A DNA stretch of 64,000 nucleotides from an uncultured Chitinophaga sp. (GTDB lineage Bacteria > Bacteroidota > Bacteroidia > Chitinophagales > Chitinophagaceae). The notes below the pieces were generated by a model. It saw nothing but the letters and a program-made list of their open reading frames with translations, was not told the origin of the DNA and ran no database searches. A program made the translations under genes and the position numbers. The stretch's first letter is position 1. Each line of letters starts with the position of its first letter. Shown in pieces: positions 1 to 64,000 of the stretch. Location: positions 9,354 through 73,353 of the forward strand of contig CAYPBW010000001.1 in assembly GCA_964409055.1 (NCBI GenBank). Reading direction: 5' to 3'.

Positions 1-419
1 TAACCCTTTATAATAAGCTTGATGGCTCATTAAAGGTCAGTCAGATCTTTGGTAACACACTGGAAGCACTGGTGGGGGCCATTTACCTCGATCATGGCTA
101 CAAAAAAGCCAGCAAATGGGTATTTGAGCAGATCATTCAGCCGCATATGTTCATGGATGACCTGGAGAACCTGGAGATCAATCATAAAAACAAATTGTAC
201 GGATGGGCCAACAAAAATGGAAGAGTGCTTGAATTTGAAACACTGAATGAAAAATTAGAAAATGGCCGTCGCCTTTTCACGGTCGCAGCGGTTATTGATG
301 GAAAAAATGTGGCTGAAGGAAAGGCTTTCAATAAGAAAGATGCCTCACAAATTGCTGCACAGGTAGCCGTAGAAAAACTGGGTATCATTAATGCCGATTC
401 AGTGGGAGAAGAATATTGA
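1..419 (+). CDS. rnc: Ribonuclease III, C-terminal part (gene starts upstream of window)
   Basis: Frame 3 is open from base 3 to TGA 417-419. Translation contains ...NTLEALVGAIYLDHGY... followed by a dsRNA-binding-domain-like tail (NKLYGWANKNG...AAQVAVEKLG). Confidence 0.8.
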   Translation, partial: TLYNKLDGSLKVSQIFGNTLEALVGAIYLDHGYKKASKWVFEQIIQPHMFMDDLENLEINHKNKLYGWANKNGRVLEFETLNEKLENGRRLFTVAAVIDGKNVAEGKAFNKKDASQIAAQVAVEKLGIINADSVGEEY

Positions 420-445
420 TTGAAAAAAAAATTCAAATAAAGCAG

Positions 446-988
446 ATGAAAAAAAGGCTTTCGTTTTTAGTTGTCATACTGGTGCTGATTGCCTGTAATA
501 AGCCTGTTAAAGGTCCTAACGGGGTTACTTACAAAAGCGCTGTAGCTTATAACGATTATATCGTTGGCAGACAAAGTACCCTTATCAAAAAAGTATTAAA
601 GTTTGGGGAAGCTGCACAGCTAAACCTGGATTCTGCGGAAGCCCTGCTGAATATGTATGTTCCGGAAACTGAAAAAATGATCACAGAATTGAAGGGTATG
701 CCTGCCTGGAAAGGAGACACTGCTTTACGCAATGCAGCCGTAAAATCGTTTACTTTTTACAAAAGGGTTTTTGACCAGGACTACCGTCGCATTCTTGAGA
801 TCAGGAAAAATGAAAATGCAACTGATGATGATATAGTTGAAATGAATGATATTGTAGATAAGATCAGCAAAGAAGAAGAAAAATTTGATAAGGATTTTCA
901 CAACGCCCAAAAAGACTTTGCCCAAAAGAACAAGATGAAACTGATAGAGAATGACCTGCAGAAAAAGATCGACGAGGTAAAACAATGA
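446..988 (+). CDS. Hypothetical lipoprotein (180 aa)
   Basis: ATG at 446 gives MKKRLSFLVVILVLIAC with a lipobox Cys. The ORF-track start at 416 is a TTG overlapping the rnc stop. No recognisable family. Confidence 0.55.
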   Translation: MKKRLSFLVVILVLIACNKPVKGPNGVTYKSAVAYNDYIVGRQSTLIKKVLKFGEAAQLNLDSAEALLNMYVPETEKMITELKGMPAWKGDTALRNAAVKSFTFYKRVFDQDYRRILEIRKNENATDDDIVEMNDIVDKISKEEEKFDKDFHNAQKDFAQKNKMKLIENDLQKKIDEVKQ

Positions 989-1393
989 TCAATCCTTTCG
1001 TTCCATGCAAAGTTCGATAAGTACTCCGTTAGTGTGTTTGGGGTGAAGAAAACAAACCAGTTTATTGTCGGCTCCTTGTTTGGGTTTCTCATTTAATAAA
1101 ACAAAGCCCTCTTTTTTTAATCGCTCCATTTCGGTTTCTATATCTTCAACCGCAAAAGCAATATGGTGCATACCTTCTCCCTTTTTTTCGATGTATTTGG
1201 CAATTACACCATCAGGATCCGTGCTTTCCAGTAATTCAATTTTATTGGGGCCGTTTTGGAAAAAAGCAGTATTTACTTTTTCACTCTCCACCATTTCGGT
1301 TTTGTAACAGGGTGTATTCAGTATTTTCTCGAAAACCGGGATGGATATTTCAAGGCTTTTTACTGCGATGCCGATATGTTCTATTTTTTGCAT
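989..1393 (-). CDS. mce: Methylmalonyl-CoA epimerase (VOC/glyoxalase fold), 134 aa
   Basis: Internal ATG (cat 1391-1393) gives MQKIEHIGIAVKSLE...GMHHIAFAVEDIE...LIEL, typical of the epimerase. The upstream 64 codons of the ORF look non-coding. Confidence 0.8.
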   Translation of the reverse strand: MQKIEHIGIAVKSLEISIPVFEKILNTPCYKTEMVESEKVNTAFFQNGPNKIELLESTDPDGVIAKYIEKKGEGMHHIAFAVEDIETEMERLKKEGFVLLNEKPKQGADNKLVCFLHPKHTNGVLIELCMERKD

Positions 1394-1476
1394 GATTGAT
1401 GATTTGCTCTTCAAAGTTAGCCGCTTTGGTATTTCTATTATTATGACCGGTAAACAGACTTTTATCAGTTTTTCAC

Positions 1477-4449
1477 ATGATGGAAGTTGGTAGATTTGTA
1501 AACGATCAATCTGTATACCGGATGCTGCAGCAATTAAAACAACTGGAAAGAAATTTTGAAGGATTACTTTTTTATGATGACTCACCCATTCACCAGGCGC
1601 AGTTGAGAATTTATGCTACAGACGCATCGGTGTACCAGGAAATGCCGCTGGCTGTGGCCATTCCCAAAACAGTTACCGATATTCAAAAGCTAATAAGGTT
1701 TGCAACTGAAAATAAAACAACGCTAATCCCCAGGGCAGCGGGCACCTCATTGGCCGGACAGGTGGTTGGGAATGGTATTGTAGTAGATATTTCCAGGTAT
1801 TTCACTCATGTTCTCGAAGTCAATAAAGAGGAAAAATGGGTTAGGGTACAGCCCGGCGTCATCCGTGATGACCTGAACCATTACCTGAAACAGTTTGGGT
1901 TGATGTTTGGTCCTGAAACCTCCACCGCCAACAGGGCCATGATCGGTGGCATGCTCGGTAATAATTCCTGCGGATTGCACAGTATTGTCTGGGGCGCTGC
2001 AAGAGACCATGTGCTGGAGGTAAAAGCGATATTAAGTGATGGATCTGAGGTGACTTTCGGGAAAGATGATATCAGGGTAAATGGAAAGGATTCATTTAAG
2101 AGTAGCATTTACCATCAGCTTGATGCATTGTTGTCGGATGAAAAAAACCAGCAATTAATCCGGGATAAATTTCCGCAGGAAAAAGTACATCGGCGTAATA
2201 CAGGGTATGCACTGGACTATTTACTCAAAATGCAGCCTTATGATCCGCAAGGGGAACCATTCAACCTGTGTAAGCTTTTGGCAGGGTCAGAGGGTACATT
2301 GGCGTTTACTACGGAAATTAAGCTCAACCTGATTGATTTACCCCCAAAAGAAATTGCTGTTGTCTGTATTCACTGTAACAGCATTGTAGAAGCCATGCAT
2401 GCAAATATTGTGGCCTTAAAACATAAGCCCATGGCTGGTGAACTGGTGGATAAATACATTATGGACTTCACCATCGGTCACCCTGAGTATAATAAAAACC
2501 GGTTCTTTATTGAAGGCGACCCGGCTGCCATATTAATGGTAGAGTTTATGGAACATTGTCATGAGGCCGCAAAAGAAAAAGCAGAAAAATTAGTTGACGA
2601 CCTGAGGAAACAAGAATTAGGATTTGCCTGGCCGGTTTTGTACAACGAAAAAACAAAATATGCATGGGATGTGCGCAAAGCAGGATTAGGATTGCTGCGC
2701 AATATTAAAGGAGATGCGCAACCGGTGAACCTGATAGAAGATTGTGCTGTAACAACTGATGACTTACCAGCTTATGTCACTGAGCTGCAAAAGGTTTTGG
2801 ATAAACATGAAGTGAAGGCCTCATATTATGCCCATGCAGCAGCTGGCGAATTGCATGTTGAGCCGATCATTAATCTTAAATCCCCGGAAGGGTTAAAAAA
2901 ATTCAGGGACATACTGGCCGATACGGTACAACTGGTTAAAAAATACAACGGCTCCTTATCAGGCGAGCATGGTGATGGCAGGTTGCGGGGTGAATACATT
3001 GCCGAAGTGGTAGGTGAGGAGACTTACCGGCTTTTTGAAAAGGTCAAGAATATTTTCGATCCTTATCATGTTTTTAATGCCGGAAAAATTACGGCCACCC
3101 CGGCTATGGATACCCATTTAAGAGTGGAGCAAAAACCGGTTCAGCGAAAATTACAAACTACTTTCAGTTTTTCAGAGCAGGATGGTATTCTGCGGCTGGC
3201 AGAGAAATGCTCCGGTTCCGGCGATTGCCGCAAAATGCCTGTTTCAGGTGGCGTGATGTGTCCGAGTTATATGGCCACTCGTTTAGAAAAAGACACCACC
3301 AGGGCCAGGGCCAATATTCTCCGCCAGTTTTTAAGCAATGAATTGGATGATCAGCCCTTCAATCACAAAGAAATAAAAGAGATCATGGATCTCTGTTTGA
3401 GTTGTAAAGGATGCAAAACTGAATGCCCCTCAGCGGTGGATGTAGCCAAAATGAAAGCAGAGTTCCTGCAGCAGTACTATGACAAAAATGGAGTACCATT
3501 CCGGGCAAAGCTTATTGCAAATTTTAGTAAACAAATGAAACTTGTTTCAAAATTTCCCGGGGCATTCAACTGGTTTTACGGTGTTCCCTTTTTTAGGAGA
3601 ATGGCACATACAATGGTGGGATTTCATCCTGAACGGACGATGCCAAAACTGGCAAAGCAAACCTTGCTGGCCTGGTACAAAAAACGTCGAAAAATCAAAT
3701 TTCAAAATCCGGGTTCGAAATCTGTCTTCCTGTTTTGTGATGAATTCACCAACTACAATGATGCAGAAATTGGGAAAAAAACCATCCTGCTGTTAGAGGC
3801 ACTCGGCTATGAAGTGTTGATGCCGCAACATGTTGAAAGCGGAAGAACATACTTGTCCAAGGGGTTAGTAAAAAAAGCAAAAGATATTGCCAACAGGAAT
3901 ATTGAGTTGCTTTCAGGTATTATTTCATCTGAAACTCCTTTGATTGGAATTGAACCCAGTGGTATACTCACTTTCAGAGATGAGTATATAGATCTGGCAA
4001 ACGATACTAATTATGATAAAGCGAAAATATTAGCTGCAGCCGCATTCACCATCGAAGAATTTTTAGCAAATGAGTATAATGCAGGCAGGATTGACAGAAC
4101 ATTATTTACAACGGAATCCAAAAACATTCTCATACACGGACATTGTTACCAGAAAGCACTGTCGTCACAACAGTATATCAGCTCGTTTCTCCAAATACCT
4201 GTTAATTACAAAACCAGCCTGATCCCTTCCGGTTGTTGTGGGATGGCCGGCGGTTTTGGATATGAGAAAGAGCATTTTGCCATTTCACAGCAAGTGGGCG
4301 AATTGGTCTTGTTTCCCGCAGTGCGGGCAGCCGGCAAATCAGACATTATTGCTGCATCCGGCACATCCTGTCGTCACCAGGTAAAGGATGGAACAGGAAA
4401 GATGGCACTTCATCCTGTTGAAATACTTTTTGATGCTCTTTTGCCCTGA
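1477..4449 (+). CDS. FAD-linked oxidase fused to a 4Fe-4S / CCG-domain module (YdiJ-like, D-2-hydroxyacid dehydrogenase-type), 990 aa
   Basis: N-terminal FAD-binding PCMH-type region (PRAAGTSLAGQ), central CxxCxxCxxxCP ferredoxin motif (CLSCKGCKTECP), and a C-terminal Cys-rich GlcF/HdrD-like part. Confidence 0.8.
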   Translation: MMEVGRFVNDQSVYRMLQQLKQLERNFEGLLFYDDSPIHQAQLRIYATDASVYQEMPLAVAIPKTVTDIQKLIRFATENKTTLIPRAAGTSLAGQVVGNGIVVDISRYFTHVLEVNKEEKWVRVQPGVIRDDLNHYLKQFGLMFGPETSTANRAMIGGMLGNNSCGLHSIVWGAARDHVLEVKAILSDGSEVTFGKDDIRVNGKDSFKSSIYHQLDALLSDEKNQQLIRDKFPQEKVHRRNTGYALDYLLKMQPYDPQGEPFNLCKLLAGSEGTLAFTTEIKLNLIDLPPKEIAVVCIHCNSIVEAMHANIVALKHKPMAGELVDKYIMDFTIGHPEYNKNRFFIEGDPAAILMVEFMEHCHEAAKEKAEKLVDDLRKQELGFAWPVLYNEKTKYAWDVRKAGLGLLRNIKGDAQPVNLIEDCAVTTDDLPAYVTELQKVLDKHEVKASYYAHAAAGELHVEPIINLKSPEGLKKFRDILADTVQLVKKYNGSLSGEHGDGRLRGEYIAEVVGEETYRLFEKVKNIFDPYHVFNAGKITATPAMDTHLRVEQKPVQRKLQTTFSFSEQDGILRLAEKCSGSGDCRKMPVSGGVMCPSYMATRLEKDTTRARANILRQFLSNELDDQPFNHKEIKEIMDLCLSCKGCKTECPSAVDVAKMKAEFLQQYYDKNGVPFRAKLIANFSKQMKLVSKFPGAFNWFYGVPFFRRMAHTMVGFHPERTMPKLAKQTLLAWYKKRRKIKFQNPGSKSVFLFCDEFTNYNDAEIGKKTILLLEALGYEVLMPQHVESGRTYLSKGLVKKAKDIANRNIELLSGIISSETPLIGIEPSGILTFRDEYIDLANDTNYDKAKILAAAAFTIEEFLANEYNAGRIDRTLFTTESKNILIHGHCYQKALSSQQYISSFLQIPVNYKTSLIPSGCCGMAGGFGYEKEHFAISQQVGELVLFPAVRAAGKSDIIAASGTSCRHQVKDGTGKMALHPVEILFDALLP

Positions 4450-4537
4450 TTTTCATGACAGCTACTTATGCCTTTTCGAAATCCGAAAATTCAAGCTTCG
4501 GCGCAGCTTTAATCGTTTCTTTTAGAACCTTTTGAGG

Positions 4538-4545
4538 TACTTTTG
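4538..4545 (+). promoter_or_regulatory. Bacteroidetes -7 promoter element upstream of iscS
   Basis: TACTTTTG matches TAnnTTTG exactly, 37 nt before the iscS ATG. Confidence 0.4.
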
Positions 4546-4581
4546 TGTTGTTGTAGAAACTAATATTTTACCCTTTATTTT

Positions 4582-5799
4582 ATGTTGCAATTACCCGTTT
4601 ATTTAGATCATAATGCCACAACTCCCTGTGACCCAAGGGTTGTGGAAGCCATGATACCGTATTTCACCCAAAATTTTGGAAATGCAGCCAGCCGCAATCA
4701 CCCCTTTGGCTGGCAGGCAGAGGAAGCTGTGGACTATGCCAGAGAGCAGGTGGCCAAATTGGTTGGAGCCGATCCCAAGGAGATCATTTTCACTTCCGGT
4801 GCTACAGAAGGTGACAACCTGGCTATCAAAGGTGTATTTGAAATGTATGCCAGCAAGGGCAATCATATCATTACCTGCAATATCGAGCACAAAGCTGTGC
4901 TGGATACCTGCAAGCATATTGAAAAAGAAGGCGGAGAGGTAACCTACCTGAAAGTGAAACCTAATGGTTTGATTGACCTGGCCGAACTGGAAGCAGCTAT
5001 AAAACCTACCACTATTCTCATCGCTATCATGTACGCCAATAATGAAATTGGTACAGTGAACCCGGTGAAAGAGATCAGCGCTATTGCTAAAAAGCATGGA
5101 GTGCTTTTCTTCAGTGATGCGGTGCAGGCTGTCGGTAAGATTCCGGTGGATGTTAATAAAGACGGGATTGACCTGATGTCTTTTACAGCTCACAAAATGT
5201 ATGGTCCAAAAGGTGTTGGTGCTTTATATGTTCGCCGTAAGAATCCAAGGGTTAAAGTAACTGCCCAGATGGATGGTGGTGGCCATGAAAGAGGTATGAG
5301 AAGTGGTACACTGAATGTACCGGGTATAGTAGGCTTTGGTAAAGCCTGTGAGTTGGCCATGAATGAAATGCAGCAGGATGCAGAACGCCTTAGCAAACTC
5401 AGGAATAAATTAGAAAATGCTTTACTAAGTATTGAAGAGGCCTACCTGAACGGGGATAAAGAACACCGTTTGCCCCATGTATCCAATATCTCTTTCAAAT
5501 ATGTGGAAGGAGAAGGTTTGCTGATGGGCTTCAATAAAAATATTGCTTTGTCATCCGGCTCTGCTTGTACTTCTGCTTCATTGGAGCCGTCCTATGTGCT
5601 TAAAGCATTGGGTTTGGGCGATGATCTGGCACACAGTTCGCTGCGATTTGGTCTTGGGCGTTTCACTACAGAAGAGCAGATTGACTATACCATTGAGCAG
5701 GTAACAAATACAGTGAATAAACTGAGAGATATGAGTCCGCTTTGGGAAATGTATAAGGAGGGAATAGACTTGAATACCATTGAGTGGGCACATCATTAA
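4582..5799 (+). CDS. iscS: Cysteine desulfurase IscS
   Basis: 405 aa with PLP-lysine context ([11 protein letters not shown]), the SSGSACTS active-site loop and the C-terminal IEWAHH typical of IscS. Confidence 0.9.
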
Positions 5800-5831
5800 A
5801 CATCCATTAATTAAAACAAAAACTAATAGTC

Positions 5832-6251
5832 ATGGCATATAGTGAAAAAGTAATCGATCACTACCAGAACCCCAAGAATGTGGGAACCCTGGACAAAAGC
5901 AAAAACAATGTGGGAACCGGCCTGGTGGGTGCCCCGGAATGCGGTGATGTAATGCGCCTGCAAATCGAGGTAGATGAAGCTACCGGTGTCATTAAAGATG
6001 CCAAATTCAAAACGTTTGGCTGTGGTTCCGCTATCGCCTCTTCTTCACTGGCTACTGAGTGGCTCAAAGGCAAATCGGTAGATGATGCGGTGAAGATCGA
6101 TAACATGACCATTGTAGAAGAACTGAACCTGCCCCCGGTAAAGATCCACTGTTCTGTACTGGCAGAAGATGCTATCAAGGCAGCGGTAAATGATTACCGT
6201 AAAAAGAATGGTTTACCTGAATTGAAATTTGAAGAAAGCGTAGTTCATTAA
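5832..6251 (+). CDS. iscU: Fe-S cluster scaffold IscU
   Basis: 139 aa containing GAPECGDVM, FGCGSAIASSS and HCSVLAEDA (three cluster Cys). Confidence 0.9.
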   Translation: MAYSEKVIDHYQNPKNVGTLDKSKNNVGTGLVGAPECGDVMRLQIEVDEATGVIKDAKFKTFGCGSAIASSSLATEWLKGKSVDDAVKIDNMTIVEELNLPPVKIHCSVLAEDAIKAAVNDYRKKNGLPELKFEESVVH

Positions 6252-6252
6252 T

Positions 6253-6606
6253 ATGAGTGTATCGTTGGATAATGCGATTTACGTAAGTGATAAGGCAAAG
6301 GACAAGGTCAAACAATTGCTGGCGGATGCCGGGGTTGCAGATGATCCATCCTACTTCCTGCGGGTAAGTGTGGTGGGCGGTGGCTGCTCCGGACTTAGCT
6401 ACAAACTTGACTTTGATAATGAACAGAAACCCATGGACCAGGTATTTGAAGATAATGGAGTGAAAGTAGTGACCGACCTAAAGAGTTTTTTATACCTGGT
6501 TAATACTACGCTGGATTTCTCAGACGGATTAAACGGGAAAGGCTTTTATTTCAGTAATCCTAATGCCAGCCGCACCTGCGGATGTGGCGAGAGTTTTGCG
6601 GTTTAG
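6253..6606 (+). CDS. iscA: Fe-S cluster insertion protein IscA/HesB family
   Basis: 117 aa with GGGCSG and a C-terminal CGCGESF motif. Confidence 0.85.
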   Translation: MSVSLDNAIYVSDKAKDKVKQLLADAGVADDPSYFLRVSVVGGGCSGLSYKLDFDNEQKPMDQVFEDNGVKVVTDLKSFLYLVNTTLDFSDGLNGKGFYFSNPNASRTCGCGESFAV

Positions 6607-6630
6607 ACACAGGTTAAAAAGTAAAAGGTA

Positions 6631-6661
6631 AGAGGTTGACAAGCTTTAGTTGTCAGCCTCT
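6631..6661 (+). terminator. Rho-independent terminator after iscA
   Basis: agaggttgacaa / ttgtcagcctct form a 12-bp stem (1 mismatch) with a 7-nt loop, followed by ttttcattt. Confidence 0.6.
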
Positions 6662-6750
6662 TTTCATTTCGTAACGGTAGCTATCAGTTTTAAAGTTAAA
6701 CTGCCTTGCATATCTCTCAACTTGTCAACTTTTAAACTATTTTGCAGCCC

Positions 6751-7470
6751 ATGTGGCCAGTTTGTAAAAAGGAACTCCGGCAGTTTTTCAGCAGCCTTAC
6801 CGGCTATATTGCCATTATTGTATTTCTGCTGGTCAACGGACTCGTACTTTTTGTGTTTGAAGATAATATCCTCGACTTTGGCTATGCCACACTTGACCGA
6901 TTTTTCCAGTTATCCCCGTGGATCATGCTTTTGCTGATCCCGGCCATAACAATGCGCAGCTTTGCTGAAGAATTTAAGACAGGAACTTTTGAAATTCTCC
7001 AAACCAGGCCTCTCAGCCGCTGGCAGGTGGTGGGAGGTAAATACCTGGGCTCATTGATAGTCGTTTTCATAGCCCTCCTTCCTACTATTGTTTATATTTT
7101 TACTATACAGCAGCTTTCTTCCAACCAGGGATTGGATATCGGCGCAACCATTGGTTCTTATATCGGCTTATTTTTCCTCGCTGCTGTATTTACTGCAATA
7201 AGTGTTTGCAGCAGCAGTTTTACCAATAATGCTGTGGTAGCTTTTATCATAAGTTTGATAGGCTGTGCATTGTTGTATTATGGATTTAGTGCTATCAGCA
7301 AATTGCCGGCACTGGCCAATGGCCCTGATTATTATGTAGAAATGCTGGGAATAGATTTTCATTACCGCAGTATCAGCCGCGGATTGATTGATACAAGAGA
7401 TATAGTGTATTTTCTGAGTGTGATCTTTTTGTTTCTTGCCATCACGAACCGAAACCTGCTGAAAAGATAA
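6751..7470 (+). CDS. gldF: Gliding-motility ABC transporter permease GldF
   Basis: ATG at 6751 gives MWPVCKKELRQFFSSLTGY, an ABC-2 type permease with about 6 TM segments, directly followed by gldG. Confidence 0.75.
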   Translation: MWPVCKKELRQFFSSLTGYIAIIVFLLVNGLVLFVFEDNILDFGYATLDRFFQLSPWIMLLLIPAITMRSFAEEFKTGTFEILQTRPLSRWQVVGGKYLGSLIVVFIALLPTIVYIFTIQQLSSNQGLDIGATIGSYIGLFFLAAVFTAISVCSSSFTNNAVVAFIISLIGCALLYYGFSAISKLPALANGPDYYVEMLGIDFHYRSISRGLIDTRDIVYFLSVIFLFLAITNRNLLKR

Positions 7471-7473
7471 TCT

Positions 7474-9213
7474 ATGAGAATCATCAATAAACTCTTTACT
7501 TCAAAAGCCTGGTGGATCTGGTTGCTGCTGGTACTTTTTCTTATTAATTATGCGGCCTCGGTTTTCCATGCTCGTTTAGACCTTACTAAAGAAAAGCGGT
7601 ATACACTCAGTAAGGCGACCAGGGATTTGCTGAAAAACCTGGAGGATGATGTGCAGATTGATGTTTTTTTAAAAGGACAGTTTCCGGCAGGGTTTAAGAA
7701 ACTGGCCAATAGTACTAATGAGTTTTTGCAGTTAATGAAGGACAGGAATGGCTCAAAACTCCATTACAGGTTTATTTCTCCCCAGGAAGAAATTGCGGGA
7801 AGCCCGGGTAAAACTTATGAGGATACATTAATAGGATTAGGTGCCAATGCCATTAACCTTACTGTTCAGGTTGCCGAAGGACAGGAAAATAAGAGGGTTT
7901 ATCCTGTTGCTTTAATGCGCTATAAGGACAGGCAAACTTTAGTTAATCTATACTCCGGGGGTAAAAGAATGATTACTCCCGTTGAAATGAACAGCGCTGA
8001 AGCATTAATGGAATACCAGTTTGCAAAGGCACTTGATGGATTGATAACGACTGAGAAACCACATGTGGCTTATTCAATTGGAAATGGTGAACCGGTTGAT
8101 GCAAATACTTATGGTATTCAGGATGCACTGAAAAATGATTACCAGCTTGGTATTTTTGATCTCAATAAGCACAGTAAAATATCTACAGACATCAATGATA
8201 AGAGCAGGATTGATGTATTTATGATCGTCAAGCCAACCCTTCAGTTTACGGAGGAGGAGAAGCTTAAAATTGATCAATACCTGATGAGAGGAGGAAAGCT
8301 CCTGATGTTCATTGACAACCTGATAGCGGAGCAGGATAGTCTCAGTGCTGTAAAAGAAACAGTTGCTTTTGACCGTAACCTGAATCTTACTGATCAATTG
8401 TTCCGTTATGGTGTTCGAATCAATACAGATCTTGTAATGGATCTGCAGTGTGATTATATGCCATTTGTAGTAGGCGGTGATATGCAGAATCCCCAATTTG
8501 AATTTTTGAAGTGGAACTACTATCCATTATTTGAGTCAAAAGGTAATCATACTATTAATAAGAATATTGGCCTCGTTTCAGGCCGGTTTGTGAATTCCGT
8601 TGATACCATTGCCTCGCCGGGAGTAAATAAAACAGTTCTCCTTTCCAGTTCTGCTGACTCACGGATCATCAGTACTCCAGCCCTGATCAGTTTGAATGAG
8701 AACAAAAATGTTCCAAAGGATAGCAAGTTTAATAAAAGCAATATTCCTGTGGCCATGCTGCTGGAGGGCAAATTCACCTCTTTATACCGCAACAGAGCTT
8801 CCCGTTCCCAACTGGACAGCATTGCAGCTACCGGCAGTAATTTTTTAGCAGAGGGTAATGGAAACGGAAAGATCATTGTTGTAGCTGATGGTGATATGGT
8901 GCTTAACGATGTATCTCCAAAGGAAGGGCCGTTGCCTATGGGCCTCAATTTTTACACAGTAGGCTCCCAATTTGAATACCAGTTCGCCAACCGTGAGTTT
9001 TTGCTGAACTGCCTGGAATACCTGGTGAATAAACCTGGTATTATTGAAACAAGAAACAAAGACATAGTACTGCGTTTGTTGGACGGACAAAAAGTAAAGG
9101 AACAAAAAACCGCCTGGCAGTTTATCAATATTGCCTTGCCGGTAGTGTTGGTCATCTTATTTGGCTGGTTATACCAGGGCGTAAGAAAAAGAAAATATGC
9201 TGGCGTTTTTTAA
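7474..9213 (+). CDS. gldG: Gliding-motility-associated ABC transporter protein GldG
   Basis: 579 aa with an N- and a C-terminal TM anchor and a large periplasmic domain. Its position after gldF is as in Flavobacterium. Confidence 0.75.
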   Translation: MRIINKLFTSKAWWIWLLLVLFLINYAASVFHARLDLTKEKRYTLSKATRDLLKNLEDDVQIDVFLKGQFPAGFKKLANSTNEFLQLMKDRNGSKLHYRFISPQEEIAGSPGKTYEDTLIGLGANAINLTVQVAEGQENKRVYPVALMRYKDRQTLVNLYSGGKRMITPVEMNSAEALMEYQFAKALDGLITTEKPHVAYSIGNGEPVDANTYGIQDALKNDYQLGIFDLNKHSKISTDINDKSRIDVFMIVKPTLQFTEEEKLKIDQYLMRGGKLLMFIDNLIAEQDSLSAVKETVAFDRNLNLTDQLFRYGVRINTDLVMDLQCDYMPFVVGGDMQNPQFEFLKWNYYPLFESKGNHTINKNIGLVSGRFVNSVDTIASPGVNKTVLLSSSADSRIISTPALISLNENKNVPKDSKFNKSNIPVAMLLEGKFTSLYRNRASRSQLDSIAATGSNFLAEGNGNGKIIVVADGDMVLNDVSPKEGPLPMGLNFYTVGSQFEYQFANREFLLNCLEYLVNKPGIIETRNKDIVLRLLDGQKVKEQKTAWQFINIALPVVLVILFGWLYQGVRKRKYAGVF

Positions 9214-9263
9214 TTCAGATTACGGGGCAGTATCTCTGAATCTGAATCAGGTTCCCACTAACT

Positions 9264-9271
9264 TATCTTTG
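9264..9271 (+). promoter_or_regulatory. -7 promoter element upstream of terC
   Basis: TATCTTTG (TAnnTTTG) lies 21 nt before ATG 9292. Confidence 0.4.
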
Positions 9272-9291
9272 CACATCATTAATATACATAC

Positions 9292-10266
9292 ATGACAAAG
9301 GAACAAGTAGAGTATCTCGTATTTGGTATTGTACTGGTACTGGCATTGGTTTTTGATTTGGGACTTCTGAGCAAGAAAAACCAAAAGATCACTATCCGGC
9401 AGGCATTGTATCAAACCTTTTTTTGGGTAGGGCTGGCGCTTGCCTTTTTTGTTTTCATGTGGATCGAAGAAGGTGAGCGGCTGGCCTTGGAATACCTGAG
9501 CGGCTACCTGATGGAGTGGAGCCTAAGTATTGACAACATCTTTGTTTTTATACTCATCTTTTCTGCTTTTTCGGTTAAAGAAAAATATTATGGCCGTGTA
9601 CTCTTAATCGGTATCCTGATGGCAATCATCTTCAGGGTGATATTCATTACTGTAGGAGTGGCACTGGTCGAAAAATTCCATTGGATATTGTATGTGTTTG
9701 GTGTATTCCTTGTTTTTACCGGTTACAAAATGTTCACGGCTTCAGATGATGAGGAGTTTAATCCCCAGGAAAGCAAGATATACCGGTTCATGAAAAAATT
9801 CCTGCCCCTGGTACCGCACGATGGCAACGGGAAATACAGGGTAATGGTAAATGGAAAACCAGCTTATACGACACTGTTTGTTGTAGTGATCATGCTGGCA
9901 GCAATTGATCTTGTTTTTGCATTGGATTCCATACCGGCAGTGATGGGTATATCAAGAGATAAACTGGTGATTTATACTTCCAACATCTTTGCTGTGCTGG
10001 GCCTGCGTTCACTCTTCTTCCTGCTCAGGGGGGCTGTCAGCAAGTTTGACTACCTGCAGCAGGGAATTGCAATTGTGTTGGTGTTTATTGGTTGCAAAAT
10101 GCTGGGTGAACATTGGATCAACCAGTGGGTAAACAAACAGATACAGGTAATCATTTCACTGGGTGTGATTATGGTTTGCATATCCGGTTCAATTTTCTAT
10201 TCCATCTTTATGCAGAAAAAAGGTGAACCTGAAGATGTGACTGATGAAAGCCAGTCACCGGGATAA
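9292..10266 (+). CDS. TerC family integral membrane protein
   Basis: 324 aa, multi-TM, with typical TerC blocks (EWSLSIDNIFVF, ALDSIPAV). Confidence 0.85.
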   Translation: MTKEQVEYLVFGIVLVLALVFDLGLLSKKNQKITIRQALYQTFFWVGLALAFFVFMWIEEGERLALEYLSGYLMEWSLSIDNIFVFILIFSAFSVKEKYYGRVLLIGILMAIIFRVIFITVGVALVEKFHWILYVFGVFLVFTGYKMFTASDDEEFNPQESKIYRFMKKFLPLVPHDGNGKYRVMVNGKPAYTTLFVVVIMLAAIDLVFALDSIPAVMGISRDKLVIYTSNIFAVLGLRSLFFLLRGAVSKFDYLQQGIAIVLVFIGCKMLGEHWINQWVNKQIQVIISLGVIMVCISGSIFYSIFMQKKGEPEDVTDESQSPG

Positions 10267-10274
10267 TTCGTTTT

Positions 10275-12665
10275 GTGACTTATACTATACATCATATTGC
10301 CCAAATTATAAAGGCAGATGCCGTAATCGTCAATGACTCGGTCATTGAGAATTTATTACTCGACAGCCGAAAAATATTTGCCCCCGGATCATCACTTTTT
10401 TTTGCTTTACAGGGTCCCCGAAGAGATGGTCACCAGTTTATTGCTGATCTGTATAAAAGAGGAGTAATGAATTTTGTTGTGGACCGGCAATTGGATATTA
10501 ATGAATATCCCGGGGCCAATTTCTTAAAAGTGAATGATTCATTGGAGGCCTTACAATTACTGGCTGCTCATCATCGTCAGCAGTTTTCTATACCTGTCAT
10601 CGGTATTACAGGCAGCAATGGCAAAACAATTGTCAAAGAATGGCTTTACCAATTGTTACACCAGGAGTATACAATTGTCCGCAGCCCCAAAAGTTATAAC
10701 TCACAGATCGGTGTTCCATTGAGTGTATGGCAAATGAATAAGCAGCATACTCTTGCCATTTTTGAAGCCGGAATTTCCCGTCCGGGTGAAATGGAAAAGT
10801 TGCAGAAAATTATTCAGCCCACGATCGGTGTATTGACGAATATAGGGGAAGCACATAGTGAAGGGTTTGCATCATTGCAGGAAAAGGAGGCAGAGAAAAG
10901 AAAGTTGTTCAAAAATGCTGTTTTACCTGAACAATTGCTGGTAAAAGAGATCAAAAGGCAAAGAGGCCATACAATAATCAGAGCTGGTTCAGCTGGGCAG
11001 GAGTATCAACTACAAATACCCTTTGCCGATGACGCATCGGTACAGAATGCCATTACCTGCTGGCAGGTGATGCTTCATTTGGAGTACAGGCAGGAGATCA
11101 TTCAGCAAAGAATGCTTTTACTGACACCAGTCAATATGCGGCTGGAGCTTAAGAAAGGTGTCAATCATTGCTCGATAATTAATGACAGCTACAGCGCTGA
11201 TATCAGTTCACTGGAAATAGCACTGAATTTCCTGGACCAGCAGGCAGGCTCCAATAAAAAAACAGTAATACTTTCGGATTTTTTACAGAGTTCAATTATT
11301 GATGAATTGCTATACCGGCAGATAATGGAGAGCCTTGTAAAACATAAGGTGAACCGTTTGATCGGAATTGGTGATAAGATTACAACGCAACTAAACGCTA
11401 ATTTTCCAAAAGGACACAGTGATATTGATTTTATACTCTTTCGTACGACAGATGAATTTATTCACCAGTTCCGGGCATCTCATTTTAAAGAAGAGGTGAT
11501 ATTGGTAAAGGGAGCCAGGGTATTTGCTTTTGAAAAAATTGTTCAGTTGCTGGAACTGAAAGTTCATCAAACAGTATTAGAAATAAATCTTTCTGCCATA
11601 GTTCATAATCTGAAGGAATACCAGCGCAGGCTTAAACCTTCCACTAAAATAATGGCGATGGTAAAGGCTTTCGCTTATGGAAGCGGTGGGGCTGAGATAG
11701 CAGGTATTTTGCAATATCATAAGGTAGACTATCTTGGCGTTGCATACGCAGATGAAGGTGTTGAGTTAAGAAAAGCTGGAATTACCTTACCAATAATGGT
11801 GATGAACCCGGAAGAGAATGCCTTTGATGCTATTGTGGAATACAATCTTCAGCCGGAGATATATTCTTTTGAGTTATTGCAATCATTTGACCACTTCCTG
11901 CAACAAGAGGGACTACAACAATACCCTGTTCACCTTGAAATTGAAACAGGTATGAACCGCCTGGGTTTTGCTGCAGAGGATACGAAAAAGCTGGCTGATT
12001 ATTTGTTGTCATGCCCGTCTTTCAGGGTTGAAACTGTCTTTTCACACCTTGCAGCAAGTGAAGAAAAAGCTAACGATGAATTTACGTTAACCCAATACTC
12101 GGTTTTTAATAGGGCAACATCGGAGCTGGAACAAAAATTGGGTTATTCTTTTATTAAACATATTGCCAATTCGGCTGCTGCAGTAAGACACCCGGATCTT
12201 CAGCTGGATATGGTAAGACTGGGCATTGGGCTTTATGGTGTTGACAGTGCCGTTTCAGGGTTATTGAATTTACAAACTGTAGCTACATTAAAATCAACTA
12301 TTGCCCAGCTCAAGCATTTGAAAAAAGGAGATACTGTCAGCTACAACAGGAAAGGCAGGGTTGAAAGAGAGGTACTGATCGCCACCATCCGGATGGGATA
12401 TGCTGATGGTTTTCCAAGGAGGTTGGGTAATGGGATTGGAAAAGTGCTGGTCAGGGGAAAATTAGTGCCTGTAATCGGAACGGTTTGTATGGACATGTTC
12501 ATGGCAGATGTGACAGATGTGCCCGGAGTAAAAGAGGGTGATGATGTTCTTATTTTTGGTGAATCCCTGCCGGTGCAATCGGTTGCCCAATGGGCAGAAA
12601 CTATTCCATATGAAATTATGACGGGTATTTCTCAACGGGTTAAGCGGGTTTATTTTGAAGAATAA
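10275..12665 (+). CDS. Bifunctional MurF-like Mur ligase / alanine racemase fusion (796 aa)
   Basis: GTG start. The N-terminal half has the Mur ligase P-loop GITGSNGKT. The C-terminal half has the alanine racemase PLP site (AMVKAFAYGSG) and the C-terminal YEIMTGISQRVKRVY. Confidence 0.85.
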   Translation: MTYTIHHIAQIIKADAVIVNDSVIENLLLDSRKIFAPGSSLFFALQGPRRDGHQFIADLYKRGVMNFVVDRQLDINEYPGANFLKVNDSLEALQLLAAHHRQQFSIPVIGITGSNGKTIVKEWLYQLLHQEYTIVRSPKSYNSQIGVPLSVWQMNKQHTLAIFEAGISRPGEMEKLQKIIQPTIGVLTNIGEAHSEGFASLQEKEAEKRKLFKNAVLPEQLLVKEIKRQRGHTIIRAGSAGQEYQLQIPFADDASVQNAITCWQVMLHLEYRQEIIQQRMLLLTPVNMRLELKKGVNHCSIINDSYSADISSLEIALNFLDQQAGSNKKTVILSDFLQSSIIDELLYRQIMESLVKHKVNRLIGIGDKITTQLNANFPKGHSDIDFILFRTTDEFIHQFRASHFKEEVILVKGARVFAFEKIVQLLELKVHQTVLEINLSAIVHNLKEYQRRLKPSTKIMAMVKAFAYGSGGAEIAGILQYHKVDYLGVAYADEGVELRKAGITLPIMVMNPEENAFDAIVEYNLQPEIYSFELLQSFDHFLQQEGLQQYPVHLEIETGMNRLGFAAEDTKKLADYLLSCPSFRVETVFSHLAASEEKANDEFTLTQYSVFNRATSELEQKLGYSFIKHIANSAAAVRHPDLQLDMVRLGIGLYGVDSAVSGLLNLQTVATLKSTIAQLKHLKKGDTVSYNRKGRVEREVLIATIRMGYADGFPRRLGNGIGKVLVRGKLVPVIGTVCMDMFMADVTDVPGVKEGDDVLIFGESLPVQSVAQWAETIPYEIMTGISQRVKRVYFEE

Positions 12666-12735
12666 GAGGCTTTTGTTCACTTTTCTATTATGATTTCTTT
12701 CACCGGGTCACTTTATCCGCTCACCTCAATCTTCT

Positions 12736-12743
12736 TATATTTG
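12736..12743 (+). promoter_or_regulatory. -7 promoter element upstream of lspA
   Basis: TATATTTG lies 9 nt before ATG 12752. Confidence 0.4.
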
Positions 12744-12751
12744 TTGCTATT

Positions 12752-13462
12752 ATGAAGACGCTTAAGCTACGGCATGTAATACTGCTTATCAGCCTTATCA
12801 TTTTTGTTGACCAGGCATTGAAGATTTGGATCAAAACATCTCATCCAACAGGAGAAGTATTACGGGTATTTGGTATGGACTGGTTTCGTCTTCATTTTAT
12901 CGAAAACCCGGGCATGGCCTGGGGCTGGAAATTTGGTAACGAAACAGGGAAAATGATTCTTACTTTGTTCCGACTGGCTGCAGTAATATTTGGAACATGG
13001 TATCTTGGGAAAATCGTAAAACAGCAATACAGTCGTGGATTCGTTATATGTGCCGGTTTGATCTATGCAGGAGCATTGGGTAATCTTATTGACAGCATGT
13101 TTTATGGGATGATCTTTGACAAAGGCCTTCATTATGATGCTGCTATTAATGAATACGTAAGTTACTCAGGTATTGCTGAGTTTTCTTCAGGGGGCTATTC
13201 ATCATTCTTGCACGGAAGTGTGGTGGATATGCTTTACTTTCCAATAATTAAGTCAAATTTTCCATCCTGGATGCCTTTTGTAGGGGGACAGGATTTTGAA
13301 TTTTTTAGCCCGATTTTCAATATAGCAGATGCTTCTATTTCTATTGGTGTTATAACATTATTGATCTTTCAGAAAAGATTTTTCAAGAAGCATACGGCTG
13401 ATGACGTACATTCAACCGTTGAAACTAATACCGATGTAAGTGATAAGGTACAGGTTTCGTAG
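12752..13462 (+). CDS. lspA: Lipoprotein signal peptidase (signal peptidase II)
   Basis: 236 aa, multi-TM, with NPGMAWG and FNIADASI (catalytic Asp contexts). Confidence 0.85.
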   Translation: MKTLKLRHVILLISLIIFVDQALKIWIKTSHPTGEVLRVFGMDWFRLHFIENPGMAWGWKFGNETGKMILTLFRLAAVIFGTWYLGKIVKQQYSRGFVICAGLIYAGALGNLIDSMFYGMIFDKGLHYDAAINEYVSYSGIAEFSSGGYSSFLHGSVVDMLYFPIIKSNFPSWMPFVGGQDFEFFSPIFNIADASISIGVITLLIFQKRFFKKHTADDVHSTVETNTDVSDKVQVS

Positions 13463-13476
13463 TTTCCTTTACCCTC

Positions 13477-15765
13477 TTACTGTTTTATAACTTTCTTTTG
13501 CAAAACAGTGCTCCCGGCTACAACTCTTAAGTAATATATGCCGGGTTGCAGTTTTTCGGTATCCTCAATACTAAGGTTATTGATCCCGTTTGAAAGTAAA
13601 AATACCTTTTGCTTCACAATTCTGCCAGCCTGGTCAATCAGCATTGTTTCGGCTCTTTCTTGCGCAGCCGCACTAAGTTCAAAATCAAGTTTGTACTTAA
13701 ACGGGTTTATGACAGAAACAAAAGAACAATGATCTGCAATATTAGATACCTGGATAGTTCTTGAATAAACGGATTGAGTATTATTTCTCATCCGGATCCT
13801 GTAATAAATCTTACCGCTTACGGGTGCAGGATCAGTAAACGAATAATAGCTGTATTCAGAGGAATAATCGTTGTGACCGTTTATGGTGCTGATAACTGTA
13901 TAATTACTTCCGTTGATACTTTTTTCAATATCAAATAGTACTGGTTCATCTTCACCGGTGGTGGTCCATTGTAAATCTGTGCGTTGCTGGGAATTTAGAT
14001 TTCCACTAAAAGAAAGCAGTCGTGCATGTAAGGGTATGCCACATTCAATGACACTTACGGTAATGGTGAGTGCATCACTAAAACTACAATTCTCGTTAGA
14101 AAGATTTGAAACTGTAGTAGCAACCACCAGCCTGTACATATCACCATTGTTGGACATTTGTGTTTGGGAAACGGGTATGGTATAATTAGCAACATATTCC
14201 CAGGCGGTACCATTCCATACAGGTACACCAGTTCCCGTTGCACCGGGTATATCGTTCCAGGTGGCGCCACCGTCTGTGCTGCGTTGCCATTTATACTCGG
14301 TGTAGTTATTAAAATAAGAGCGGATCGTATCCGTAAGCACCAATACATTACTGTCACAAACTATTGGATTATTCATCGGTCCATATTTCATATCCGGGGA
14401 ACAGGTAGCCACCGTGATATCGTCCAATGCCCAGTCATTGCCGCCGCCTCCCGGGGCATTGTTGAAGTATTTTAGGGTAAAGCTTGTCTGCGCCGGGCCA
14501 GTGAGAAAGGTAAATCCTTTTTTTACCCATTGCCCTGAGTAGAGCAGGTCGCCGGTAGTATAATAGTCAACACCATCAATTTCGAAAGTAATATTTGGAC
14601 GAACTCCTGATGAATCTCCTGTTGCTGTTGGTATATAGTAAGGCGGCCCAGCAGAGCTTGTAGCGCCTCTTCCATTCGAATCACAACCACATTTGGAGCA
14701 AATGTTTCGCATCCAGCAGGAGATTTCATAATAGGTATTTGGACAAAGCCCGGATATTGTTTGTTGAAATGCAGAATCGATTCTGTAAGCGGCATTGATC
14801 ACCAGCATATAGCCTGCATTGGGATTGGCCACTGTGTCGGCAGGAGGGTTGCCAGTATATGGGTCTGATGCACCTGTGTGGTCACCAATGATATCCCACA
14901 CATTAAATACCCTGTGAGTTGGTGACGAGTTATCTGGTTTTGCCCATGTATTTACTGTTGTATAATTTACACGGGTAGAAGTGTTATTAGCGACTCCATA
15001 ATAATAATCCTGTGGGGAGTTGGTGTTGAAAATATTGTATGTATAGCCTGTAGGTACATTAGCTGAAGTTCCCCTGTTTCGTGGCTGACCGCTTCCAAAT
15101 GTACCATTGAATTCAGTACCTATTGCGTTAGTACCAATGGTATTTGCACAAATGCCGTAGTTAGGATATACTCTCACTATATTGGAAGGGAAAGTATATG
15201 TTTGAATCGGGTTAGCTCCGTTTTTGTAAGTAATTGTTCCCCCGCCGGTACTGATATTTGATCCTGTAAGAGCAGTGACTACCACTCTGAAAGAGGCGAT
15301 CATTATACAGGTGCTGCTGTAAAAGGAAGGTTTGTGTGTGTTAGCCACCCGTCCTCTTCTGAAGGCTGTTGCAGGTGCTGCTGATGGGTTAAAGCCGAGG
15401 TGTATTGTTACTTGTGTTCCTGTTATCCAGCCGGGGTCATCACCGTAGCCATCGGTAAGCTGTTTGTATACTTTTCCCTCGTTAGTCAACACTCTGATCG
15501 TTCCCGGAATGAATGTGGTACCTGCTGGCACATTATCCCTGTAACGGCAGCTATCGTATGTACCGGAACGGACAACAAATGAAGCTCTTATTTCAAGAGT
15601 ATCGCCTGTTTCAAGAGTGCCGCCATTCAATCCCTTTGTAACATTGATATAGCTTTTACCAAAGTCTACCGTTTGTGCATAACAGTATCCTGAGCTTATT
15701 ATAATTAATATAATAAGTGTAAGAAAGCAAAAAAAGGGAAAAGTATAGGGTACACTTCTTTTCAT
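13477..15765 (-). CDS. Secreted T9SS cargo protein with C-terminal sorting domain (762 aa)
   Basis: ATG (cat 15763-15765) gives MKRSVPY... plus a signal peptide. The N-terminal part looks like a DUF11-type repeat, the middle like a lectin/CBM segment, and the C-terminal about 80 aa (…GIYYLRVVAGSTVLQKKVIKQ) is a typical Por_Secre_tail. Confidence 0.75.
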   Translation of the reverse strand: MKRSVPYTFPFFCFLTLIILIIISSGYCYAQTVDFGKSYINVTKGLNGGTLETGDTLEIRASFVVRSGTYDSCRYRDNVPAGTTFIPGTIRVLTNEGKVYKQLTDGYGDDPGWITGTQVTIHLGFNPSAAPATAFRRGRVANTHKPSFYSSTCIMIASFRVVVTALTGSNISTGGGTITYKNGANPIQTYTFPSNIVRVYPNYGICANTIGTNAIGTEFNGTFGSGQPRNRGTSANVPTGYTYNIFNTNSPQDYYYGVANNTSTRVNYTTVNTWAKPDNSSPTHRVFNVWDIIGDHTGASDPYTGNPPADTVANPNAGYMLVINAAYRIDSAFQQTISGLCPNTYYEISCWMRNICSKCGCDSNGRGATSSAGPPYYIPTATGDSSGVRPNITFEIDGVDYYTTGDLLYSGQWVKKGFTFLTGPAQTSFTLKYFNNAPGGGGNDWALDDITVATCSPDMKYGPMNNPIVCDSNVLVLTDTIRSYFNNYTEYKWQRSTDGGATWNDIPGATGTGVPVWNGTAWEYVANYTIPVSQTQMSNNGDMYRLVVATTVSNLSNENCSFSDALTITVSVIECGIPLHARLLSFSGNLNSQQRTDLQWTTTGEDEPVLFDIEKSINGSNYTVISTINGHNDYSSEYSYYSFTDPAPVSGKIYYRIRMRNNTQSVYSRTIQVSNIADHCSFVSVINPFKYKLDFELSAAAQERAETMLIDQAGRIVKQKVFLLSNGINNLSIEDTEKLQPGIYYLRVVAGSTVLQKKVIKQ

Positions 15766-15982
15766 GGATCGGATTTTCTTTGCACAGTGTCTGACTCTGA
15801 GTATTAAAAATAGATTAATCTGCATTGCAATACAATAGGACTTTCTACTTAAATACGTAAAAAAATACCCGTGGTTTTTACAAAGTAATTTTTTATTGGC
15901 CTTTCTAAGAGTAAACCATTGATTGATGTATCGTAAATGAACGATTGGTCAATCGTAAATTAAGAAGTGTATATAAAGCAAA

Positions 15983-16002
15983 GTCCCGGCAATTGCCGGG
16001 AC
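15983..16002 (-). terminator. Hairpin terminator downstream of the fumC / small-ORF unit
   Basis: gtcccggc-aatt-gccgggac forms a perfect 8-bp stem flanked by A/T runs on both sides. Confidence 0.5.
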
Positions 16003-16035
16003 ATTTGTTTTTGTGGTTATGCTCAAGGGTTACGG

Positions 16036-16296
16036 TTATTCGTAATTATTGAACCACTCTTTTTCAGTTAATTCAACATCTGTTGGTAATGTACTGACAA
16101 GAGGCCTGACTGAACTGATGAATTTGTCCCGAATTCTTCTTAGCGAATACACCCTCGAGGGTGCTGATTTAGGCGAAAGTATTGATCTTAGATACGGCGT
16201 CTGGTAATTATCTTCTGCAGATGCTGCGGGTTCAGTTTGTACTGCTTTGAGTGGATTGGCCAGGAAAAAGAGTGATGGATAGGCTGCATTTTTCAT
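16036..16296 (-). CDS. Hypothetical small protein (86 aa)
   Basis: ORF downstream of fumC. The ATG at 16296 is preferred over the TTG at 16374. No recognisable motif, and it could be non-coding. Confidence 0.3.
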   Translation of the reverse strand: MKNAAYPSLFFLANPLKAVQTEPAASAEDNYQTPYLRSILSPKSAPSRVYSLRRIRDKFISSVRPLVSTLPTDVELTEKEWFNNYE

Positions 16297-16448
16297 AGTC
16301 AGGGATTTACTGGTTTTTATGAGTATTGGGTTTATACTACTGTTAAGGTAGTGAGTTAATTTTTGTTTTGCCAAAACAATATGAACAAAAAAAGAGAAGA
16401 ATGCTGAATTCTTCTCTTTTTACGATAGGAGTTTTACGATATTTATTT

Positions 16449-17846
16449 CTACAGTTTGCCTACCATATTGGCAGGAATTACCCATTGGTCAAACTGCTCA
16501 GGCGTAATATAGCCCAATTTTACTGCCATTTCCTTAAGTGTAGTTCCTTCTTTATGCGCTTTTTGTGCTATTTCTGCTGCTTTATAGTACCCAATCTTTG
16601 TATTCAATGCCGTTACAAGCATCAGGCTGTTATCAACATGTTTTTTAATGTTGGCTTCAATGGGTTTGATGCCAACAGCACATTTGTCGTTGAAGGAAAC
16701 ACATCCGTCTCCGATAAGCCTGGCACTGTGCAGAAAATTATAGATCATTACTGGTTTGAAAACATTCAATTCAAAATGACCTGTAGCTCCGCCAATGTTG
16801 ATTGCAACATCATTACCCATTACCTGTGCTGCAATCATGGTCAATGCTTCACACTGTGTGGGATTTACTTTGCCGGGCATAATAGATGATCCCGGTTCAT
16901 TATCCGGGATAAATATTTCACCTATACCACTCCTGGGCCCGGATGAAAGCATACGGATATCGTTGGCAATTTTCATCAGGCTTACCGCTACTGTTTTCAG
17001 AGCGCCATGTGCTTCTACAATGGCATCATGAGCTGCCAGTGCTTCAAATTTATTTTCAGCCGTTATAAATGGCAGACCAGTTAGCTTCGCAATATGTTTC
17101 GCTACATTTTCAGCATAGTTGGGTGGTGTATTGATGCCAGTACCAACAGCAGTACCACCCAGGGCCAGTTCACTAAGGTGTGCCAATGAGTTTTTAATTG
17201 CTTTCAATCCATGATCTAATTGTGATACATAGCCGCTGAATTCCTGGCCAAGGGTCAAAGGAGTGGCATCCATAAAGTGGGTGCGTCCTATTTTTACCAC
17301 ATGCATGTACTGCTTGCTCTTTTTGGCCAATGTATCTCTCAGTTTTTTGATACCGGGAATAGTTGTTTCTACCAGTATTTTATAGGCTGCTATGTGCATA
17401 GCAGTAGGAAAAGTATCGTTGGATGACTGTGATTTGTTAACGTCATCATTTGGGTGAAGGAACTTTTCTTTATCCGTAAGGTTACCACCTTTCAGAACAT
17501 GGCCACGATAAGCGATCACTTCATTTACGTTCATATTGCTTTGTGTGCCGCTTCCGGTTTGCCACACTACCAGCGGGAAGTAATCATCCAGTTTGCTTTT
17601 CAATATTTCATCACACACTTTTCCGATTAATGTTGCCTTGTTTTTGGGAAGCACACCGGCTTCAAGATTTGTTATGGCAGCTGCTTTTTTCAGATAGGCA
17701 AATGCCTGAATGATTTCTTTAGGCATCCTGTTGATATCCTGGGCGATCTTAAAATTATCAATACTTCGTTGGGTTTGGGCGCCATAGTAAGCATTAGCCG
17801 GTACTTTTACTTCGCCCATCGTATCTTTTTCAATCCTGTATTCCAT
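16449..17846 (-). CDS. fumC: Class II fumarate hydratase
   Basis: 465 aa with the [15 protein letters not shown] signature. Confidence 0.95.
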
Positions 17847-17939
17847 AGCAGAGAGGGTTTTTTAATGTCCCGCAAAGGTAGGCCAATCAGTAAATCAGTC
17901 ACCTGATTTTTGATAAGAAAAGAGTGCTAATTTGCCCCA

Positions 17940-19034
17940 ATGAAATCAGTATACTTCCTCCTTTTGCTTCTTCTGTCTATTGGTGGCAGCTCTCAGCAAC
18001 AAACCAGGAATATCATTATCATTACAACGGATGGATTACGCTGGCAGGAAGTTTTCCGGGGAATGGACACGGCAATTGCCAATAAGTCCAAGTATTACGA
18101 GGGAGACAGTGCTTATATCTATTCATCCTATTGGTCTGCTGATGAGAGGGAGAGAAGAAAAAAAATGTTGCCTTTTCTTTGGAGTAGCATCGCATCTAAA
18201 GGACAACTATTCGGGAACAGGACTTTAGGCAGCAAAGTGGATAATGCCAATCCTTATTGGTTCAGCTATCCCGGGTACAGCGAAATATTTACCGGCTATG
18301 CTGATACAGCCATCAATAGCAACAGCTATCCTGCTAATCCACATGTTACTGTATTGGAGTTTTTGAATAATCAGCCTTTGCTGAAGGGCAAAGTAGCCGC
18401 CTTTGGTGCCTGGAATGCATTTGACAGAATTTTAAATGAGGAAAGAAGCAAGATACCGGTGGTCTGCGGTTTTGATTTAACCGGTGGTAAGTCACCTACA
18501 GCAAATGAAAAGCTGATCAACCGGATGCTTAAAGATTCATACAAGCCCTGGCTGGAGGATGAATGCCTGGATATGTTTACTCACCATGCGGCCATGGAAT
18601 GGCTTAAAACAAGAAAACCCCGGGTACTTTATATAGGTTATGGAGAAACAGACGAATGGGCCCATGCAGGCCGTTACCGGTCTTACCTTGATGCCGCCAG
18701 GCAGGTTGATGCATGGATAAAAGAGATATGGGACTTTGTACAAAAAGACCCGCAATACAAGGATAAAACAACCTTATTTATTACAACCGATCATGGCAGG
18801 GGAGATATTAAGAAGGAGGAATGGACAAGTCACGGAAGCAGCATAGAGGGCTCTAATGAAATTTGGTTTGCAGTATTGGGGCCTGATACACCAGAAAGAG
18901 GAGAGCTTAATACTTCAATGCAACTTTACCAGCAACAATTTGCACAAACAATCGCTAACCTGTTGGGATATACTTATAAAGCAAAGCACTCTATTGCTGA
19001 TGCCATTCTTTACGTTTTCAAAATGAAGAAATGA
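17940..19034 (+). CDS. Alkaline-phosphatase superfamily metalloenzyme (type I phosphodiesterase/NPP-like), secreted
   Basis: Signal peptide, ITTDGLRWQE near the N-terminus and ITTDHGRG near the C-terminus (metal-ligand blocks of the AP superfamily). Confidence 0.6.
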   Translation: MKSVYFLLLLLLSIGGSSQQQTRNIIIITTDGLRWQEVFRGMDTAIANKSKYYEGDSAYIYSSYWSADERERRKKMLPFLWSSIASKGQLFGNRTLGSKVDNANPYWFSYPGYSEIFTGYADTAINSNSYPANPHVTVLEFLNNQPLLKGKVAAFGAWNAFDRILNEERSKIPVVCGFDLTGGKSPTANEKLINRMLKDSYKPWLEDECLDMFTHHAAMEWLKTRKPRVLYIGYGETDEWAHAGRYRSYLDAARQVDAWIKEIWDFVQKDPQYKDKTTLFITTDHGRGDIKKEEWTSHGSSIEGSNEIWFAVLGPDTPERGELNTSMQLYQQQFAQTIANLLGYTYKAKHSIADAILYVFKMKK

Positions 19035-20449
19035 GAAAATTTTTTCTGTTCCTTTTTCTTTTTGTCTCAATTTTTGTATCTGCCCAGAAAACTGAAACCC
19101 CGCCATTGCCTACAAAAGCCCAGTTGGCATGGCATGAAAATGAGTTTTATTTATTCATGCATTTTGGCCCCAATACATTCACCGGCAAAGAATGGGGCGA
19201 AGGAAATGAGCCGGAAGATATTTTCAACCCTGCTGAATTGGATTGCAGGCAGTGGTGCCGTATAGCAAAGGCAGCGGGTGCAAAAGGAATTATCATTACA
19301 GCAAAACATCATGATGGATTTTGCCTTTGGCCAAGTAAATATTCAAAACATACAGTAAGAGAAAGCAAATGGAAAGAAGGGAAGGGTGATGTATTGAAAG
19401 AGCTTTCACAGGCTTGCCGGGAATTTGGGTTGAAGTTTGGTGTTTATATTTCTCCGTGGGACAGGAACCATCCTGATTATGGAACAGAAAAATATAATGA
19501 TGTATTTGTGGGTATGATGAGAGAAATATTCCAAAACTATGGACCCATATGGGAGTTATGGTGGGATGGAGCAAATGGTGAAGGTCCAAACGGTAAAAGG
19601 CAGGAGTATGACTGGAGAAGATATGAGAATACGGTCAGACAACTTTCTCCTAAAACAGTTGTGTTCAGCGATATTGGCCCTGATATTCGCTGGGTGGGCA
19701 ATGAAAATGGATTTGTGGGTGACCCCAACTGGAATTTTTTAGATACAGCTGGTTATAAACGGGGCATTGGAGCTCCTGCGAATGATACTCTTAATCATGG
19801 AAATTATTATGGCAAGTACTGGATTCCGGCGGAATGTGATGTGAGTATCCGGCCGGGTTGGTTTTACAGGGAAGCAGAGGATAATAAAGTGAAGTCACCA
19901 CAAAAATTGTTTGATATATACCTGAAATCGGTTGGTCGTGGTGCCAACCTGTTATTGAATGTACCACCAGACAAAAGGGGGCTGATTCATGAAGCAGACT
20001 CTGCTGCATTAATGCAATTCAGAAAATTACGGGATGAAAATTTTGCTACCAACTTATTGAAGGATGCAGATAGCTATTATGAGTTTAGCCAAAAAGATCT
20101 TTACAATAGACCCCTACTGCTGAGAGGATTTGATACCACTTCTGCTTACTATGGTATTAATCTGCAGAACTTCATTGTACAACTATCGCAACCGGTAAAA
20201 GCAAATTGTATCGTTCTGCGGGAGGCAATACACTTAGGACAAAGCATACGCCGGTTCAGCATTGTCTTGTATTCGAACGATAAGCCAATCGGTGAAGTAC
20301 AGGGAACCAGTGTAGGCAGAAAGCGAATTGTTACTTTCCCTGTTACTACCATTACTTCGTTCCGTGTTTACCTGGAAGATGCGCAGGGAAATGACAATAT
20401 CACCGGTATTGCCGCTTATCTTATCGATGAGAATCTGGTGGAAAAGTAA
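19031..20449 (+). CDS. Alpha-L-fucosidase (GH29) with C-terminal F5/8-type-C-like domain
   Basis: Signal peptide, FMHFGPNTF and ITAKHHDGFCLWPS blocks. ATGA overlap with the upstream gene. Confidence 0.85.
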   Translation: MRKFFLFLFLFVSIFVSAQKTETPPLPTKAQLAWHENEFYLFMHFGPNTFTGKEWGEGNEPEDIFNPAELDCRQWCRIAKAAGAKGIIITAKHHDGFCLWPSKYSKHTVRESKWKEGKGDVLKELSQACREFGLKFGVYISPWDRNHPDYGTEKYNDVFVGMMREIFQNYGPIWELWWDGANGEGPNGKRQEYDWRRYENTVRQLSPKTVVFSDIGPDIRWVGNENGFVGDPNWNFLDTAGYKRGIGAPANDTLNHGNYYGKYWIPAECDVSIRPGWFYREAEDNKVKSPQKLFDIYLKSVGRGANLLLNVPPDKRGLIHEADSAALMQFRKLRDENFATNLLKDADSYYEFSQKDLYNRPLLLRGFDTTSAYYGINLQNFIVQLSQPVKANCIVLREAIHLGQSIRRFSIVLYSNDKPIGEVQGTSVGRKRIVTFPVTTITSFRVYLEDAQGNDNITGIAAYLIDENLVEK

Positions 20450-20454
20450 CCGGT

Positions 20455-21231
20455 TTATTTTCCTTTGAAATCAGCTTTTCTTTTTTCAAGGAAAGCGGTT
20501 ACACCTTCCTTCATGTCTTCGGTATCAAATGTATTACCGAATTCTTCGATCTCCAGCATAAAGCCATCTATGCTTTCATTAAATACAGCATTAGCGGCTT
20601 TAATACATCCGGCTACCGCAAGCGGTGCCTTTGAATTAATAACATCCAGAATTTTTCGGGTATGTTCAAGTAATGTATCAGTAGTGGTAACATAGTTGAC
20701 GAGGCCCAATTCTTTTGCTTCTTTAGCATCAATCATATGAGCTGACATCAACAATTCCATCGCTTTTCCTTTTCCGATCAGCTGAACTAATCGCTGTGTA
20801 CCGCCATAGCCGGGAATCAAACCCAGGTTTACCTCCGGTTGACCAAACTTTGCATTTTCACTGGCTATACGAAAATGGCAGCTCATTGCCAGTTCACAAC
20901 CTCCGCCTAATGCAAAACCATTTACTGCTGCTACAATGGGTTTAGAAGAGTTTTCAATTCGGGCAAAAATGTCCTGGCCTCTTTTTGCAAGAGCTTTTGC
21001 CTGTTCTTTATTTAAAGAGTTGAACTCCGAAATATCAGCACCGGCCACAAATGCCTTTGGTCCGGATCCGGTTATGATAACGGATTTTATGTCCGGGTTC
21101 TTTTCAATTTCGTCCAAAGCTATATTCAGGTCAGTAAATACATCTTTGTTCAGTGCATTCAATTTATCAGGGCGATTGATCGTAATAGTATAAATGCCAT
21201 TTTCAAGGCTGGCAAGCAGTGTATGATACAT
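20455..21231 (-). CDS. Enoyl-CoA hydratase/isomerase (crotonase)
   Basis: 258 aa with FVAGADI and the oxyanion-hole/catalytic Glu context GGGCELAMSCH...PEVNLG. Confidence 0.9.
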   Translation of the reverse strand: MYHTLLASLENGIYTITINRPDKLNALNKDVFTDLNIALDEIEKNPDIKSVIITGSGPKAFVAGADISEFNSLNKEQAKALAKRGQDIFARIENSSKPIVAAVNGFALGGGCELAMSCHFRIASENAKFGQPEVNLGLIPGYGGTQRLVQLIGKGKAMELLMSAHMIDAKEAKELGLVNYVTTTDTLLEHTRKILDVINSKAPLAVAGCIKAANAVFNESIDGFMLEIEEFGNTFDTEDMKEGVTAFLEKRKADFKGK

Positions 21232-21241
21232 GTTTTTATTT

Positions 21242-21649
21242 TTAAAAATTGCGGTGTTCTTTTACCCAGTTACTTATATAATCAGCGATCTCATGGGTAT
21301 TGGTGCCGGGATGAAACAATTTTCCTACTCCAATTTTGTTTAGTTCTTCAATGTCTTCGTCCGGAATAATGCCTCCGCCGGTCAGCAGTACATCGCCCAT
21401 ACCTTTTTCTTTCATCAGGTTTATTACTTTAGGAAAAACGGTATTGTGGGCACCGGAAAGAATGCTGATTCCTATAGCATCCACATCTTCCTGCAAAGCG
21501 GCATTTACTACCATTTCGGGTGTTTGCCTGAGACCGGTATAAATTACTTCCATGCCGGCATCCCGCAGTGCTGTAGCAATTACTTTGGCACCCCTGTCGT
21601 GGCCATCAAGGCCAACTTTGGCCACCAAAACTCTGATAGGTCTTTTCAT
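21242..21649 (-). CDS. Stand-alone cobalamin (B12)-binding domain of methylmalonyl-CoA mutase type
   Basis: 135 aa containing [15 protein letters not shown] (DxHxxG B12-binding motif). Confidence 0.85.
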
Positions 21650-21707
21650 CGTAAAATATTGTATTGCAAAATTAGGTTCTTTCAGCTTCAGCAGCGTATA
21701 TTAGGTT

Positions 21708-22697
21708 ATGCAATACAGGAAGTTTGGTGTTACTGAGTTGATGGTAAGTGAGGTGGGTTTTGGTGCCTGGGCTATCGGTGGCGGGGCTATGATTGGTAAT
21801 ACAGCAATTGGCTGGGGCAATGCTGATGATGTTGTTTCAGAAGAGGCAATTTATGCTTCGCTGGAAGCTGGTATTAATTTCTTTGATACTGCTGATATTT
21901 ATGGCTTGGGTCATTCGGAGGAGTTACTGGGTAAAACAATTGGTGGCAGAAAGGATGTTGTCATAGCCAGTAAGGCTGGTAATGTTTCCCGTGATAATGA
22001 GTTTAGTTTTGACTATAGCCGCCGGCATATAACCGGTGCCTGCGAAGCATCCCTTAAGCGATTAAAAAGAGATGTAATTGATTATTATCAGCTTCACACA
22101 GCAAGGCTGAATCATTTGAAGGAAGGTGATTGCATTGAAGCGATGCAGCAGTTGCAACAGGAGGGAAAAATCAGGTATTGGGGACTTTCCCTGAATACTT
22201 TTTATCCATTGCCGGAAGCCGAATATTTACTGCAGCAAGGACTGGGTAATGGATTTCAGTTGGTATTGAATTTATTGAACCAGCATTCGTTACCACTGCT
22301 GAAAAAAGCCGGAGAAAAAGGTTATGGTATTATTGCACGGATGCCCCTTCAATTTGGACTATTGACCGGAAAATTTGATAGGGGAGCTTCGTTTCCTGAA
22401 AATGATCATCGAAAGAACCGGCTTACTGCTGAAGTAGTGAATGCAAGCAGTACTGCTCTTGCACCCGTTTGGGAATTGTGTGAAAAGTATAATTGTACTA
22501 AAACCCAGCTGGCGTTAAGCTATGTTTTGAGCTACAGCGAGGTATCGGTCATCATTCCCGGAATTCGTACCAGGGAACATGTGGCAGGTAATACAACCGG
22601 TTTGTTTCAGTTGGATATTGCTGACAGACAAAAAATCGAATCACTGGGTACTGGATCCTTCGTTTCCTTAATGGAAATGATTAAACAGCGGGGTTAA
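21708..22697 (+). CDS. Aldo/keto reductase
   Basis: 329 aa with FDTADIYG and the conserved AKR catalytic tetrad context. Confidence 0.9.
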   Translation: MQYRKFGVTELMVSEVGFGAWAIGGGAMIGNTAIGWGNADDVVSEEAIYASLEAGINFFDTADIYGLGHSEELLGKTIGGRKDVVIASKAGNVSRDNEFSFDYSRRHITGACEASLKRLKRDVIDYYQLHTARLNHLKEGDCIEAMQQLQQEGKIRYWGLSLNTFYPLPEAEYLLQQGLGNGFQLVLNLLNQHSLPLLKKAGEKGYGIIARMPLQFGLLTGKFDRGASFPENDHRKNRLTAEVVNASSTALAPVWELCEKYNCTKTQLALSYVLSYSEVSVIIPGIRTREHVAGNTTGLFQLDIADRQKIESLGTGSFVSLMEMIKQRG

Positions 22698-24214
22698 AAC
22701 AGGCTTATTGCAAATAGCATTCTTTTTATTGTTTCTTCTTTACCCAGTAACTCAGCAATATCAAACACTCCCGGGCCAAACTTTCCGCCTACCAGCATGA
22801 TGCGGAAGGGCAGCATCAGCTCACCTGGTTTAAGGTCATTTACTGATGCAATTTCCTTGAAATTGGTTTCTAAAGTATGGGCATTCCAGTCAGGGGTCAA
22901 CTCATAATTACGTATAAGCTCAGCAAAGAAAAGTTGCTTGGCCTCATTCCATTTTGGTTTCACTGCATCCACATCCACTACTTCCGGTGCTTTAAAGAAG
23001 AATGTGGATTGTTGTATAAAATCTGTCAGCAGCGTACACCTGTCTTTTACCAGTGTAATTATCTTGTCCAACAGGTCTTTGTTGGTAACATTAATACCAC
23101 TTTGAACAAGAAGTTCACTAACCTTAGGGTTTAAATTTTCAATCTTCATTCTTTTGACCCATTCATGGTTGAACCATTTTGCTTTTTCGTAATCAAACCT
23201 GGCTCCGGCGCTGTGCACTCTTTCCATGGAGAATCTTTCAATCAGCTCTTCCTTTGAAAATATCTCCTGCTCAGACCCGTCGTTCCACCCCAGCAGTGCC
23301 AGCAGATTGATAAAGGCTTCAGGTAAAAATCCTTTTTCTTTAAAACCTTCGGTCATTTCGCCGGTTTTGGGATCGGTCCAGTTCATGGCAAATACCGGGA
23401 AACCATATTTGGCACCGTCTCGTTTACTCAGTTTGCCGTTGGGACCTAGTATCAGGGGGAAATGTGCCCACTGCGGCATGTTTTCCAAACCAAATAAATA
23501 TTTCCAAAGCAGGATATGTACAGGTGCTGAGGGCAGCCATTCTTCTCCTCTAAAAGCATGGCTGATCTGCATTAAATGGTCATCTACCACTACTGCCAGG
23601 TGATAGGTTGGCATGCCATCAGCTTTGAGGAGTACTTTATCATCCACCGTTGATGTATCAAAGCTTACTTCTCCCCGGATCATATCTGTAAAAATCACCG
23701 CTTCTTTTTCCGGTATCTTAATACGGATAACATGCCTGGTTCCTGCACCAAGTAACTTTTGTGTTTCTTCTTTTGATAAGGAGAGTGAATTCCGCATTTT
23801 CTTGCGGATGATATGGTCGTATTGCGGAGAAGGGTTTTGCTCAGTTCTAAAATCCTGGCGCATTTTTTCCAGTTCTTCAGGGGTGTCGAATGCATAGTAG
23901 GCATGTCCATCGGCCACCAATTTTTCTGCATACTGCCGGTAGATTTCTTTTCTTTCACTCTGGCGATAAGGGCCATAGCTGCCACCATGCTGCACACTCT
24001 CATCAGGTTCCAGGCCACACCATTTCAATGTATCAAAAATGTATTCTTCTGCGCCGGGTACGTAGCGGTTCTGGTCAGTATCTTCTATTCTTACAATAAA
24101 ATCTCCCTCATGTTTTTTGGCAAACAGGTAGTTGTATAAAACCGTTCTTACACCGCCCAGGTGTAAACCACCTGTGGGACTAGGTGCAAACCGAACCCTT
24201 ACTTTTTTATTCAT
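22694..24214 (-). CDS. gltX: Glutamate--tRNA ligase
   Basis: ATG (cat 24212-24214) gives MNKKVRVRFAPSPTGGLHLGG (HIGH). KLSKRD (KMSKS) is present. Confidence 0.95.
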   Translation of the reverse strand: MNKKVRVRFAPSPTGGLHLGGVRTVLYNYLFAKKHEGDFIVRIEDTDQNRYVPGAEEYIFDTLKWCGLEPDESVQHGGSYGPYRQSERKEIYRQYAEKLVADGHAYYAFDTPEELEKMRQDFRTEQNPSPQYDHIIRKKMRNSLSLSKEETQKLLGAGTRHVIRIKIPEKEAVIFTDMIRGEVSFDTSTVDDKVLLKADGMPTYHLAVVVDDHLMQISHAFRGEEWLPSAPVHILLWKYLFGLENMPQWAHFPLILGPNGKLSKRDGAKYGFPVFAMNWTDPKTGEMTEGFKEKGFLPEAFINLLALLGWNDGSEQEIFSKEELIERFSMERVHSAGARFDYEKAKWFNHEWVKRMKIENLNPKVSELLVQSGINVTNKDLLDKIITLVKDRCTLLTDFIQQSTFFFKAPEVVDVDAVKPKWNEAKQLFFAELIRNYELTPDWNAHTLETNFKEIASVNDLKPGELMLPFRIMLVGGKFGPGVFDIAELLGKEETIKRMLFAISLF

Positions 24215-24253
24215 AGGATGCAAAGATAAAACCACCAACCTCTAAAGGGGAGC

Positions 24254-24261
24254 TATATTTG
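24254..24261 (+). promoter_or_regulatory. -7 promoter element upstream of the deacetylase gene
   Basis: TATATTTG lies 6 nt before ATG 24267. Confidence 0.4.
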
Positions 24262-24266
24262 TACAA

Positions 24267-24884
24267 ATGCTTAAATATTTTATCAAAACTCCCCGGTGGT
24301 TGAAGATCATGTTCCCGGACAGGGTATGGAGTATTGATACTGTTGAAAAAAATATTTACCTGACTTTTGATGATGGTCCTCATCCCACAGCTACTGCTTT
24401 TGTACTGGATGAATTGAAAAAATATAATGCCAGGGCAACTTTTTTTTGTATCGGGAAAAATGTCGAAAGCAATCCTGAACTTTACGACCGCATTATCTCC
24501 GAAGGACATCAAACAGGAAATCACACACAAAATCATTTGAACGGTTGGCAAACAGCAGATGAAGTTTACCTGGATGATGTAAAGTTAGCGGCAAGAAAGA
24601 TTCAATCTGTACTCTTCAGACCGCCTTATGGCCGCATCCGTTCCCGTCAGGTAAAGAGGTTAAATGACTATAAGATAGTGATGTGGGATGTATTAAGCGG
24701 CGATTTCGATATTAGGATTTCGAAGGAAACCTGTTTACAGAATGTATTAAACAACACCAGTTCCGGATCCATCGTCGTTTTTCATGACAGCGAAAAAGCA
24801 TGGGATAAATTAAAGTATTCGCTTCCACAGGTACTTGAACACTTTAGTAAAAAAGAGTATAAGTTTTTATCGCTTCCTTATTAA
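24267..24884 (+). CDS. Polysaccharide deacetylase (NodB homology domain)
   Basis: 205 aa with LTFDDGP, HQTGNHTQNH and FRPPYG motifs. Confidence 0.85.
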   Translation: MLKYFIKTPRWLKIMFPDRVWSIDTVEKNIYLTFDDGPHPTATAFVLDELKKYNARATFFCIGKNVESNPELYDRIISEGHQTGNHTQNHLNGWQTADEVYLDDVKLAARKIQSVLFRPPYGRIRSRQVKRLNDYKIVMWDVLSGDFDIRISKETCLQNVLNNTSSGSIVVFHDSEKAWDKLKYSLPQVLEHFSKKEYKFLSLPY

Positions 24885-24913
24885 AAACAAAGGGTATCCT
24901 CTTAAAAAAGTTA

Positions 24914-24937
24914 GGGCCTGGGTAGAAACCCTGGCCC
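24914..24937 (+). terminator. Hairpin terminator after the deacetylase gene
   Basis: gggcctgggt-agaa-accctggccc (1 mismatch) followed by gttttt. Confidence 0.5.
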
Positions 24938-24990
24938 GTTTTTAATCCGTACCCTATGAAAACTGGTTTAAAGGTATAATAATTTTTTAA

Positions 24991-25887
24991 TTACGGCAAA
25001 GTAATTTGATGGGTCACCCCGTTAATAGTAATGGTAGCCTGGTTATCACAATTTCCGTTGCCAAAGTCCAGAACGGCAATCCATGGGCTATTAGTGGTGG
25101 CATTGGCCCTAACTATTCTGATCTTTCCACGGACAATCCAACGGCAGTTGAAACGCTTGACTAGTGGTTCAATAATGTTTGATTCCCATACAGTTAAGAG
25201 ATTGCCTCTTTTTACACGGCCCCTTGCAGAGCCTTCAATTTTGAAAATATCATCCAATGGAATTGGGGTAGCCAAACCCTCTATTTGAGTAATTACTTTA
25301 ACGCTGTTCCACTCAGTAAAGTTGCCATTGGGACGGGTGAGTTTGCCGTTGATTACTTCAGCTTTAAACTGCCTTGCTGGCGGAATATTTGCCACCGGCG
25401 AACTGGTATTGGTTATCTTATGCACTCCCTGCACTCTTACACTGTCAAAATAAAAATCAACAAACTCGGTAGTGGCAACTGACCCGGGAACAATCAACCT
25501 TCCGGTATATACCGTTACTATTTTACCCTTGCGAAAATGGCCATCACGTCCTACGCAGCCAGTACCAAAATCCAGTGTTATTCTTACCGGAAATGGGGCA
25601 GGAGGATTCAAACGGTCAATGATTACGTCAGGGCAAGCAGTAACCCGGCCAAAAATACCGGTTCCGCCGACACCTACTTCATCGTTTACACCCATTACGT
25701 CATCAAACACACCGTTGAAAACGATTTCTGATTCTCCATCAGCTTCACTGGAAACCCTTGAAGCTTCCATTTCCTGTTCTTCTTCAGAACCATTTTGGCT
25801 TTGTTCTTTTTGGCAAGAAGTGATAGATAAAACAGTGAAGAAGAAGAAAATGGCTGCCAGCGGGAAGGAAATAATCCTTGATTTCAT
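24991..25887 (-). CDS. Hypothetical lipoprotein (298 aa)
   Basis: Signal peptide ending in the lipobox LSITSC, an acidic linker, then a beta-rich body with paired Cys. No recognisable family. Confidence 0.55.
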   Translation of the reverse strand: MKSRIISFPLAAIFFFFTVLSITSCQKEQSQNGSEEEQEMEASRVSSEADGESEIVFNGVFDDVMGVNDEVGVGGTGIFGRVTACPDVIIDRLNPPAPFPVRITLDFGTGCVGRDGHFRKGKIVTVYTGRLIVPGSVATTEFVDFYFDSVRVQGVHKITNTSSPVANIPPARQFKAEVINGKLTRPNGNFTEWNSVKVITQIEGLATPIPLDDIFKIEGSARGRVKRGNLLTVWESNIIEPLVKRFNCRWIVRGKIRIVRANATTNSPWIAVLDFGNGNCDNQATITINGVTHQITLP

Positions 25888-26003
25888 AAAAAATAATTTT
25901 GCAGTTAAGGTAGTTTAACGCCTTTAAGAACAGTTTTATTGACCAAAGTTTAAAGGAATCTTAAAGTTTTTTACTGAGTTTTGTCATTCAAAGGTACCTG
26001 ATA

Positions 26004-26771
26004 ATGAACCTGATAGACACCCACTCCCATATTTACCTGCCTGAATTTGAAACAGACAGGGAATTCATGTTGCAGCGAGCTGAAAAAGAAGGGGTTAGAA
26101 AAATTTTGATGCCTGCTATTGATTCTGGAACCCATAAAAGTATGTTGAACCTGGAGCAAAGCCACCTGGGTTTTTGTCTTGCCATGATGGGGGTACATCC
26201 TTGTTCGATAAAAAAAAATTATAAGGAGGAATTGAAAACAGCCTGGGATTACTTTGAAAAAAGGGCTTTTTGTGCAGTTGGTGAAACAGGCCTTGATTTC
26301 TATTGGGATAAAACTCACGCAACTGAGCAATATCTTGCTTTTCAGGAACAAATAGAATGGGCCCTGGAGTTTGATATACCCATAGTTATTCATTCCAGAG
26401 AATCTGTTGATGAATGTATCCGTGTGGTTTCAGAACATCAGAAAGGCAAATTGAAAGGCGTATTCCATTGTTTTTCTGGAAATGGCAGGCAGGCACAGCA
26501 AATAATTGACCTTGGCTTTTACCTGGGTATCGGCGGTGTTGTGACTTTTAAGAATTCAGGTTTAGATAAAGTAATGGAAAATGTTTCGCTGGATTATATT
26601 GTTTTAGAAACCGATGCTCCTTACCTGGCACCTGTACCATTTAGGGGGAAACGAAATGAGCCTTCTTATCTGAGATATGTGGTGGAGAAATTAGCGGAAT
26701 TGAAAAAATGTGGTACAAAAGAAGTTGCTGCAATAACTACTGCCAATGCAGAAAAACTTTTTGTAAAATAA
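26004..26771 (+). CDS. tatD: TatD family metal-dependent hydrolase
   Basis: 255 aa with N-terminal IDTHSH and other TatD blocks (GETGLD, HCFSG, ETDAPY). Confidence 0.9.
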   Translation: MNLIDTHSHIYLPEFETDREFMLQRAEKEGVRKILMPAIDSGTHKSMLNLEQSHLGFCLAMMGVHPCSIKKNYKEELKTAWDYFEKRAFCAVGETGLDFYWDKTHATEQYLAFQEQIEWALEFDIPIVIHSRESVDECIRVVSEHQKGKLKGVFHCFSGNGRQAQQIIDLGFYLGIGGVVTFKNSGLDKVMENVSLDYIVLETDAPYLAPVPFRGKRNEPSYLRYVVEKLAELKKCGTKEVAAITTANAEKLFVK

Positions 26772-26800
26772 AATCCTCCGTTTAAAAGTAACGGAGGATT
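26772..26800. terminator. Bidirectional hairpin between tatD and tRNA-Ser
   Basis: aatcctccgt / acggaggatt form a perfect 10-bp stem with a 9-nt loop. On the minus strand it is followed by ttattttac, so it can terminate the tRNA transcript. Confidence 0.5.
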
Positions 26801-26803
26801 GAG

Positions 26804-26891
26804 CGGAGACCGAGGGATTCGAACCCTCGATACCCTTTGGGGGTATACACACTTTCCAGGCGTGCCTCTTCAACCACTCGAGCAGGTCTCC
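26804..26891 (-). tRNA. tRNA-Ser (anticodon GGA)
   Basis: The minus-strand sequence GGAGACC...GGTCTCCG folds by hand as a cloverleaf: acceptor 7 bp, anticodon stem CACGC/GTGTG with loop CUGGAAA, a long variable arm, and T-arm GAGGG-TTCGAAT-CCCTC. CCA is not encoded. Confidence 0.9.
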
Positions 26892-26929
26892 ATTGGTTGT
26901 GAAGGGCGGCAAAAATAAGGATTATTGAC

Positions 26930-27385
26930 TTACCAGTTGTTAGCCTGGTCAGGGTTTAGTCTTTCTGATACATCTACCGGTTGATTTTCTTCCCAGTTGG
27001 GATCAAATTTTACAAACCAGGATATCCATAGACTGCGGCTCAGCCGCATCAACCAGGGTTGAATAAGGATGAGTAAAACAGAATTTATACCCAACCAGTA
27101 AAAAAATCGGTTATCTGAAGTGGACATCCCGATTAAAACATACCAGGCAACAAGGGTGGATACGGTAAAAGCTACACCTAATGCATAGCTCACATAACCC
27201 GTACCATAATAAAACCCGACTTCTATTTCAGTAGGCTGGCCGCATACGGAACAATTCTTATGCATTTCCAGGTTTCGTTTGCCAATAGTTACAGGATGTT
27301 TAAACAATTTCCCTTCCCGGCAACGGGGGCAATGACAGGTAATAGCAGATGAAAGATAACCTCTGTGTTTCTTTTTGTCAGGCAT
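26930..27385 (-). CDS. DUF983-like membrane protein with N-terminal zinc ribbon
   Basis: 151 aa with CPRC...CSVC Cys pairs followed by 2-3 TM helices. Last gene of the P1 operon (2-nt gap to trx). Confidence 0.65.
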   Translation of the reverse strand: MPDKKKHRGYLSSAITCHCPRCREGKLFKHPVTIGKRNLEMHKNCSVCGQPTEIEVGFYYGTGYVSYALGVAFTVSTLVAWYVLIGMSTSDNRFFYWLGINSVLLILIQPWLMRLSRSLWISWFVKFDPNWEENQPVDVSERLNPDQANNW

Positions 27386-27387
27386 GT

Positions 27388-27714
27388 CTATGAGTTGATC
27401 GAATACTCTTCAATGATTTTTTCTAATTGTGAAGCCTGCAGCACACCGGATTTTCTCCATAATGTCTTTCCTTGTTGAAATATCATCAGAGTGGGTACGC
27501 TTTGAATCTGTAAGGTATTGGCTACAGATGGGCTTTTATCTACATCAATTTTGAGGATGCGCACTTTATCTCCCATCCTTGTATGCAGTTCTTCAAGTAC
27601 CGGTTTCATCAGTTTGCAGGGGCCACACCATTCAGCAAAAAAATCAACCAGCACTGGTTTGCTTCCGTTGATGATCTCCTCAAACGTTTCTCTCTTATTA
27701 CTTGTCGTTGTCAT
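27388..27714 (-). CDS. trxA: Thioredoxin
   Basis: 108 aa with the WCGPCK active site. Confidence 0.9.
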   Translation of the reverse strand: MTTTSNKRETFEEIINGSKPVLVDFFAEWCGPCKLMKPVLEELHTRMGDKVRILKIDVDKSPSVANTLQIQSVPTLMIFQQGKTLWRKSGVLQASQLEKIIEEYSINS

Positions 27715-27907
27715 TTTTTCCTCTTTTAAACATACTGAATAACAAACCGCCCATCAATGCGCCATAAGCCGTGCTGTTATGCCACTTAGAAGTAATAGCA
27801 CAAGTACCGCTGCTGCAGCCAATCTGTTGCCAGTACAGGTACCCTCCGGCAGCGCCAATTATAATTCCAGCGATCAATAATTTGTTATTTAGAACCCAGC
27901 TCTTCAT
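27698..27907 (-). CDS. Small 2-TM membrane protein with GCSSGTC motif (DUF6132-like)
   Basis: The ATG at 27907 (MKSWVLNNKLLIAG...) is preferred to the TTG at 27913. 69 aa with two hydrophobic helices flanking QQIGCSSGTCAI. Overlaps both neighbours. Confidence 0.55.
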   Translation of the reverse strand: MKSWVLNNKLLIAGIIIGAAGGYLYWQQIGCSSGTCAITSKWHNSTAYGALMGGLLFSMFKRGKNDNDK

Positions 27908-28139
27908 AGTCAATATTTTCAGGTTTGTCAGAATTATTTCTCTTTACAGGTGTGTAGCAACTTCCTCCTGCACAACAAACGCCATCAGTAAACAACGAGA
28001 ACACCGTAAAAATGGCTCCCAGTATTATTCCTGATACTTCACCAGCACCAATTGAGGATGACAAAATTAAGATACCCAACGTTACCCGGATGAATTTAAG
28101 GGCTGTCCATCCGCTTTTTAACCTGTCTATAAGAGCCAT
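27885..28139 (-). CDS. Small membrane protein, YgaP-C-terminal/DUF2892-like, with CCAGGSC motif
   Basis: 84 aa with two TM helices then DGVCCAGGSCYTP. First gene downstream of box P1. Confidence 0.55.
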   Translation of the reverse strand: MALIDRLKSGWTALKFIRVTLGILILSSSIGAGEVSGIILGAIFTVFSLFTDGVCCAGGSCYTPVKRNNSDKPENIDYEELGSK

Positions 28140-28155
28140 TTTATTGATTTAAATA

Positions 28156-28200
28156 CAAATTTCAGGTGCAATAATGAAGGCTGTGGTGACATTTGTTACA
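28156..28200 (-). promoter_or_regulatory. P1: CRP-type box plus -7-like element (DUF2892-DUF6132-trx-DUF983 operon)
   Basis: The box GGTGACATTTGTTACA (28185-28200) is followed, 21 nt downstream on the minus strand, by GAAATTTG (28156-28163). The ATG is at 28139. Confidence 0.6.
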
Positions 28201-28204
28201 AATA

Positions 28205-28231
28205 AAAACGGCTGTTAAAAACAGCCGTTTT
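28205..28231 (-). terminator. Terminator after sqr (bidirectional type)
   Basis: aaaacggctgt-taaaa-acagccgtttt forms a perfect 11-bp stem with A/T runs. Confidence 0.65.
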
Positions 28232-28250
28232 GCAAACCTTACATCAGTGT

Positions 28251-29447
28251 CTACATTTTACCGGGTAATATCTTGTGCCAGTATAGCCACGGTAAAATTC
28301 TTCTTTTCAACTGGTACATCGTCCACCGTTCTTTACTTTGGTCAAAAGGAAAAGTTTCAGTGGGTTTATTGTTGTAATCAAATTCGCAAAGGACAAGCTT
28401 GCCGTATCCTGTTACAACCGGGCAGCTTGAATACCCGTTATAACTTCCGGTTAACGGCTTTCCTTCCATAAAAGCCAGCAGGTTCTTTACCAGTACAGGA
28501 GCTTCTTTACGAATAGCGGCTCCTGTTCTTGAAGTAGGTAAAGAAGAAGCATCTCCCAGTGAGAACACATTTGGATACTTCACATGCTGCAAAGTGAATT
28601 TGTCTACATCTACCCAACCAGCGGCATTAGCCAATGGGCTATTCTTTACAAAATCGGGTGCACTTTGCGGAGGAGTTACATGTATCATATCAAAACTCAC
28701 CCAATATTCTTTGTCTTTATTTTGCTCTCCAAAACCAACAAATTTTGCTTTTTTATTGGGGCCATCAATTTCAACCAGTTTAGTAAAGAAATTCATCTGT
28801 ACTTTATCCCTTTCAGCCACTTTCTTCAGGGTCTTTTCGTATTTCTCCACACCAAATAGCCTGGTGCCGCCGCTCCAGTATTGTATCTCTGTTTTATCAA
28901 ATATTCCATGCTTTTTAAAGTAATCAGCAGCCAGCCACATTATTTTATGCGGGGCACCACCACATTTTACAGGTGTGTTCGGATTGGTGAACAAAGCTTT
29001 ACCTCCTTTGAAATTTTTCAGGCATTCCCAGGTATAGGGTGCATAATCAACACTGTAGTTGGAACATACGCCATTCTTTCCTATGGTTTCTTTCAGGCCT
29101 TTGATATCACCCCAGTTCAGTTGAATACCTGGCGCTACAATCAGGTATTCATATGCAATAATCTCATTGTTGTCTAAGGTTACCGTATTGGCTTCTGGTT
29201 GAAAGCTTGCTACTTTCTGTTTTATCCATTTTACTGATTTGGGCATTACATCAGCTTCATCACGAATGGTATTTTTCATATTGAAAACACCGGCACCAAC
29301 CAATGTCCATGCAGGCTGATAATAGTGTTTGTCAGAAGGCTCAATAATGGCAATGTCAAGATTCTTGTTTTTACGTAATAACTGAGAAGCAGTGGAGATA
29401 CCGGCATTACCTCCGCCAACGATTACAATTTGATGTTTGATTTGCAT
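28251..29447 (-). CDS. sqr: Sulfide:quinone oxidoreductase, type II (SQRDL-like)
   Basis: ATG at 29447 (MQIKHQIVIVGGGNAGIS, FAD fold). PVKCGGAPHKIM and SLGDASSLPTSRTGAA blocks are characteristic of type II SQR. Confidence 0.85.
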   Translation of the reverse strand: MQIKHQIVIVGGGNAGISTASQLLRKNKNLDIAIIEPSDKHYYQPAWTLVGAGVFNMKNTIRDEADVMPKSVKWIKQKVASFQPEANTVTLDNNEIIAYEYLIVAPGIQLNWGDIKGLKETIGKNGVCSNYSVDYAPYTWECLKNFKGGKALFTNPNTPVKCGGAPHKIMWLAADYFKKHGIFDKTEIQYWSGGTRLFGVEKYEKTLKKVAERDKVQMNFFTKLVEIDGPNKKAKFVGFGEQNKDKEYWVSFDMIHVTPPQSAPDFVKNSPLANAAGWVDVDKFTLQHVKYPNVFSLGDASSLPTSRTGAAIRKEAPVLVKNLLAFMEGKPLTGSYNGYSSCPVVTGYGKLVLCEFDYNNKPTETFPFDQSKERWTMYQLKRRILPWLYWHKILPGKM

Positions 29448-29465
29448 ATAGATCAATTTAGAACA

Positions 29466-29511
29466 CTAAAGTAGTACGGGGGTGCAGCCGGAGGTAGTGA
29501 CAATTGTCACA
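29466..29511 (-). promoter_or_regulatory. P2: CRP-type box plus -7-like element (sqr)
   Basis: The box AGTGACAATTGTCACA (29496-29511) has an inner 14-mer that is a perfect palindrome. TACTTTAG (29466-29473, minus strand) lies after a 22-nt spacer. Confidence 0.6.
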
Positions 29512-29554
29512 CCTTCGGCATTTAGAACGATAATCATATAATGATCCTTATTCG

Positions 29555-29570
29555 CCTGACTACAGTCAGC
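29555..29570. promoter_or_regulatory. Auxiliary CRP-type half-degenerate box in the sqr / PDO1 divergent region
   Basis: CCTGACTACAGTCAGC. Its core TGACTACAGTCA is identical to the core of box P9, and its centre is 22 bp from the P4 box centre. No -7-like element is in register. Confidence 0.45.
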
Positions 29571-29576
29571 TTTTTC

Positions 29577-29621
29577 TGTGACTTTTGTCATTTTGACCGG
29601 CACTATCCGCTGAGAAATTTG
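29577..29621 (+). promoter_or_regulatory. P4: CRP-type box plus -7-like element (PDO-rhodanese 1)
   Basis: The box TGTGACTTTTGTCATT (29577-29592) is followed 21 nt later by GAAATTTG (29614-29621). The ATG comes only at 29765, giving an unusually long leader. Confidence 0.55.
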
Positions 29622-29764
29622 TTGAGTTAATCAATCTTCTAATCAAAACAAATTACCGATGGAACACCTGTGCACCACCCGTTGCCCTTAATAAAATATC
29701 ATTTCACTTTTTACCGGATGAGGATTTTTTATTATTACCATTATCAAAATCTAAAATATTTTTT

Positions 29765-31189
29765 ATGAAAGTAGAACAAATTTATACCGGTTGCCTGGCA
29801 GAAGCAGCCTATTATATTGAGAGCAACGGGGAAGCTGCCATTATTGATCCTTTAAGGGAAACAAAGCCATATATTGATAAGGCGGAGCGAAATGGCGCAA
29901 AGATCAAATACATTCTTGAAACACATTTTCACGCAGATTTTGTTAGCGGTCACATTGACCTGGCTAAAAAAACAGGGGCAACAATTGTTTTCGGTCCTAC
30001 CGCTGCGCCGGCATACGATGTAAAGGTGGCCAGGGATGGCGAAGTACTTCAGTTAGGAGATGTCAAGATTAAAGTGTTGCATACACCGGGCCATACCATG
30101 GAATCCACCACTTATTTGCTGATAGATGAGAAAGGAAAGGATTATGCGATATTCACCGGCGATACATTATTTATCGGTGATGTGGGCCGCCCGGACTTAG
30201 TACAAAAAGTGAAGGCGGAGATCACTCCGCAGATTCTGGCCGGGTATCTATATAATTCACTCAGGAACCAGATCATGCCATTGGCTGATGATGTAATTGT
30301 ATATCCGGGACATGGGGCCGGCAGTGCCTGTGGTAAAAATATGAGTAAAGAGACCACTGATACGTTGGGCCATCAGAAGAAAGTCAATTATGCCCTTAGG
30401 GCTGATATGACAAAAGAAGAGTTCATTAAAGAAGTGACGGAAGGTTTGGTTGAGCCCCCACAGTATTTCCCTTACAATGTATTAATGAACCTGAAAGGGG
30501 GAATTGAAAGCATTGATGATATTATTGCAAGGGGTAAACGACCTCTTAGTGTCAAAGAGTTTCAGACCGTTTGGGAAAGTATGGAAGCTCTTGTATTGGA
30601 TACCCGGACCAAGGAAGCCTTTGTGGAAGAACATATTCCCGGATCAATATTCATTGGCATTGATGACAACTTCGCTCCCTGGTCAGGCACTTTGATAATG
30701 GATCTGAAGCAACCTATATTATTCCTTGCGGATGAAGGAAGGGAAGAGGAGGTAGTGGTTCGTTTGTCAAGAGTAGGATACGATAATGCTGTTGGTTTTC
30801 TACAGGGTGGTATTAAAGCCTGGAAAGAAGCAGGCTTTGAAACCGATTCCATAAAAGAAATAAGTGCTAATGATTTTGCCAGCCTCTACCAGATGGATTC
30901 TGAACATATAAACCTGCTGGATGCGAGACGTAAAAGTGAATTTGATTCTGAGCACCTGGTGGGTGCTGAAAACTTTCCCCTTGATTTCATTAACCAGAAC
31001 ATGTCGCAGTTAAGCAGGGATAAAAAGTACTTTATCCATTGTGCCGGCGGATATCGTTCTGTAATTATGGGTTCAATTTTAAAAGCAAGAGGCTTTGATA
31101 AATTGGTCAACATTCAGGGCGGCTATAAATCCTTAAGCCAGACAGGTCTTAAGAAGACACATTATGTAGAGCCCACTACCATGCTCTGA
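29765..31189 (+). CDS. Persulfide dioxygenase (MBL fold) fused to two rhodanese-like domains (CstB-like), copy 1
   Basis: 474 aa with ETHFHADFVSGH, HTPGHT and GDVGRPDL (MBL/PDO metal site), and a C-terminal rhodanese with active loop HCAGGYRS. Confidence 0.85.
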   Translation: MKVEQIYTGCLAEAAYYIESNGEAAIIDPLRETKPYIDKAERNGAKIKYILETHFHADFVSGHIDLAKKTGATIVFGPTAAPAYDVKVARDGEVLQLGDVKIKVLHTPGHTMESTTYLLIDEKGKDYAIFTGDTLFIGDVGRPDLVQKVKAEITPQILAGYLYNSLRNQIMPLADDVIVYPGHGAGSACGKNMSKETTDTLGHQKKVNYALRADMTKEEFIKEVTEGLVEPPQYFPYNVLMNLKGGIESIDDIIARGKRPLSVKEFQTVWESMEALVLDTRTKEAFVEEHIPGSIFIGIDDNFAPWSGTLIMDLKQPILFLADEGREEEVVVRLSRVGYDNAVGFLQGGIKAWKEAGFETDSIKEISANDFASLYQMDSEHINLLDARRKSEFDSEHLVGAENFPLDFINQNMSQLSRDKKYFIHCAGGYRSVIMGSILKARGFDKLVNIQGGYKSLSQTGLKKTHYVEPTTML

Positions 31190-31209
31190 TGATTGCTTAT
31201 TACGCTGAA

Positions 31210-31232
31210 AGCCAGCCCGTTGAAGGCTGGCT
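31210..31232 (+). terminator. Terminator after PDO-rhodanese 1
   Basis: agccagcc-cgttgaa-ggctggct followed by ttttt. The T-run abuts box P5. Confidence 0.55.
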
Positions 31233-31236
31233 TTTT

Positions 31237-31281
31237 TGTGATATTCGTCACGCATCACCACATCTGAGTTGGTTATTTTTG
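31237..31281 (+). promoter_or_regulatory. P5: CRP-type box plus perfect -7 element (thioredoxin 2)
   Basis: The box TGTGATATTCGTCACG (31237-31252) is followed 21 nt later by TATTTTTG (31274-31281, exact TAnnTTTG). The ATG is at 31297. Confidence 0.65.
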
Positions 31282-31296
31282 TACAAATTATCAGAT

Positions 31297-31671
31297 ATGG
31301 CAACAATAAAAATGACCACACAGGATTTTAAGAATAAGGTGTTTAACTACGAAACTGAGAAAGACTGGAAATACCAGGGACAACTTCCGGCTATTATTGA
31401 CTTTTATGCAGACTGGTGCGGTCCCTGCAAGATGGTGGCTCCAATATTAGAGGAACTTTCAAAGGAGTATGAGGGCAGGCTGGTTATTTATAAAGTGGAT
31501 ACAGATGTGGAGCAGGAACTGGCTGCCGTATTTGGTATTCAAAGTATTCCTACACTGCTTTTTATCGATTCGGAAGGTGAGCCTATGATGCAGCCGGGTG
31601 CATTGCCCAAACATATTTTCAAAAAGATAATTGATGAAAAATTATTAGCTCCTGTGAAAACAGAAGAGTAA
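31297..31671 (+). CDS. Thioredoxin (124 aa, N-terminally extended)
   Basis: ATG at 31297 (MATIKMTTQDF...) and the WCGPCK active site. The upstream part of the 160-aa ORF covers the terminator and box, so it is non-coding. Confidence 0.85.
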   Translation: MATIKMTTQDFKNKVFNYETEKDWKYQGQLPAIIDFYADWCGPCKMVAPILEELSKEYEGRLVIYKVDTDVEQELAAVFGIQSIPTLLFIDSEGEPMMQPGALPKHIFKKIIDEKLLAPVKTEE

Positions 31672-31690
31672 GTGATTTTGGTTGTAGCAT

Positions 31691-31721
31691 AAAAAAGCCA
31701 CATAAATAATGTGGCTTTTTT
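31691..31721. terminator. Bidirectional terminator between trx and tlpA-like gene
   Basis: aaaaaagccacat-aaata-atgtggctttttt forms a perfect 13-bp stem including A/T runs. Confidence 0.7.
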
Positions 31722-31746
31722 ATTTTCCTGATCAGAACCTGGCTTT

Positions 31747-32298
31747 TTACTTATTCAGTATTTCCACAAAATCCTTTGTATCATAGTCAAGCCCGCCTGT
31801 ATGTTCATAAATGATTTCACCTTTTTCATCAAAGATAAATGTGGTAGGTATGCCTTCCACATTGAATAACTGGGGTAAGTTACCTGTCGGATAGTAAACA
31901 GGAAGTTTCATTTTGTTATTCGCCGCATAAATTTTTGCTTTTACAAAATTGTCATCAAGGGAAAGCATCACAAATTCAACCTTTGCTTTGTCTGTTTTTA
32001 ATGCGAGACTTTCTATGGAAGGAATCTCTGCCCTGCAGGGAGGACACCAGGTGGCCCAAAGATTTACAAAGACCTTTTTTCCTTTAAACTGAGATAAATC
32101 AAATGACTGATTATCTGTATTGATCATTTGTAAAGATGGAAGTGCTGATGCAACGGCAGGTGCAGTTGGTTGAGTTGTTGTTGCCGGCTGGTTAGAAACA
32201 ACGGTTTCTGTTTTTTCTGCAGCAGGTTTTTCGGCCGTTGAATTACTACAGCTAATTAATACGGCGATCATTACAACTGATAAAAAGAAATATTTCAT
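31747..32298 (-). CDS. TlpA/ResA-like thiol-disulfide oxidoreductase lipoprotein
   Basis: ATG at 32298 gives MKYFFLSVVMIAVLISC (lipobox). WATWCPPCRAE is the active site. Confidence 0.8.
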   Translation of the reverse strand: MKYFFLSVVMIAVLISCSNSTAEKPAAEKTETVVSNQPATTTQPTAPAVASALPSLQMINTDNQSFDLSQFKGKKVFVNLWATWCPPCRAEIPSIESLALKTDKAKVEFVMLSLDDNFVKAKIYAANNKMKLPVYYPTGNLPQLFNVEGIPTTFIFDEKGEIIYEHTGGLDYDTKDFVEILNK

Positions 32299-32345
32299 TA
32301 TACAATAATTTATTGTGCAATATGCCCCGCAATGCTGGTAACTGC

Positions 32346-32390
32346 GGTGATAAATATCACCAATTTCGTCAAACACAGCCTTCAAATTTG
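32346..32390. promoter_or_regulatory. P6: shared CRP-type box between the divergent tlpA-like and methyltransferase genes
   Basis: The box GGTGATAAATATCACC (32346-32361) has perfect 6-bp arms. Toward the + gene, CAAATTTG (32383-32390) follows after 21 nt. Toward tlpA there is only a weak CATATTG. The box centre is 53-55 nt from both ATGs. Confidence 0.6.
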
Positions 32391-32406
32391 CCAAAAGAAA
32401 TATAAA

Positions 32407-33000
32407 ATGCAGCAATTCTGGGATCAACGATACGCAAAGAACGAAACAGTATATGGCTATGAGCCGAATAAGTTTTTCAAGCTATTTATTGACCTGCATA
32501 AGCCGGGCTCCATACTGTTGCCAGCAGAAGGTGAAGGCCGCAATGCTGTGTATGCTGCGTCAAAGGGCTGGCAGGTGGATGCTTTTGACTTCAGTGAGGT
32601 AGCCCGTGAAAAGGCACTTGATTTTGCAAGTGCAGAAAATGTTCAGGTAAACTATGATTTAAAAAATATTACAGCCTTTAAAGCGGAAAAGCTGTACGAT
32701 GCTGTCGGCCTGATTTATATTCACCTGCCGGATGAGCAGAGAAAAAGGTTTCATCAGGAAATATATAATTCAATCAAACCAGGCGGCTTTCTGGTATTGG
32801 AAGCATTTGCCAAAGAACAAGCACAGTTTAAAAGCGGCGGACCGAGAGATACGGCACTTTTGTATGATGCTCCATCACTTTGCAGTGATTTCCCTTTTCT
32901 ACACCTGATGAGTTGTGAGCAAAAAGAAATTATTCTCAACGAAGGAGATTACCATAAAGGAAAAGCAGCCGTACTTCGAATAATTGGCCAGCGGTTATAA
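32407..33000 (+). CDS. Class I SAM-dependent methyltransferase (TehB/TPMT-like)
   Basis: ATG at 32407 (MQQFWDQRYAKNE...), 197 aa, with the LLPAEGEGRNAVY SAM-binding loop. Confidence 0.75.
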   Translation: MQQFWDQRYAKNETVYGYEPNKFFKLFIDLHKPGSILLPAEGEGRNAVYAASKGWQVDAFDFSEVAREKALDFASAENVQVNYDLKNITAFKAEKLYDAVGLIYIHLPDEQRKRFHQEIYNSIKPGGFLVLEAFAKEQAQFKSGGPRDTALLYDAPSLCSDFPFLHLMSCEQKEIILNEGDYHKGKAAVLRIIGQRL

Positions 33001-33018
33001 AGTTTAAATTTCCGCTTA

Positions 33019-33591
33019 CTATTTCATTTCTGTAAAAATGATATGCCATACGCCTCTTAAGTCACCATCCTTGTAATTAAAAGCAGCATCATCTGGATAT
33101 TTTTTCTGGATCATATCCCATGTATCCGGTTTTATCTGTGTTTCTTTTTCCCCGTGACAGTTCAGGCACATTGCCTGAATAAATATGGGTTTGAAGTAGT
33201 GATGGTTTCCCTTTGAATCTTGCTTTACAATTGCTGTTAGTTGTTTATTTTCTTTTTTTTGTTCCAGGTAGGTCTTAATCACATCTTTTTCCATCTCATC
33301 CGGGGTATTGACGGAATTACGGATTTTATCAGAAGTTCTTTTAATTTGGATTCCTGCACCCGTATAAGTTTTTGTAAGATCTAATGCCGATGTATTACAA
33401 AAATCAACAGCGCCTGGAATGCCTCTTTCGCTGATTGCTTTCAGCAATGTATTTCTGAGTGTGTCAAATGTTTGTACTGTCAGTGAATCTCCTTTGTTTT
33501 TCCAATCTATAAATTCTTTTTTATCTTTTGATTCTTTGCAGGAAACCAAAAAAGTCAATAAGCCGGTAATGAGAAATGAATATTTCAACAT
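33019..33591 (-). CDS. DUF3365 (Tll0287-like) c-type heme lipoprotein
   Basis: 190 aa with lipobox LVSC and a single CLNCHG heme-attachment motif. Confidence 0.65.
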   Translation of the reverse strand: MLKYSFLITGLLTFLVSCKESKDKKEFIDWKNKGDSLTVQTFDTLRNTLLKAISERGIPGAVDFCNTSALDLTKTYTGAGIQIKRTSDKIRNSVNTPDEMEKDVIKTYLEQKKENKQLTAIVKQDSKGNHHYFKPIFIQAMCLNCHGEKETQIKPDTWDMIQKKYPDDAAFNYKDGDLRGVWHIIFTEMK

Positions 33592-33607
33592 AAACCATTT
33601 TTTAAGG

Positions 33608-34867
33608 TTAATATACAGCGGGGTGAAAACAATCTTCAGAGGGATAGATTTTCTTCAAGGTACAGCACATTCTGAAGTGTGCTACAAGGCCGGCAACCCC
33701 GGTAATAAATGCTATAACAATAATTGCAGTACTTAGTCCGATAAAATCTGCCAGAATACCGGCCAATAATGCACCTATTACATATCCGCTGTCTCTCCAA
33801 AAACGGAAAATGCTCAGTGTTTCTGCCCGTTGGGAAGGGTGGGTACTTTCCGCTACCACTGTCAAAAAGTTAGGATAAACCAATGCTGTTCCCAGCCCCA
33901 GAAGTATAGATGCGGTGATGAGCAGCCATAGTACAGAAGCTGTGGCAAGAATAAAAATTGCTGCAGCCTGTAACAACATACCCCCTGTGATGATCTGTTT
34001 TTTGCAATACACATCACCCATTTTTCCGGTGAAGAGTTGCATCACTCCCCATACAACCGGGTAGATTCCTGCAATGATCCCAATTTCCTGTATGGTAAGG
34101 GATTTTTGCAGCAGCAGAACAGGCAACAGTCCCCAAACAACTGCATCATTCATATTATTTACTAAACCATTCAACGTAACTGTACCTATATTTTTGTGCT
34201 TCCAGGTTGTTTCTTTCCATACATTTTTCATCAGTGCCAGTTTGCTGACAGTACTTTCTGCATGTACAAAATGTGTGGTATCTTTTACAAGAAATATAGA
34301 AATAAGTAAACCGGCGCCTGCCAAAAACAAACCTGGAATAAACGGATACCAGGCGTATCCATAGCTGCTGGCGAGAGAGCTGGCGAGATAGGAAGCCAAT
34401 CCTACAGATAAGTAACCGGCAAATTCATTGATGCCCATAGCAAGCCCACGGTTCTTTTGACCAACGATATCCACTTTCATGATAACGGTGGTGGACCAGG
34501 CCAATCCCTGGTTAATGCCAAGTAATACGTTGGCGATAATAACCCATGTCCAGGTTTCGGCATACATAAGAAGCAATGGTACAGGTAAGGCAAACAACCA
34601 GCCAGTAATCAGTATATGTTTTCGATTGAATCGTTTGCTCAGTTTTGCAACGCTATAATTGCTGATGGCTTTGGTAATGCCAAACGCCATAATAAAACTT
34701 AGAATTGCTGTATTGGCATCTAATCCAAATATATCTTTACCAAGACCTGGCAAAACGGCTCTTTCCAGGCCTATCATAGCACCGACAAAAGCATTAACCA
34801 GCACTAATAAAGAAAACTGTTGCCAGTTATCTTTTATTCCGTGTTGTATGGTATGCTCTCTGTTCAC
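33608..34867 (-). CDS. MFS transporter
   Basis: 419 aa with about 12 TM segments. The GTG start overlaps the stop of the upstream Kelch-like gene (GTGA). Confidence 0.85.
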   Translation of the reverse strand: MNREHTIQHGIKDNWQQFSLLVLVNAFVGAMIGLERAVLPGLGKDIFGLDANTAILSFIMAFGITKAISNYSVAKLSKRFNRKHILITGWLFALPVPLLLMYAETWTWVIIANVLLGINQGLAWSTTVIMKVDIVGQKNRGLAMGINEFAGYLSVGLASYLASSLASSYGYAWYPFIPGLFLAGAGLLISIFLVKDTTHFVHAESTVSKLALMKNVWKETTWKHKNIGTVTLNGLVNNMNDAVVWGLLPVLLLQKSLTIQEIGIIAGIYPVVWGVMQLFTGKMGDVYCKKQIITGGMLLQAAAIFILATASVLWLLITASILLGLGTALVYPNFLTVVAESTHPSQRAETLSIFRFWRDSGYVIGALLAGILADFIGLSTAIIVIAFITGVAGLVAHFRMCCTLKKIYPSEDCFHPAVY

Positions 34868-36180
34868 TTCTTGCTAAGATAAACTTTCCAGATAACAGGT
34901 GATGCCCGGCTTGGCTCTGCTTCATTACTCCAGAAAATATTGGGAGCCCTGCTGTCTATTCCACCTATAATGTAACCTGCTAGTAATGGCTTGGTTCCCA
35001 TTCTTTCTAATTGTAAAATGTCGTTGTTGCTATAGGAAGTTTCGTCCGCAGGTATGAATTCTGCAGCTGCTCCAAAATAGCCGGATAATTGTTCCGGTAA
35101 CAGGTATTCCTTTATGCCAGTTGCATTTCTTTCAACTACACTGATGTGTTTTACAAACGGTACATCATTATCAGTTTTTACTGTGCCAGACTGATCTATA
35201 TATTTCTGTGCAATACCGCCGAAGAAGATAGTATAAAGCGTTTTCTTTATTTTATCGTAAGCAGGTAGTGTAGCAGAATGGTAATGGCTGAATTGTTGAT
35301 TGAAATTTTTAACCTCATTATGATTGTTGGCCGTGATATCAATCAGCGTAGTGTAAGGAAGGTCTTTTTCATATTGAAATACTCCGGAGTAAATGGTCAG
35401 CATTTCCCTGCCATTTTCATCATATTGGTTCAGCAGGTTATAATCTCTCCGGTGCAGCAATGCAGAATCGGTTACTGCGGTGTAATTTTCAATCGCTATC
35501 TCGTTGCCTTTTTCCGTTATTAAGAATTTTCTGATCTGGTTAGTGTATTTTTGACTGAAGCCGGGTCCATGATCGGGTCCATGCGGGTTATAACGGCCAT
35601 CAAATCGTTGTCCGCCCACCAGGTAAAACAAATTATCCAACTTATTCAAATGGCCACCTGTTACGGCCATACGTTCATCTATCAGTTGTGTAATAAATGA
35701 AGTTATATCCGTATTATTAATGATCCCGTCTATCGTTTCTTTTACATTAATTTTTAATAAGGCGGGATGTGTAATATGGTCCCTTTTTGTTTCGCTATAG
35801 CCATAGCCGCCAATAACGATCAGATCATTTTGCTGCTGATAAAACTCCGTATTGCTGCTTTGTAACTGTTCAGCAAGCAGGGCAGGAAAACCGCTTACAG
35901 ATTTTTTCCAGACTTTTTCTGTTTTTACATCCAGAACAATAAGATCAGTGTTATTATGCTTTTTATTAAAGGAAGCAAAAGGTTGCCTGCGATGCAGCCC
36001 GTCCGTTCTTCCGCCAACCAGCAGTATTTTATTCCCTGATTTAGCCCAGGCATACGACTGGAGGCCGGAGAACCCTTCAGGGATCATGGGTTCGAGAGAA
36101 ATCTTATATGGAAAATTTTCCTGGCTAGTTCCTGTCAGGTTCAATAAGATTATTATCAGTGCAGTCAGAAAAGCTTTCAT
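34864..36180 (-). CDS. Secreted six-bladed Kelch-like beta-propeller protein, function unknown
   Basis: 438 aa with a signal peptide. Six blade signatures are spaced about 50-70 aa apart: LLVGGRTDG, LIVIGGYGYS, FYLVGGQRFDG, LTIYSGVFQY, TIFFGGIAQKY, AGYIIGGIDS. Confidence 0.6.
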   Translation of the reverse strand: MKAFLTALIIILLNLTGTSQENFPYKISLEPMIPEGFSGLQSYAWAKSGNKILLVGGRTDGLHRRQPFASFNKKHNNTDLIVLDVKTEKVWKKSVSGFPALLAEQLQSSNTEFYQQQNDLIVIGGYGYSETKRDHITHPALLKINVKETIDGIINNTDITSFITQLIDERMAVTGGHLNKLDNLFYLVGGQRFDGRYNPHGPDHGPGFSQKYTNQIRKFLITEKGNEIAIENYTAVTDSALLHRRDYNLLNQYDENGREMLTIYSGVFQYEKDLPYTTLIDITANNHNEVKNFNQQFSHYHSATLPAYDKIKKTLYTIFFGGIAQKYIDQSGTVKTDNDVPFVKHISVVERNATGIKEYLLPEQLSGYFGAAAEFIPADETSYSNNDILQLERMGTKPLLAGYIIGGIDSRAPNIFWSNEAEPSRASPVIWKVYLSKK

Positions 36181-36201
36181 AATAAATTGCTATTATTCCG
36201 G

Positions 36202-36246
36202 CTAAATTATTGGATTGCTAATAGCCGTGTTGTGATTTTCATCACA
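36202..36246 (-). promoter_or_regulatory. P7: perfect CRP-type box plus -7-like element (Kelch-MFS-DUF3365 operon)
   Basis: The box TGTGATTTTCATCACA (36231-36246) is followed 21 nt downstream by TAATTTAG (36202-36209, minus strand). The ATG is at 36180. Confidence 0.65.
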
Positions 36247-36259
36247 CTATAATGAAAAA

Positions 36260-36281
36260 GCCAGGGGAAGAATCCCCCGGC
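36260..36281 (-). terminator. Hairpin after the YeeE/YedE pair
   Basis: gccagggg-aagaat-cccccggc (1 mismatch). On the minus strand it is followed by ctttttcatt. Confidence 0.45.
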
Positions 36282-36309
36282 TTACTGCTAAATATTAAAA
36301 AAACTCTTT

Positions 36310-36843
36310 TTAATGAGGTAGTTTGCTCCTGAATTTTCCATACACCCAGGTTCCCACAATGGCGCTAAAAAGGGTAACAATAATAACCAATGCACCTGTT
36401 CCGATTTGTGCAAACAGCGGGCCCGGGCAGGCGCCGGTAATAGCCCAGCCAAATCCAAAGATTAAAGCACCATAGATATTACCCTTATTAAACTTCTTAT
36501 CAACAAACTCAATGGGTTCACCATAAATGGTTTTGACTTTGAATTTTTTTATCAGCCACACAGAGATGATACCTACTGCTACTGCAGAACCGATTACACC
36601 AAACATGTGGAAACTCTGGAGCCTGAACATTTCCTGAATTCTGAACCAGGAGATAACTTCTGCTTTAATGAGAATTATTCCAAACAATATTCCAGCTACG
36701 GCATATTTAAGATTATACCACCAGGGATGTTTTAATTCTGACTCGTTAAAACAAACAGCATCTAATGAACGAACTTCAAAATCTGTGTTCTGTGTAAGAA
36801 ATTCATGATGTTTCTTTTCCTGCAATGTTTCATTTACACTCAT
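36310..36843 (-). CDS. YeeE/YedE-family half-transporter (sulfur-compound transport), 177 aa
   Basis: Multi-TM protein with the GWAITGACPGPLFAQIG motif. Confidence 0.8.
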   Translation of the reverse strand: MSVNETLQEKKHHEFLTQNTDFEVRSLDAVCFNESELKHPWWYNLKYAVAGILFGIILIKAEVISWFRIQEMFRLQSFHMFGVIGSAVAVGIISVWLIKKFKVKTIYGEPIEFVDKKFNKGNIYGALIFGFGWAITGACPGPLFAQIGTGALVIIVTLFSAIVGTWVYGKFRSKLPH

Positions 36844-36849
36844 GCTATA

Positions 36850-37413
36850 TTATAATTTTAAAATTAAAGGAAGAATAAGGTTGGCTACAATAAAACCACC
36901 GGTCATAAAACTGATGGTGGCAACCAGTGAGGGCCATTGAAGGTTTGACAAGCCCATAATTGCATGGCCGCTGGTACATCCACCAGCATACCGGGTTCCG
37001 AATCCTACAAGGAATCCACCGACAACCATCATGATAATGCCTTTAGCACTGCTAAGTGCCTGCCAGTTAAATAAATCGGCAGGTACAAAGGAGTCATAGT
37101 TGGTAACACCATAGGTTGCCAGCTCTGCCTGTAATTTTGGATTGACTTGTATGGGTTCAGGATTTCCTAATAAACTAACCGCAAGAAATCCCCCACCTAC
37201 GATTCCTGCAACAAAAAAGAGATTCCATATTTCCTTTTTCCAGTCGTATTGAAAGAAGGGAATCTTTGCGGGTACACAAGCAGCGCATACATGCCGCAGC
37301 GAGGACGATATGCCAAAGGATTTATTACCGATGATGAGTAGTACAGGCACCATAAGGCCTATTAGTGGACCGGCTACATACCAGGGCCAGGGTTGTTTCA
37401 GAAAATCTAACAT
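36850..37413 (-). CDS. YeeE/YedE-family half-transporter, 187 aa
   Basis: Multi-TM protein with the [14 protein letters not shown] motif typical of YeeE/YedE. Confidence 0.8.
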
Positions 37414-37436
37414 ACTCTTATTTTGTATTTAAAATT

Positions 37437-37481
37437 CAAAATTGATTTTAATTGAAAGTGTAACGAGTGATTTATGTCACA
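37437..37481 (-). promoter_or_regulatory. P8: CRP-type box plus -7-like element (YeeE/YedE pair)
   Basis: The box AGTGATTTATGTCACA (37466-37481) is followed 21 nt downstream by CAATTTTG (37437-37444, minus strand). The ATG is at 37413. Confidence 0.6.
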
Positions 37482-37488
37482 GGTTAAG

Positions 37489-38493
37489 TTATTTCTTTTT
37501 TGCGAGTTCTTCTTTTTGGGCAATGATAGGTTTATAAGGTCCATATTTATGCTGGTTTTCTGAAAATCCATCTGCATAGGGGCCAAACGGATGATCAAAT
37601 GGTTTTTTGGAAATATCCGGCCAGTCATTGCTTAAATCTTTTCCAGGCCTGGGCTGACTATTTACATAAGCTGCCACATCCCAGGCTTCTTCTGTTGTAA
37701 GCTTTGGATTATCATGTGTGGCTTGTTTAAAGGGCATATTACTTTTTACATAACCAGCAAAATTGCTCAGGCGAAACAGACCCGCACCATCATTGTAACT
37801 ATGTTCTCCCCAAAGTGGAGGATATTCATAGCTAACGCCATTCAGAGTGAGCTGCCCCTCGCCGTTTGCTCCGTGACAACTTTGGCACTGTGCAGTGTAC
37901 ACTGCCTTCCCTTTTACCGGATCAGCAGCCCTGTCCAGATAGTTTAATTTAGCAATACCGCTTCCCACAGGTCGTTCTCCCTTCTTAACATCCTTACCCA
38001 ACCATTTGATATAAGCATAAATGGCCTGGTACTCCCTGCTGTTGCTATCGGGAGCACTACCATTCAGGCTTCGTTCAAAACAATCGCCTACTCTCTTATA
38101 AATACTTTCCATACTGCCACTCCTGTCCCGGAACCTTGGATAGGTAGAATAAACAGCGCTGTAATTGTTTCCCCATGTTTTCTTTCCGGCATTGAGGTGA
38201 CAGTTCTGGCAATTCATTCCATTGGTAATAGCAGCAACAGAGCCATGAGGTCCGAAATACCGGGCTGTATTTACAATGATATCTTCACCATAAATAACCT
38301 GTTCTCTTTCTTCTCCCTGCAATTCATTATCAGTAAACAGGCTGGGGGTTACCCAACTGCTGTCTGTAGTTGCAGTTACAAGAGATTTTTTTTCGGATGG
38401 TTTTAACGCTTTTGTAATTTCAATTAAAGCAACTATCCCAACTGCGGCGGCAATAATGACTACCTGCCAGTTTGATCTGATGGTGTTCCACAT
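37489..38493 (-). CDS. Membrane-anchored diheme c-type cytochrome, TsdA (thiosulfate dehydrogenase)/SoxA-like
   Basis: ATG at 38493 (MWNTIRSNWQVVIIAAAVG..., signal anchor). Two CxxCH motifs (CQNCH, CQSCH). A conserved Cys in RVGDCFERSLNG sits between the hemes, where TsdA carries its heme-ligating Cys. SNMPF lies near the C-terminus. Confidence 0.65.
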   Translation of the reverse strand: MWNTIRSNWQVVIIAAAVGIVALIEITKALKPSEKKSLVTATTDSSWVTPSLFTDNELQGEEREQVIYGEDIIVNTARYFGPHGSVAAITNGMNCQNCHLNAGKKTWGNNYSAVYSTYPRFRDRSGSMESIYKRVGDCFERSLNGSAPDSNSREYQAIYAYIKWLGKDVKKGERPVGSGIAKLNYLDRAADPVKGKAVYTAQCQSCHGANGEGQLTLNGVSYEYPPLWGEHSYNDGAGLFRLSNFAGYVKSNMPFKQATHDNPKLTTEEAWDVAAYVNSQPRPGKDLSNDWPDISKKPFDHPFGPYADGFSENQHKYGPYKPIIAQKEELAKKK

Positions 38494-38503
38494 AATTTTT
38501 AGC

Positions 38504-40198
38504 TTATCTGAATTCGTAAGTTGTTCCTTGTAGTTGTGTAAGCAGTGTATGTGGTTGGTCGGTTGCGGTAGCCCGCATTTCCAGTTTTGGTGAAACCGGT
38601 GAGTGTACCTCCAGGTATTCTTCAATAACTGTGTGCATCAATACACCTAGTTTTTTTGGATTTTTTACTTTTTCCATACGGCAAAGTGTATCGTCCGGAT
38701 CGCCTTCTCTTTCACAGGCAACGATGCTGTATTCTTTATCAAGGTTCAGCGGTTCTCCTTTTATCTTCACCCAGTTTACTCTTTTTCCAAACTCATTATC
38801 AATAGTAAAATTCACTTCCATGCCTGCGAATCGCACAAACCAGCCGCCAAAGCGTTTCGACGGATCTTTGGCAAATGCGTTTTGTAATTCTTTTTCCAGC
38901 CAGTCCCAAACCTGCCTGCCGGTAACTGTCCCTGTCTTTGCTTCGCTATCAACAGGCAGCATGTTCCATAAAAACTCTTTGGTGATTTCAGCTTTCCCGG
39001 TTTTTGGATCTACTGCTAATGGTTGACAGAAACGGAAGCCATTGCTTAACGCAATATCTGTTTTGAATTTCCAGTGTATAGCATCAGTAATCAGGTTATC
39101 CATTGGTGTTTCCATTACAAAATATCTTACCAGCGGGGTAGTGGTGGTTCCAATTACTTTGGATAATTGCTGTTTATACGGCGCAGCTGCTTTATCTATC
39201 TGAGCCTGCAATTTTTTATCAGCAGGGTACTTGGCGGGGTCTACATCAAGTAACTGGTATTTGTAACTCTTCATTTTTCCATTTTCCACTTCAATATCCA
39301 GTTTACCAAGAAATGAACCAAAAGCACCGCATTCAACTACTTTGGTGTATTTGCCTTCAATAGGAACTCTTACTCTTTCATGTGTATCTGCACCCAAAAT
39401 GAAATCTGCGCCTGCCACTGCTGAGTTGTTTGCCAGTCCTACTTGTTGCGCCAGGCCCATATGCGTAACAATGAAAATAATTCCGCAGCCTTCCACTTCC
39501 TTTAGCAGTTTAATGTATTTAGCCACATTAAAATCAGCATGTTCAAATCGAATTCCTTCGCTGTAAGCCGGAGACTGACGTTTAGGTATCAGGTGGTCGG
39601 TATAGCCAATGAAACCAACTTTGGCTCCGGCAATATACTTTACCCAATAGGGCGGGTAAATCAATTCGCCATTATCTGTATCGTTAGTTTTATGCCACAT
39701 ATTGGCACAAATCTTTGCTGCCGTGGCATGTCCCATATCATAAAGCATTTTCTTTTTCTTATAGACCACTTCCCAATTGCCCGGAAGAATGAGATCATAA
39801 TTAAAATCGTTGAGCAGGGGTATCAATGCTTCACCTTCTGTCAGTGATGCTACGGCACTTCCATGGAAATAGTCGCCCCCATCCAACAATAGGGTGTTGG
39901 ATGGATTTTGCCTGCGAAAATGATTGATCATGGTTTTTAATACTGCTAACCCGCCTCTCTTTCTGTACACTGCTTTCCCGTTTTCCCAGAAAAATTCATC
40001 GTGGGTATGAAGCTGGGCATGAATATCGGAGGTATAAAGTATTGTAAACCTGCCTGGTGTTCCAGTCTCAGTTTTATTATTTAGCTGTTCTGTAGCAGCT
40101 ATAGCTACTGAACCAAGGGTAGTACCCATGCCTGCCAATGCAGCTTTTTTCAAAAAATCCCGGCGGGAATTAGAATCCATGTTTTTCAATGAAGACAT
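38504..40198 (-). CDS. Tat-exported dinuclear metallophosphoesterase/5'-nucleotidase-fold protein, divergent SoxB-like
   Basis: ATG at 40198. Twin-arginine signal SRRDFLKKAALAGMG. Motifs TSDIHAQ, DGGDYFHGS, GNWE (not the GNHE of UshA type), and C-terminal FGGWFVRFAGMEV...GKRVNWVKIKGEPL. Confidence 0.65.
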   Translation of the reverse strand: MSSLKNMDSNSRRDFLKKAALAGMGTTLGSVAIAATEQLNNKTETGTPGRFTILYTSDIHAQLHTHDEFFWENGKAVYRKRGGLAVLKTMINHFRRQNPSNTLLLDGGDYFHGSAVASLTEGEALIPLLNDFNYDLILPGNWEVVYKKKKMLYDMGHATAAKICANMWHKTNDTDNGELIYPPYWVKYIAGAKVGFIGYTDHLIPKRQSPAYSEGIRFEHADFNVAKYIKLLKEVEGCGIIFIVTHMGLAQQVGLANNSAVAGADFILGADTHERVRVPIEGKYTKVVECGAFGSFLGKLDIEVENGKMKSYKYQLLDVDPAKYPADKKLQAQIDKAAAPYKQQLSKVIGTTTTPLVRYFVMETPMDNLITDAIHWKFKTDIALSNGFRFCQPLAVDPKTGKAEITKEFLWNMLPVDSEAKTGTVTGRQVWDWLEKELQNAFAKDPSKRFGGWFVRFAGMEVNFTIDNEFGKRVNWVKIKGEPLNLDKEYSIVACEREGDPDDTLCRMEKVKNPKKLGVLMHTVIEEYLEVHSPVSPKLEMRATATDQPHTLLTQLQGTTYEFR

Positions 40199-40231
40199 CG
40201 GCAATCGTTTTAGGTGAAAAATTACAAGAAT

Positions 40232-40276
40232 TAAAAATGCTTTCTTTAAGCAACCCGGTTCGTGACTACAGTCACA
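40232..40276 (-). promoter_or_regulatory. P9: CRP-type box plus weak -7-like element (soxB-like / tsdA-like operon)
   Basis: The box CGTGACTACAGTCACA (40261-40276) is followed 21 nt downstream by CATTTTTA (40232-40239, minus strand). Confidence 0.55.
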
Positions 40277-40295
40277 TTTCCCCTTTTAATATTTC

Positions 40296-41714
40296 TTAAA
40301 ACTGGTAATTTAAAACAATGTTCCAAAGACTCATATCTGCTTTATTGATAACGTATTTGTCGTTTCCGTAACTACTGCCTGTTTTTCCTTTATAAACATA
40401 CAGCAGTTGCGTTTCCAGACCCTTTAATATACCGCCAAATTTATAGCGGGCATCAATATTCAACTGGTTATATGAGGGCATTCCATATTTATTGAACCTG
40501 AAATCCGTTACATCCGGCAACTCATAATGCCCGAAGGCTATTGAAGTTGTGATCCTGGCCTTCGGTATTTTGTAATTGACTTTGCCCACCACAGCATGTG
40601 CATCTCCCAGCCCTTCATTTCTTTCTCTCGGTAAAAAGGTGAAGAAAGGATCCCGGCCCCATTCTCTCGGCATAAGGTATCTTCCTTGAGCAGTAATACG
40701 GTTATAGTTCAGGCTTGTTTCCCATTTTTCATACTTCCATCCCAGCCTGGTTCCGAAAGTTATTGCCCTGGCACCCTTTTCAACATAGGCTTTTGAAGGA
40801 TCATTATTGCCACCATCCTTTACTGCATCCTGCCTTATAAACTGTGCCGCTGCAAAAAGCTTTGAATTTTTGGATATCGGATATTCATAATCTGCCTGCA
40901 GCATAGCACTGTTAAAGATATTTTCTGTGTATTGGTTCCAAAACTGGAGTTTTAACTGGTCATTTATTTGGGTAGTAATGCCGGCCAGAAAAATTCCTTT
41001 GCTTTCCAGGTTTCCGGCATATTCAGATTTTATACCCTCATCATTTACCCCCACAGGATATACCCCGATAGACTCTGCTACGTTAAACCACTTAACTGTA
41101 CTTCTGGGCGAAATGCCGTATAAATATCCAAACTGCAACCTGAGTTTTTTTATAGAGTTCATTTCTGTCCAGATACCTTCCACTTCTGTCGGCCTCATCC
41201 GGCCATCCTGCAGGTTAATAAAAGGAGTATTGATCAGTTGTTTACCAAGGGTAATGTGATTGTTACTAAAGTGATACTTGATATATAATTCTTCCAAGCG
41301 GTCAATATCTTTTTTATTAGCAGGGTCTTCAATATCGAACAACCCCGTTTCGTACCTGTTCATTTGTTTGGTTTTGGAATCAGGCACGGAAAGGTCGGAG
41401 GAGCCAATATTATAAACAAAAAATCCGCTCACCCCCACCTGGAAATTCTTAAACCTGCCTGTTTCAAATTTTATTCCGCCTCCCACTGCGTTGGCATAAT
41501 AATCTGTCAGTCCCTCTTTATTATCTGTTGCCATAAAATAATACCGGAAATGGCCACTGAATGTGCCCTTTCTGAATGCGGATAAAATCGAAGTGGAATC
41601 AGCTTCGCTCTCTTTTTCCTTCCATAAACCCGGTTTCTCATTTATCTCCTGGTGCTGTGTATATCCTGGAAGTGAAATCACTATTGCAGTGATGAGTATG
41701 AGAATCTTCTTCAT
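40296..41714 (-). CDS. Outer-membrane beta-barrel porin (OprD-like)
   Basis: 472 aa with a signal peptide, alternating beta-strand pattern throughout, and a C-terminal ...VLNYQF aromatic terminus. Confidence 0.65.
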   Translation of the reverse strand: MKKILILITAIVISLPGYTQHQEINEKPGLWKEKESEADSTSILSAFRKGTFSGHFRYYFMATDNKEGLTDYYANAVGGGIKFETGRFKNFQVGVSGFFVYNIGSSDLSVPDSKTKQMNRYETGLFDIEDPANKKDIDRLEELYIKYHFSNNHITLGKQLINTPFINLQDGRMRPTEVEGIWTEMNSIKKLRLQFGYLYGISPRSTVKWFNVAESIGVYPVGVNDEGIKSEYAGNLESKGIFLAGITTQINDQLKLQFWNQYTENIFNSAMLQADYEYPISKNSKLFAAAQFIRQDAVKDGGNNDPSKAYVEKGARAITFGTRLGWKYEKWETSLNYNRITAQGRYLMPREWGRDPFFTFLPRERNEGLGDAHAVVGKVNYKIPKARITTSIAFGHYELPDVTDFRFNKYGMPSYNQLNIDARYKFGGILKGLETQLLYVYKGKTGSSYGNDKYVINKADMSLWNIVLNYQF

Positions 41715-41767
41715 TACGCTGTACGCATTATGTTTTTGAATAATTGGGGAACAGTCTGTTTCTGGAA

Positions 41768-42199
41768 TCAGAAACCGGCTTTTATATAACTCCAGCCTTG
41801 TTCTTGTTTTCGTACGATTTCGCCGATTCCCATTTTTACAAAAGTGGCTTCTGCTATGATGGTCTCTTTAGGAATTTTTCGCTCCATCATGGTGTTTTCG
41901 CAGGCAATGAACGTAATACCCATTTGTTTGAAATGGCTGATCTTTTCCTGTTGCGTTGTTTTGCCTTTTGTCAGAAAATCAAGACCCGGGCCATGCGCCA
42001 CAACTTCTATTACCACACTGTCGCCCCATCCGGCTTTAAGGTGCTTCAGGTTATTCATCAACCCTTTCCATACCAATGTATCGTTACTGCTTAACTGCAT
42101 TACAATACGATGCTGTGAAACCGTTCCACTTGTGTTTTGAGCCCATCCCTGCAATGCAAATAAGGATATAATGGCAGCCAGTCTGATTCTTTTGTGCAT
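41768..42199 (-). CDS. Exported DsrE/DsrF-like family protein
   Basis: ATG at 42199 gives MHKRIRLAAIISLFALQGWAQ (Sec signal). RIVMQLSS...IEVVAHGPGLDFL...FIACENTM matches the DsrE-like fold and Cys position. Confidence 0.65.
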   Translation of the reverse strand: MHKRIRLAAIISLFALQGWAQNTSGTVSQHRIVMQLSSNDTLVWKGLMNNLKHLKAGWGDSVVIEVVAHGPGLDFLTKGKTTQQEKISHFKQMGITFIACENTMMERKIPKETIIAEATFVKMGIGEIVRKQEQGWSYIKAGF

Positions 42200-42216
42200 A
42201 GTTGTTGAATTTGGTG

Positions 42217-42639
42217 TTATTGTTCCTTTGCTCCGGTCCAATTAGTATAGCCACCATTCAGGTCATACAGTTTTGTAAAACCCATTTCTTTCATGATGCT
42301 CATGGCGTCTATACTTCTTTTTCCACTGCGGCAATAGACCAGGTATGTTTTGTTCTTGTCGAGGCTTGAAATCTGTGCTTTGAACTCTTCTTTTTTTAGC
42401 ACATCAATTTGTGTAGCATGGGGTATATGGCCAGCTTTATATTCATCTGTTGTCCTTACATCCAGCACAACGGTGTTCTTTTTCTTGCTGAGCCGTTCAA
42501 ATTTTTTCTGACTTATTGTTTTGCCTGCCGGATTATCCTGGGCTTGTGCGCAAACAGAACCACATAAGCCAGCCAGCATTAAGGCTGCAGCAATAAATAA
42601 CCAACTGATGCTTTTTATTTTTTTTAGTATAGTACTCAT
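42217..42639 (-). CDS. Exported single-domain rhodanese
   Basis: 140 aa with a signal peptide (…CGSVCAQAQD) and active loop CRSGKRS. Confidence 0.85.
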   Translation of the reverse strand: MSTILKKIKSISWLFIAAALMLAGLCGSVCAQAQDNPAGKTISQKKFERLSKKKNTVVLDVRTTDEYKAGHIPHATQIDVLKKEEFKAQISSLDKNKTYLVYCRSGKRSIDAMSIMKEMGFTKLYDLNGGYTNWTGAKEQ

Positions 42640-42947
42640 GCTATTTTAGTTATCAGACTATTCCAGGGGCCTCCGTTATAGGCCTCAATACCGGCAGATT
42701 TCAGTATGCCTTTTGCCATTCCGCTACGGGCACCGCTTCTGCATACAGTGATTACAGGTTTATTCAGCTTTTTAAGTTCAGCTATTTTAGTACGTATGCT
42801 GTCAAGCGGATAGTTTTTTGATCCGGGAATATGCCCTGATTTGTACTCACCAGCAGACCGAACATCTATTATAACAGCCCCCTTACCGATAAGCTCTTTG
42901 TAGTTGACAGAAGTTCCTCCAAATAGTTTCTTTAAAAATCCAATCAT
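42636..42947 (-). CDS. Single-domain rhodanese (cytoplasmic)
   Basis: 103 aa with active loop CRSGARS. 4-nt overlap with the next gene. Confidence 0.85.
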   Translation of the reverse strand: MIGFLKKLFGGTSVNYKELIGKGAVIIDVRSAGEYKSGHIPGSKNYPLDSIRTKIAELKKLNKPVITVCRSGARSGMAKGILKSAGIEAYNGGPWNSLITKIA

Positions 42948-42958
42948 TGTTTTTAGTA

Positions 42959-43240
42959 TTAATTTAATAAGAATTGCATATCTCCTAAACCACCGCCGTT
43001 ATATACTTCAGTAATACCATTTTGTTTCAGAATGCTTACTGCCATTCCGCTCCTGTTGCCGCTGCGGCAATAGAGCACTATAGGCGTTTTTATTTCTTTG
43101 AGTTCCTTTATCTTGTACATGACCTCTTCCAGGGGAATATTTTTGGCTCCGGGTACATGTTCCATGTCAAATTCCCACGGACTTCTTACATCGACAATTA
43201 CTGTCTCTGATTTTTTTATTATCTCTTTTAATGACTGCAT
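42959..43240 (-). CDS. Single-domain rhodanese (cytoplasmic)
   Basis: 93 aa with active loop CRSGNRS. Confidence 0.85.
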   Translation of the reverse strand: MQSLKEIIKKSETVIVDVRSPWEFDMEHVPGAKNIPLEEVMYKIKELKEIKTPIVLYCRSGNRSGMAVSILKQNGITEVYNGGGLGDMQFLLN

Positions 43241-43259
43241 TGCTTTTTTAGTTTTAAAA

Positions 43260-43286
43260 AAGCGGCTGTTGTTATGGCAGCCGCTT
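43260..43286 (-). terminator. Hairpin between prx and the rhodanese block
   Basis: aagcggctg-ttgttatgg-cagccgctt. On the minus strand it is followed by ttttttaaaac, only 21 nt before the rhodanese ATG. Confidence 0.5.
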
Positions 43287-43290
43287 GGTT

Positions 43291-43941
43291 TTATAATGTT
43301 TTTTTGGCTAAGTACCAGTCCACCTTTTCTACCGTGTCGTCAGCTAGCCTTGCTTCGTAATCAGCCAACGTTTTAGGTGGGGGTACGATTACTTTGTCAC
43401 CCGGTTCCCAGTTAAGAGGGATTGCCACTTTGTTAGCATCGCTTGTTTGCAATGCAAGCAGCACTCTTTTTATTTCATGCATATTCCTGCCAACGTTCAG
43501 CGGGTAATACATGATAAGGCGAATCGTTCCCTTAGGGTCTATAAAAAATACGGCTCTTACGGCAGCAGTTTCGCTTTCATTGGGTTGCAGCATGCCGTAT
43601 AACTTGGCTACTTTCATGTCCAGGTCGGCTATGATGGGAAATTGGAAATACACACCGGTGTTTTTTTTCACATTATCAACCCAGGCAATATGTGAATGAA
43701 CACTGTCGATACTTAACCCTATCAGTTTAGTATTATGCTTGTCAAAGAAGCTTTCCTGTTCCATTGCAAAGCCGCTCATTTCTGTTGTACATACGGGTGT
43801 GAAATCGGCAGGGTGTGAGAACAGGATCACCCAACTATCTTTTGCATAGTCTGAAAACTTGATCACTCCTTTGGTAGTAACAGCCGAGAAGTCAGGAGCT
43901 TTATCACCTATCCTTGGCATTGTTATAGTATTTGGTTCCAT
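43291..43941 (-). CDS. 1-Cys peroxiredoxin (Prx6 type)
   Basis: 216 aa with the FTPVCTTE peroxidatic Cys motif and no resolving-Cys motif. Confidence 0.9.
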   Translation of the reverse strand: MEPNTITMPRIGDKAPDFSAVTTKGVIKFSDYAKDSWVILFSHPADFTPVCTTEMSGFAMEQESFFDKHNTKLIGLSIDSVHSHIAWVDNVKKNTGVYFQFPIIADLDMKVAKLYGMLQPNESETAAVRAVFFIDPKGTIRLIMYYPLNVGRNMHEIKRVLLALQTSDANKVAIPLNWEPGDKVIVPPPKTLADYEARLADDTVEKVDWYLAKKTL

Positions 43942-43971
43942 GTTTTGATTTTTAATTGATTTTTTAATAAG

Positions 43972-43991
43972 GCCGGGGAAGATTCCCCGGC
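43972..43991 (-). other. GC-rich hairpin without U-tract between PDO-rhodanese 2 and prx
   Basis: gccgggga-agat-tccccggc forms a perfect 8-bp stem. It resembles the hairpin at 36260-36281. No T-run follows on the minus strand. Confidence 0.4.
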
Positions 43992-44023
43992 ACTTTTACC
44001 TTAACCATTAAACCAACCAACAT

Positions 44024-45442
44024 TTATAATAGTGTCGAAGGACACACATAGTCGCTTATTTTGAACTTACCACTTTCTTTCAGTGCCTTGAAACCGCTTT
44101 TTACATCAACCAGGTTGTCAAATCCCCTGGCACGGAGAATTGAGTTGAATATCATAGAGCGATAACCACCGGCACAATGAACATAATAGGTCTTTTTCTT
44201 ATCGATCTGGGCCATGCTGTCGTTGATAAAGTCAAGTGGTGCATTTTCTGCTTCTACCAGGTGTTCACTCAGGTATTCACTTTTTTTACGGACGTCAAGA
44301 ATGTTTATCTTTTCTTTCTGTGATATGTCCGCAAGTTCATCTGCAGTTACAGATTTAATCATATCAACTTCCTTTCCGGCATTTTTCCAGGCATTGAAAC
44401 CACCTTTCAGGTAACCAATGGTAAAATCATAACCGACCCTGGCTAATCTTGTTACTACTTCTTCTTCACGACCCTCGTCAGTTACAAGTAATATTTCCTG
44501 TTTGATATCGGGAATCATAGCGCCAACCCATGGGGCAAACTGGCCATCAATACCAATATTTATTGAGTTAGGAACAAAGCCCAGCGCAAATGTTTGCGGA
44601 TCTCTTGTATCCAGTACTAATGCACCGGTTTCATTGGCTGCAGTTTCAAAAGCATCCGGACTTAAGGCATGCTGACCTCTTTCGAGCACTTTATCAATAC
44701 TGTCATACCCTTGTATATTCATCATCACATTCAGCGGGAAATAAGCAGGAGGAGCAACAAGCCCTGTTGTAACTTCTTTGATGAATTCTTCTTTGGTCAT
44801 ATTTGCCCGGAGTGCATAATTTGTTTTTTTCTGATTGCCCAGTGTATCAGTTGTTTCTTTACTCATGTTTTTGCCACAGGCACTGCCAGCACCGTGGGCA
44901 GGATATACGGTAATATCATCAGCCAGTGGCATGATCTTATTTCGGAGAGAGTCAAACAAATAACCGGCTAATTTATCCTGTGTAAGGTCGGCTGCCACTT
45001 TCTGTGCAAGGTCAGGACGACCTACATCACCGATAAACAATGTATCACCGGAGAACAAACCAACATCCTTACCGTTTTCATCTTTCAGCAGGTAGCAGGT
45101 ACTTTCCATCGTATGACCGGGAGTATGCAGTACTTTCAATGTTACATTGCCTACTTTAAATTCCTGGCCATCTTCAGCAATCAGTGCATCAAAGGCAGGT
45201 TTAGCATTTGGACCGTACACAATGGGTGCGCCGGTTTTTTTGCTAAGGTCAAGGTGACCGCTGACAAAGTCGGCATGAAAGTGTGTTTCAAAAACGTACT
45301 TGATCTTTGCATTGTTACGTTCAGCCTTTTGGATATAAGGCTCTACCTCACGCAGCGGATCAATTACAACAGCTTCACCATTACTCTCGATGTAATAAGC
45401 ACCTTGTGCCAAGCAACCGGTATAAATTTGTTCTACTTTCAT
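44024..45442 (-). CDS. Persulfide dioxygenase (MBL fold) fused to two rhodanese-like domains (CstB-like), copy 2
   Basis: 472 aa, colinear with copy 1 and roughly 65-70% identical by eye, with the same ETHFHADFVSGH and HCAGGYRS motifs. Confidence 0.85.
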   Translation of the reverse strand: MKVEQIYTGCLAQGAYYIESNGEAVVIDPLREVEPYIQKAERNNAKIKYVFETHFHADFVSGHLDLSKKTGAPIVYGPNAKPAFDALIAEDGQEFKVGNVTLKVLHTPGHTMESTCYLLKDENGKDVGLFSGDTLFIGDVGRPDLAQKVAADLTQDKLAGYLFDSLRNKIMPLADDITVYPAHGAGSACGKNMSKETTDTLGNQKKTNYALRANMTKEEFIKEVTTGLVAPPAYFPLNVMMNIQGYDSIDKVLERGQHALSPDAFETAANETGALVLDTRDPQTFALGFVPNSINIGIDGQFAPWVGAMIPDIKQEILLVTDEGREEEVVTRLARVGYDFTIGYLKGGFNAWKNAGKEVDMIKSVTADELADISQKEKINILDVRKKSEYLSEHLVEAENAPLDFINDSMAQIDKKKTYYVHCAGGYRSMIFNSILRARGFDNLVDVKSGFKALKESGKFKISDYVCPSTLL

Positions 45443-45474
45443 TTGCTATATTTTTTTTGTTTTTTATTGAAGAT

Positions 45475-45519
45475 CAAATTTCGGATCTGGAAACATGCTG
45501 AACAGTGACATCAATCACA
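45475..45519 (-). promoter_or_regulatory. P10: CRP-type box plus -7-like element (PDO-rhodanese 2, probably with prx)
   Basis: The box AGTGACATCAATCACA (45504-45519) is followed 21 nt downstream by GAAATTTG (45475-45482, minus strand). The ATG is at 45442. Confidence 0.6.
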
Positions 45520-45520
45520 A

Positions 45521-46330
45521 TCAATGCCCACCGCCACCGGGGAAGAATAACTCTTTAACAATTATATAAATACCCATTACGAGTACAAACCAACCGAACC
45601 CTTTTTTCAGGCCATCAGCAGATACTTTTTTACTGAGTGCATTACCAATGAAAATCCCAACAATGGCAAGACCGGTAACGGACAGTAAAAGTGTCCAGTC
45701 CATGTTTTGTTTGCCAAGGTCACCGGTGAACCCGATTAGTGATTTTGCAGCTATGATTAATAGAGAAGTTCCCACTGCCTGTTTCATTGGCAGCTTACTC
45801 AGTAACACCAATGCCGGGATAATTAGGAAACCGCCTCCGGCACCCACTAACCCTGTGAGCATACCTACCACAGCGCCTTCCAGTAGTATCATTGGATAAT
45901 TGAATTTTTGCTCGCCAGTTTCTTCCGATTTCCCTTTTTTGTTCCTGATCATAGATACAGAAGCAAATACCATCAAAATGGCAAACAGTATCATCATCAG
46001 CAATGATTTAGTTACAACAAAATCACCGATATGAAATACTTCTTTGGGAATGGCGGGTACAAGGAAGGCTCTTGTTGCAAACACTGCTATAATCGAAGGG
46101 ATACCGAAGATGAGAGCAGTTTTCAGGTTCACTTCACCGCTTTTATATTTCGGGTAAGTGCCTACCAGGCTGGTAGCCCCTACAATAAAAAGTGAATAAG
46201 CGGTGGCAAGTACGGGGTTTACCCCAAAAAGATAAACGAGAACAGGTACAGTAAGAATAGAACCGCCTCCGCCAATTAAGCCAAGAGAAACACCGATCAG
46301 AAGAGAAGCTATGTATCCGATTATTTCCAT
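45521..46330 (-). CDS. TauE/SafE family sulfite/anion exporter
   Basis: ATG at 46330 (MEIIGYIASLLIGVSLGLIGGGGSILTVP), 269 aa, about 8 TM segments with an internal repeat. Confidence 0.85.
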   Translation of the reverse strand: MEIIGYIASLLIGVSLGLIGGGGSILTVPVLVYLFGVNPVLATAYSLFIVGATSLVGTYPKYKSGEVNLKTALIFGIPSIIAVFATRAFLVPAIPKEVFHIGDFVVTKSLLMMILFAILMVFASVSMIRNKKGKSEETGEQKFNYPMILLEGAVVGMLTGLVGAGGGFLIIPALVLLSKLPMKQAVGTSLLIIAAKSLIGFTGDLGKQNMDWTLLLSVTGLAIVGIFIGNALSKKVSADGLKKGFGWFVLVMGIYIIVKELFFPGGGGH

Positions 46331-46346
46331 GCAAAATTTATTTATG

Positions 46347-46391
46347 CAAAGGTGAACGGAATACAATTGCTGTACTGTGACTCAAATCACA
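46347..46391 (-). promoter_or_regulatory. P11: perfect CRP-type box plus -7-like element (tauE)
   Basis: The box TGTGACTCAAATCACA (46376-46391) is followed 21 nt downstream by CACCTTTG (46347-46354, minus strand). The box starts 8 nt after the regulator stop codon. Confidence 0.65.
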
Positions 46392-46398
46392 GCACCCA

Positions 46399-47016
46399 CT
46401 ACAATAATTCGATCATATTTCTGTGCAGCTTGAGCAGGTTGCGCTGCTCCATTTTTTTTAAGAGTCTTGAAATTACTTCTCTCGAACTATTCAGGTCATC
46501 GGCTATCTGCTGGTGAGAAGTTTCAATTATCTTTTTCCCTGTAGTATCGGCATGCCTTTTCAGGTAGAATTCAAGTCTCTCATCCATATTTCGAAAGGCC
46601 ACATTGTCAATCACAGCCAACAATTCATCAAAACGGTTTCTGTAGGTCATAATGACAAACTGATACCATGTTTTGTATTTGTTCATCATATCATCCATCA
46701 ACTGGATGGGTATCATGAGGACTTCTGTATCTTCTTCAGCTTTTGCCATAATCTCACTTTGCTGTGACTGTATGGCACAGATCATTGTAACAGCACAAGC
46801 CTGGCCCGGTCCTAAATAATACATCAGAAATTCTCCGCCATCAGGATTTTCCCGGTAGATCTTTACCCTGCCTTCCAATACCAAAGCCGTGGATTTAATA
46901 TACTGGCCGGTACGCATAATGATTTCTCCCGCAAGAAAGGTTCTTTGCACCGCCTCTTTTTCAATCAGCTCAATTAAGCCGGGCTCAAACTGCGGAAATA
47001 GTTCTTTCCAATTCAT
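46399..47016 (-). CDS. Crp/Fnr family transcriptional regulator (205 aa)
   Basis: N-terminal beta-roll effector domain, a long dimerisation helix, and the C-terminal HTH ETSHQQIADDLNSSREVISRLLKKME with R-E-x-x-S-R. Its only two Cys lie in GPGQACAVTMICAI. Confidence 0.9.
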   Translation of the reverse strand: MNWKELFPQFEPGLIELIEKEAVQRTFLAGEIIMRTGQYIKSTALVLEGRVKIYRENPDGGEFLMYYLGPGQACAVTMICAIQSQQSEIMAKAEEDTEVLMIPIQLMDDMMNKYKTWYQFVIMTYRNRFDELLAVIDNVAFRNMDERLEFYLKRHADTTGKKIIETSHQQIADDLNSSREVISRLLKKMEQRNLLKLHRNMIELL

Positions 47017-47026
47017 GATCTGTGTA

Positions 47027-48307
47027 TTAATTATCTAAAACTTTTTCCATTTGCATACTTCTGCTGCCTTTGATAAGCATATGTGTATGCTCGAAATGTT
47101 GTTCACTCAACCAGCCTGTTACGTCGCTTGAAGTAGCGAAAGTAATGAAAGGGTGGTCAAATCTCAGAAAATCACCGCCTACTAATACAACGGCTTTCCA
47201 GTCATGTTGTTTGATCAGGTCAACGATGTCTTTATGTTCCTGCATACTTTCATTGCCTAATTCTGCCATGGCGCCAAGTATAAGCACTTTGTTTTCCGTA
47301 TCAATTTTTGCAAGGTTTTCAATAGCAAGCCGCATACTACTCGGGTTGGCATTGTAAGCATCAAGGATGATTTTGTTTGTTCCTTTTTCAAGAAGCTGAG
47401 ATCTGCTATTAGAAGGGTTGTAGTTTTCAATTGCCAATTTTATAGCCGAATCTTTTACACCAAAATACTTTCCGGCTGTTACAGCCGTCAACACATTTGG
47501 CAGATTATAATCTCCTACAAGATTTGTGTGAATGGTGCCGCATGCCGAGCCCTTAGTAATATTTACCACAAGAAACGGCTCACTTTTGATTGCTGATCCT
47601 TCAATGTCTGCATTGACTGTTCCATATTTAGTTATATGCTCAATTCCCTTACTCATTTCCTGCAGGTAGTCATAATCCCACATCACAAAGGCAGTACCTT
47701 TATTCTCTCTTAAATAATCATAGAGCTCACCTTTACCTTTCCTTACCCCTTCCACTCCGCCAAAGCCTTCCAGGTGGGCTTTACCGCAGTTGGTAATAAG
47801 CCCATGGGTGGGCTTTGTATAAAGGCAATAACCGGCGATTTCCTTTTGGTGATTGGCCCCCATTTCAATTACGGCCAGCTCAGCGTCTTTTTTGATTTTT
47901 AATATAGTCAGCGGGATACCTATATGATTGTTGAGGTTACCCTCCGTTGTATAAGTTCTAAAAGTTGATGACAGTACAGCATGCACCAGTTCTTTGGTGG
48001 TGGTTTTGCCATTACTTCCTGTAATAGCCAGGAAAGGTATATTGAACTGCTCCCGGTGATATTTTGCCAGTTGCTGCAGGGCTGTAAGTACATCTTTAAC
48101 CAGGATGGTTTTTCCCGGAATTTCAAATTCTTTTTCGTCAATAACAGCATAAGCAGCGCCTGACTCAATGGCTTTTTTTGCAAAACTGTTTCCATTGAAA
48201 TGGTCTCCTTTTAATGCAAAGAAAATATCCCCGGGATTGAGTTTCCGGGTATCCGTTTGCACTGAAGGGTGCTGCTCAAATAATTGGTAAAGTTCTTCAA
48301 TTAGCAT
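47027..48307 (-). CDS. murF: UDP-N-acetylmuramoyl-tripeptide--D-alanyl-D-alanine ligase
   Basis: 426 aa with P-loop AITGSNGKTTTKE and typical MurF C-terminal blocks (DAYNANP). Confidence 0.9.
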   Translation of the reverse strand: MLIEELYQLFEQHPSVQTDTRKLNPGDIFFALKGDHFNGNSFAKKAIESGAAYAVIDEKEFEIPGKTILVKDVLTALQQLAKYHREQFNIPFLAITGSNGKTTTKELVHAVLSSTFRTYTTEGNLNNHIGIPLTILKIKKDAELAVIEMGANHQKEIAGYCLYTKPTHGLITNCGKAHLEGFGGVEGVRKGKGELYDYLRENKGTAFVMWDYDYLQEMSKGIEHITKYGTVNADIEGSAIKSEPFLVVNITKGSACGTIHTNLVGDYNLPNVLTAVTAGKYFGVKDSAIKLAIENYNPSNSRSQLLEKGTNKIILDAYNANPSSMRLAIENLAKIDTENKVLILGAMAELGNESMQEHKDIVDLIKQHDWKAVVLVGGDFLRFDHPFITFATSSDVTGWLSEQHFEHTHMLIKGSRSMQMEKVLDN

Positions 48308-48336
48308 GTAGCAAAAGTAGGAGAGTAGTCAATAAA

Positions 48337-48361
48337 AAACCCTCCGGGTTTCGGAGGGTTT
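48337..48361 (-). terminator. Terminator after gldJ
   Basis: aaaccctccg-ggttt-cggagggttt. On the minus strand it is followed by tttattgac. Confidence 0.6.
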
Positions 48362-48381
48362 AATAAACTTTTTATACTTAA

Positions 48382-49947
48382 TTATCTTTTTTGTCTTCTT
48401 GTTTTGAAGTGCTGGCCGGTTTTACGTTTGTTTCCTTCAGGGCTGCCCATACGGTTCATAGCACAACGGAAGCCAAGCGTACTGAGTGCCTGGTCTTCTT
48501 CCAGGAAACGTCTTGCACCTGGAGTGAGCCAGTAAGCTCTGTCATTCCAACTGCCGCCTTTATAAACTTTTGACTTATCGCTTACCAAAGTTGTTGCTCC
48601 GTAACCGTAAGAAGCCTGAGAGAGAGAGTCACCATCCAGGTAGTTTATTACATCACCTCTTTGATAGTTCCTTCTCTTTTTCGCCTCTTCATCACTAACT
48701 GTTACCATCTTCACACGGCCAGTACTGTCTTTTTCGTACCGGGTAGCAGGATCCATAGAGCTTGAATCAGCCACATACAATTTTTTAAATACATTACCAC
48801 GGAAAGGTGCCGGCATATCATCAAAGTCTAATGTTGAAAGCGGACGATATGTATCTTCTACCCACTCACTAACATTACCTGCCATGTTGAAAAGGCCAAA
48901 GCCATTTGGATAAAATGATTTTACAGGGGCAGTGTAAAAGGCACGGTCATTCAAGCCACCAGCCACACCGGCGTTATCACCAGAGCCTCTTTTGAAGTTG
49001 GCGAGGAAAACACCTTGCCAGCTTCCGCGGCGGGTATCACGAAGACCATTTACATTCTGGGCCCAGGGATATAATTGTTTGTTTTGCGCTAACTCCTCAC
49101 CTCTCTTGCCTTCTTTCACACTGGGGCGGGGGTTCTGATTAATCAGACCATAAGCGGCATATTCCCACTCGGCTTCAAAGGGCAGGCGATAGTCCGGAAG
49201 CAGTTTACCTGATTCCATAGTAGGTGCCATAGCAGGCTGTCCTTTCTTAGATTTCAGGTTTTTACCGGGAGGCGCTGTATACAGGCCTAAGAGGTAAGAC
49301 TTAGTAGTGAAATTATTATCTCCCTGCTGAGCGCCGGGTTTTTGATTTGCTTTGTTGATATAACCATCTTTAACGAGAGCATTTTCATTTACCCTGTCAC
49401 TTCTCCAAAGACAGAAATCCTTTGCCTGCTGCCAGGTAACACCTACTACAGGGTAGTCGTTGAAGCCGGGGTGACGGAAATAAAACTCAACCAAAGGCTC
49501 ATTATAACTTAATTCACTTCTCCAGCAAAGGGTGTCCGGTAAAGCACCTTCCAAAATTTTAGCATTGGCAGGGTCTGAAGGATCAAAAACCTTATACAGC
49601 CAGTGAAGGTATTCACGGTAGTGAACGTTAGCAACCTCAGTACGGTCAATGTAGAAGGAGGGAACAGATACACGGCGGGGAATATTATTCCAGTCGCCCA
49701 TTACATCTTCCTCCGTTTGTCCCATGGTAAATGTACCACCCTGAACAAACACCAGACCGGGGCCGAGGCCCTGTTCTTTGGCTTTGGATACCTGGAAACC
49801 ACCCTGGTTTTTGTCATTGTAGTTCCAGCCGGTGACGTCTGACTTATCGTATTTCTTGCCAAAAAGGCCTTTGCCCTTACAAGATGCCAGCAGCACCACA
49901 CAGGATAAAAGGATCGTAAAGTTTTTCACACTCAATGTTTTTTGCAT
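48382..49947 (-). CDS. gldJ: Gliding motility / T9SS lipoprotein GldJ (FGE-sulfatase/SUMF1-like fold)
   Basis: ATG at 49947 gives MQKTLSVKNFTILLSCVVLLASC (lipobox). GPGLVFVQGGTFTMGQ...DWNN and other blocks match GldJ as I remember it from Flavobacterium, where it is also adjacent to murF. Confidence 0.85.
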   Translation of the reverse strand: MQKTLSVKNFTILLSCVVLLASCKGKGLFGKKYDKSDVTGWNYNDKNQGGFQVSKAKEQGLGPGLVFVQGGTFTMGQTEEDVMGDWNNIPRRVSVPSFYIDRTEVANVHYREYLHWLYKVFDPSDPANAKILEGALPDTLCWRSELSYNEPLVEFYFRHPGFNDYPVVGVTWQQAKDFCLWRSDRVNENALVKDGYINKANQKPGAQQGDNNFTTKSYLLGLYTAPPGKNLKSKKGQPAMAPTMESGKLLPDYRLPFEAEWEYAAYGLINQNPRPSVKEGKRGEELAQNKQLYPWAQNVNGLRDTRRGSWQGVFLANFKRGSGDNAGVAGGLNDRAFYTAPVKSFYPNGFGLFNMAGNVSEWVEDTYRPLSTLDFDDMPAPFRGNVFKKLYVADSSSMDPATRYEKDSTGRVKMVTVSDEEAKKRRNYQRGDVINYLDGDSLSQASYGYGATTLVSDKSKVYKGGSWNDRAYWLTPGARRFLEEDQALSTLGFRCAMNRMGSPEGNKRKTGQHFKTRRQKR

Positions 49948-50116
49948 AAACCTATGAATTGGAATATTTTTAACGCCGGATGAGGTAAAAATATTGCACC
50001 TGGTAAAAGGTTTTACCTGCCGGGATTGCGAATATAGGCACTTTCGTAATATACAGATACGCAGAAATACTTTTTTTCGGGCGGAAAATCCCTTTAAAAC
50101 CCATTGGTTTACAAGC

Positions 50117-53100
50117 ATGATAAAGCTCCGGTTATTGCTACTTGGATTCGGTTTGATCAGCAGCTTTTTACCCGTAAAAGGACAGCGTACTTATGCATCC
50201 AATTCGGTGTTGGCTTCGGGCAACTGGTACAAGCTGAGTATTGGTTCCGCCGGAATTTATAAAGTTGACTTGTCTTTTTTGGCCGGCCTGGGTATCAACA
50301 CATCAAATCTTAGCTCTTCTTCTATTAAGTTGTTTGGAAATGGAGGGCATATGCTGCCGGAAAGCAATGCAGCCAACCGGGCCGATGATTTGCAGGAGGT
50401 GGCCATTTATATGGCAGACGGGGGAGATGGTGTCTTCAGCGGAACTGATTTTTTTCTTTTTTACGCACCCGGGCCCGATGAGTGGATGAAGGATTCCGTC
50501 AATCAGCGATTTTTTCATAGAAAGAATATTTACAGTGATAAGTCATACTATTTCTTAACTATAGGAAATAATGGAAAACGGATCATAACTGCTCCGCTTG
50601 TGACCTCGCCGGCCATCACTATCAGCTCATTTTCCGAAAGATATTTTCATGAACTTGACACAGTTAATTTTCTGGGTAGTGGTAAAGAATGGTATGGCGA
50701 GGAACTTTCCGGTTTGCCCGGACGATCGCTAACAAGGAATTTTTCTTTCAATATTCCCGGCATTGTTCAAAATTCAGTTATTGCAGTAAGGACAGAGTGT
50801 ATAGCAAGATCTGCAGGGGTTTCCAGCCGGTTTGATATTGCTATTAATAACCAACCGGCTGGTCAATTAACTATCCCCCAGATTGGTAGTGGTTTGTATG
50901 ATCTTTTTGCACAGTCATCTTCATCGGTTTTAAGTACCATTGCCCAGTCAGAGGCGGTTAGTATCAATTATACATATTTACCCGGAAGTTTTAATTCGCA
51001 GGGGTGGATCAACTGGCTGGAAGTTTTTGCCCGCAGAAATTTAAGTCTTAACGGCAATGAACCGCTGTTTTTCCGGGACTGGAACAGTGTAGGAAGTAAT
51101 AATGGTGAATTTGTTGTAAGGAATGCCGCAGCCGCAACTCAAGTGTGGGATATAACAGATTTCAATAACCCTGTTCGTATGCAGGGAGTTTTTGCTAATA
51201 GTGAATTCAGGTTTGTAAATACCTGCGAAAGATTAAGAGAGTATGTTGCTTTTAATACTGCAACCAATTTGTTTAAAACGCCAGTCTCTGCCGGAAAGAT
51301 CGGCAACCAGGATATTCATGGCGCACCTGCTGCAAATTATTTGATCGTCACACATCCGCCTTTTTTTAGCCAGGCGCAAAGGCTTGCTCAATTACACCAG
51401 CAAAATGATAATTTACGTTCATTGGTTGTTACAACTGAACAGGTCTACCATGAGTTTTCTTCCGGCAGCCCGGATCCGGTGGCTATCCGGGATTTTGTAA
51501 AAATGTTTTATGACAAAGCTGGCTCCAACCCGGGAAACAGTCCTAAATACTTAGTTCTTTTTGGGGATGCATCTTATGATTATAAAGACAGGTTAGTCAA
51601 TAATACCAACCTGGTTCCGGCATGGCAGAACAACTTTTCATTAGATCCGCTTTCTACTTACGTATCCGATGATTTTTTTGGCTTTTTGGATGACAATGAA
51701 GATATCAATTCAGGCCTTGTAACTAACCTTCTGGATATTGGTATTGGCAGAGTACCTGCAAAAAATGCAGAAGAGGCTAAAAATTTCGTTGATAAAGTAG
51801 CGGTTTATCTTTCACCACAGAGTCTTGGTTCATGGCGAAATAACCTCACTTTTATTGCCGATGATGAGGACAACAATCTTCACCTGCAGGATGCTGAGAT
51901 CATTACAGGCACTGCCGGCACTATAGGTCCTGTTTTTGACCAGCAAAAAATTTACCTGGATGCTTTTTTACAGGAAAGTGGTGCCGGGGGCAGTCGCTAT
52001 CCGCAGGCAAATGAAGCCAGTAACAACCAGGTATATAATGGCACTTTGATATGGAATTACAATGGTCACGGGGGGGCCTCTCGTTTGGCAGAAGAAAATA
52101 TCCTTGATCAGCCCGTAGTAAATAGCTGGAATAACCCGGATCGGTTACCCTTGTTTATTACTGCTACCTGTGATTTTGCACCTTATGATAACCCGTTTGT
52201 CAATTCATTAGGCGAAAACATCCTTTTAAGGCCAAAGACAGGTGCTGTTGCATTGATGACAACTACCCGGCTTGTGTTTGCATTTAGTAACAGGATCATC
52301 AATAATAATTACCTGCAGTTTGCTTTACAGCCAGATGCCAGCGGAAAATACCGGTCATTGGGGGATGCCGTAAAGGATGCAAAAAATTTCACTTATCAGA
52401 ATTCTGGCGACATAGCCAATAACCGAAAATTTACTTTGTTGGGTGATCCGGCTTTGACCCTGGCTTTTCCCAAAATGAAAGCAAGGATATCCAGGGTGAA
52501 CGGAGTTGATGTATCAATTGCGGATACGTTAAGTGCTCTGGAGAAAATAATGATGGAAGGTGAGATCACAGACTGGCAGGGTAATATTTTGAATGATTTT
52601 AATGGTAATGTATACCCATCGATTTTTGATAAACCGAGAATAATTAATACGCTGGGTAATGACCCCGGCAGCCAGGTTACTTCTTTCATTGCACAGGGTA
52701 ATACCTTGTTCAAAGGAAAAGCTACTGTAGCCAATGGCCGGTTTTCATTTACTTTTAAAGTACCCAGGGATATTAATTATCAGTTTGGAAATGGAAGGGT
52801 AAGCCTTTATGCAGAAAACGGGATATCGGATGCCAATGGATTTTTGACCAACCTCGTTGTTGGGGGAAGTAATGGCGGAACAGATGCTGATAAAGAAGGT
52901 CCCCAAATAAAAGCATACTTAAACGATGAGCTATTCGTAAATGGTGGAATAACCAATCAAAACCCGGTTTTGCTGGTGAAACTATCGGACACTTCCGGGA
53001 TCAATACCGCAGGTACAGGTATTGGACATGATATTATTGCCATATTAGACAATGACAATAATCGCTATTTTATTCTGAACGATTTTTACCAGGCAGAGCT

Positions 53101-53548
53101 TAATAGTTACCAGCAGGGTACCGTCCGGTTTCAACTGCCCGGGCTCAATCCGGGTCCACACACTTTAAAAATTAAGGCATGGGATGTAGTGAATAACTCA
53201 AGTGAGGTTTTGCTTGATTTTATAGTGGCCAATGATACTGAACTGGAGCTCAGTCATGTTCTTAATTATCCCAATCCCTTTACAAATTCCACTACATTCT
53301 GGTTTGAGCATAACAAACCGGGTCTGCATTTAGCTGTTCAGTTGCAGGTTATGACGGTTACCGGAAGGGTAATAAAAACAATGGAACAGGTAGTGACTAC
53401 AGAGGGTAACAGGTCAGCGGACATTACATGGGATGGCAGAGACGAATATGGCGATAAACCGGGAAGAGGGGTGTATTTGTACAAATTGCGGGTTATTGCG
53501 CCCGGCAGTAAGCAAAAAGAGGTGGTGGGAAAATTGGTTATACTCTGA
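50117..53548 (+). CDS. porU: T9SS C-terminal signal peptidase/sortase PorU (C25 peptidase family)
   Basis: ATG at 50117 (MIKLRLLLLGFGLISSFLPVKGQ), 1143 aa, with a gingipain-like catalytic region (NYNGHGG..., ITATCDF) and a C-terminal CTD-like beta-sandwich. Directly upstream of porV. Confidence 0.85.
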   Translation: MIKLRLLLLGFGLISSFLPVKGQRTYASNSVLASGNWYKLSIGSAGIYKVDLSFLAGLGINTSNLSSSSIKLFGNGGHMLPESNAANRADDLQEVAIYMADGGDGVFSGTDFFLFYAPGPDEWMKDSVNQRFFHRKNIYSDKSYYFLTIGNNGKRIITAPLVTSPAITISSFSERYFHELDTVNFLGSGKEWYGEELSGLPGRSLTRNFSFNIPGIVQNSVIAVRTECIARSAGVSSRFDIAINNQPAGQLTIPQIGSGLYDLFAQSSSSVLSTIAQSEAVSINYTYLPGSFNSQGWINWLEVFARRNLSLNGNEPLFFRDWNSVGSNNGEFVVRNAAAATQVWDITDFNNPVRMQGVFANSEFRFVNTCERLREYVAFNTATNLFKTPVSAGKIGNQDIHGAPAANYLIVTHPPFFSQAQRLAQLHQQNDNLRSLVVTTEQVYHEFSSGSPDPVAIRDFVKMFYDKAGSNPGNSPKYLVLFGDASYDYKDRLVNNTNLVPAWQNNFSLDPLSTYVSDDFFGFLDDNEDINSGLVTNLLDIGIGRVPAKNAEEAKNFVDKVAVYLSPQSLGSWRNNLTFIADDEDNNLHLQDAEIITGTAGTIGPVFDQQKIYLDAFLQESGAGGSRYPQANEASNNQVYNGTLIWNYNGHGGASRLAEENILDQPVVNSWNNPDRLPLFITATCDFAPYDNPFVNSLGENILLRPKTGAVALMTTTRLVFAFSNRIINNNYLQFALQPDASGKYRSLGDAVKDAKNFTYQNSGDIANNRKFTLLGDPALTLAFPKMKARISRVNGVDVSIADTLSALEKIMMEGEITDWQGNILNDFNGNVYPSIFDKPRIINTLGNDPGSQVTSFIAQGNTLFKGKATVANGRFSFTFKVPRDINYQFGNGRVSLYAENGISDANGFLTNLVVGGSNGGTDADKEGPQIKAYLNDELFVNGGITNQNPVLLVKLSDTSGINTAGTGIGHDIIAILDNDNNRYFILNDFYQAELNSYQQGTVRFQLPGLNPGPHTLKIKAWDVVNNSSEVLLDFIVANDTELELSHVLNYPNPFTNSTTFWFEHNKPGLHLAVQLQVMTVTGRVIKTMEQVVTTEGNRSADITWDGRDEYGDKPGRGVYLYKLRVIAPGSKQKEVVGKLVIL

Positions 53549-53879
53549 CAAGGGACATACGAGTTGTGATAAATAATAATTATTTCAGGCCGGGGGCAGC
53601 GAAGTCATAGAACGAATTGTCTTGGGATGCGAAACAGAGAACCTGTTGTCCGGGCAGTATCAGAATGATTTTCGTCAGCAAAAATAAAATTTGAACAATA
53701 AAAGCCGGAAAGAATACGTTTTTTCTCGAAATTTGCGACCAAATCCGGAGCTGCGATTATCGCTACAAAGCCCCAAAGCCATTAAAAACCAGTTTTTTTT
53801 GGTTTCGGATAAAATTCTCTATTTTAGTTTTGTATTTAATCAAAAGCTCTATATTTACACCATTATTAAAAACTTACTA

Positions 53880-55034
53880 ATGAGACCAACTGCTTTAAAA
53901 CTAACTGCCGGAATCCTGCTCTTATGTGGTTTATCTTCCACAGTAAAAGCTCAGGTTGAACCCCTTAACGTTGTTACTACCGCCGTTCCTTTTTTGCGTA
54001 TTTCACCCGATGCCCGTTCAGGTGGTATGGGAGATCTTGGCGTAGCCACTTCTCCTGATGCTTATTCTGGATTGTGGAATGTGGGTAAAGTAGCTTTTAA
54101 TACAGCTAAAGGAGGTGTTGGTGCAACTTACACTCCATGGTTGAAAGACCTGGTAAATGATGTTTACCTCGCTTCACTTGCAGGATATTATAAATTTGCT
54201 GACAACCAGGCTATTCATGGTGCTGTTCGTTATTTCAGCCTCGGTAATATCACATTTACCGACAACCTGGGTAACGATTTCGGAAGCTTCCGCCCCCGTG
54301 AGTTCGGTATTGATATCGGCTATTCCCGTAAGCTGAATGCAAAGAATGGTATTGGTATTACTTTAAAATATATCAACTCTAATCTTGCCGGTAATACTAC
54401 AGTTGGTAGCACAACTTACAAAGCTGGTAATGCCGTTGCTGCTGACCTTGGTTGGTTCCACAATGGTGTTGGTGCTACAGGAAGTGGCTGGAACTGGGGT
54501 GTTGTTTTATCTAACCTCGGCTCTAAGATATCTTATACTGATAATGCTGATGCAAAAGATTTCATCCCTGCCAACCTCGGTTTCGGTACTAACTATACTA
54601 AAAAATTCAATGCTCAGAATAAAATTTCTTTCGGCGTAGAATTGAACAAACTGTTGGTGCCTACACCTCCTGCTGATCCTGCAACTGCACAGGAACTGGC
54701 TGATTACAGAAGCAAGAGTGTAATCGGTAGCTGGTTTAGCTCTTTCGGTGATGCTCCTGATGGATTCGGTGAAGAAATCAAAGAATTCCAGGCATCTCTG
54801 GGCGCTGAATATACATACAACGACCAGTTCATGCTCCGTGCAGGTTATTTCTACGAGAACAAAACAAAAGGTAACCGCCGTTACTTCACAGCTGGTCTGG
54901 GTGTTAAATACAATATTTTCGGTTTCAACTTTGCTTACCTGGTTCCTACAGGAAGTGGTGTTAGCCGCAATCCATTGTCAAACACACTGCGTTTCTCTAT
55001 TCTGTTTGATTTCAACGGACCTGCCGCTAAATAA
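53880..55034 (+). CDS. porV: T9SS outer-membrane shuttle/channel protein PorV (LptO)
   Basis: ATG at 53880 (MRPTALKLTAGILLLCG...KAQ), 384 aa. FLRISPDARSGGMGD near the N-terminus is a PorV hallmark, and the body is a beta-barrel. Confidence 0.9.
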   Translation: MRPTALKLTAGILLLCGLSSTVKAQVEPLNVVTTAVPFLRISPDARSGGMGDLGVATSPDAYSGLWNVGKVAFNTAKGGVGATYTPWLKDLVNDVYLASLAGYYKFADNQAIHGAVRYFSLGNITFTDNLGNDFGSFRPREFGIDIGYSRKLNAKNGIGITLKYINSNLAGNTTVGSTTYKAGNAVAADLGWFHNGVGATGSGWNWGVVLSNLGSKISYTDNADAKDFIPANLGFGTNYTKKFNAQNKISFGVELNKLLVPTPPADPATAQELADYRSKSVIGSWFSSFGDAPDGFGEEIKEFQASLGAEYTYNDQFMLRAGYFYENKTKGNRRYFTAGLGVKYNIFGFNFAYLVPTGSGVSRNPLSNTLRFSILFDFNGPAAK

Positions 55035-55057
55035 TATATTAGAGCTGATTATACGAA

Positions 55058-55081
55058 GCGTCCTGCCAAATGGCAGGACGC
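55058..55081 (+). terminator. Rho-independent terminator after porV
   Basis: gcgtcctgcc-aaat-ggcaggacgc forms a perfect 10-bp stem followed by tttatttt. Confidence 0.75.
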
Positions 55082-55114
55082 TTTATTTTCTGGATATTTG
55101 CAAAAAAAAACAAC

Positions 55115-55597
55115 ATGTCTTTCAGGATAGGCTCTGGAGTTGATTTTCACCAATTGACCGAAGGAAGGGAGTTATGGATTGGAGGTGTAAAAATTCCGCA
55201 TCACAAGGGTTCTCTTGGCCATAGTGATGCTGATGTGTTATTGCATGCCATTTGTGATGCAATGCTTGGCGCTTTAAGCCTTGGCGACATCGGAATCCAT
55301 TTTCCTAATACCGACCCCGCCTATAAAAATATTGATAGTAAGCTCTTGCTACAGAAAACGGTTGATATGATCAGGGCCAAAGGATACAGCATTGTAAATA
55401 TTGATTCAACCTTATGCCTGCAGGAACCAAAGATTAAACCTTATGTAGCGGCTATGCAGGAAGTAATTGCATATATTTCCGGTATTCAGACTTCTGACGT
55501 ATCAGTAAAAGCAACTACTACAGAAAATATGGGTTTTGTTGGCCGTGAAGAGGGGCTGATGGCTTATGCAACTGTCCTGCTGGAAAGAAAAGCCTGA
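55115..55597 (+). CDS. ispF: 2-C-methyl-D-erythritol 2,4-cyclodiphosphate synthase
   Basis: ATG at 55115 ([14 protein letters not shown]), with [11 protein letters not shown] and the other IspF motifs. Confidence 0.95.
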
Positions 55598-55629
55598 CAG
55601 AATCGAAATTTTTTCCGTCAGCCGATAAC

Positions 55630-55637
55630 TATCTTTG
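55630..55637 (+). promoter_or_regulatory. -7 promoter element upstream of dut
   Basis: TATCTTTG lies 5 nt before ATG 55642. Confidence 0.35.
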
Positions 55638-55641
55638 CCGC

Positions 55642-56085
55642 ATGCCCGCAATAGCGATAAATGTCATTAATAAATCAACGAACCCACTCCCTGAGTATGC
55701 CACAGCTGGCTCTTCGGGAATGGACCTCAGGGCAAATTTGCAGGAACCGGTGTCTTTCAAGCCACTGGAAAGACTGCTGATACCAACGGGCCTTTTTATC
55801 GAGTTACCAGCCGGCTACGAAGCTCAGGTTAGGCCAAGAAGCGGTTTGGCTATTAAGCAGGGTATTACCTGTCTTAATACACCCGGTACAATTGATGCAG
55901 ACTACAGGGGAGAAATTAAGATAATATTGATCAACCTTTCTGGTGAAGAACAAGTCATAAGCCATGGTGACCGAATTGCACAATTAGTAATACATAAAGT
56001 GGAAAAGGCATGCTGGAACGAAACAGACGAACTGGCCATAACTGCCAGGAATGAAGGTGGGTTTGGTCATACGGGTCATCAATAA
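55642..56085 (+). CDS. dut: dUTP diphosphatase
   Basis: 147 aa with [25 protein letters not shown] and a C-terminal GGFGHTG. Confidence 0.95.
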
Positions 56086-56096
56086 CTCAAATCGGC

Positions 56097-56915
56097 ATGA
56101 ATCAACTATCAGTTTATTTTATCGCAATAACTTGTTTTTTATATGCCTGCCGGCCTGCAAGAAATATTCAAACTACCCCTCCTGTAACAGATACAATTTC
56201 AATTACTGTTACTCCAACCGATAATCCGAAAGAAGACTCTGCCAGAATTATTAAAGAAAATTATGATAGAATAATTGCCGGCCAGATTCAATTCACCACC
56301 TTTAATGCAAAGATCGATGTAGAATACAGAGATGCCGATGGCAAAGACATCAATGCCAATGCCCATTTGCGAATGTATAAAGACAGCGTAATATGGCTTT
56401 CCCTTACTGGCCCTTTAGGCATTGAGGGTATCAGGGCTTTTATAACAAAGGATTCAGTAAAACTGCTGAATAAACAGGATAAAATATATACGGCCCGAAG
56501 CGTTTCTTATTTACAGGAAGTGACTGAATTGCCCCTTGATCTTTCTTCGCTGCAAAACCTGCTGGCCGGAAACCCCATTTTTTTTGATTCAACTATTACT
56601 GGCTATAATCTTTCTCCCGGGAGCATTTCTTTATTTAGCGCCGGGGAATTCTTTAATAACCTCTTAACCATTGGTGAGTCTGATAAATATCTTCAAAGCA
56701 GTAAACTCAATGACCTGGACTCAACAAGAGCCAGAACCTGTTATCTTACTTATTCGGCCTACGAAAATAAAAAAGGCTATAATTTTTCAACACGGCGCTC
56801 AGTCACGGTTACGGACAAGAAAAAACTGGATATTGAACTGGATTTCAGGCAATATGACTTTAATGAAACGTTAAGTTTCCCTTTTTCTATTCCGAAAAAT
56901 TACAAACGTAATTAG
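56097..56915 (+). CDS. DUF4292-like (LolA-fold) lipoprotein
   Basis: 272 aa with lipobox FLYAC. Its conserved position between dut and the M23 gene is typical in Bacteroidota. Confidence 0.55.
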   Translation: MNQLSVYFIAITCFLYACRPARNIQTTPPVTDTISITVTPTDNPKEDSARIIKENYDRIIAGQIQFTTFNAKIDVEYRDADGKDINANAHLRMYKDSVIWLSLTGPLGIEGIRAFITKDSVKLLNKQDKIYTARSVSYLQEVTELPLDLSSLQNLLAGNPIFFDSTITGYNLSPGSISLFSAGEFFNNLLTIGESDKYLQSSKLNDLDSTRARTCYLTYSAYENKKGYNFSTRRSVTVTDKKKLDIELDFRQYDFNETLSFPFSIPKNYKRN

Positions 56916-56997
56916 GTAATAAAATTTAAATTGCATCTCATCGTTATTCAGTAACTATTCCGCACCCTGTTTTTTGTAAAACCCATATCCCTTTAGC

Positions 56998-58347
56998 ATG
57001 AGAAAAATAAGCTTATTTCCGTTGTTTATTCTTTTTGCCGGCATAACGGTATTCGGGCAGGATAAAACACAGCTGGAGAAAGAGAGACAGCAAATTCAGA
57101 AAGAGTTACAAGAGATACAGAACCTTTATAACAAGGTAAAAGGGCAAACCAGGCAAACCCTTGGACAGTTGAATGTATTGAACAGGAAGATCAGTCTTTA
57201 TGAACAGTATATCAGTAGTATTAATAAAGAGATAAGATCTATCGATGACGATATTTATCTCAGTAATCTCGAGATATACCGGTTGCAAAAGCAACTGGAT
57301 ACATTAAAAGCACAGTATGCAAAAACAATAGTCTATGCTTATAAAAACAGGAGCAGCTATGATTATCTCAATTTTATCTTTTCGGCCAATAGTTTTAATG
57401 ATGCTGTAAAAAGAATTGCTTATCTGAAAAGTTATAAAGATTACAGGGAAAGGCAGGTAAATACAATACTGGAAACCCAGCAGTTGATTGCTGCGAGAAA
57501 AAAACAGCAACTGTCAAGAAAGGATCAGAAGAATGTTGCATTGCAAAACCAGGCTAAGCAGGTGCAGGAACTTTCCGTTCAAAAGAAAGAAAAAGATGTG
57601 GTAGTTGCCCAGTTGAAATCAAAGCAGAAAGACCTGGAAAAACAAATTGCAGCAAAAAAGAAAAAGGACAGGGACCTGCAAAATGCAATACTGGCCATAG
57701 TAAGAAGAGAGATAAAAGCGGCAGAAGATGCGGCGAAAGCCAAGGCAAAGGCAGAAGCAGATGCTAAAAAGAAGGAGGAGGAGCTGGCTAAGAAAAACAA
57801 TACAGTTGTAAAACCTGAAACAAATCCTGCCCCTACCGGAACAACGCCAACTACTACAACCGCCGTTACAAAAAGAAATGAACCTACTGCCAGGCCGGCA
57901 AGCTATCTTGACCTGAACGCAAAAGATGTTGCCCTTAACAGCAGCTTTGCGGCTAACAGGGCTAAGTTACCATGGCCGGTGGATAACGGAGTAGTTACTC
58001 TTCGTTTTGGGTCTAATAAGATCGAAAATACGCTGCTGACTTTTGACAATCCCGGGATCACTATCTCTACACCATCTCCGGGAGTAGCTGTAAAAGCAGT
58101 CTTCGACGGGGAAGTAAGTGGCGTTTATAACCTGGGAGACGGAATGGTTGTAACCATCAGGCATGGTAAATATTTTACAACCTACAGTAACTTATCCGGA
58201 GTAACTGTTACAAAAGGTTCTGTTGTTAAAACAGGACAACAGATTGGTAAGGCTGGCAAAGATGATGAAGGGAGCGGTGGCCAGGTCGATTTCATCTTGA
58301 TGATTGAAACTAAGAATGTTGATCCTATGCCATGGTTGAGAAGATAA
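56998..58347 (+). CDS. EnvC-like murein hydrolase activator (coiled coil plus degenerate LytM/M23 domain)
   Basis: 449 aa with a signal peptide and about 250 aa of Q/K/E-rich coiled coil. In the C-terminal LytM fold the metal ligands are replaced (NPGITI for HxxxD, YSNL for YxHL, QVDFIL for HLHFE). Confidence 0.8.
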   Translation: MRKISLFPLFILFAGITVFGQDKTQLEKERQQIQKELQEIQNLYNKVKGQTRQTLGQLNVLNRKISLYEQYISSINKEIRSIDDDIYLSNLEIYRLQKQLDTLKAQYAKTIVYAYKNRSSYDYLNFIFSANSFNDAVKRIAYLKSYKDYRERQVNTILETQQLIAARKKQQLSRKDQKNVALQNQAKQVQELSVQKKEKDVVVAQLKSKQKDLEKQIAAKKKKDRDLQNAILAIVRREIKAAEDAAKAKAKAEADAKKKEEELAKKNNTVVKPETNPAPTGTTPTTTTAVTKRNEPTARPASYLDLNAKDVALNSSFAANRAKLPWPVDNGVVTLRFGSNKIENTLLTFDNPGITISTPSPGVAVKAVFDGEVSGVYNLGDGMVVTIRHGKYFTTYSNLSGVTVTKGSVVKTGQQIGKAGKDDEGSGGQVDFILMIETKNVDPMPWLRR

Positions 58348-58368
58348 TCAAGGTGATTTTATATAGCT

Positions 58369-58396
58369 AAAAAGACCCGGTTTAACGGGTCTTTTT
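58369..58396. terminator. Bidirectional terminator between the envC-like gene and bshA
   Basis: aaaaagacccg-gtttaa-cgggtcttttt. Confidence 0.7.
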
Positions 58397-58399
58397 TTA

Positions 58400-59518
58400 T
58401 TACAGGAATCGTTCATATAATTTCTCGTAAACCGGAATAATATTATGTATGTCGAATTTTTTGGCTTGAGCAGCAGCTTTTTCTTTAAAAGACTGCAGGG
58501 TTTTATTGTCTTTTAGTATACTTAGGGCCTGCTGACTCATAGAGTCTACATCTCCCACATCACTCATGAAACCGGTTTCTCCCTGTACAATTATCTCTTT
58601 TAAACCACCGGCATTAGTAGAAACGACAGGAACACCGGCAGCCATGGCTTCCAACGCTGCTAAACCAAAGCTTTCATATTCTGAGGTAAGCAGAAACAGA
58701 TCACCAATAGCCAAAATGTCTTCCATTTGCTCTTGTTTGCCTACAAATCTTATTTCATCACATACACCTAATTCACGGCTCAGGTCTTCTGCTGTGCTTC
58801 TCTCCGGGCCATCGCCTACAAATAAAAGCTTGGAAGGAATTTGCTTTTGCACTTCATAGAAGATTTTAACAACATCCTGTACTCTTTTTATTTTTCTGAA
58901 ATTGGAGGCGTGCAATAAGATCCGTTCACCGTTCGGAGCAATTACTTTTTTGAAAGCGTCCAATGGTTTTCTGCTGAAGCGGCTGACATCAACAAAGTTG
59001 ACAATTACTTCAATCTCTTTTTCGATCTGGAAATGCTTATAGGTTTCATCCCGCAGGTTTTGTGATACTGCGGTAATACCGTCACTTTCGTTAATGGAAA
59101 AGGTTACTACAGGAGCATACATTTTGTCACGACCCACCAGTGTAATATCTGTTCCGTGTAAAGTCGTAATGACCGGAATGTTTTTTCCTTCCTTTTTCAA
59201 AATTTGTTTTGCCATATAGGCTGCAGAAGCATGAGGGATGGCATAATGTACATGCAACAGGTCCAGGTTATGATTCTTTATCACATCAACCATAGTACTG
59301 GCTAATGCTGTTTCGTAGGGAGGATAATCAAACAATGGATAGGTTGGGACTTGCACCTCATGGTAAAAGATGTTTGGCATGAACTCATTTAGTCTGACAG
59401 GCTGCTGATAGGTAACAAAGTGGACCAAGTGACCTTTTTGGGCCAGGGCTTTGCCCAGTTCGGTAGCAAGCACTCCCGATCCGCCAAAAGTAGGGTAGCA
59501 AACAATTCCGATTTTCAT
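58400..59518 (-). CDS. bshA: N-acetyl-alpha-D-glucosaminyl L-malate synthase (bacillithiol biosynthesis GT4 glycosyltransferase)
   Basis: 372 aa. N-terminal MKIGIVCYPTFGGSGVLATELG and GT4 EX7E region (SEYESFGLAALEAMAAG) match BshA. Confidence 0.8.
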   Translation of the reverse strand: MKIGIVCYPTFGGSGVLATELGKALAQKGHLVHFVTYQQPVRLNEFMPNIFYHEVQVPTYPLFDYPPYETALASTMVDVIKNHNLDLLHVHYAIPHASAAYMAKQILKKEGKNIPVITTLHGTDITLVGRDKMYAPVVTFSINESDGITAVSQNLRDETYKHFQIEKEIEVIVNFVDVSRFSRKPLDAFKKVIAPNGERILLHASNFRKIKRVQDVVKIFYEVQKQIPSKLLFVGDGPERSTAEDLSRELGVCDEIRFVGKQEQMEDILAIGDLFLLTSEYESFGLAALEAMAAGVPVVSTNAGGLKEIIVQGETGFMSDVGDVDSMSQQALSILKDNKTLQSFKEKAAAQAKKFDIHNIIPVYEKLYERFL

Positions 59519-59632
59519 ACTATTGTATTCAGGGACATCTAAGGTAACGGTTTTGGATGGCTTTGGTTTGCCGCTTATCTTAAATAATTATCTTCATTTT
59601 TTATTTCTGGTAATTTTAGCAAAATTCGATAC

Positions 59633-61036
59633 ATGAAAAAACTTACATTTCTATTGCTGGCAGCTATTTCTTCAATTACGATTTTTTCACAAAATGAGGA
59701 TTCAGTTCTGATCAGGCGAATTTCAGATGAGATACTCAGTAATGGAAAGGCATATGAGAATCTGCATTACCTAACAAAAAAGATCGGCCCGCGGCTGGCC
59801 GGCTCACAGGGAATGGTAAAATCGGAACAATGGGGTTTAAAAATGATGCAGGAAAGCGGTGCTGACATAGCCTGGATGCAGGAATGTAAGGTGCCACATT
59901 GGGTTAGAGGAGGAAAGGATGTTGCCAGTGCCGCATACATACCATCCAGGTCTGAAATAAAGAAAGGCCCCTATCCGGCAACGATCAAAAAAGTACTGGA
60001 TATTGTTGCCCTTGGTAATTCTGTTGGCACGGGTAACAAACCGCTTACAGCAGAGGTTTTGTTAGTTGATTCATTTGATGAATTGGAGAGGAGAAAAGAT
60101 GAGGTAAAGGGCAAAATAGTTTTTTATAACTATAAGTTTAACCCAACCTACGTCAATACTTTTCTTTCTTACCGTGATGCCGGTCAATACCGGGGGCAAG
60201 GCCCCAGCCGGGCATCAAAATATGGTGCCAAAGCGGTCATTGTGAGAAGCCTCAGTCATGCAGCAGATAATCATCCGCATACCGGTGCTACAAGATATGA
60301 TAGTGCATATGAAAAAATACCGGCGGTAGCAATAGGTTTACAAGATGCAGACTGGCTGAGTGAGCAGCTTCACAAAGGGATTGTTAGAGTTACAATAAAA
60401 ACAAACGGGTATTTTTTGCCGGATACAATTGGGCACAATATAATTGGCGAGTTAAAAGGGACGGAGTTTCCGGATGAAATCATAACTGTGGGTGGTCACC
60501 TTGATAGTTGGGATAACTGCGAAGGCGCACATGATGACGGAGCCGGATGTGTACAGGCAATTGAAATATTAAGAGCCTTTAAGGCTATCGGTTATAAACC
60601 TAAAAGAACAATTCGTTTCGTTTTGTTTGCCAATGAAGAAAATGGTTTAAGGGGAGGTAATAAATATGCTGAAGAAGCAAAGGCCAAAAACGAGAAGCAT
60701 TTGCTGGCTATGGAAAGTGATGCAGGCGGTTTTACTCCAAGGGCAATTGGTTTTTCAGGTAGTGATGAGCAGTATGCAAAAGTAGTATCCTGGAAATCCC
60801 TGATTGCTCCTTATGGCTGCACAGAAATCAATAAAGGCGGTGGAGGGGCAGACATCGGACCATTAAACCGGGCATTGAAAACACCAACAGCCAGTTTAAA
60901 TCCTGATACGCAGCGATACTTTGATATACATCATGCCAGAAGTGATGTGTTTGAGGCAGTAAATAAGAGAGAGTTAGAACTCGGAGCTGTGAATATGGCG
61001 GCGTTTATCTACCTGGTAGATAAATACGGCTTGTAA
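59633..61036 (+). CDS. M28 family aminopeptidase, secreted
   Basis: 467 aa with a signal peptide and Zn-ligand blocks GGHLDSWD, DDGAG and ANEENGL. Confidence 0.8.
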   Translation: MKKLTFLLLAAISSITIFSQNEDSVLIRRISDEILSNGKAYENLHYLTKKIGPRLAGSQGMVKSEQWGLKMMQESGADIAWMQECKVPHWVRGGKDVASAAYIPSRSEIKKGPYPATIKKVLDIVALGNSVGTGNKPLTAEVLLVDSFDELERRKDEVKGKIVFYNYKFNPTYVNTFLSYRDAGQYRGQGPSRASKYGAKAVIVRSLSHAADNHPHTGATRYDSAYEKIPAVAIGLQDADWLSEQLHKGIVRVTIKTNGYFLPDTIGHNIIGELKGTEFPDEIITVGGHLDSWDNCEGAHDDGAGCVQAIEILRAFKAIGYKPKRTIRFVLFANEENGLRGGNKYAEEAKAKNEKHLLAMESDAGGFTPRAIGFSGSDEQYAKVVSWKSLIAPYGCTEINKGGGGADIGPLNRALKTPTASLNPDTQRYFDIHHARSDVFEAVNKRELELGAVNMAAFIYLVDKYGL

Positions 61037-61039
61037 CTC

Positions 61040-62371
61040 CTATTTAAGAAGACTGGTAATTGCTTGCTGAACAGATGTAAAGGGAAATGAGTTAATCACT
61101 CTTTGCATCTGTTTTTTTATTTCATCTGTACAAAGATTGCCAATACTGCCCTCATGGGAATGGTTAAGGGAAGTTTCATAAATGAATTTTCCTGCTTCTA
61201 TATCAAGCCCAACTTTTTTATAAGCTTCTCTGAAGGGCATCCCTGCACTTACCAGCTTATTTACTTCTTCTACACTATAGAGATACTTATATTTTTCATC
61301 TGCCAGGATATTATCCTTCACATCAATATTTGATAGCATCAGGCCAGCCATTTTAATGCACTCTTTTAATGTTTTGAATGCAGGGAAAAGATGTTCTTTC
61401 AGTAATTGCAGATCCCGGTGATACCCCGATGGAAGGTTGGTCGTCATCAGCATGATTTCATTGGGCAGAGCTTTGATTCGGTTACAATGAGATCGGATCA
61501 ACTCAAATACATCAGGATTTTTTTTATGTGGCATAATGCTGCTGCCGGTGGTCAGTTCTTCCGGGAAACTGATAAATCCAAAATTCTGGTTCAGGTACAG
61601 GCACGCATCCATACTTAGTTTCGAAAGGGTATCAGCAACATTACTGAGTGATTGTGCTACGATGCGTTCTGCTTTTCCTCTGCCCATTTGTGCATATACC
61701 ACGTTGTAGTTAAGGTCTTCAAAACCCAGCAATTTTGTTGTAAGTGTCCTGTTGATCGGGAAAGAAGATCCATAACCAGCAGCAGATCCCAGCGGGTTTT
61801 TGTTGACTACATCATATGCAGCTTTGATGGTAGTAACGTCATCCACGAGGCTTTCCGCATAGGCGCCAAACCACAAACCAAATGAGGAAGGCATAGCTAA
61901 TTGCAAATGCGTATAACCGGGTAAAAGATGATCTTTATACTTTTCGCTATGTGCTTGGAGTAATTCAAAGAGTGGCTGAATGATTTTTACCAATTCTTCC
62001 AGCTCATTCCGGAGGAATAGTTTAATATCAACAAGTACCTGATCATTTCGGCTGCGGGCCGAATGAATTTTCTTTCCTGTATCTCCCAGTTTTTGAGTCA
62101 GTAACAATTCTACTTGCGAATGAATGTCTTCTGTGTCATCCTCCAAAAAAAACTCACCTTTTTGTATTTGCCGGTATATCAATTTTAGTTCGCTTTCCAA
62201 TTGCCCTAACTCGTCTTTTGTCAATAGCCTAACAGACTCCAGCATTTTAATATGTGCTAATGATCCTATTACATCAAAGGCAGCAAGATACATATCCATT
62301 TCACGGTCCTTTCCGACAGTAAATTCTTCTACCTGCTTCAATGATGATTTGTCTTTTTGCCAGAGTTTCAT
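61040..62371 (-). CDS. argH: Argininosuccinate lyase
   Basis: 443 aa with the GSSIMPHKKNPD signature. Confidence 0.95.
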   Translation of the reverse strand: MKLWQKDKSSLKQVEEFTVGKDREMDMYLAAFDVIGSLAHIKMLESVRLLTKDELGQLESELKLIYRQIQKGEFFLEDDTEDIHSQVELLLTQKLGDTGKKIHSARSRNDQVLVDIKLFLRNELEELVKIIQPLFELLQAHSEKYKDHLLPGYTHLQLAMPSSFGLWFGAYAESLVDDVTTIKAAYDVVNKNPLGSAAGYGSSFPINRTLTTKLLGFEDLNYNVVYAQMGRGKAERIVAQSLSNVADTLSKLSMDACLYLNQNFGFISFPEELTTGSSIMPHKKNPDVFELIRSHCNRIKALPNEIMLMTTNLPSGYHRDLQLLKEHLFPAFKTLKECIKMAGLMLSNIDVKDNILADEKYKYLYSVEEVNKLVSAGMPFREAYKKVGLDIEAGKFIYETSLNHSHEGSIGNLCTDEIKKQMQRVINSFPFTSVQQAITSLLK

Positions 62372-63438
62372 ACTACTTTATTTAATAGCTGGATGTAAAG
62401 CTCGATACCGGTCCTTATTTCCTCAATATAAATATACTCATCCGCTGTGTGGCTTCGGGCAGAATCTCCGGGTCCGATTTTTAGCGCCGGAAAAGGCATT
62501 AATGCCTTATCAGAAGTAGTAGGAGAGCCATAGTAACTTCTTCCCAGGTCCAGGCCAGCCTTAACCAGCGGATGATCCAATGGAATAGAAGTGGACCGAA
62601 GCCGTGTACTCCTGGGTTTTACTTCACAAGTAACATTTGCACTGATAATGTCTAGTACCTCTTCAAAACTGTACAGCTCATTGATGCGGGTATCAACTAC
62701 AAATTTGCAAACAGCCGGAACAACATTGTGTGCCTTGTTTTCCGTTTCAATAACAGTAACATTCATTCTTGAAGGACCCAGCAAATCTGAAACCTTGTTA
62801 AACTGGTAGCTGTTGAACCATTCAATATCTTTCAATGCTTTATAGATGGCATTCTCTCCTTCATTCCTGGCTGCATGACCTGCTTTACCATGACTGATAC
62901 AATCCAGTACCATCAGGCCTCTTTCAGCCACTGCCATCTGCATTTGTGTAGGTTCACCCACAATGGCACAATCAATTTGAGGTAGGTACTTTAATGTATA
63001 TTCGATTCCACCGGTGCCGCTGATTTCTTCTTCTGCCGTGGCAGCAATGATAATATTATATTTTAAATCAGGTCGCTCATAGAAATATAAAAATGAAGCT
63101 ATAAGGGAAACAAGACATCCACCAGCATCATTACTGCCAAGGCCAAACAGCTTTCCATCTTCTTCAATTGGTGAAAAAGGATCTTTGGTGTACTGGGGAT
63201 TAGGCTTTACCGTATCATGGTGTGAATTAAGGAGAATGGTTGGTTTTGTCTTATTGAAATACTTGTTCACTGCAAAAAGGTTATTGCCCACCCAGGTAGC
63301 AGCTACATCTTTTGCCGCAAAAAATCTGGCGATAATACCTGCAGTCTTTTCTTCTTCCTTACTGAAAGAAGGAGTTGCAATTAAATCTTTCAGAAGCCCC
63401 ATAGCATCTCTGTGTAATATATTCAGGTGGCTACTCAT
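62368..63438 (-). CDS. argE: M20 family metallohydrolase (acetylornithine deacetylase-like)
   Basis: 356 aa with LLNSHHDTV, GSNDAGG and EEE(I)SG blocks. Lies between argB and argH with 4- and 8-nt overlaps. Confidence 0.75.
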   Translation of the reverse strand: MSSHLNILHRDAMGLLKDLIATPSFSKEEEKTAGIIARFFAAKDVAATWVGNNLFAVNKYFNKTKPTILLNSHHDTVKPNPQYTKDPFSPIEEDGKLFGLGSNDAGGCLVSLIASFLYFYERPDLKYNIIIAATAEEEISGTGGIEYTLKYLPQIDCAIVGEPTQMQMAVAERGLMVLDCISHGKAGHAARNEGENAIYKALKDIEWFNSYQFNKVSDLLGPSRMNVTVIETENKAHNVVPAVCKFVVDTRINELYSFEEVLDIISANVTCEVKPRSTRLRSTSIPLDHPLVKAGLDLGRSYYGSPTTSDKALMPFPALKIGPGDSARSHTADEYIYIEEIRTGIELYIQLLNKVV

Positions 63439-64000
63439 TTACAATACTTGTTCCGGTGCTTCCTTCTAATAGTTGTTGAAGATTTTCTGCTTTGCCAATA
63501 ATTATCTTTCTTACTCCGCTTTGAAGCGCTGAAAAAGCATTATCAAGCTTTGGAATCATGCCGGCAAAGATTTTATTTTTTTCTTTTAATTGCTGGTAGT
63601 AAGACGAGCTGATTTTCCGGATTACGGTAGAATCGTCATTTACGTCCATCAATACACCACTTTTTTCAAAGGAGTATATTAAATCAACATCAAAAATGCT
63701 GCTCATTCCCTTGGCAACTTCCTGGGCAATAGTGTCAGCATTGGTGTTTAATAACTGCCCTTGCTTATCATGAGTGATGGGAGCAAATATTATTGCGATG
63801 TTTTTGTTCAGCAAAGTGCCGATGAAATTTGTGTTAATAGCATCCACATCGCCTACAAAACCATAATCAAGAGCAGGGTGTTGTCTTTTGTGAGCTGATA
63901 TCACATCGCCATCAGCACCACAAAGTCCTATGGCATTACAATTTTTGGACTGAAGTGCCGCAACAATATTTTTATTAATCAAACCCGCATAGACCATCGT
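63431..64000 (-). CDS. argB: Acetylglutamate kinase, C-terminal part (gene continues beyond window end)
   Basis: The frame is open to base 64000. ...LLNTNADTIAQEVA... and the C-terminal GTSIV are typical of ArgB. The M at 63997 is internal. Confidence 0.9.
   Translation of the reverse strand, partial: TMVYAGLINKNIVAALQSKNCNAIGLCGADGDVISAHKRQHPALDYGFVGDVDAINTNFIGTLLNKNIAIIFAPITHDKQGQLLNTNADTIAQEVAKGMSSIFDVDLIYSFEKSGVLMDVNDDSTVIRKISSSYYQQLKEKNKIFAGMIPKLDNAFSALQSGVRKIIIGKAENLQQLLEGSTGTSIVNE

Follow-up and report, generated by a model that had tools for sequence, protein, structure and literature searches.

A predicted exported DsrE-like protein as a candidate sulfur carrier in a thiosulfate oxidation island with TsdA and a SoxB-like hydrolase

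Analysis of the window (the whole stretch of DNA studied, 64 kb, from a Chitinophagaceae bacterium of soil or sludge) suggested that the gene string at positions 40296 to 43240 makes up the periplasmic half of an island by which a heterotroph would oxidize and detoxify thiosulfate or sulfide, in which an exported protein with a DsrE fold would act as the cysteine sulfur carrier for a SoxB-like hydrolase, as a non-homologous stand-in for SoxY. We hold this reading tentatively, with a probability of roughly 0.45. Put more generally, the string most likely encodes a periplasmic relay of cysteine-bound sulfur for the TsdA/SoxB-like pathway, with the DsrE-like protein probably as a SoxY-like carrier and otherwise as an acceptor of sulfane sulfur. 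What the carrier model takes from observation are the domain identities, the conserved leaders, the invariant cysteine, the gene linkage, and a natural gene fusion; its chemical steps are proposals. The pairing of an exported DsrE-like protein with an exported rhodanese beside TsdA and SoxB-like genes is widespread and unstudied, and it may supply the missing carrier of SoxYZ-free thiosulfate oxidation.

The string consists of five minus-strand genes, for three rhodaneses, the DsrE-like protein, and an OprD-family porin, all found where the original prediction had placed them. The island reads in the order Crp/Fnr, TauE, PDO-rhodanese, Prx, the five-gene string, TAT-exported SoxB-like protein, TsdA, and split YeeE (PmpAB), with the following features.

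46399-47016, minus strand: regulator of the Crp/Fnr family, at the head of the island (Pfam cNMP_binding and HTH_Crp_2)
45521-46330, minus strand: TauE/SafE sulfite-exporter family membrane protein (Pfam TauE, 162 bits)
44024-45442, minus strand: PDO-rhodanese, a cytoplasmic MBL-fold persulfide-dioxygenase-like protein with two rhodanese domains, SdoA/CstB-like (Pfam Lactamase_B and two Rhodanese matches)
43291-43941, minus strand: 1-Cys peroxiredoxin (Prx), no leader (Pfam AhpC-TSA and 1-cysPrx_C)
43260-43286, minus strand: GC-rich hairpin followed by a T-run, between Prx and Rhd93 (read from the sequence; the scan gave a hairpin on the plus strand)
42959-43240, minus strand: Rhd93, rhodanese with loop CRSGNRS, no leader (Pfam Rhodanese, 65 bits)
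42636-42947, minus strand: Rhd103, rhodanese with loop CRSGARS, no leader (Pfam Rhodanese, 58 bits)
42217-42639, minus strand: Rhd140, predicted exported rhodanese with loop CRSGKRS (Pfam Rhodanese, 80 bits, residues 44-136)
41768-42199, minus strand: DsrE-like protein, predicted exported, MTH1491/COG1416 type, 143 aa (Pfam DsrE PF02635)
40296-41714, minus strand: OprD-family outer-membrane porin, 472 aa (Pfam OprD PF03573)
38504-40204, minus strand: SoxB-like metallophosphoesterase/5′-nucleotidase-C protein, predicted TAT-exported (TIGR04486, TAT model, PDB match)
37489-38493, minus strand: TsdA-type dihaem thiosulfate dehydrogenase (PDB TsdA match; Pfam SoxA-TsdA_cyt-c)
36850-37413, minus strand: PmpA-like half-size YeeE/YedE protein (Pfam Sulf_transp positions 251-310)
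36310-36843, minus strand: PmpB-like half-size YeeE/YedE protein with DUF6691 (Pfam; N-terminal half of the family)
36258-36283, minus strand: intrinsic-terminator-like hairpin of 11 pairs (7 GC) followed by a T-run, ending the string (scan)

Rhd93 and Rhd103 are separated by a gap of 11 nt, the Rhd103 and Rhd140 genes overlap by 4 nt (ATGA), and gaps of 17 nt (counted to the ATG start) and 53 nt precede the DsrE-like and porin genes, respectively. The string recurs in many Chitinophagaceae assemblies, with proteins 60 to 98% identical; this recurrence and the Pfam matches above the gathering cutoffs indicate that the five ORFs are genuine conserved genes and not chance ORFs. The hairpin at 43260 to 43286 is a possible partial terminator or attenuator. 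The likely start of TauE is the ATG at 46330, giving a protein of 269 aa compared to 270 aa in its homologues.

The DsrE-like protein falls in the DsrE/DsrF-like superfamily (PF02635, 36.2 bits versus a cutoff of 22.7) and, as judged from sequence and structure model, is a DsrE-fold protein of the MTH1491/COG1416 type. It matched MTH1491 (PDB 1l1s) with E values of 2e-12 as a single sequence and 7e-31 as a profile, and ST0148 (2pd2) with a profile E value of 5e-24. The AlphaFold model (pLDDT 93.8) has the DsrE alpha/beta fold, and Foldseek matched it to 1l1s and 2pd2 at TM scores of 0.95 and 0.87, respectively, and to DsrEFH (2hy5), TusBCD (2d1p), and YchN (1jx7) at a probability of 1.00. The mature protein has only one cysteine, C100, in the motif A-C-E-N-T. 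The original prediction had hinged on conservation of this FIACENT cysteine; both C100 and Asn102 proved invariant in 45 diverse homologues (29 to 75% identity), and C100 aligned with the cysteines of MTH1491, ST0148, and the Swol_2425 "DsrE." Structure modeling, proposed at the same time for locating the cysteine, placed it at the junction of strand 96-100 and helix 101-106, the active-site position of the family. No published function was found in the literature for members of the MTH1491/COG1416 subfamily.

The SoxB-like protein matched, above cutoff, the Metallophos and 5′-nucleotidase-C Pfam families and a TAT signal model. Its best PDB match was SoxB (2wdc, E value 6e-20), its D-x-H, G-D, x-W-E, and His motifs align with those of T. 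thermophilus SoxB, and it is ~29% identical to Paracoccus SoxB. A canonical SoxB identity was ruled out by its score of 258 bits against TIGR04486, whose cutoff is 550 bits. The TsdA gene product, by its motifs, is a TsdA-type dihaem c-type cytochrome whose haems 1 and 2 have Cys and Met as axial ligands, respectively: it matched the TsdA structures 4wq7 and 4wqc at about 1e-40 (8e-41 to A. vinosum TsdA), kept the haem-ligand Cys motif RVGDCFERSLNG, both CxxCH motifs, and GDCFERSLNG, and reads N-M-P at haem 2. It probably begins at M45 of the ORF (MWNTIRSNWQVVIIAAAVG...), a start that would provide a hydrophobic leader or anchor. The two half-size YeeE/YedE genes were assigned as PmpA-like and PmpB-like because they match the C-terminal and N-terminal halves of the family, respectively, following PMC11582611. 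The porin scored 59 bits against PF03573 (cutoff of 25), only over residues 54 to 298, and has a leader (MKKILILITAIVISLPGYTQ) and a C-terminal Phe (...NYQF); its counterparts in plasmid clusters of Runella and Hymenobacter are annotated as "OprD family outer membrane porin." Described earlier as dedicated, the porin is strictly speaking accessory, being found in 52% of 52 related loci, and a DUF2490 protein takes its place in loci that encode a rhodanese::DsrE fusion.

In the proposed scheme, the OprD-type porin would let thiosulfate, tetrathionate, or polysulfide across the outer membrane, and TsdA, whose motifs are intact, would convert two thiosulfates to tetrathionate, as is known for its family. 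The C100 thiol would attack tetrathionate, generating DsrE-Cys-S-S-SO3− and releasing thiosulfate. This step is modeled on cytoplasmic DsrE3 and TusA: DsrE3A/B/C and TusA form Cys-thiosulfonates on reaction with tetrathionate, and DsrE3 proteins (e.g., DsrE3A of Metallosphaera cuprina) load thiosulfonate and hand sulfur to partner transferases (PMC11094781). Next, on the model of SoxB and SoxY, the TAT-exported SoxB-like protein would cleave off the terminal sulfonate as sulfate by hydrolysis, so that what remains is DsrE-Cys-S-S−. The exported rhodanese would then take the sulfane sulfur and regenerate the carrier, a step that the natural rhodanese::DsrE fusion supports. The split YeeE (PmpAB) channel would admit the sulfane sulfur to the cytoplasm, where, as the family roles of the remaining proteins suggest, the two small rhodaneses and PDO-rhodanese would oxidize it to sulfite, with TauE exporting the sulfite. 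No SoxY-type GGC[GA]G C terminus was found in the six frames of the 64-kb window, which makes a carrier role in place of SoxYZ a reasonable reading.

Several features of gene organization tie these proteins together. First, among 52 Bacteroidota species-level loci, with neighbors counted within 8 kb of the DsrE-like gene, the SoxB-like gene was present in 39 (75%), TsdA in 38 (73%), and a Crp/Fnr gene in 63%, and the DsrE-like/SoxB-like/TsdA linkage spanned at least six different gene orders. The link to the SoxB-like/TsdA operon drawn in the original prediction is thus kept through many rearrangements. Second, in more distant, higher-GC lineages, the DsrE-like gene is predicted to be translationally coupled to the SoxB-like gene. 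It lies directly 5′ of the latter in 4 of 8 loci, with a 4-nt overlap in L087, L088, and L094 and a 4-nt gap in L086, and in L094 a DsrE/SoxB-like/thioredoxin triplet is tandemly repeated. TsdA was not found at these loci. Third, a fused signal-peptide-rhodanese::DsrE protein occurs in 24 distinct 90% clusters, at the same position in the syntenic operon, and Rhd140 is 41% identical (E value 2e-26) to the rhodanese half of one such fusion, P0125. Because the two are one protein in these syntenic relatives, Rhd140 and the DsrE-like protein appear functionally tied, as had been proposed.

However, some observations argue against a carrier. In canonical Sox systems, SoxY presents the substrate to SoxB on a flexible C-terminal arm; a cysteine at a helix N terminus in a compact, probably trimeric DsrE domain may be out of reach of such an active site. 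About a quarter of the DsrE-like genes in Bacteroidota are lone. The SoxB-like genes of the Sphingomonadales plasmids pSA3 and pANTQ-1 and of Bradyrhizobium have no adjacent MTH1491-type DsrE and adjoin TlpA/DsbA or DUF302, so the partnership is not obligate. A route of TsdA, a SoxB-like protein, and PDO-rhodanese, shown genetically in Erythrobacter flavus 21-3, is a precedent for the pathway (PMC7608252). In that strain, however, deletion of two other cluster genes gave no phenotype (PMC7608252), and the data were explained by a model in which SoxB acts on free tetrathionate (PMC7608252, PMC9426585). It is possible, although rather doubtful, that the SoxB-like protein hydrolyzes free tetrathionate or polythionates, with the exported DsrE-like protein and the rhodanese doing no more than binding the liberated zero-valent sulfur as persulfides and passing it to PmpAB for import. 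Such import would keep sulfur globules from forming in the periplasm or outside the cell. TsdA and SoxB are all that the E. flavus model and its genetics require, the fusion is equally compatible with a sulfane shuttle, and 71% of the 52 loci carry the YeeE pair. On the other hand, the three 4-nt overlaps, the 4-nt gap, and the tandem triplets suggest a closer relation of enzyme and partner than a mere downstream acceptor would call for. We know of no SoxB-family enzyme shown biochemically to act on a free inorganic substrate.

The DsrE-like protein could also serve in the periplasm as a thiol buffer, or as a trap for reactive species of sulfur or oxygen, which, with thioredoxin-like proteins and the SoxB-like protein, removes S-sulfonate or persulfide adducts outside the flux-carrying oxidation pathway. 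The higher-GC loci point in this direction, since there the DsrE-like gene belongs to ArsR-type regulated operons that also carry PDO-rhodanese, TauE, and exported redoxin/TlpA/DsbH-like proteins; so do the lone copies adjoining or near a large catalase (L048, L034, and L085) and the Prx gene of the window. Even so, we consider this role unlikely. Prx is an accessory gene found in just 10% of the 52 related loci, and in Bacteroidota the strong linkage to TsdA, a dehydrogenase that yields electrons, and to a channel of the outer membrane survives rearrangement, which points to the processing of a substrate and not to repair.

The three rhodaneses all pass the Pfam gathering cutoff (PF00581) and have the catalytic cysteine in a six-residue loop of the CRSGxRS type; Rhd93 and Rhd103 are 54% identical. 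The nearest named NCBIfam models for Rhd93 are PspE and GlpE, both below cutoff. PspE ranks first for Rhd93 only and about ninth for Rhd140 (40 bits, below cutoff), and none of the rhodanese matches of the string reaches the PspE equivalog cutoffs. By a simple heuristic for leaders (n-region plus hydrophobic stretch), a leader-like N terminus was found in 23 of 31 Rhd140-type homologues, compared to 1 of 31 for the Rhd93 type and 4 of 37 for the Rhd103 type. Rhd140 begins with MSTILKKIKSISWLFIAAALMLAGLCGSVCAQAQ, a Sec-type leader without a lipobox, has one cysteine in its mature form, and is very probably exported; Rhd93 and Rhd103 are predicted to be cytoplasmic. Three paralogous rhodaneses in a row, the last exported, had led to the original idea that graded loops move sulfur from the cytoplasm to the periplasm and on to the DsrE-like protein. 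That idea now looks highly improbable, because Rhd93 and Rhd103 lack leaders both in the window and among homologues, close relatives have 0 to 3 small rhodaneses per locus and often no exported one (e.g., L004, L013, L014, L016, L019, and L022), the loops are all of one type, and soluble proteins have no mechanism for passing sulfur across a membrane. In addition, PDO-rhodanese and TauE, the cytoplasmic partners, are consumers of sulfane sulfur; this speaks for flow into the cell, with the split YeeE/PmpAB pair as the likely conduit.

The carrier model also depends on the DsrE-like leader. The mechanical ORF spans 41768 to 42241 and opens with TTG; the ATG at 42199 (MHKRIRLAAIISLFALQGWAQ, 143 aa) is the start common to essentially all homologues. 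From this start, the leader covers residues 1 to 21 and the mature domain begins near residue 29; the archaeal cytoplasmic homologues MTH1491 and ST0148 begin exactly at the mature-domain start (residues 29 to 32), and the AlphaFold model has a helix at 2-20, a linker, and the first strand at residue 30. The same heuristic gave leader-like N termini in 76 of 82 Bacteroidota homologues, and 124 of the best 150 50%-cluster representatives of the clade carry leader-like N termini as well, making export the norm for the clade. Export of the DsrE-like protein and of the third rhodanese, as originally predicted, is very probable. The view that an exported DsrE is exceptional holds against the characterized DsrE, TusD, and DsrE2-5 proteins but not within the MTH1491-like subfamily. 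The leaders rest on sequence heuristics, yet an annotation artifact, in which an internal start is used, the leaders are untranslated, and both proteins stay in the cytoplasm, is hardly credible: lineages of 39 to 68% GC preserve the hydrophobic N-terminal extension but not its sequence, among close homologues M1 never varies and the A-Q cleavage-type site hardly does, a start at the next in-frame Met (M34) would cost the protein its conserved first strand together with the invariant His30, and the fusions carry a linker behind the exported rhodanese where the DsrE leader would stand.

The island shares several features with known systems. As in the E. flavus 21-3 thiosulfate-to-zero-valent-sulfur pathway (PMC7608252, PMC9426585), which is also without SoxYZ and also belongs to a heterotroph, TsdA, a non-canonical SoxB-like protein, and PDO-rhodanese (an architecture named SdoA in E. 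flavus [PMC7608252]) are encoded in one cluster, and SoxYZ is absent from the 64-kb window. The published model names no carrier protein; at that level, the island and the Bacteroidota module add an exported protein with a DsrE fold, an outer-membrane porin, PmpAB, and often an exported rhodanese. Canonical SoxYZ-SoxB likewise has a SoxB-lineage periplasmic hydrolase next to a small exported protein whose reactive cysteine is the only one, and the proposed chemistry is that of Sox, with a Cys-S-thiosulfonate hydrolyzed to a Cys persulfide and sulfate. However, SoxY has an immunoglobulin-like fold with its cysteine on a C-terminal GGCGG swinging arm, whereas the DsrE-like protein has a DsrE alpha/beta fold with an internal cysteine (A-C-E-N-T), and the loading done by SoxXA in Sox would fall to TsdA and tetrathionate. 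The DsrE-like protein could thus be at most a functional analogue of SoxY, not a SoxY/SoxZ member.

Compared to cytoplasmic DsrEFH/TusBCD and DsrE2-E5, the DsrE-like protein has the same superfamily, fold, and equivalent cysteine position. The characterized DsrE-family transferases are treated as cytoplasmic, and the words "signal peptide" and "periplasm" are absent from a survey of the family (PMC11094781); the DsrE-like protein differs in its leader-like N terminus and lies on the separate MTH1491/COG1416 branch. Its closest solved relatives, the function-unknown archaeal proteins MTH1491 and ST0148, share the cysteine and a C-terminal QxxGW.Y motif but are 108 to 113 aa long and lack the 28-residue leader. 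Exported rhodaneses are known from E. coli (PspE) and Wolinella (Sud), and Rhd140 is likewise a single-domain protein with a leader and one active-site cysteine. Unlike in the PspE and Sud settings, the rhodanese gene here adjoins, or is fused to, the gene for a DsrE-fold protein.

The five tightly spaced minus-strand genes predicted at 40296-43240 were all recovered, each scoring above the Pfam gathering threshold. From the 93-aa rhodanese to the porin, successive genes are separated by 11 nt, a 4-nt overlap, 17 nt, and 53 nt.

Genes of the five-gene string.
42959-43240, minus strand: rhodanese Rhd93, loop CRSGNRS
42636-42947, minus strand: rhodanese Rhd103, loop CRSGARS
42217-42639, minus strand: rhodanese Rhd140, loop CRSGKRS, N-terminus MSTILKKIKSISWLFIAAALMLAGLCGSVCAQAQ
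41768-42199, minus strand: DsrE-like protein, 143 aa, true start at the ATG at 42199 (MHKRIRLAAIISLFALQGWAQ)
40296-41714, minus strand: porin, 472 aa, C-terminus NYQF

These genes are the middle part of a single minus-strand string that makes up a sulfur island.

Order of the island.
First part, minus strand: Crp/Fnr regulator, TauE, MBL-fold persulfide-dioxygenase-like protein with two rhodanese domains (PDO-rhodanese), 1-Cys peroxiredoxin, hairpin with T-run
Second part, minus strand: three rhodaneses, DsrE-like protein, porin, TAT-exported SoxB-like metallophosphoesterase, TsdA-type dihaem cytochrome, two half-size YeeE/YedE proteins
36258-36283: strong terminator-like hairpin, end of the string

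The hairpin between the two parts (43260-43286) is GC-rich, is followed by a T-run, and lies between the peroxiredoxin gene and Rhd93, about 20 nt ahead of the Rhd93 start. It may act as an attenuator or partial terminator that divides the island into two expression units. A sigma-70 promoter scan, with a model ill-suited to Bacteroidota, showed no enrichment (36 sites compared to 32.8 expected), and Rfam and tRNA scans of the locus gave no match. The locus was present in four RNA runs as Logan contigs with a flat depth of 2 to 7 that covered murF too, a pattern uninformative about expression or transcript ends.

The TsdA-type cytochrome matches Allochromatium TsdA with an E value of about 1e-40 and retains the haem-ligand Cys motif. 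The haem-2 region of this protein (37489-38493) reads K-S-N-M-P compared to K-H-K-M-P in A. vinosum TsdA, and the Lys that is the haem-2 ligand of the resting A. vinosum enzyme is replaced by Asn. Because of this replacement, the top PDB match is a 4wqc chain, which reads K-H-N-M-P. The SoxB-like hydrolase scores 258 bits on TIGR04486, whose cutoff is 550 bits, and is therefore not a canonical SoxB; its nearest solved relative is nonetheless SoxB, with which the metal-binding motifs align. The half-size YeeE proteins correspond to PmpA and PmpB in the sense of PMC11582611. No SoxY-type C-terminus was found within the window.

A second sulfur/thiol gene group adjoins the island at 28251-34867. 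It encodes a Pyr_redox_2 flavoprotein (possibly SQR-like), a second MBL-rhodanese protein, a thioredoxin, a redoxin/TlpA-like protein, a TPMT/TehB-like methyltransferase, a Tll0287-like protein, and an MFS transporter. Just past the string terminator, 34864-36180 (minus strand) encodes an exported 438-aa protein for which the sole match, a faint one, is to Kelch repeats; 17% of related loci have a homologue close to the DsrE-like gene, and all 12 homologues carry leaders. Upstream of the island, the murF and FGE-sulfatase-domain genes (47027-50118) are syntenic across Chitinophagaceae relatives (L001, L102, and L103), and the chromosomal position of the island is therefore constant in this family, though it is plasmid-borne elsewhere.

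Within the DsrE superfamily, the DsrE-like protein falls in the MTH1491/COG1416 branch. Its nearest solved structures are PDB 1l1s and 2pd2, and its AlphaFold model (pLDDT 93.8) superposes on 1l1s with a TM score of 0.95 and also matches DsrEFH, TusBCD, and YchN. Two expectations for this protein, a conserved Cys and export, were supported. First, Cys100 of the A-C-E-N-T motif is invariant in 45 homologues at 29 to 75% identity, and the mature protein has no other Cys. Second, the archaeal structures begin at the start of the mature domain, whereas the bacterial protein has 28 additional N-terminal residues resembling a typical leader. Because such leaders are predicted in 124 of the 150 best 50%-identity cluster representatives (the remainder are mostly fragments), export appears to be the rule for the clade. 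At 90% identity, over 4,600 clusters matched a profile of the family with E values below 1e-10. The few that are named trace to MAGs carrying the labels Chthonomonadales, Thermoanaerobaculia, and Chthoniobacterales, and Bacteroidota is a further label among named homologues. In the literature on the family and its gene partners, no functional study of the clade was found, and a recent survey of DsrE-type transferases mentions neither signal peptides nor the periplasm (PMC11094781). Judged from these sequences, this unstudied branch of the superfamily is as a whole extracytoplasmic. One 421-aa homologue (P0169) is an MBL-fold (Lactamase_B_2) protein fused to a C-terminal MTH1491-type DsrE domain and is apparently leaderless.

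Among the rhodaneses, the leader is stable in the Rhd140 type (23/31). A lipoprotein assignment for Rhd140 was rejected, as there is no lipobox at either leader Cys. In a natural fusion (P0125), a leader and a rhodanese that shares 41% identity with Rhd140 are joined through a short basic linker to a leaderless DsrE-like domain. When exported fusions of this kind were searched for specifically, 24 distinct clusters emerged (244 to 294 aa), reaching down to 52% identity and holding hundreds of member sequences. In two fusion loci, L102 and L103, synteny with the window extends from the FGE-sulfatase and murF genes to PmpAB, and in both the fusion gene occupies the exact place of the Rhd140 and DsrE-like genes. 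These fusions are strong evidence that the two predicted exported proteins act together. In the fusion loci, the OprD porin is replaced by a DUF2490 protein (L102, 7273-7980; L103, 7272-7979), which may substitute for the outer-membrane component without being its orthologue.

For gene neighbourhoods, genomes were scanned at one per species with a closer 12-sequence alignment, the 45-sequence alignment A1 being too divergent. The best 80 loci, all labelled Bacteroidota, were searched with the window's proteins, and frequencies within 8 kb of the DsrE-like gene were counted in the 52 loci having at least 4 kb on either side.

Neighbours of the DsrE-like gene (percent of 52 loci).
SoxB-like: 75%
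TsdA: 73%
YeeE pair: 71%
Crp/Fnr: 63%
PDO-rhodanese: 62%
Any small rhodanese: 62%
TauE: 54%
Porin: 52%
Prx: 10%

Gene order changed repeatedly: DsrE-porin-SoxB-TsdA, TsdA-SoxB-DsrE, TsdA-DsrE-porin-SoxB, DsrE-TsdA-SoxB, SoxB-TsdA-DsrE-porin, and, on a Runella plasmid, TsdA-DsrE-SoxB-porin. Since linkage was kept through so much shuffling, it indicates a functional association rather than inheritance alone. A TsdA/DsrE-like/SoxB-like/OprD/PmpAB cluster is plasmid-borne in cultured Cytophagales, namely, Runella slithyformis DSM 19594 (pRUNSL04; L090), Pontibacter akesuensis (L089), and Hymenobacter sp. NBH84 (L099). Because it lies beside conjugation genes in Hymenobacter, the TsdA/DsrE-like/SoxB-like module is probably mobile.

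A wider context came from eight individually examined loci of higher GC content (52 to 68%). Sulfur-transfer genes surround the DsrE-like gene in seven of the eight, and six of these seven have an ArsR-type (HTH_5) regulator nearby. The split YeeE pair occurs in seven loci, PDO-rhodanese in five, an AhpC/redoxin-type protein in five, and TauE in four; TsdA is absent from all eight. The DsrE-like gene lies directly ahead of the SoxB-like gene in half of these loci, with a 4-nt overlap in L087, L088, and L094 and a 4-nt gap in L086. On L094, a 60% GC metagenomic contig, a DsrE-like/SoxB-like/DsbH-thioredoxin-like unit occurs twice in tandem (6001-11067), both pairs with the 4-nt overlap.

These genes are most likely explained as a relay of protein-bound sulfur in the periplasm that serves the TsdA/SoxB-like pathway. 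More specifically, and with a probability of roughly 0.45, the DsrE-like protein would be a SoxY-like carrier. Built on the observed identities, leaders, invariant Cys, linkage, and fusion, the chemical steps would be as follows. Cys100 would take a thiosulfonate from tetrathionate, the SoxB-like enzyme would strip sulfate from the loaded protein, and the exported rhodanese would remove the sulfane sulfur, which would then enter the cell via PmpAB and be oxidized by PDO-rhodanese, with sulfite leaving by TauE. A precedent for loading is the reaction of tetrathionate with DsrE3 and TusA proteins (PMC11094781).

A less probable alternative is that the DsrE-like protein is a downstream sulfane acceptor. 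In E. flavus 21-3, sulfur globule formation needs TsdA and SoxB, the authors' model has SoxB acting on free tetrathionate, and deletion of D0Y83_01360 or D0Y83_01430, each beside a SoxB-like gene, gave no phenotype (PMC7608252). SoxB-like genes also occur without an MTH1491-type DsrE: on Sphingomonadales plasmids they come after TlpA and DsbA genes, and in a metal-resistance region of a Bradyrhizobium betae plasmid (L098, 9562-13218) the SoxB-like gene comes after a DUF302 gene and before two c-type cytochrome genes. The small DUF302 partner there differs from the DsrE-like protein. On the other side stand the immediate DsrE-like/SoxB-like junctions. A "DsrE family protein" near the SoxB-like gene of Novosphingobium resinovorum pSA3 was rejected as a member of the clade, belonging to another subfamily (BLASTP E value of 0.08). 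This 177-aa protein (L097, 1403-1936) has an apparent leader and the Cys motif V-C-S-Q-A, adjoins an ArsR/PDO/PmpAB/TauE/TlpA/DsbA/SoxB-like cluster, and may represent a second exported DsrE subfamily.

A role in the control of periplasmic reactive-sulfur damage is improbable. Roughly one in four DsrE-like genes in Bacteroidota stands alone, three of them beside or near catalase, a sign that the family may have a second context; most of the 52 loci have SoxB-like and TsdA genes. Of the lone copies (L048, 9899-12548; L034; L085), those in two Flavihumibacter genomes lie directly upstream of a large-subunit catalase gene, and one in a 68% GC genome is about 4 kb from catalase. Were the carrier reading wrong, the family would still be a conserved periplasmic component of sulfide/persulfide stress operons. 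The original prediction of a graded outward relay through three rhodaneses is not favoured and seems very improbable: the three genes are adjacent, but leaders are not a feature of the Rhd93 (1/31) and Rhd103 (4/37) types. An annotation artefact, with the proteins not exported at all, is scarcely credible beside leaders this widespread.

SoxB-family enzymes are known to work on carrier-bound sulfur, yet none is known to have been named as the carrier of the TsdA/SoxB-like route. For this route, the comparative data nominate a DsrE-fold protein that is secreted, has a single Cys, and comes with its own rhodanese. It is conceivable, though doubtful, that the exported MTH1491-type DsrE fold is a second, independently evolved periplasmic carrier, the functional SoxYZ counterpart for a large SoxB-like hydrolase family, which would be loaded from TsdA-generated tetrathionate and which an exported rhodanese, fused in some cases, would unload. 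If true, this would define a Sox-independent, carrier-based, and often plasmid-borne pathway of thiosulfate oxidation. The plasmid location in cultured type strains (Runella, Pontibacter, and Hymenobacter) makes the carrier idea directly testable. The TsdA/SoxB-like route has been proposed as a major source of heterotroph-made zero-valent sulfur (PMC7608252).

In the literature on the family, no description was found of a DsrE-fold protein that is exported and is conserved as a partner of SoxB-like enzymes, in some cases fused to a rhodanese; the DsrE fold family and exported rhodaneses themselves are already known. The frame of TsdA, SoxB-like enzyme, and PDO-rhodanese is known from E. flavus and is common to the window's island. 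The DsrE-like protein is not a SoxY, and it is set apart from the canonical DsrE relay members by its location.

Follow-up and report, generated by a model that had tools for sequence, protein, structure and literature searches.

A CRP/FNR-fold regulator with an invariant cysteine in the former cAMP pocket as a candidate sensor for a sulfide- and persulfide-oxidation island

The sulfur island of the 64-kb window (the whole stretch of DNA analyzed here) lies beside the gene for a CRP/FNR-fold protein which, judged by the boxes in front of the island genes, is its evident regulator. The reading that fits best, to which we would give roughly even chances, is that of a class II CRP/FNR-fold activator of a sulfide/persulfide-oxidation regulon, in which C74 senses sulfane sulfur, optionally with C80 as its resolving partner; we infer the activator sign, the nature of the signal, and the chemistry at the cysteines. 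Specifically, a dimeric factor of this fold would activate a sulfide- and persulfide-oxidizing regulon that spans about 19 kb and includes SQR, two CstB-like persulfide dioxygenase (PDO)-rhodanese fusions, free rhodaneses, DsrE, TauE, YeeE, a SoxB-like protein with cytochrome c, thioredoxins, and a peroxiredoxin.

Fold of the regulator and its remodeled pocket

A preliminary description of this DNA had taken the protein for a CRP-family regulator, and the fold bears this out. Both PF00027 (cNMP_binding; residues 25-114, E=8e-14) and PF13545 (HTH_Crp_2; residues 147-204, E=4e-9) score above their cut-offs, while CsoR, ArsR, or Fis/AAA+ folds are absent from the Pfam matches, which are to CRP-family domains only. 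The AlphaFold2 model (mean pLDDT 88.6) has beta strands at residues 23-103, a long dimerization helix at 115-140, and an HTH at 168-191, that is, the superfamily architecture of beta-roll, long dimerization helix, and Crp-type winged HTH. The best Foldseek matches of this model were PDB 3dv8 (rank 1), T. thermophilus CAP, and E. coli CRP, with a probability of 1.00 against CRP, NtcA, and FNR; our statements on geometry rest on the secondary structure of the model and on the alignment to CRP. In the recognition helix, for which a CRP-like R-E...R reading had been suggested, R179, E180, and R184 indeed align with CRP R180, E181, and R185 (hhalign), and R179 never varies in an alignment of 115 sequences, where conservation of V181, S183, and R184 reaches at least 90%. 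The closest solved relative is 3dv8 itself (EUBREC_1222 of Eubacterium rectale; phmmer E=2e-19), which has both cysteines in the same columns but is a Firmicute structural-genomics entry without known function. A related clostridial homologue adjoins a NifB/NifX-like gene.

The likeness to E. coli CRP extends from the fold and recognition helix to the TGTGA-N6-TCACA-type palindrome and a class II box near -41, whereas the ligand pocket and the promoters differ. The cAMP contacts are lost in the hhalign alignment (G71A, E72T, R82S, S83E, T127L, and S128L, at regulator residues 75, 77, 87, 88, 132, and 133, respectively), an invariant cysteine is present in the pocket, and the promoters carry Bacteroidetes -7 elements. 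A cAMP or cGMP receptor was ruled out by the replacement of these contact residues, and the NCBIfam CRP equivalog gives the regulator 43 bits against a cut-off of 266. The preliminary description had the cAMP-contacting Arg replaced by Gln; the Arg is absent, but the Gln lies one residue off, and Arg82 corresponds to the family-conserved Ser87 (hhalign). In FNR, three N-terminal cysteines and C122 ligate a [4Fe-4S] cluster. Residues 1-73 of the regulator hold no cysteine, so that an FNR-type N-terminal cluster is lacking, as had been proposed, and the regulator reaches 27.6 bits with the NCBIfam Fnr model (cut-off 228). An Fe-S cluster was also rejected, only one cysteine being invariant. Thus, the regulator shares the CRP fold but is neither FNR nor a cAMP receptor.

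The regulator gene starts 10 nt after the murF stop codon (47027-47029), and the 400 nt upstream of it contain no box at up to two mismatches, in agreement with the earlier statement that the gene lacks one. Read-through from murF probably supplies the protein constitutively.

Boxes, promoters, and neighboring genes

The palindrome TGTGA-N6-TCACA, at up to one mismatch, occurs nine times in the window versus 2.1 expected, and none of 100 shuffles reached nine, which rejects a chance origin. Ten GTGA-N6-TCAC boxes stand 52-70 nt 5' of the start codons of sulfide/persulfide-oxidation genes (27.4-46.4 kb; Table 1), as would suit the earlier proposal that the boxes of the island belong to this regulator; the tauE start codon (ATG at 46330) was set after comparing the N-termini of homologues. 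Redox genes of the island comprise a peroxiredoxin, two thioredoxins, and a TlpA-like redoxin.

Table 1. Features of the regulator and the sulfur island (positions in the window)
Feature	Position	Strand	Basis or remark
Regulator CDS, 205 aa, CRP/FNR fold	46399..47016	-	ORF list; PF00027 + PF13545; AlphaFold2; Foldseek
cNMP-binding-like beta-roll sensor domain, residues 25-114, without cAMP-contact residues	46675..46944	-	Pfam; hhalign vs E. coli CRP
C74 codon (TGT), proposed sensing cysteine, just before the phosphate-binding-cassette helix; aligns with CRP I70	46795..46797	-	Sequence; hhalign; DSSP
C80 codon (TGT), second cysteine, last turn of the cassette helix; clade-specific	46777..46779	-	Sequence; 141 representatives
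Recognition helix SREVISR, residues 178-184	46465..46485	-	Sequence; hhalign vs CRP
Box TGTGACTCAAATCACA, tauE	46376..46391	.	Starts 8 nt past the regulator stop codon; center 53.5 nt upstream of the tauE ATG
TauE/SafE-family anion exporter, predicted first target gene	45521..46330	-	PF01925 E=2e-47
Box upstream of the PDO-rhodanese operon	45504..45519	.	Box search
Operon: CstB-like persulfide dioxygenase with two rhodanese stretches, 1-Cys peroxiredoxin, three rhodaneses, DsrE-like protein, OprD-like porin	40296..45442	-	Pfam
Box upstream of the SoxB-like/cytochrome c pair (37489-40204)	40261..40276	.	Box search
Box upstream of split YeeE/DUF6691 transporter genes (36310-37413)	37466..37481	.	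Box search
Box upstream of 438-aa unknown protein, MFS transporter, and Tll0287-like protein (33019-36180)	36231..36246	.	Box search
Relaxed box (GGTGATAAATATCACC) between divergent TlpA-like redoxin and TPMT/TehB-like methyltransferase genes	32346..32361	.	Relaxed search
Box upstream of thioredoxin (31297-31671)	31237..31252	.	Box search
Weaker box facing PDO-rhodanese number 2 (29765-31189, plus)	29577-29592	.	Box search
Box upstream of the SQR gene (28251-29447, minus)	29496..29511	.	Box search
Relaxed box upstream of two small membrane-protein genes and a thioredoxin gene (27388-28139, minus)	28185..28200	.	Relaxed search

The spacing of the boxes gives a clue to the sign of regulation. 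Each of the seven strict boxes has behind it an nAnnTTTG -7-like element, which starts 29-30 nt from the box center and is recognized by its match to the Bacteroidetes promoter consensus TTG-N17-23-TAnnTTTG (as quoted in 10.1101/172254). Because each box keeps a fixed distance from this element, its center falls near -41, which is class II activator geometry, and the GTGA-N6-TCAC boxes would there replace the -33 promoter element. The same spacing recurs in 80 orthologous loci, all from close relatives (79-97% identity), these being what a single-protein genome scan returned and what we used for synteny and boxes: the regulator is syntenic with sulfur genes in all 80, a box occupies the tauE-side position downstream of it in 78, and among 210 boxes TTTG follows 25 nt past the box in 80, versus at most 7 at any other offset except offset 14 (14 boxes). 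Distant clades of the family have a GTAAC-N4-GTTAC variant with the spacing to -7 unchanged, and a box lies within 150 nt downstream of the stop codon in 38 of 78 regulators (0.03 expected), of which 34 keep the -7 spacing. In the alphaproteobacterial loci, the strict TGTGA-N6-TCACA was not found between the regulator and its downstream operon. Enriched in the window, kept in orthologues, and seen family-wide, the boxes are predicted binding sites of the palindromic CRP/FNR type and, together with the promoter geometry, point to an activator of the island, as the preliminary description had it.

The regulator family, apparently widespread and unstudied, keeps similar company elsewhere. It comprises about 180 clusters at 50% identity that score E<1e-30. 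Plasmid tblastn with one-cysteine and CC-type representatives added no records to the earlier plasmid matches. Across Bacteroidota, the neighbors are TauE, PDO, YeeE, or SulP operons; in Pontibacter, Spirosoma, and Cryomorphaceae, the regulator is followed by TauE, PDO-rhodanese, and YeeE, and in Paracoccus, Thioclava, and Ruegeria by DUF2892, YeeE, DUF6691, PDO, a sulfurtransferase, and SulP. Adjacency to sulfur genes is also seen on plasmids of two phyla, and 40 of 54 metagenomic members have co-directional sulfur genes within 3.5 kb. Members from Chondrinema, Pusillibacter, and Bacillus, some of them with two cysteines, stand in contexts without an obvious sulfur link; the Bacillus one-cysteine homologue adjoins an AhpD-like carboxymuconolactone decarboxylase gene.

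Gene content also bears on a more general reading, quite improbable in our judgment, in which C74 would be a switch responding broadly to thiol oxidation or electrophiles (peroxide, disulfide stress), in the manner of FLP, FixK2, or OhrR, with the sulfur genes forming part of a redox-stress regulon. The peroxiredoxin, two thioredoxins, and TlpA-like redoxin would suit it, as would the AhpD-like neighbor in Bacillus, and FixK2 is reportedly a CRP/FNR member regulated through cysteine oxidation (PMC9104804). Yet the core neighbors in two phyla are SQR, PDO, rhodanese, TauE, and YeeE rather than catalase or Ahp, and a simple disulfide is disfavored by the i/i+6 pair across the helix, probably too distant for one.

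The pocket cysteine and its possible signal

C74 and C80 are the only cysteines of the regulator and lie in the pocket region on either side of most of the cassette helix (residues 75-82 in the model, DSSP), much as had been described from the sequence. In the hhalign register, C74 directly precedes CRP G71-E72, and in the model it sits at an allosteric hot-spot of the CRP fold. It is present in 138 of 141 representatives (31-62% identity to the query), and in 115 diverse homologues, with a mean column identity of 31%, C74 and R179 are the only invariant columns. This conservation, equal to that of the DNA-reading arginine, and the position at the hot-spot speak against the idea that the cysteines are structural or incidental and that the regulator is constitutive or controlled by its abundance, a partner protein, or an unrelated ligand. 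That idea, which could draw on the missing box, the apparent co-transcription with murF, and the three representatives without C74, we regard as the least probable of those weighed here.

Whether the pair is conserved, a check asked for at the outset, has a divided answer. Both cysteines are kept in 80/80 syntenic orthologues, which are close relatives and not independent observations, and six of six alphaproteobacterial PDO-linked homologues examined (~30% identity) carry two cysteines and no more, again at these two columns; but of the 141 representatives, 29 have C80 only, 19 C81 only, 45 both, and 45 neither. Among metagenomic members, sulfur-type neighbors flank 9 of 12 with one cysteine, compared with 24 of 34 with C74, C80, and C81 and 7 of 8 with C74 and C80; TauE or PDO itself stands beside 3 of the 12, and in two one-cysteine members (L152 and L162) that cysteine is the only one anywhere in the sequence. 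Since the second cysteine is missing in 45/141 and the same operons are still flanked, C74 alone counts as the invariant element. For the same reason, a polysulfide bridge between C74 and C80, the mechanism first envisaged, cannot be the general one: as a third of the family apparently governs operons of this type without a second cysteine, bridging is dispensable, and a one-cysteine persulfide switch must be postulated for those members. Where both cysteines exist, the i/i+6 pair may or may not be bridged by S3-S4.

On the sulfane-sulfur reading, C74, the N-cap residue of the phosphate-binding-cassette helix, would be the one around which the cyclic-nucleotide pocket was rebuilt. SQR would supply sulfane sulfur, as persulfides or polysulfides, that attacks C74 and converts it to a persulfide; in two-cysteine members, C80 would then resolve this persulfide to a C74-Sn-C80 link. 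Covalent modification of the cassette would stand in for the cAMP binding of CRP, repositioning the C-helix and HTH for DNA binding and activation, and a thioredoxin of the regulon could reset the switch.

The rest of the pocket, with S87 in 117 and S/T77 in 130 of the 141 representatives and R128 (equivalent to CRP R123) at least 90% conserved among 115 sequences, fits a non-covalent anionic ligand equally well. One may thus envisage a small sulfur oxyanion or other low-molecular-weight ligand (sulfite, thiosulfate, or free persulfide) bound reversibly in the cassette, with C74 contacting it or forming an S-sulfonate with sulfite; we consider this unlikely, though the most credible of the alternatives. 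The small polar residues would be retained for the anion, the commonest adjacent genes encode anion transporters (TauE, SulP, YeeE, and DUF2892), sulfite is the product of persulfide dioxygenase, and one-cysteine members would work without a partner. However, plain anion recognition would not usually call for an invariant cysteine, a second cysteine that varies between i+6, i+7, and absence looks more like a resolving cysteine than a ligand contact, and SQR, which acts upstream of sulfite, is in the regulon. To our knowledge, moreover, the cst and bigR operons share the gene content of the island, and all known dedicated regulators sense persulfides through cysteines, those of equivalent operons responding to persulfide and not sulfite.

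The position of C74 also recalls R. rubrum CooA, whose heme ligands are Cys75/His77 and the N-terminus, and C74 could be a thiolate ligand of a heme or metal, placed like the heme of CooA, at which H2S/HS- is sensed directly. Against an approximate CooA sequence, C74 aligns with F74, one residue before the ligand C75, and T77 aligns with H77; a one-cysteine subclade has His-His two turns past the cysteine (...CIMSFLAGIHHDTS). Heme bound to SqrR/YgaV has recently been reported to be implicated in sulfide sensing (PMC12344995). Still, the CooA match is displaced by one residue, the cassette helix kept by the regulator family is missing from CooA, the sensor domain has no conserved second axial ligand (His, Met, or N-terminus), C74 being its sole invariant residue in 115 sequences, and the 1-Cys/2-Cys/CC pattern is typical of thiol switches. 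A heme or metal site therefore seems to us a slim prospect.

Relation to known sensors

If C74 does sense sulfane sulfur, the closest functional parallels lie outside the CRP fold. Like the regulator, CstR (CsoR family) and SqrR/BigR (ArsR family) stand beside tauE, cstB-like PDO-rhodanese, sqr, and sulfurtransferase genes and have conserved cysteines (a pair in the regulator's own clade), and the alphaproteobacterial homologues occupy the position of BigR in bigR-blh operons. These proteins are, however, repressors of unrelated fold, whereas the regulator is a predicted activator; they join cysteines from distant segments or subunits, whereas its pair is intrahelical (i/i+6), with one member universal and a putative chemistry. 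FisR (sigma-54, Cupriavidus sqr-pdo) is likewise an activator of sulfide-oxidizing genes, thought to sense sulfane sulfur via cysteines, but the regulator lacks an AAA+ or sigma-54 interaction domain (Pfam) and its boxes show sigma-A class II geometry instead.

Within the fold, thiol-regulated CRP/FNR members include L. casei FLP (C5-C102 disulfide), CprK (C11-C200), and FixK2 (C183), which share with the regulator an activity set, here putatively, by cysteine chemistry. Their cysteines lie in the N-terminus, beta-8, or HTH rather than at the phosphate cassette, their response is to oxidation and mostly an off-switch, and none is known to be tied to sulfur-oxidation operons; an FLP-type C5/C102 pairing is not seen, the regulator having no N-terminal cysteine and its pair at 74/80. 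The combination of an invariant sensing cysteine with an optional resolving one has its match in 1-Cys and 2-Cys OhrR (MarR family), which differ in fold, in signal (organic peroxide), and in being repressors.

The preliminary description had held that a CRP-fold persulfide sensor would be a new class. Full-text literature searches found no CRP-family persulfide sensor, and a review dated August 2026 gives the CsoR, ArsR, and Fis families as the dedicated persulfide sensors; a Halomonas paper containing both terms is about denitrification regulators, and a Chlorobaculum preprint only speculates on a CRP-like motif. In its widest form, our proposal is that the CRP/FNR subfamily found across Bacteroidota, Alpha-, and Gammaproteobacteria makes up a fourth structural class among the dedicated sensors of reactive sulfur, and within these the first class II activator, with C74 persulfidation as a covalent pseudo-ligand mimicking the cyclic nucleotide and with one- and two-cysteine lineages that parallel OhrR. 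This we put forward tentatively, as somewhat more apt to fail than to hold.

Sulfide and persulfide genes (SQR, persulfide dioxygenase, and TauE) are widespread in heterotrophs, and their regulation is understood only where CstR, SqrR/BigR, or FisR is present; in Bacteroidota and on many Rhodobacterales plasmids and chromosomes, a CRP-type protein fills the regulator slot instead. Were that protein a true sensor, it would explain how sulfide detoxification is switched on in a dominant group of soil, sludge, freshwater, and marine bacteria, and its regulon would be readily predictable from the box and the constant distance between box and -7 element. It would also mean that the CRP fold allows its cyclic-nucleotide pocket to become a covalent thiol switch, and would supply an activator-type part for sulfide/polysulfide biosensors. 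This family of regulators, with its invariant cysteine in the old cAMP pocket, may thus represent a new structural class of bacterial sulfur sensor.

Cassette residues of a CRP/FNR-superfamily regulator

The regulator belongs to the CRP/FNR superfamily: a Pfam run found cNMP_binding and HTH_Crp_2 domains in its ORF, in line with the CRP family named in the preliminary description. The translated ORF likewise bears out C74 and C80 as the only cysteines of the whole protein and SREVISR (residues 178-184) as its recognition helix. Because no cysteine lies ahead of residue 74, the absence of an FNR-type cluster also holds, and FNR was rejected as an identity, as were CRP proper, whose cAMP-contact residues are not found, and FLP, whose defining features were tested and are lacking.

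When 115 family members are aligned as a profile with E. coli CRP, C74 corresponds to I70, immediately ahead of G71-E72 at the start of the phosphate-binding cassette, while T77, S87, E88 and L132/L133 correspond to E72, R82, S83 and T127/S128. These substitutions at cAMP-contact columns show that the cAMP determinants are lost. The earlier reading that the cAMP-contacting arginine is gone thus stands, but not its replacement by glutamine, as it is the conserved Ser87 that aligns there and not Gln86. One rival explanation is that S/T77, S87 and R128 reversibly bind an anion, for example sulfite or thiosulfate.

A confident AlphaFold2 model (mean pLDDT 88.6) comprises a beta-roll, a short helix (75-82) that is the counterpart of the phosphate-binding-cassette helix, a long C-helix (115-140) and the HTH. 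In it, C74 is the N-cap residue directly ahead of helix 75-82, a position that on general chemical grounds would favour a reactive thiolate, and C80 lies within the final turn. Such an i/i+6 pair is probably too distant across the helix for a plain disulfide; by analogy with SqrR, an S3-S4 link might suit it. Foldseek placed first 3dv8, a structural-genomics protein of unknown function with both cysteines present, followed by CRP, CLP, NtcA and FNR. C74 also aligns beside the haem ligand C75 of CooA, which would fit a further rival explanation, a haem or metal cofactor carried on C74; however, no second ligand is conserved in the family.

Conservation and genomic context across phyla

In Chitinophagaceae and their relatives, 80 species-level genomes (79-97% identity) keep the order murF, regulator, tauE, PDO-rhodanese, and the expected conservation of both cysteines was found in 80/80, which is weak evidence taken alone, since these genomes are closely related. 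HMMER, run exhaustively over 1.84 billion cluster representatives, returned 181 proteins at E<1e-30, and conservation was assessed in 141 representatives of full length, whose identity to the regulator is 31-62%. C74 is present in 138 of the 141, and the second cysteine follows the clades: 29 have C80 alone, 19 have C81 alone, 45 have both and 45 have neither. Across the 115-sequence alignment, with a mean column identity of 31%, no column is invariant apart from those of C74 and of the DNA-reading arginine R179. The alignments thus point to one invariant pocket cysteine as the family hallmark, in a pattern reminiscent of a fixed sensing cysteine whose resolving partner is optional. The observation behind the proposed persulfide sensor is confirmed and its interpretation partly supported, the putative two-cysteine bridge being bound to clades. 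Rival explanations for these residues are a general thiol-oxidation switch and cysteines without any sensory role.

As judged from gene order, the family is tied to sulfur-oxidation operons across phyla. Plasmids of Pontibacter (52% identity) and Spirosoma (40%) carry regulator, TauE, PDO-rhodanese and YeeE; a Cryomorphaceae genome carries regulator, SulP, PDO-rhodanese, YeeE, DUF6691 and a second PDO-rhodanese; and in Azospirillum and Thiothrix the regulator is followed by DUF2892. Plasmids of Paracoccus, Thioclava and Ruegeria (28-32% identity) keep regulator, PDO and SulP in order with variable genes: among six alphaproteobacterial loci, DUF2892, next to the regulator, is absent in two, YeeE and DUF6691 occur ahead of PDO in three, and a TIGR01244 sulfurtransferase is annotated between PDO and SulP in four. 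All six PDO-linked alphaproteobacterial regulators have their sole two cysteines in the C74 and C80 columns. In 80 metagenomic loci with diverse members, 24/34 regulators with C74, C80 and C81 are followed within 3.5 kb by sulfur genes in the same direction, as are 7/8 with C74 and C80 and 9/12 with C74 only; two of the C74-only proteins (L152, L162), which contain no other cysteine at all, adjoin TauE and PDO genes. In Persicobacter a gene for a PatB C-S lyase lies ~2.3 kb downstream, and neighbours in Chondrinema, Bacillus (an AhpD-like gene) and Pusillibacter have no obvious sulfur link.

A one-cysteine subclade from metagenome loci (L113, L118, L132, L133, L139, L152, L156, L157, L162, L170) shares the motif ...GESCIMSFLAG(I/L)HH(D/E)xS, with His-His or a His pair ~8-9 residues past the invariant cysteine that could, by its sequence, ligate metal or haem there. 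At loci L121 (5920-10819) and L153 (5920-10524), a single operon of TauE, PDO-rhodanese and rhodanese lies between two paralogous regulators, a three-cysteine form (C74+C80+C81) upstream and a one-cysteine form downstream, an arrangement that suggests two different signals or steps read at one locus.

Operator boxes and the predicted regulon

The window contains nine TGTGA-N6-TCACA boxes with no more than one mismatch where 2.1 are expected, a count reached in 0/100 shuffles, and 7/9 of these boxes fall within 29.5-46.4 kb. Two more sites, at 28185 and 32346, match the relaxed pattern GTrAy-N4-rTyAC, and each site lies 52-70 nt from a downstream plausible start codon. All seven strict boxes have a downstream nAnnTTTG element starting 29-30 nt from the box centre. 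Across the 80 orthologous loci, 78 of which have a box just past the regulator stop codon, TTTG stands exactly 25 nt past 80 of 210 boxes; other offsets account for at most seven boxes each, save offset 14 with 14. TAnnTTTG is the -7 element of Bacteroidetes (10.1101/172254 quotes the consensus); taken with this spacing, it puts the predicted box centre at ~ -41, in place of the -33 element, as at class II promoters activated by CRP/FNR proteins. The rigid spacing from box to -7 is our ground for an activator role, and there is moderate support for activation as the sign of regulation. In distant clades the box becomes GTAAC-N4-GTTAC with unchanged spacing to the -7 element; between regulator and DUF2892/YeeE/PDO operon on the Paracoccus, Thioclava and Ruegeria plasmids (L085-L094) no TGTGA-N6-TCACA was found, and these homologues retain an REV(I/V)SR helix.

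Features of the regulator and of its predicted regulon
Feature	Position	Strand	Detail
Regulator CDS	46399..47016	minus	ORF, 205 aa
cNMP_binding domain	regulator residues 25-114		Pfam
HTH_Crp_2 domain	regulator residues 147-204		Pfam
Two small membrane-protein genes, then thioredoxin gene	27388-28200 with box		relaxed box 28185-28200
SQR gene			own box upstream
Thioredoxin gene			own box upstream
TlpA-like redoxin / TPMT/TehB-like methyltransferase	32346-33000 region	divergent	relaxed palindromic box between
438-aa protein, MFS transporter, Tll0287-like protein	33019-36180		own box
Split YeeE/DUF6691 transporter			box upstream
SoxB-like protein and cytochrome c	37489-40204		box upstream
CstB-like PDO-rhodanese, peroxiredoxin, three rhodaneses, DsrE, porin			one box upstream
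TauE gene			box upstream

The regulator is strongly assigned to this sulfide/persulfide-oxidation regulon. The island reaches further left than strict boxes suggest: past the SQR stop codon come a terminator-like hairpin (~28205-28235) and the leftmost relaxed box, behind which lie an 84-aa membrane protein without a Pfam match, a DUF6132 protein and thioredoxin. Two paralogous PDO-rhodanese fusions of ~470 aa and CstB-like architecture (44024-45442 and 29765-31189) have separate boxes, and tandem copies recur in several relatives (L018, L020, L160, L175). The second gene is faced by a weaker box, TGTGACTTTTGTCATT (two mismatches, 29577-29592), at the usual spacing to the -7-like AAATTTGT, which would leave a 5' leader of ~150 nt. 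The SoxB-like thiosulfohydrolase has a TAT signal and scores 258 bits against the TIGR04486 cut-off of 550, its cytochrome c partner has weak SoxA similarity, and no soxYZ or soxCD genes occur near 37489-40204; the pair thus forms a Sox module, either incomplete or divergent, with a box of the regulator type. The methyltransferase, which could methylate sulfide or selenide, appears part of the regulon; the 438-aa protein has only a below-threshold Kelch match, and the Tll0287-like protein (PF11845) has a CxxCH motif.

A candidate sensor of reactive sulfur

The regulator ATG lies 10 nt past the murF stop codon and the 400 nt upstream hold no box at up to two mismatches, in keeping with the preliminary description. 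We propose that the regulator would be constitutively present as a class II activator of the island and that sulfane sulfur acting on C74 would switch it, with C80 as the partner cysteine in this clade as well as the alphaproteobacterial one. A covalent change at the cassette would replace cyclic-nucleotide binding, and the thioredoxins of the regulon could reset the protein. We infer the signal and the C74 chemistry from the invariance of this cysteine, from where it sits and from the parallel with cst and bigR operons.

CstR, SqrR/BigR and FisR resemble the regulator in gene position and in the genes controlled, its own control being predicted; however, they have no fold in common with it, and its predicted action is activation, not repression. 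According to a review of August 2026, dedicated sensors of reactive sulfur belong to the CsoR, ArsR and Fis superfamilies; its sole mention of Crp is as a protein persulfidated in A. baumannii. In the part of the journal literature covered by full text, no description of the family was found. The regulator is thus a candidate CRP-fold, activator-type sensor of reactive sulfur.
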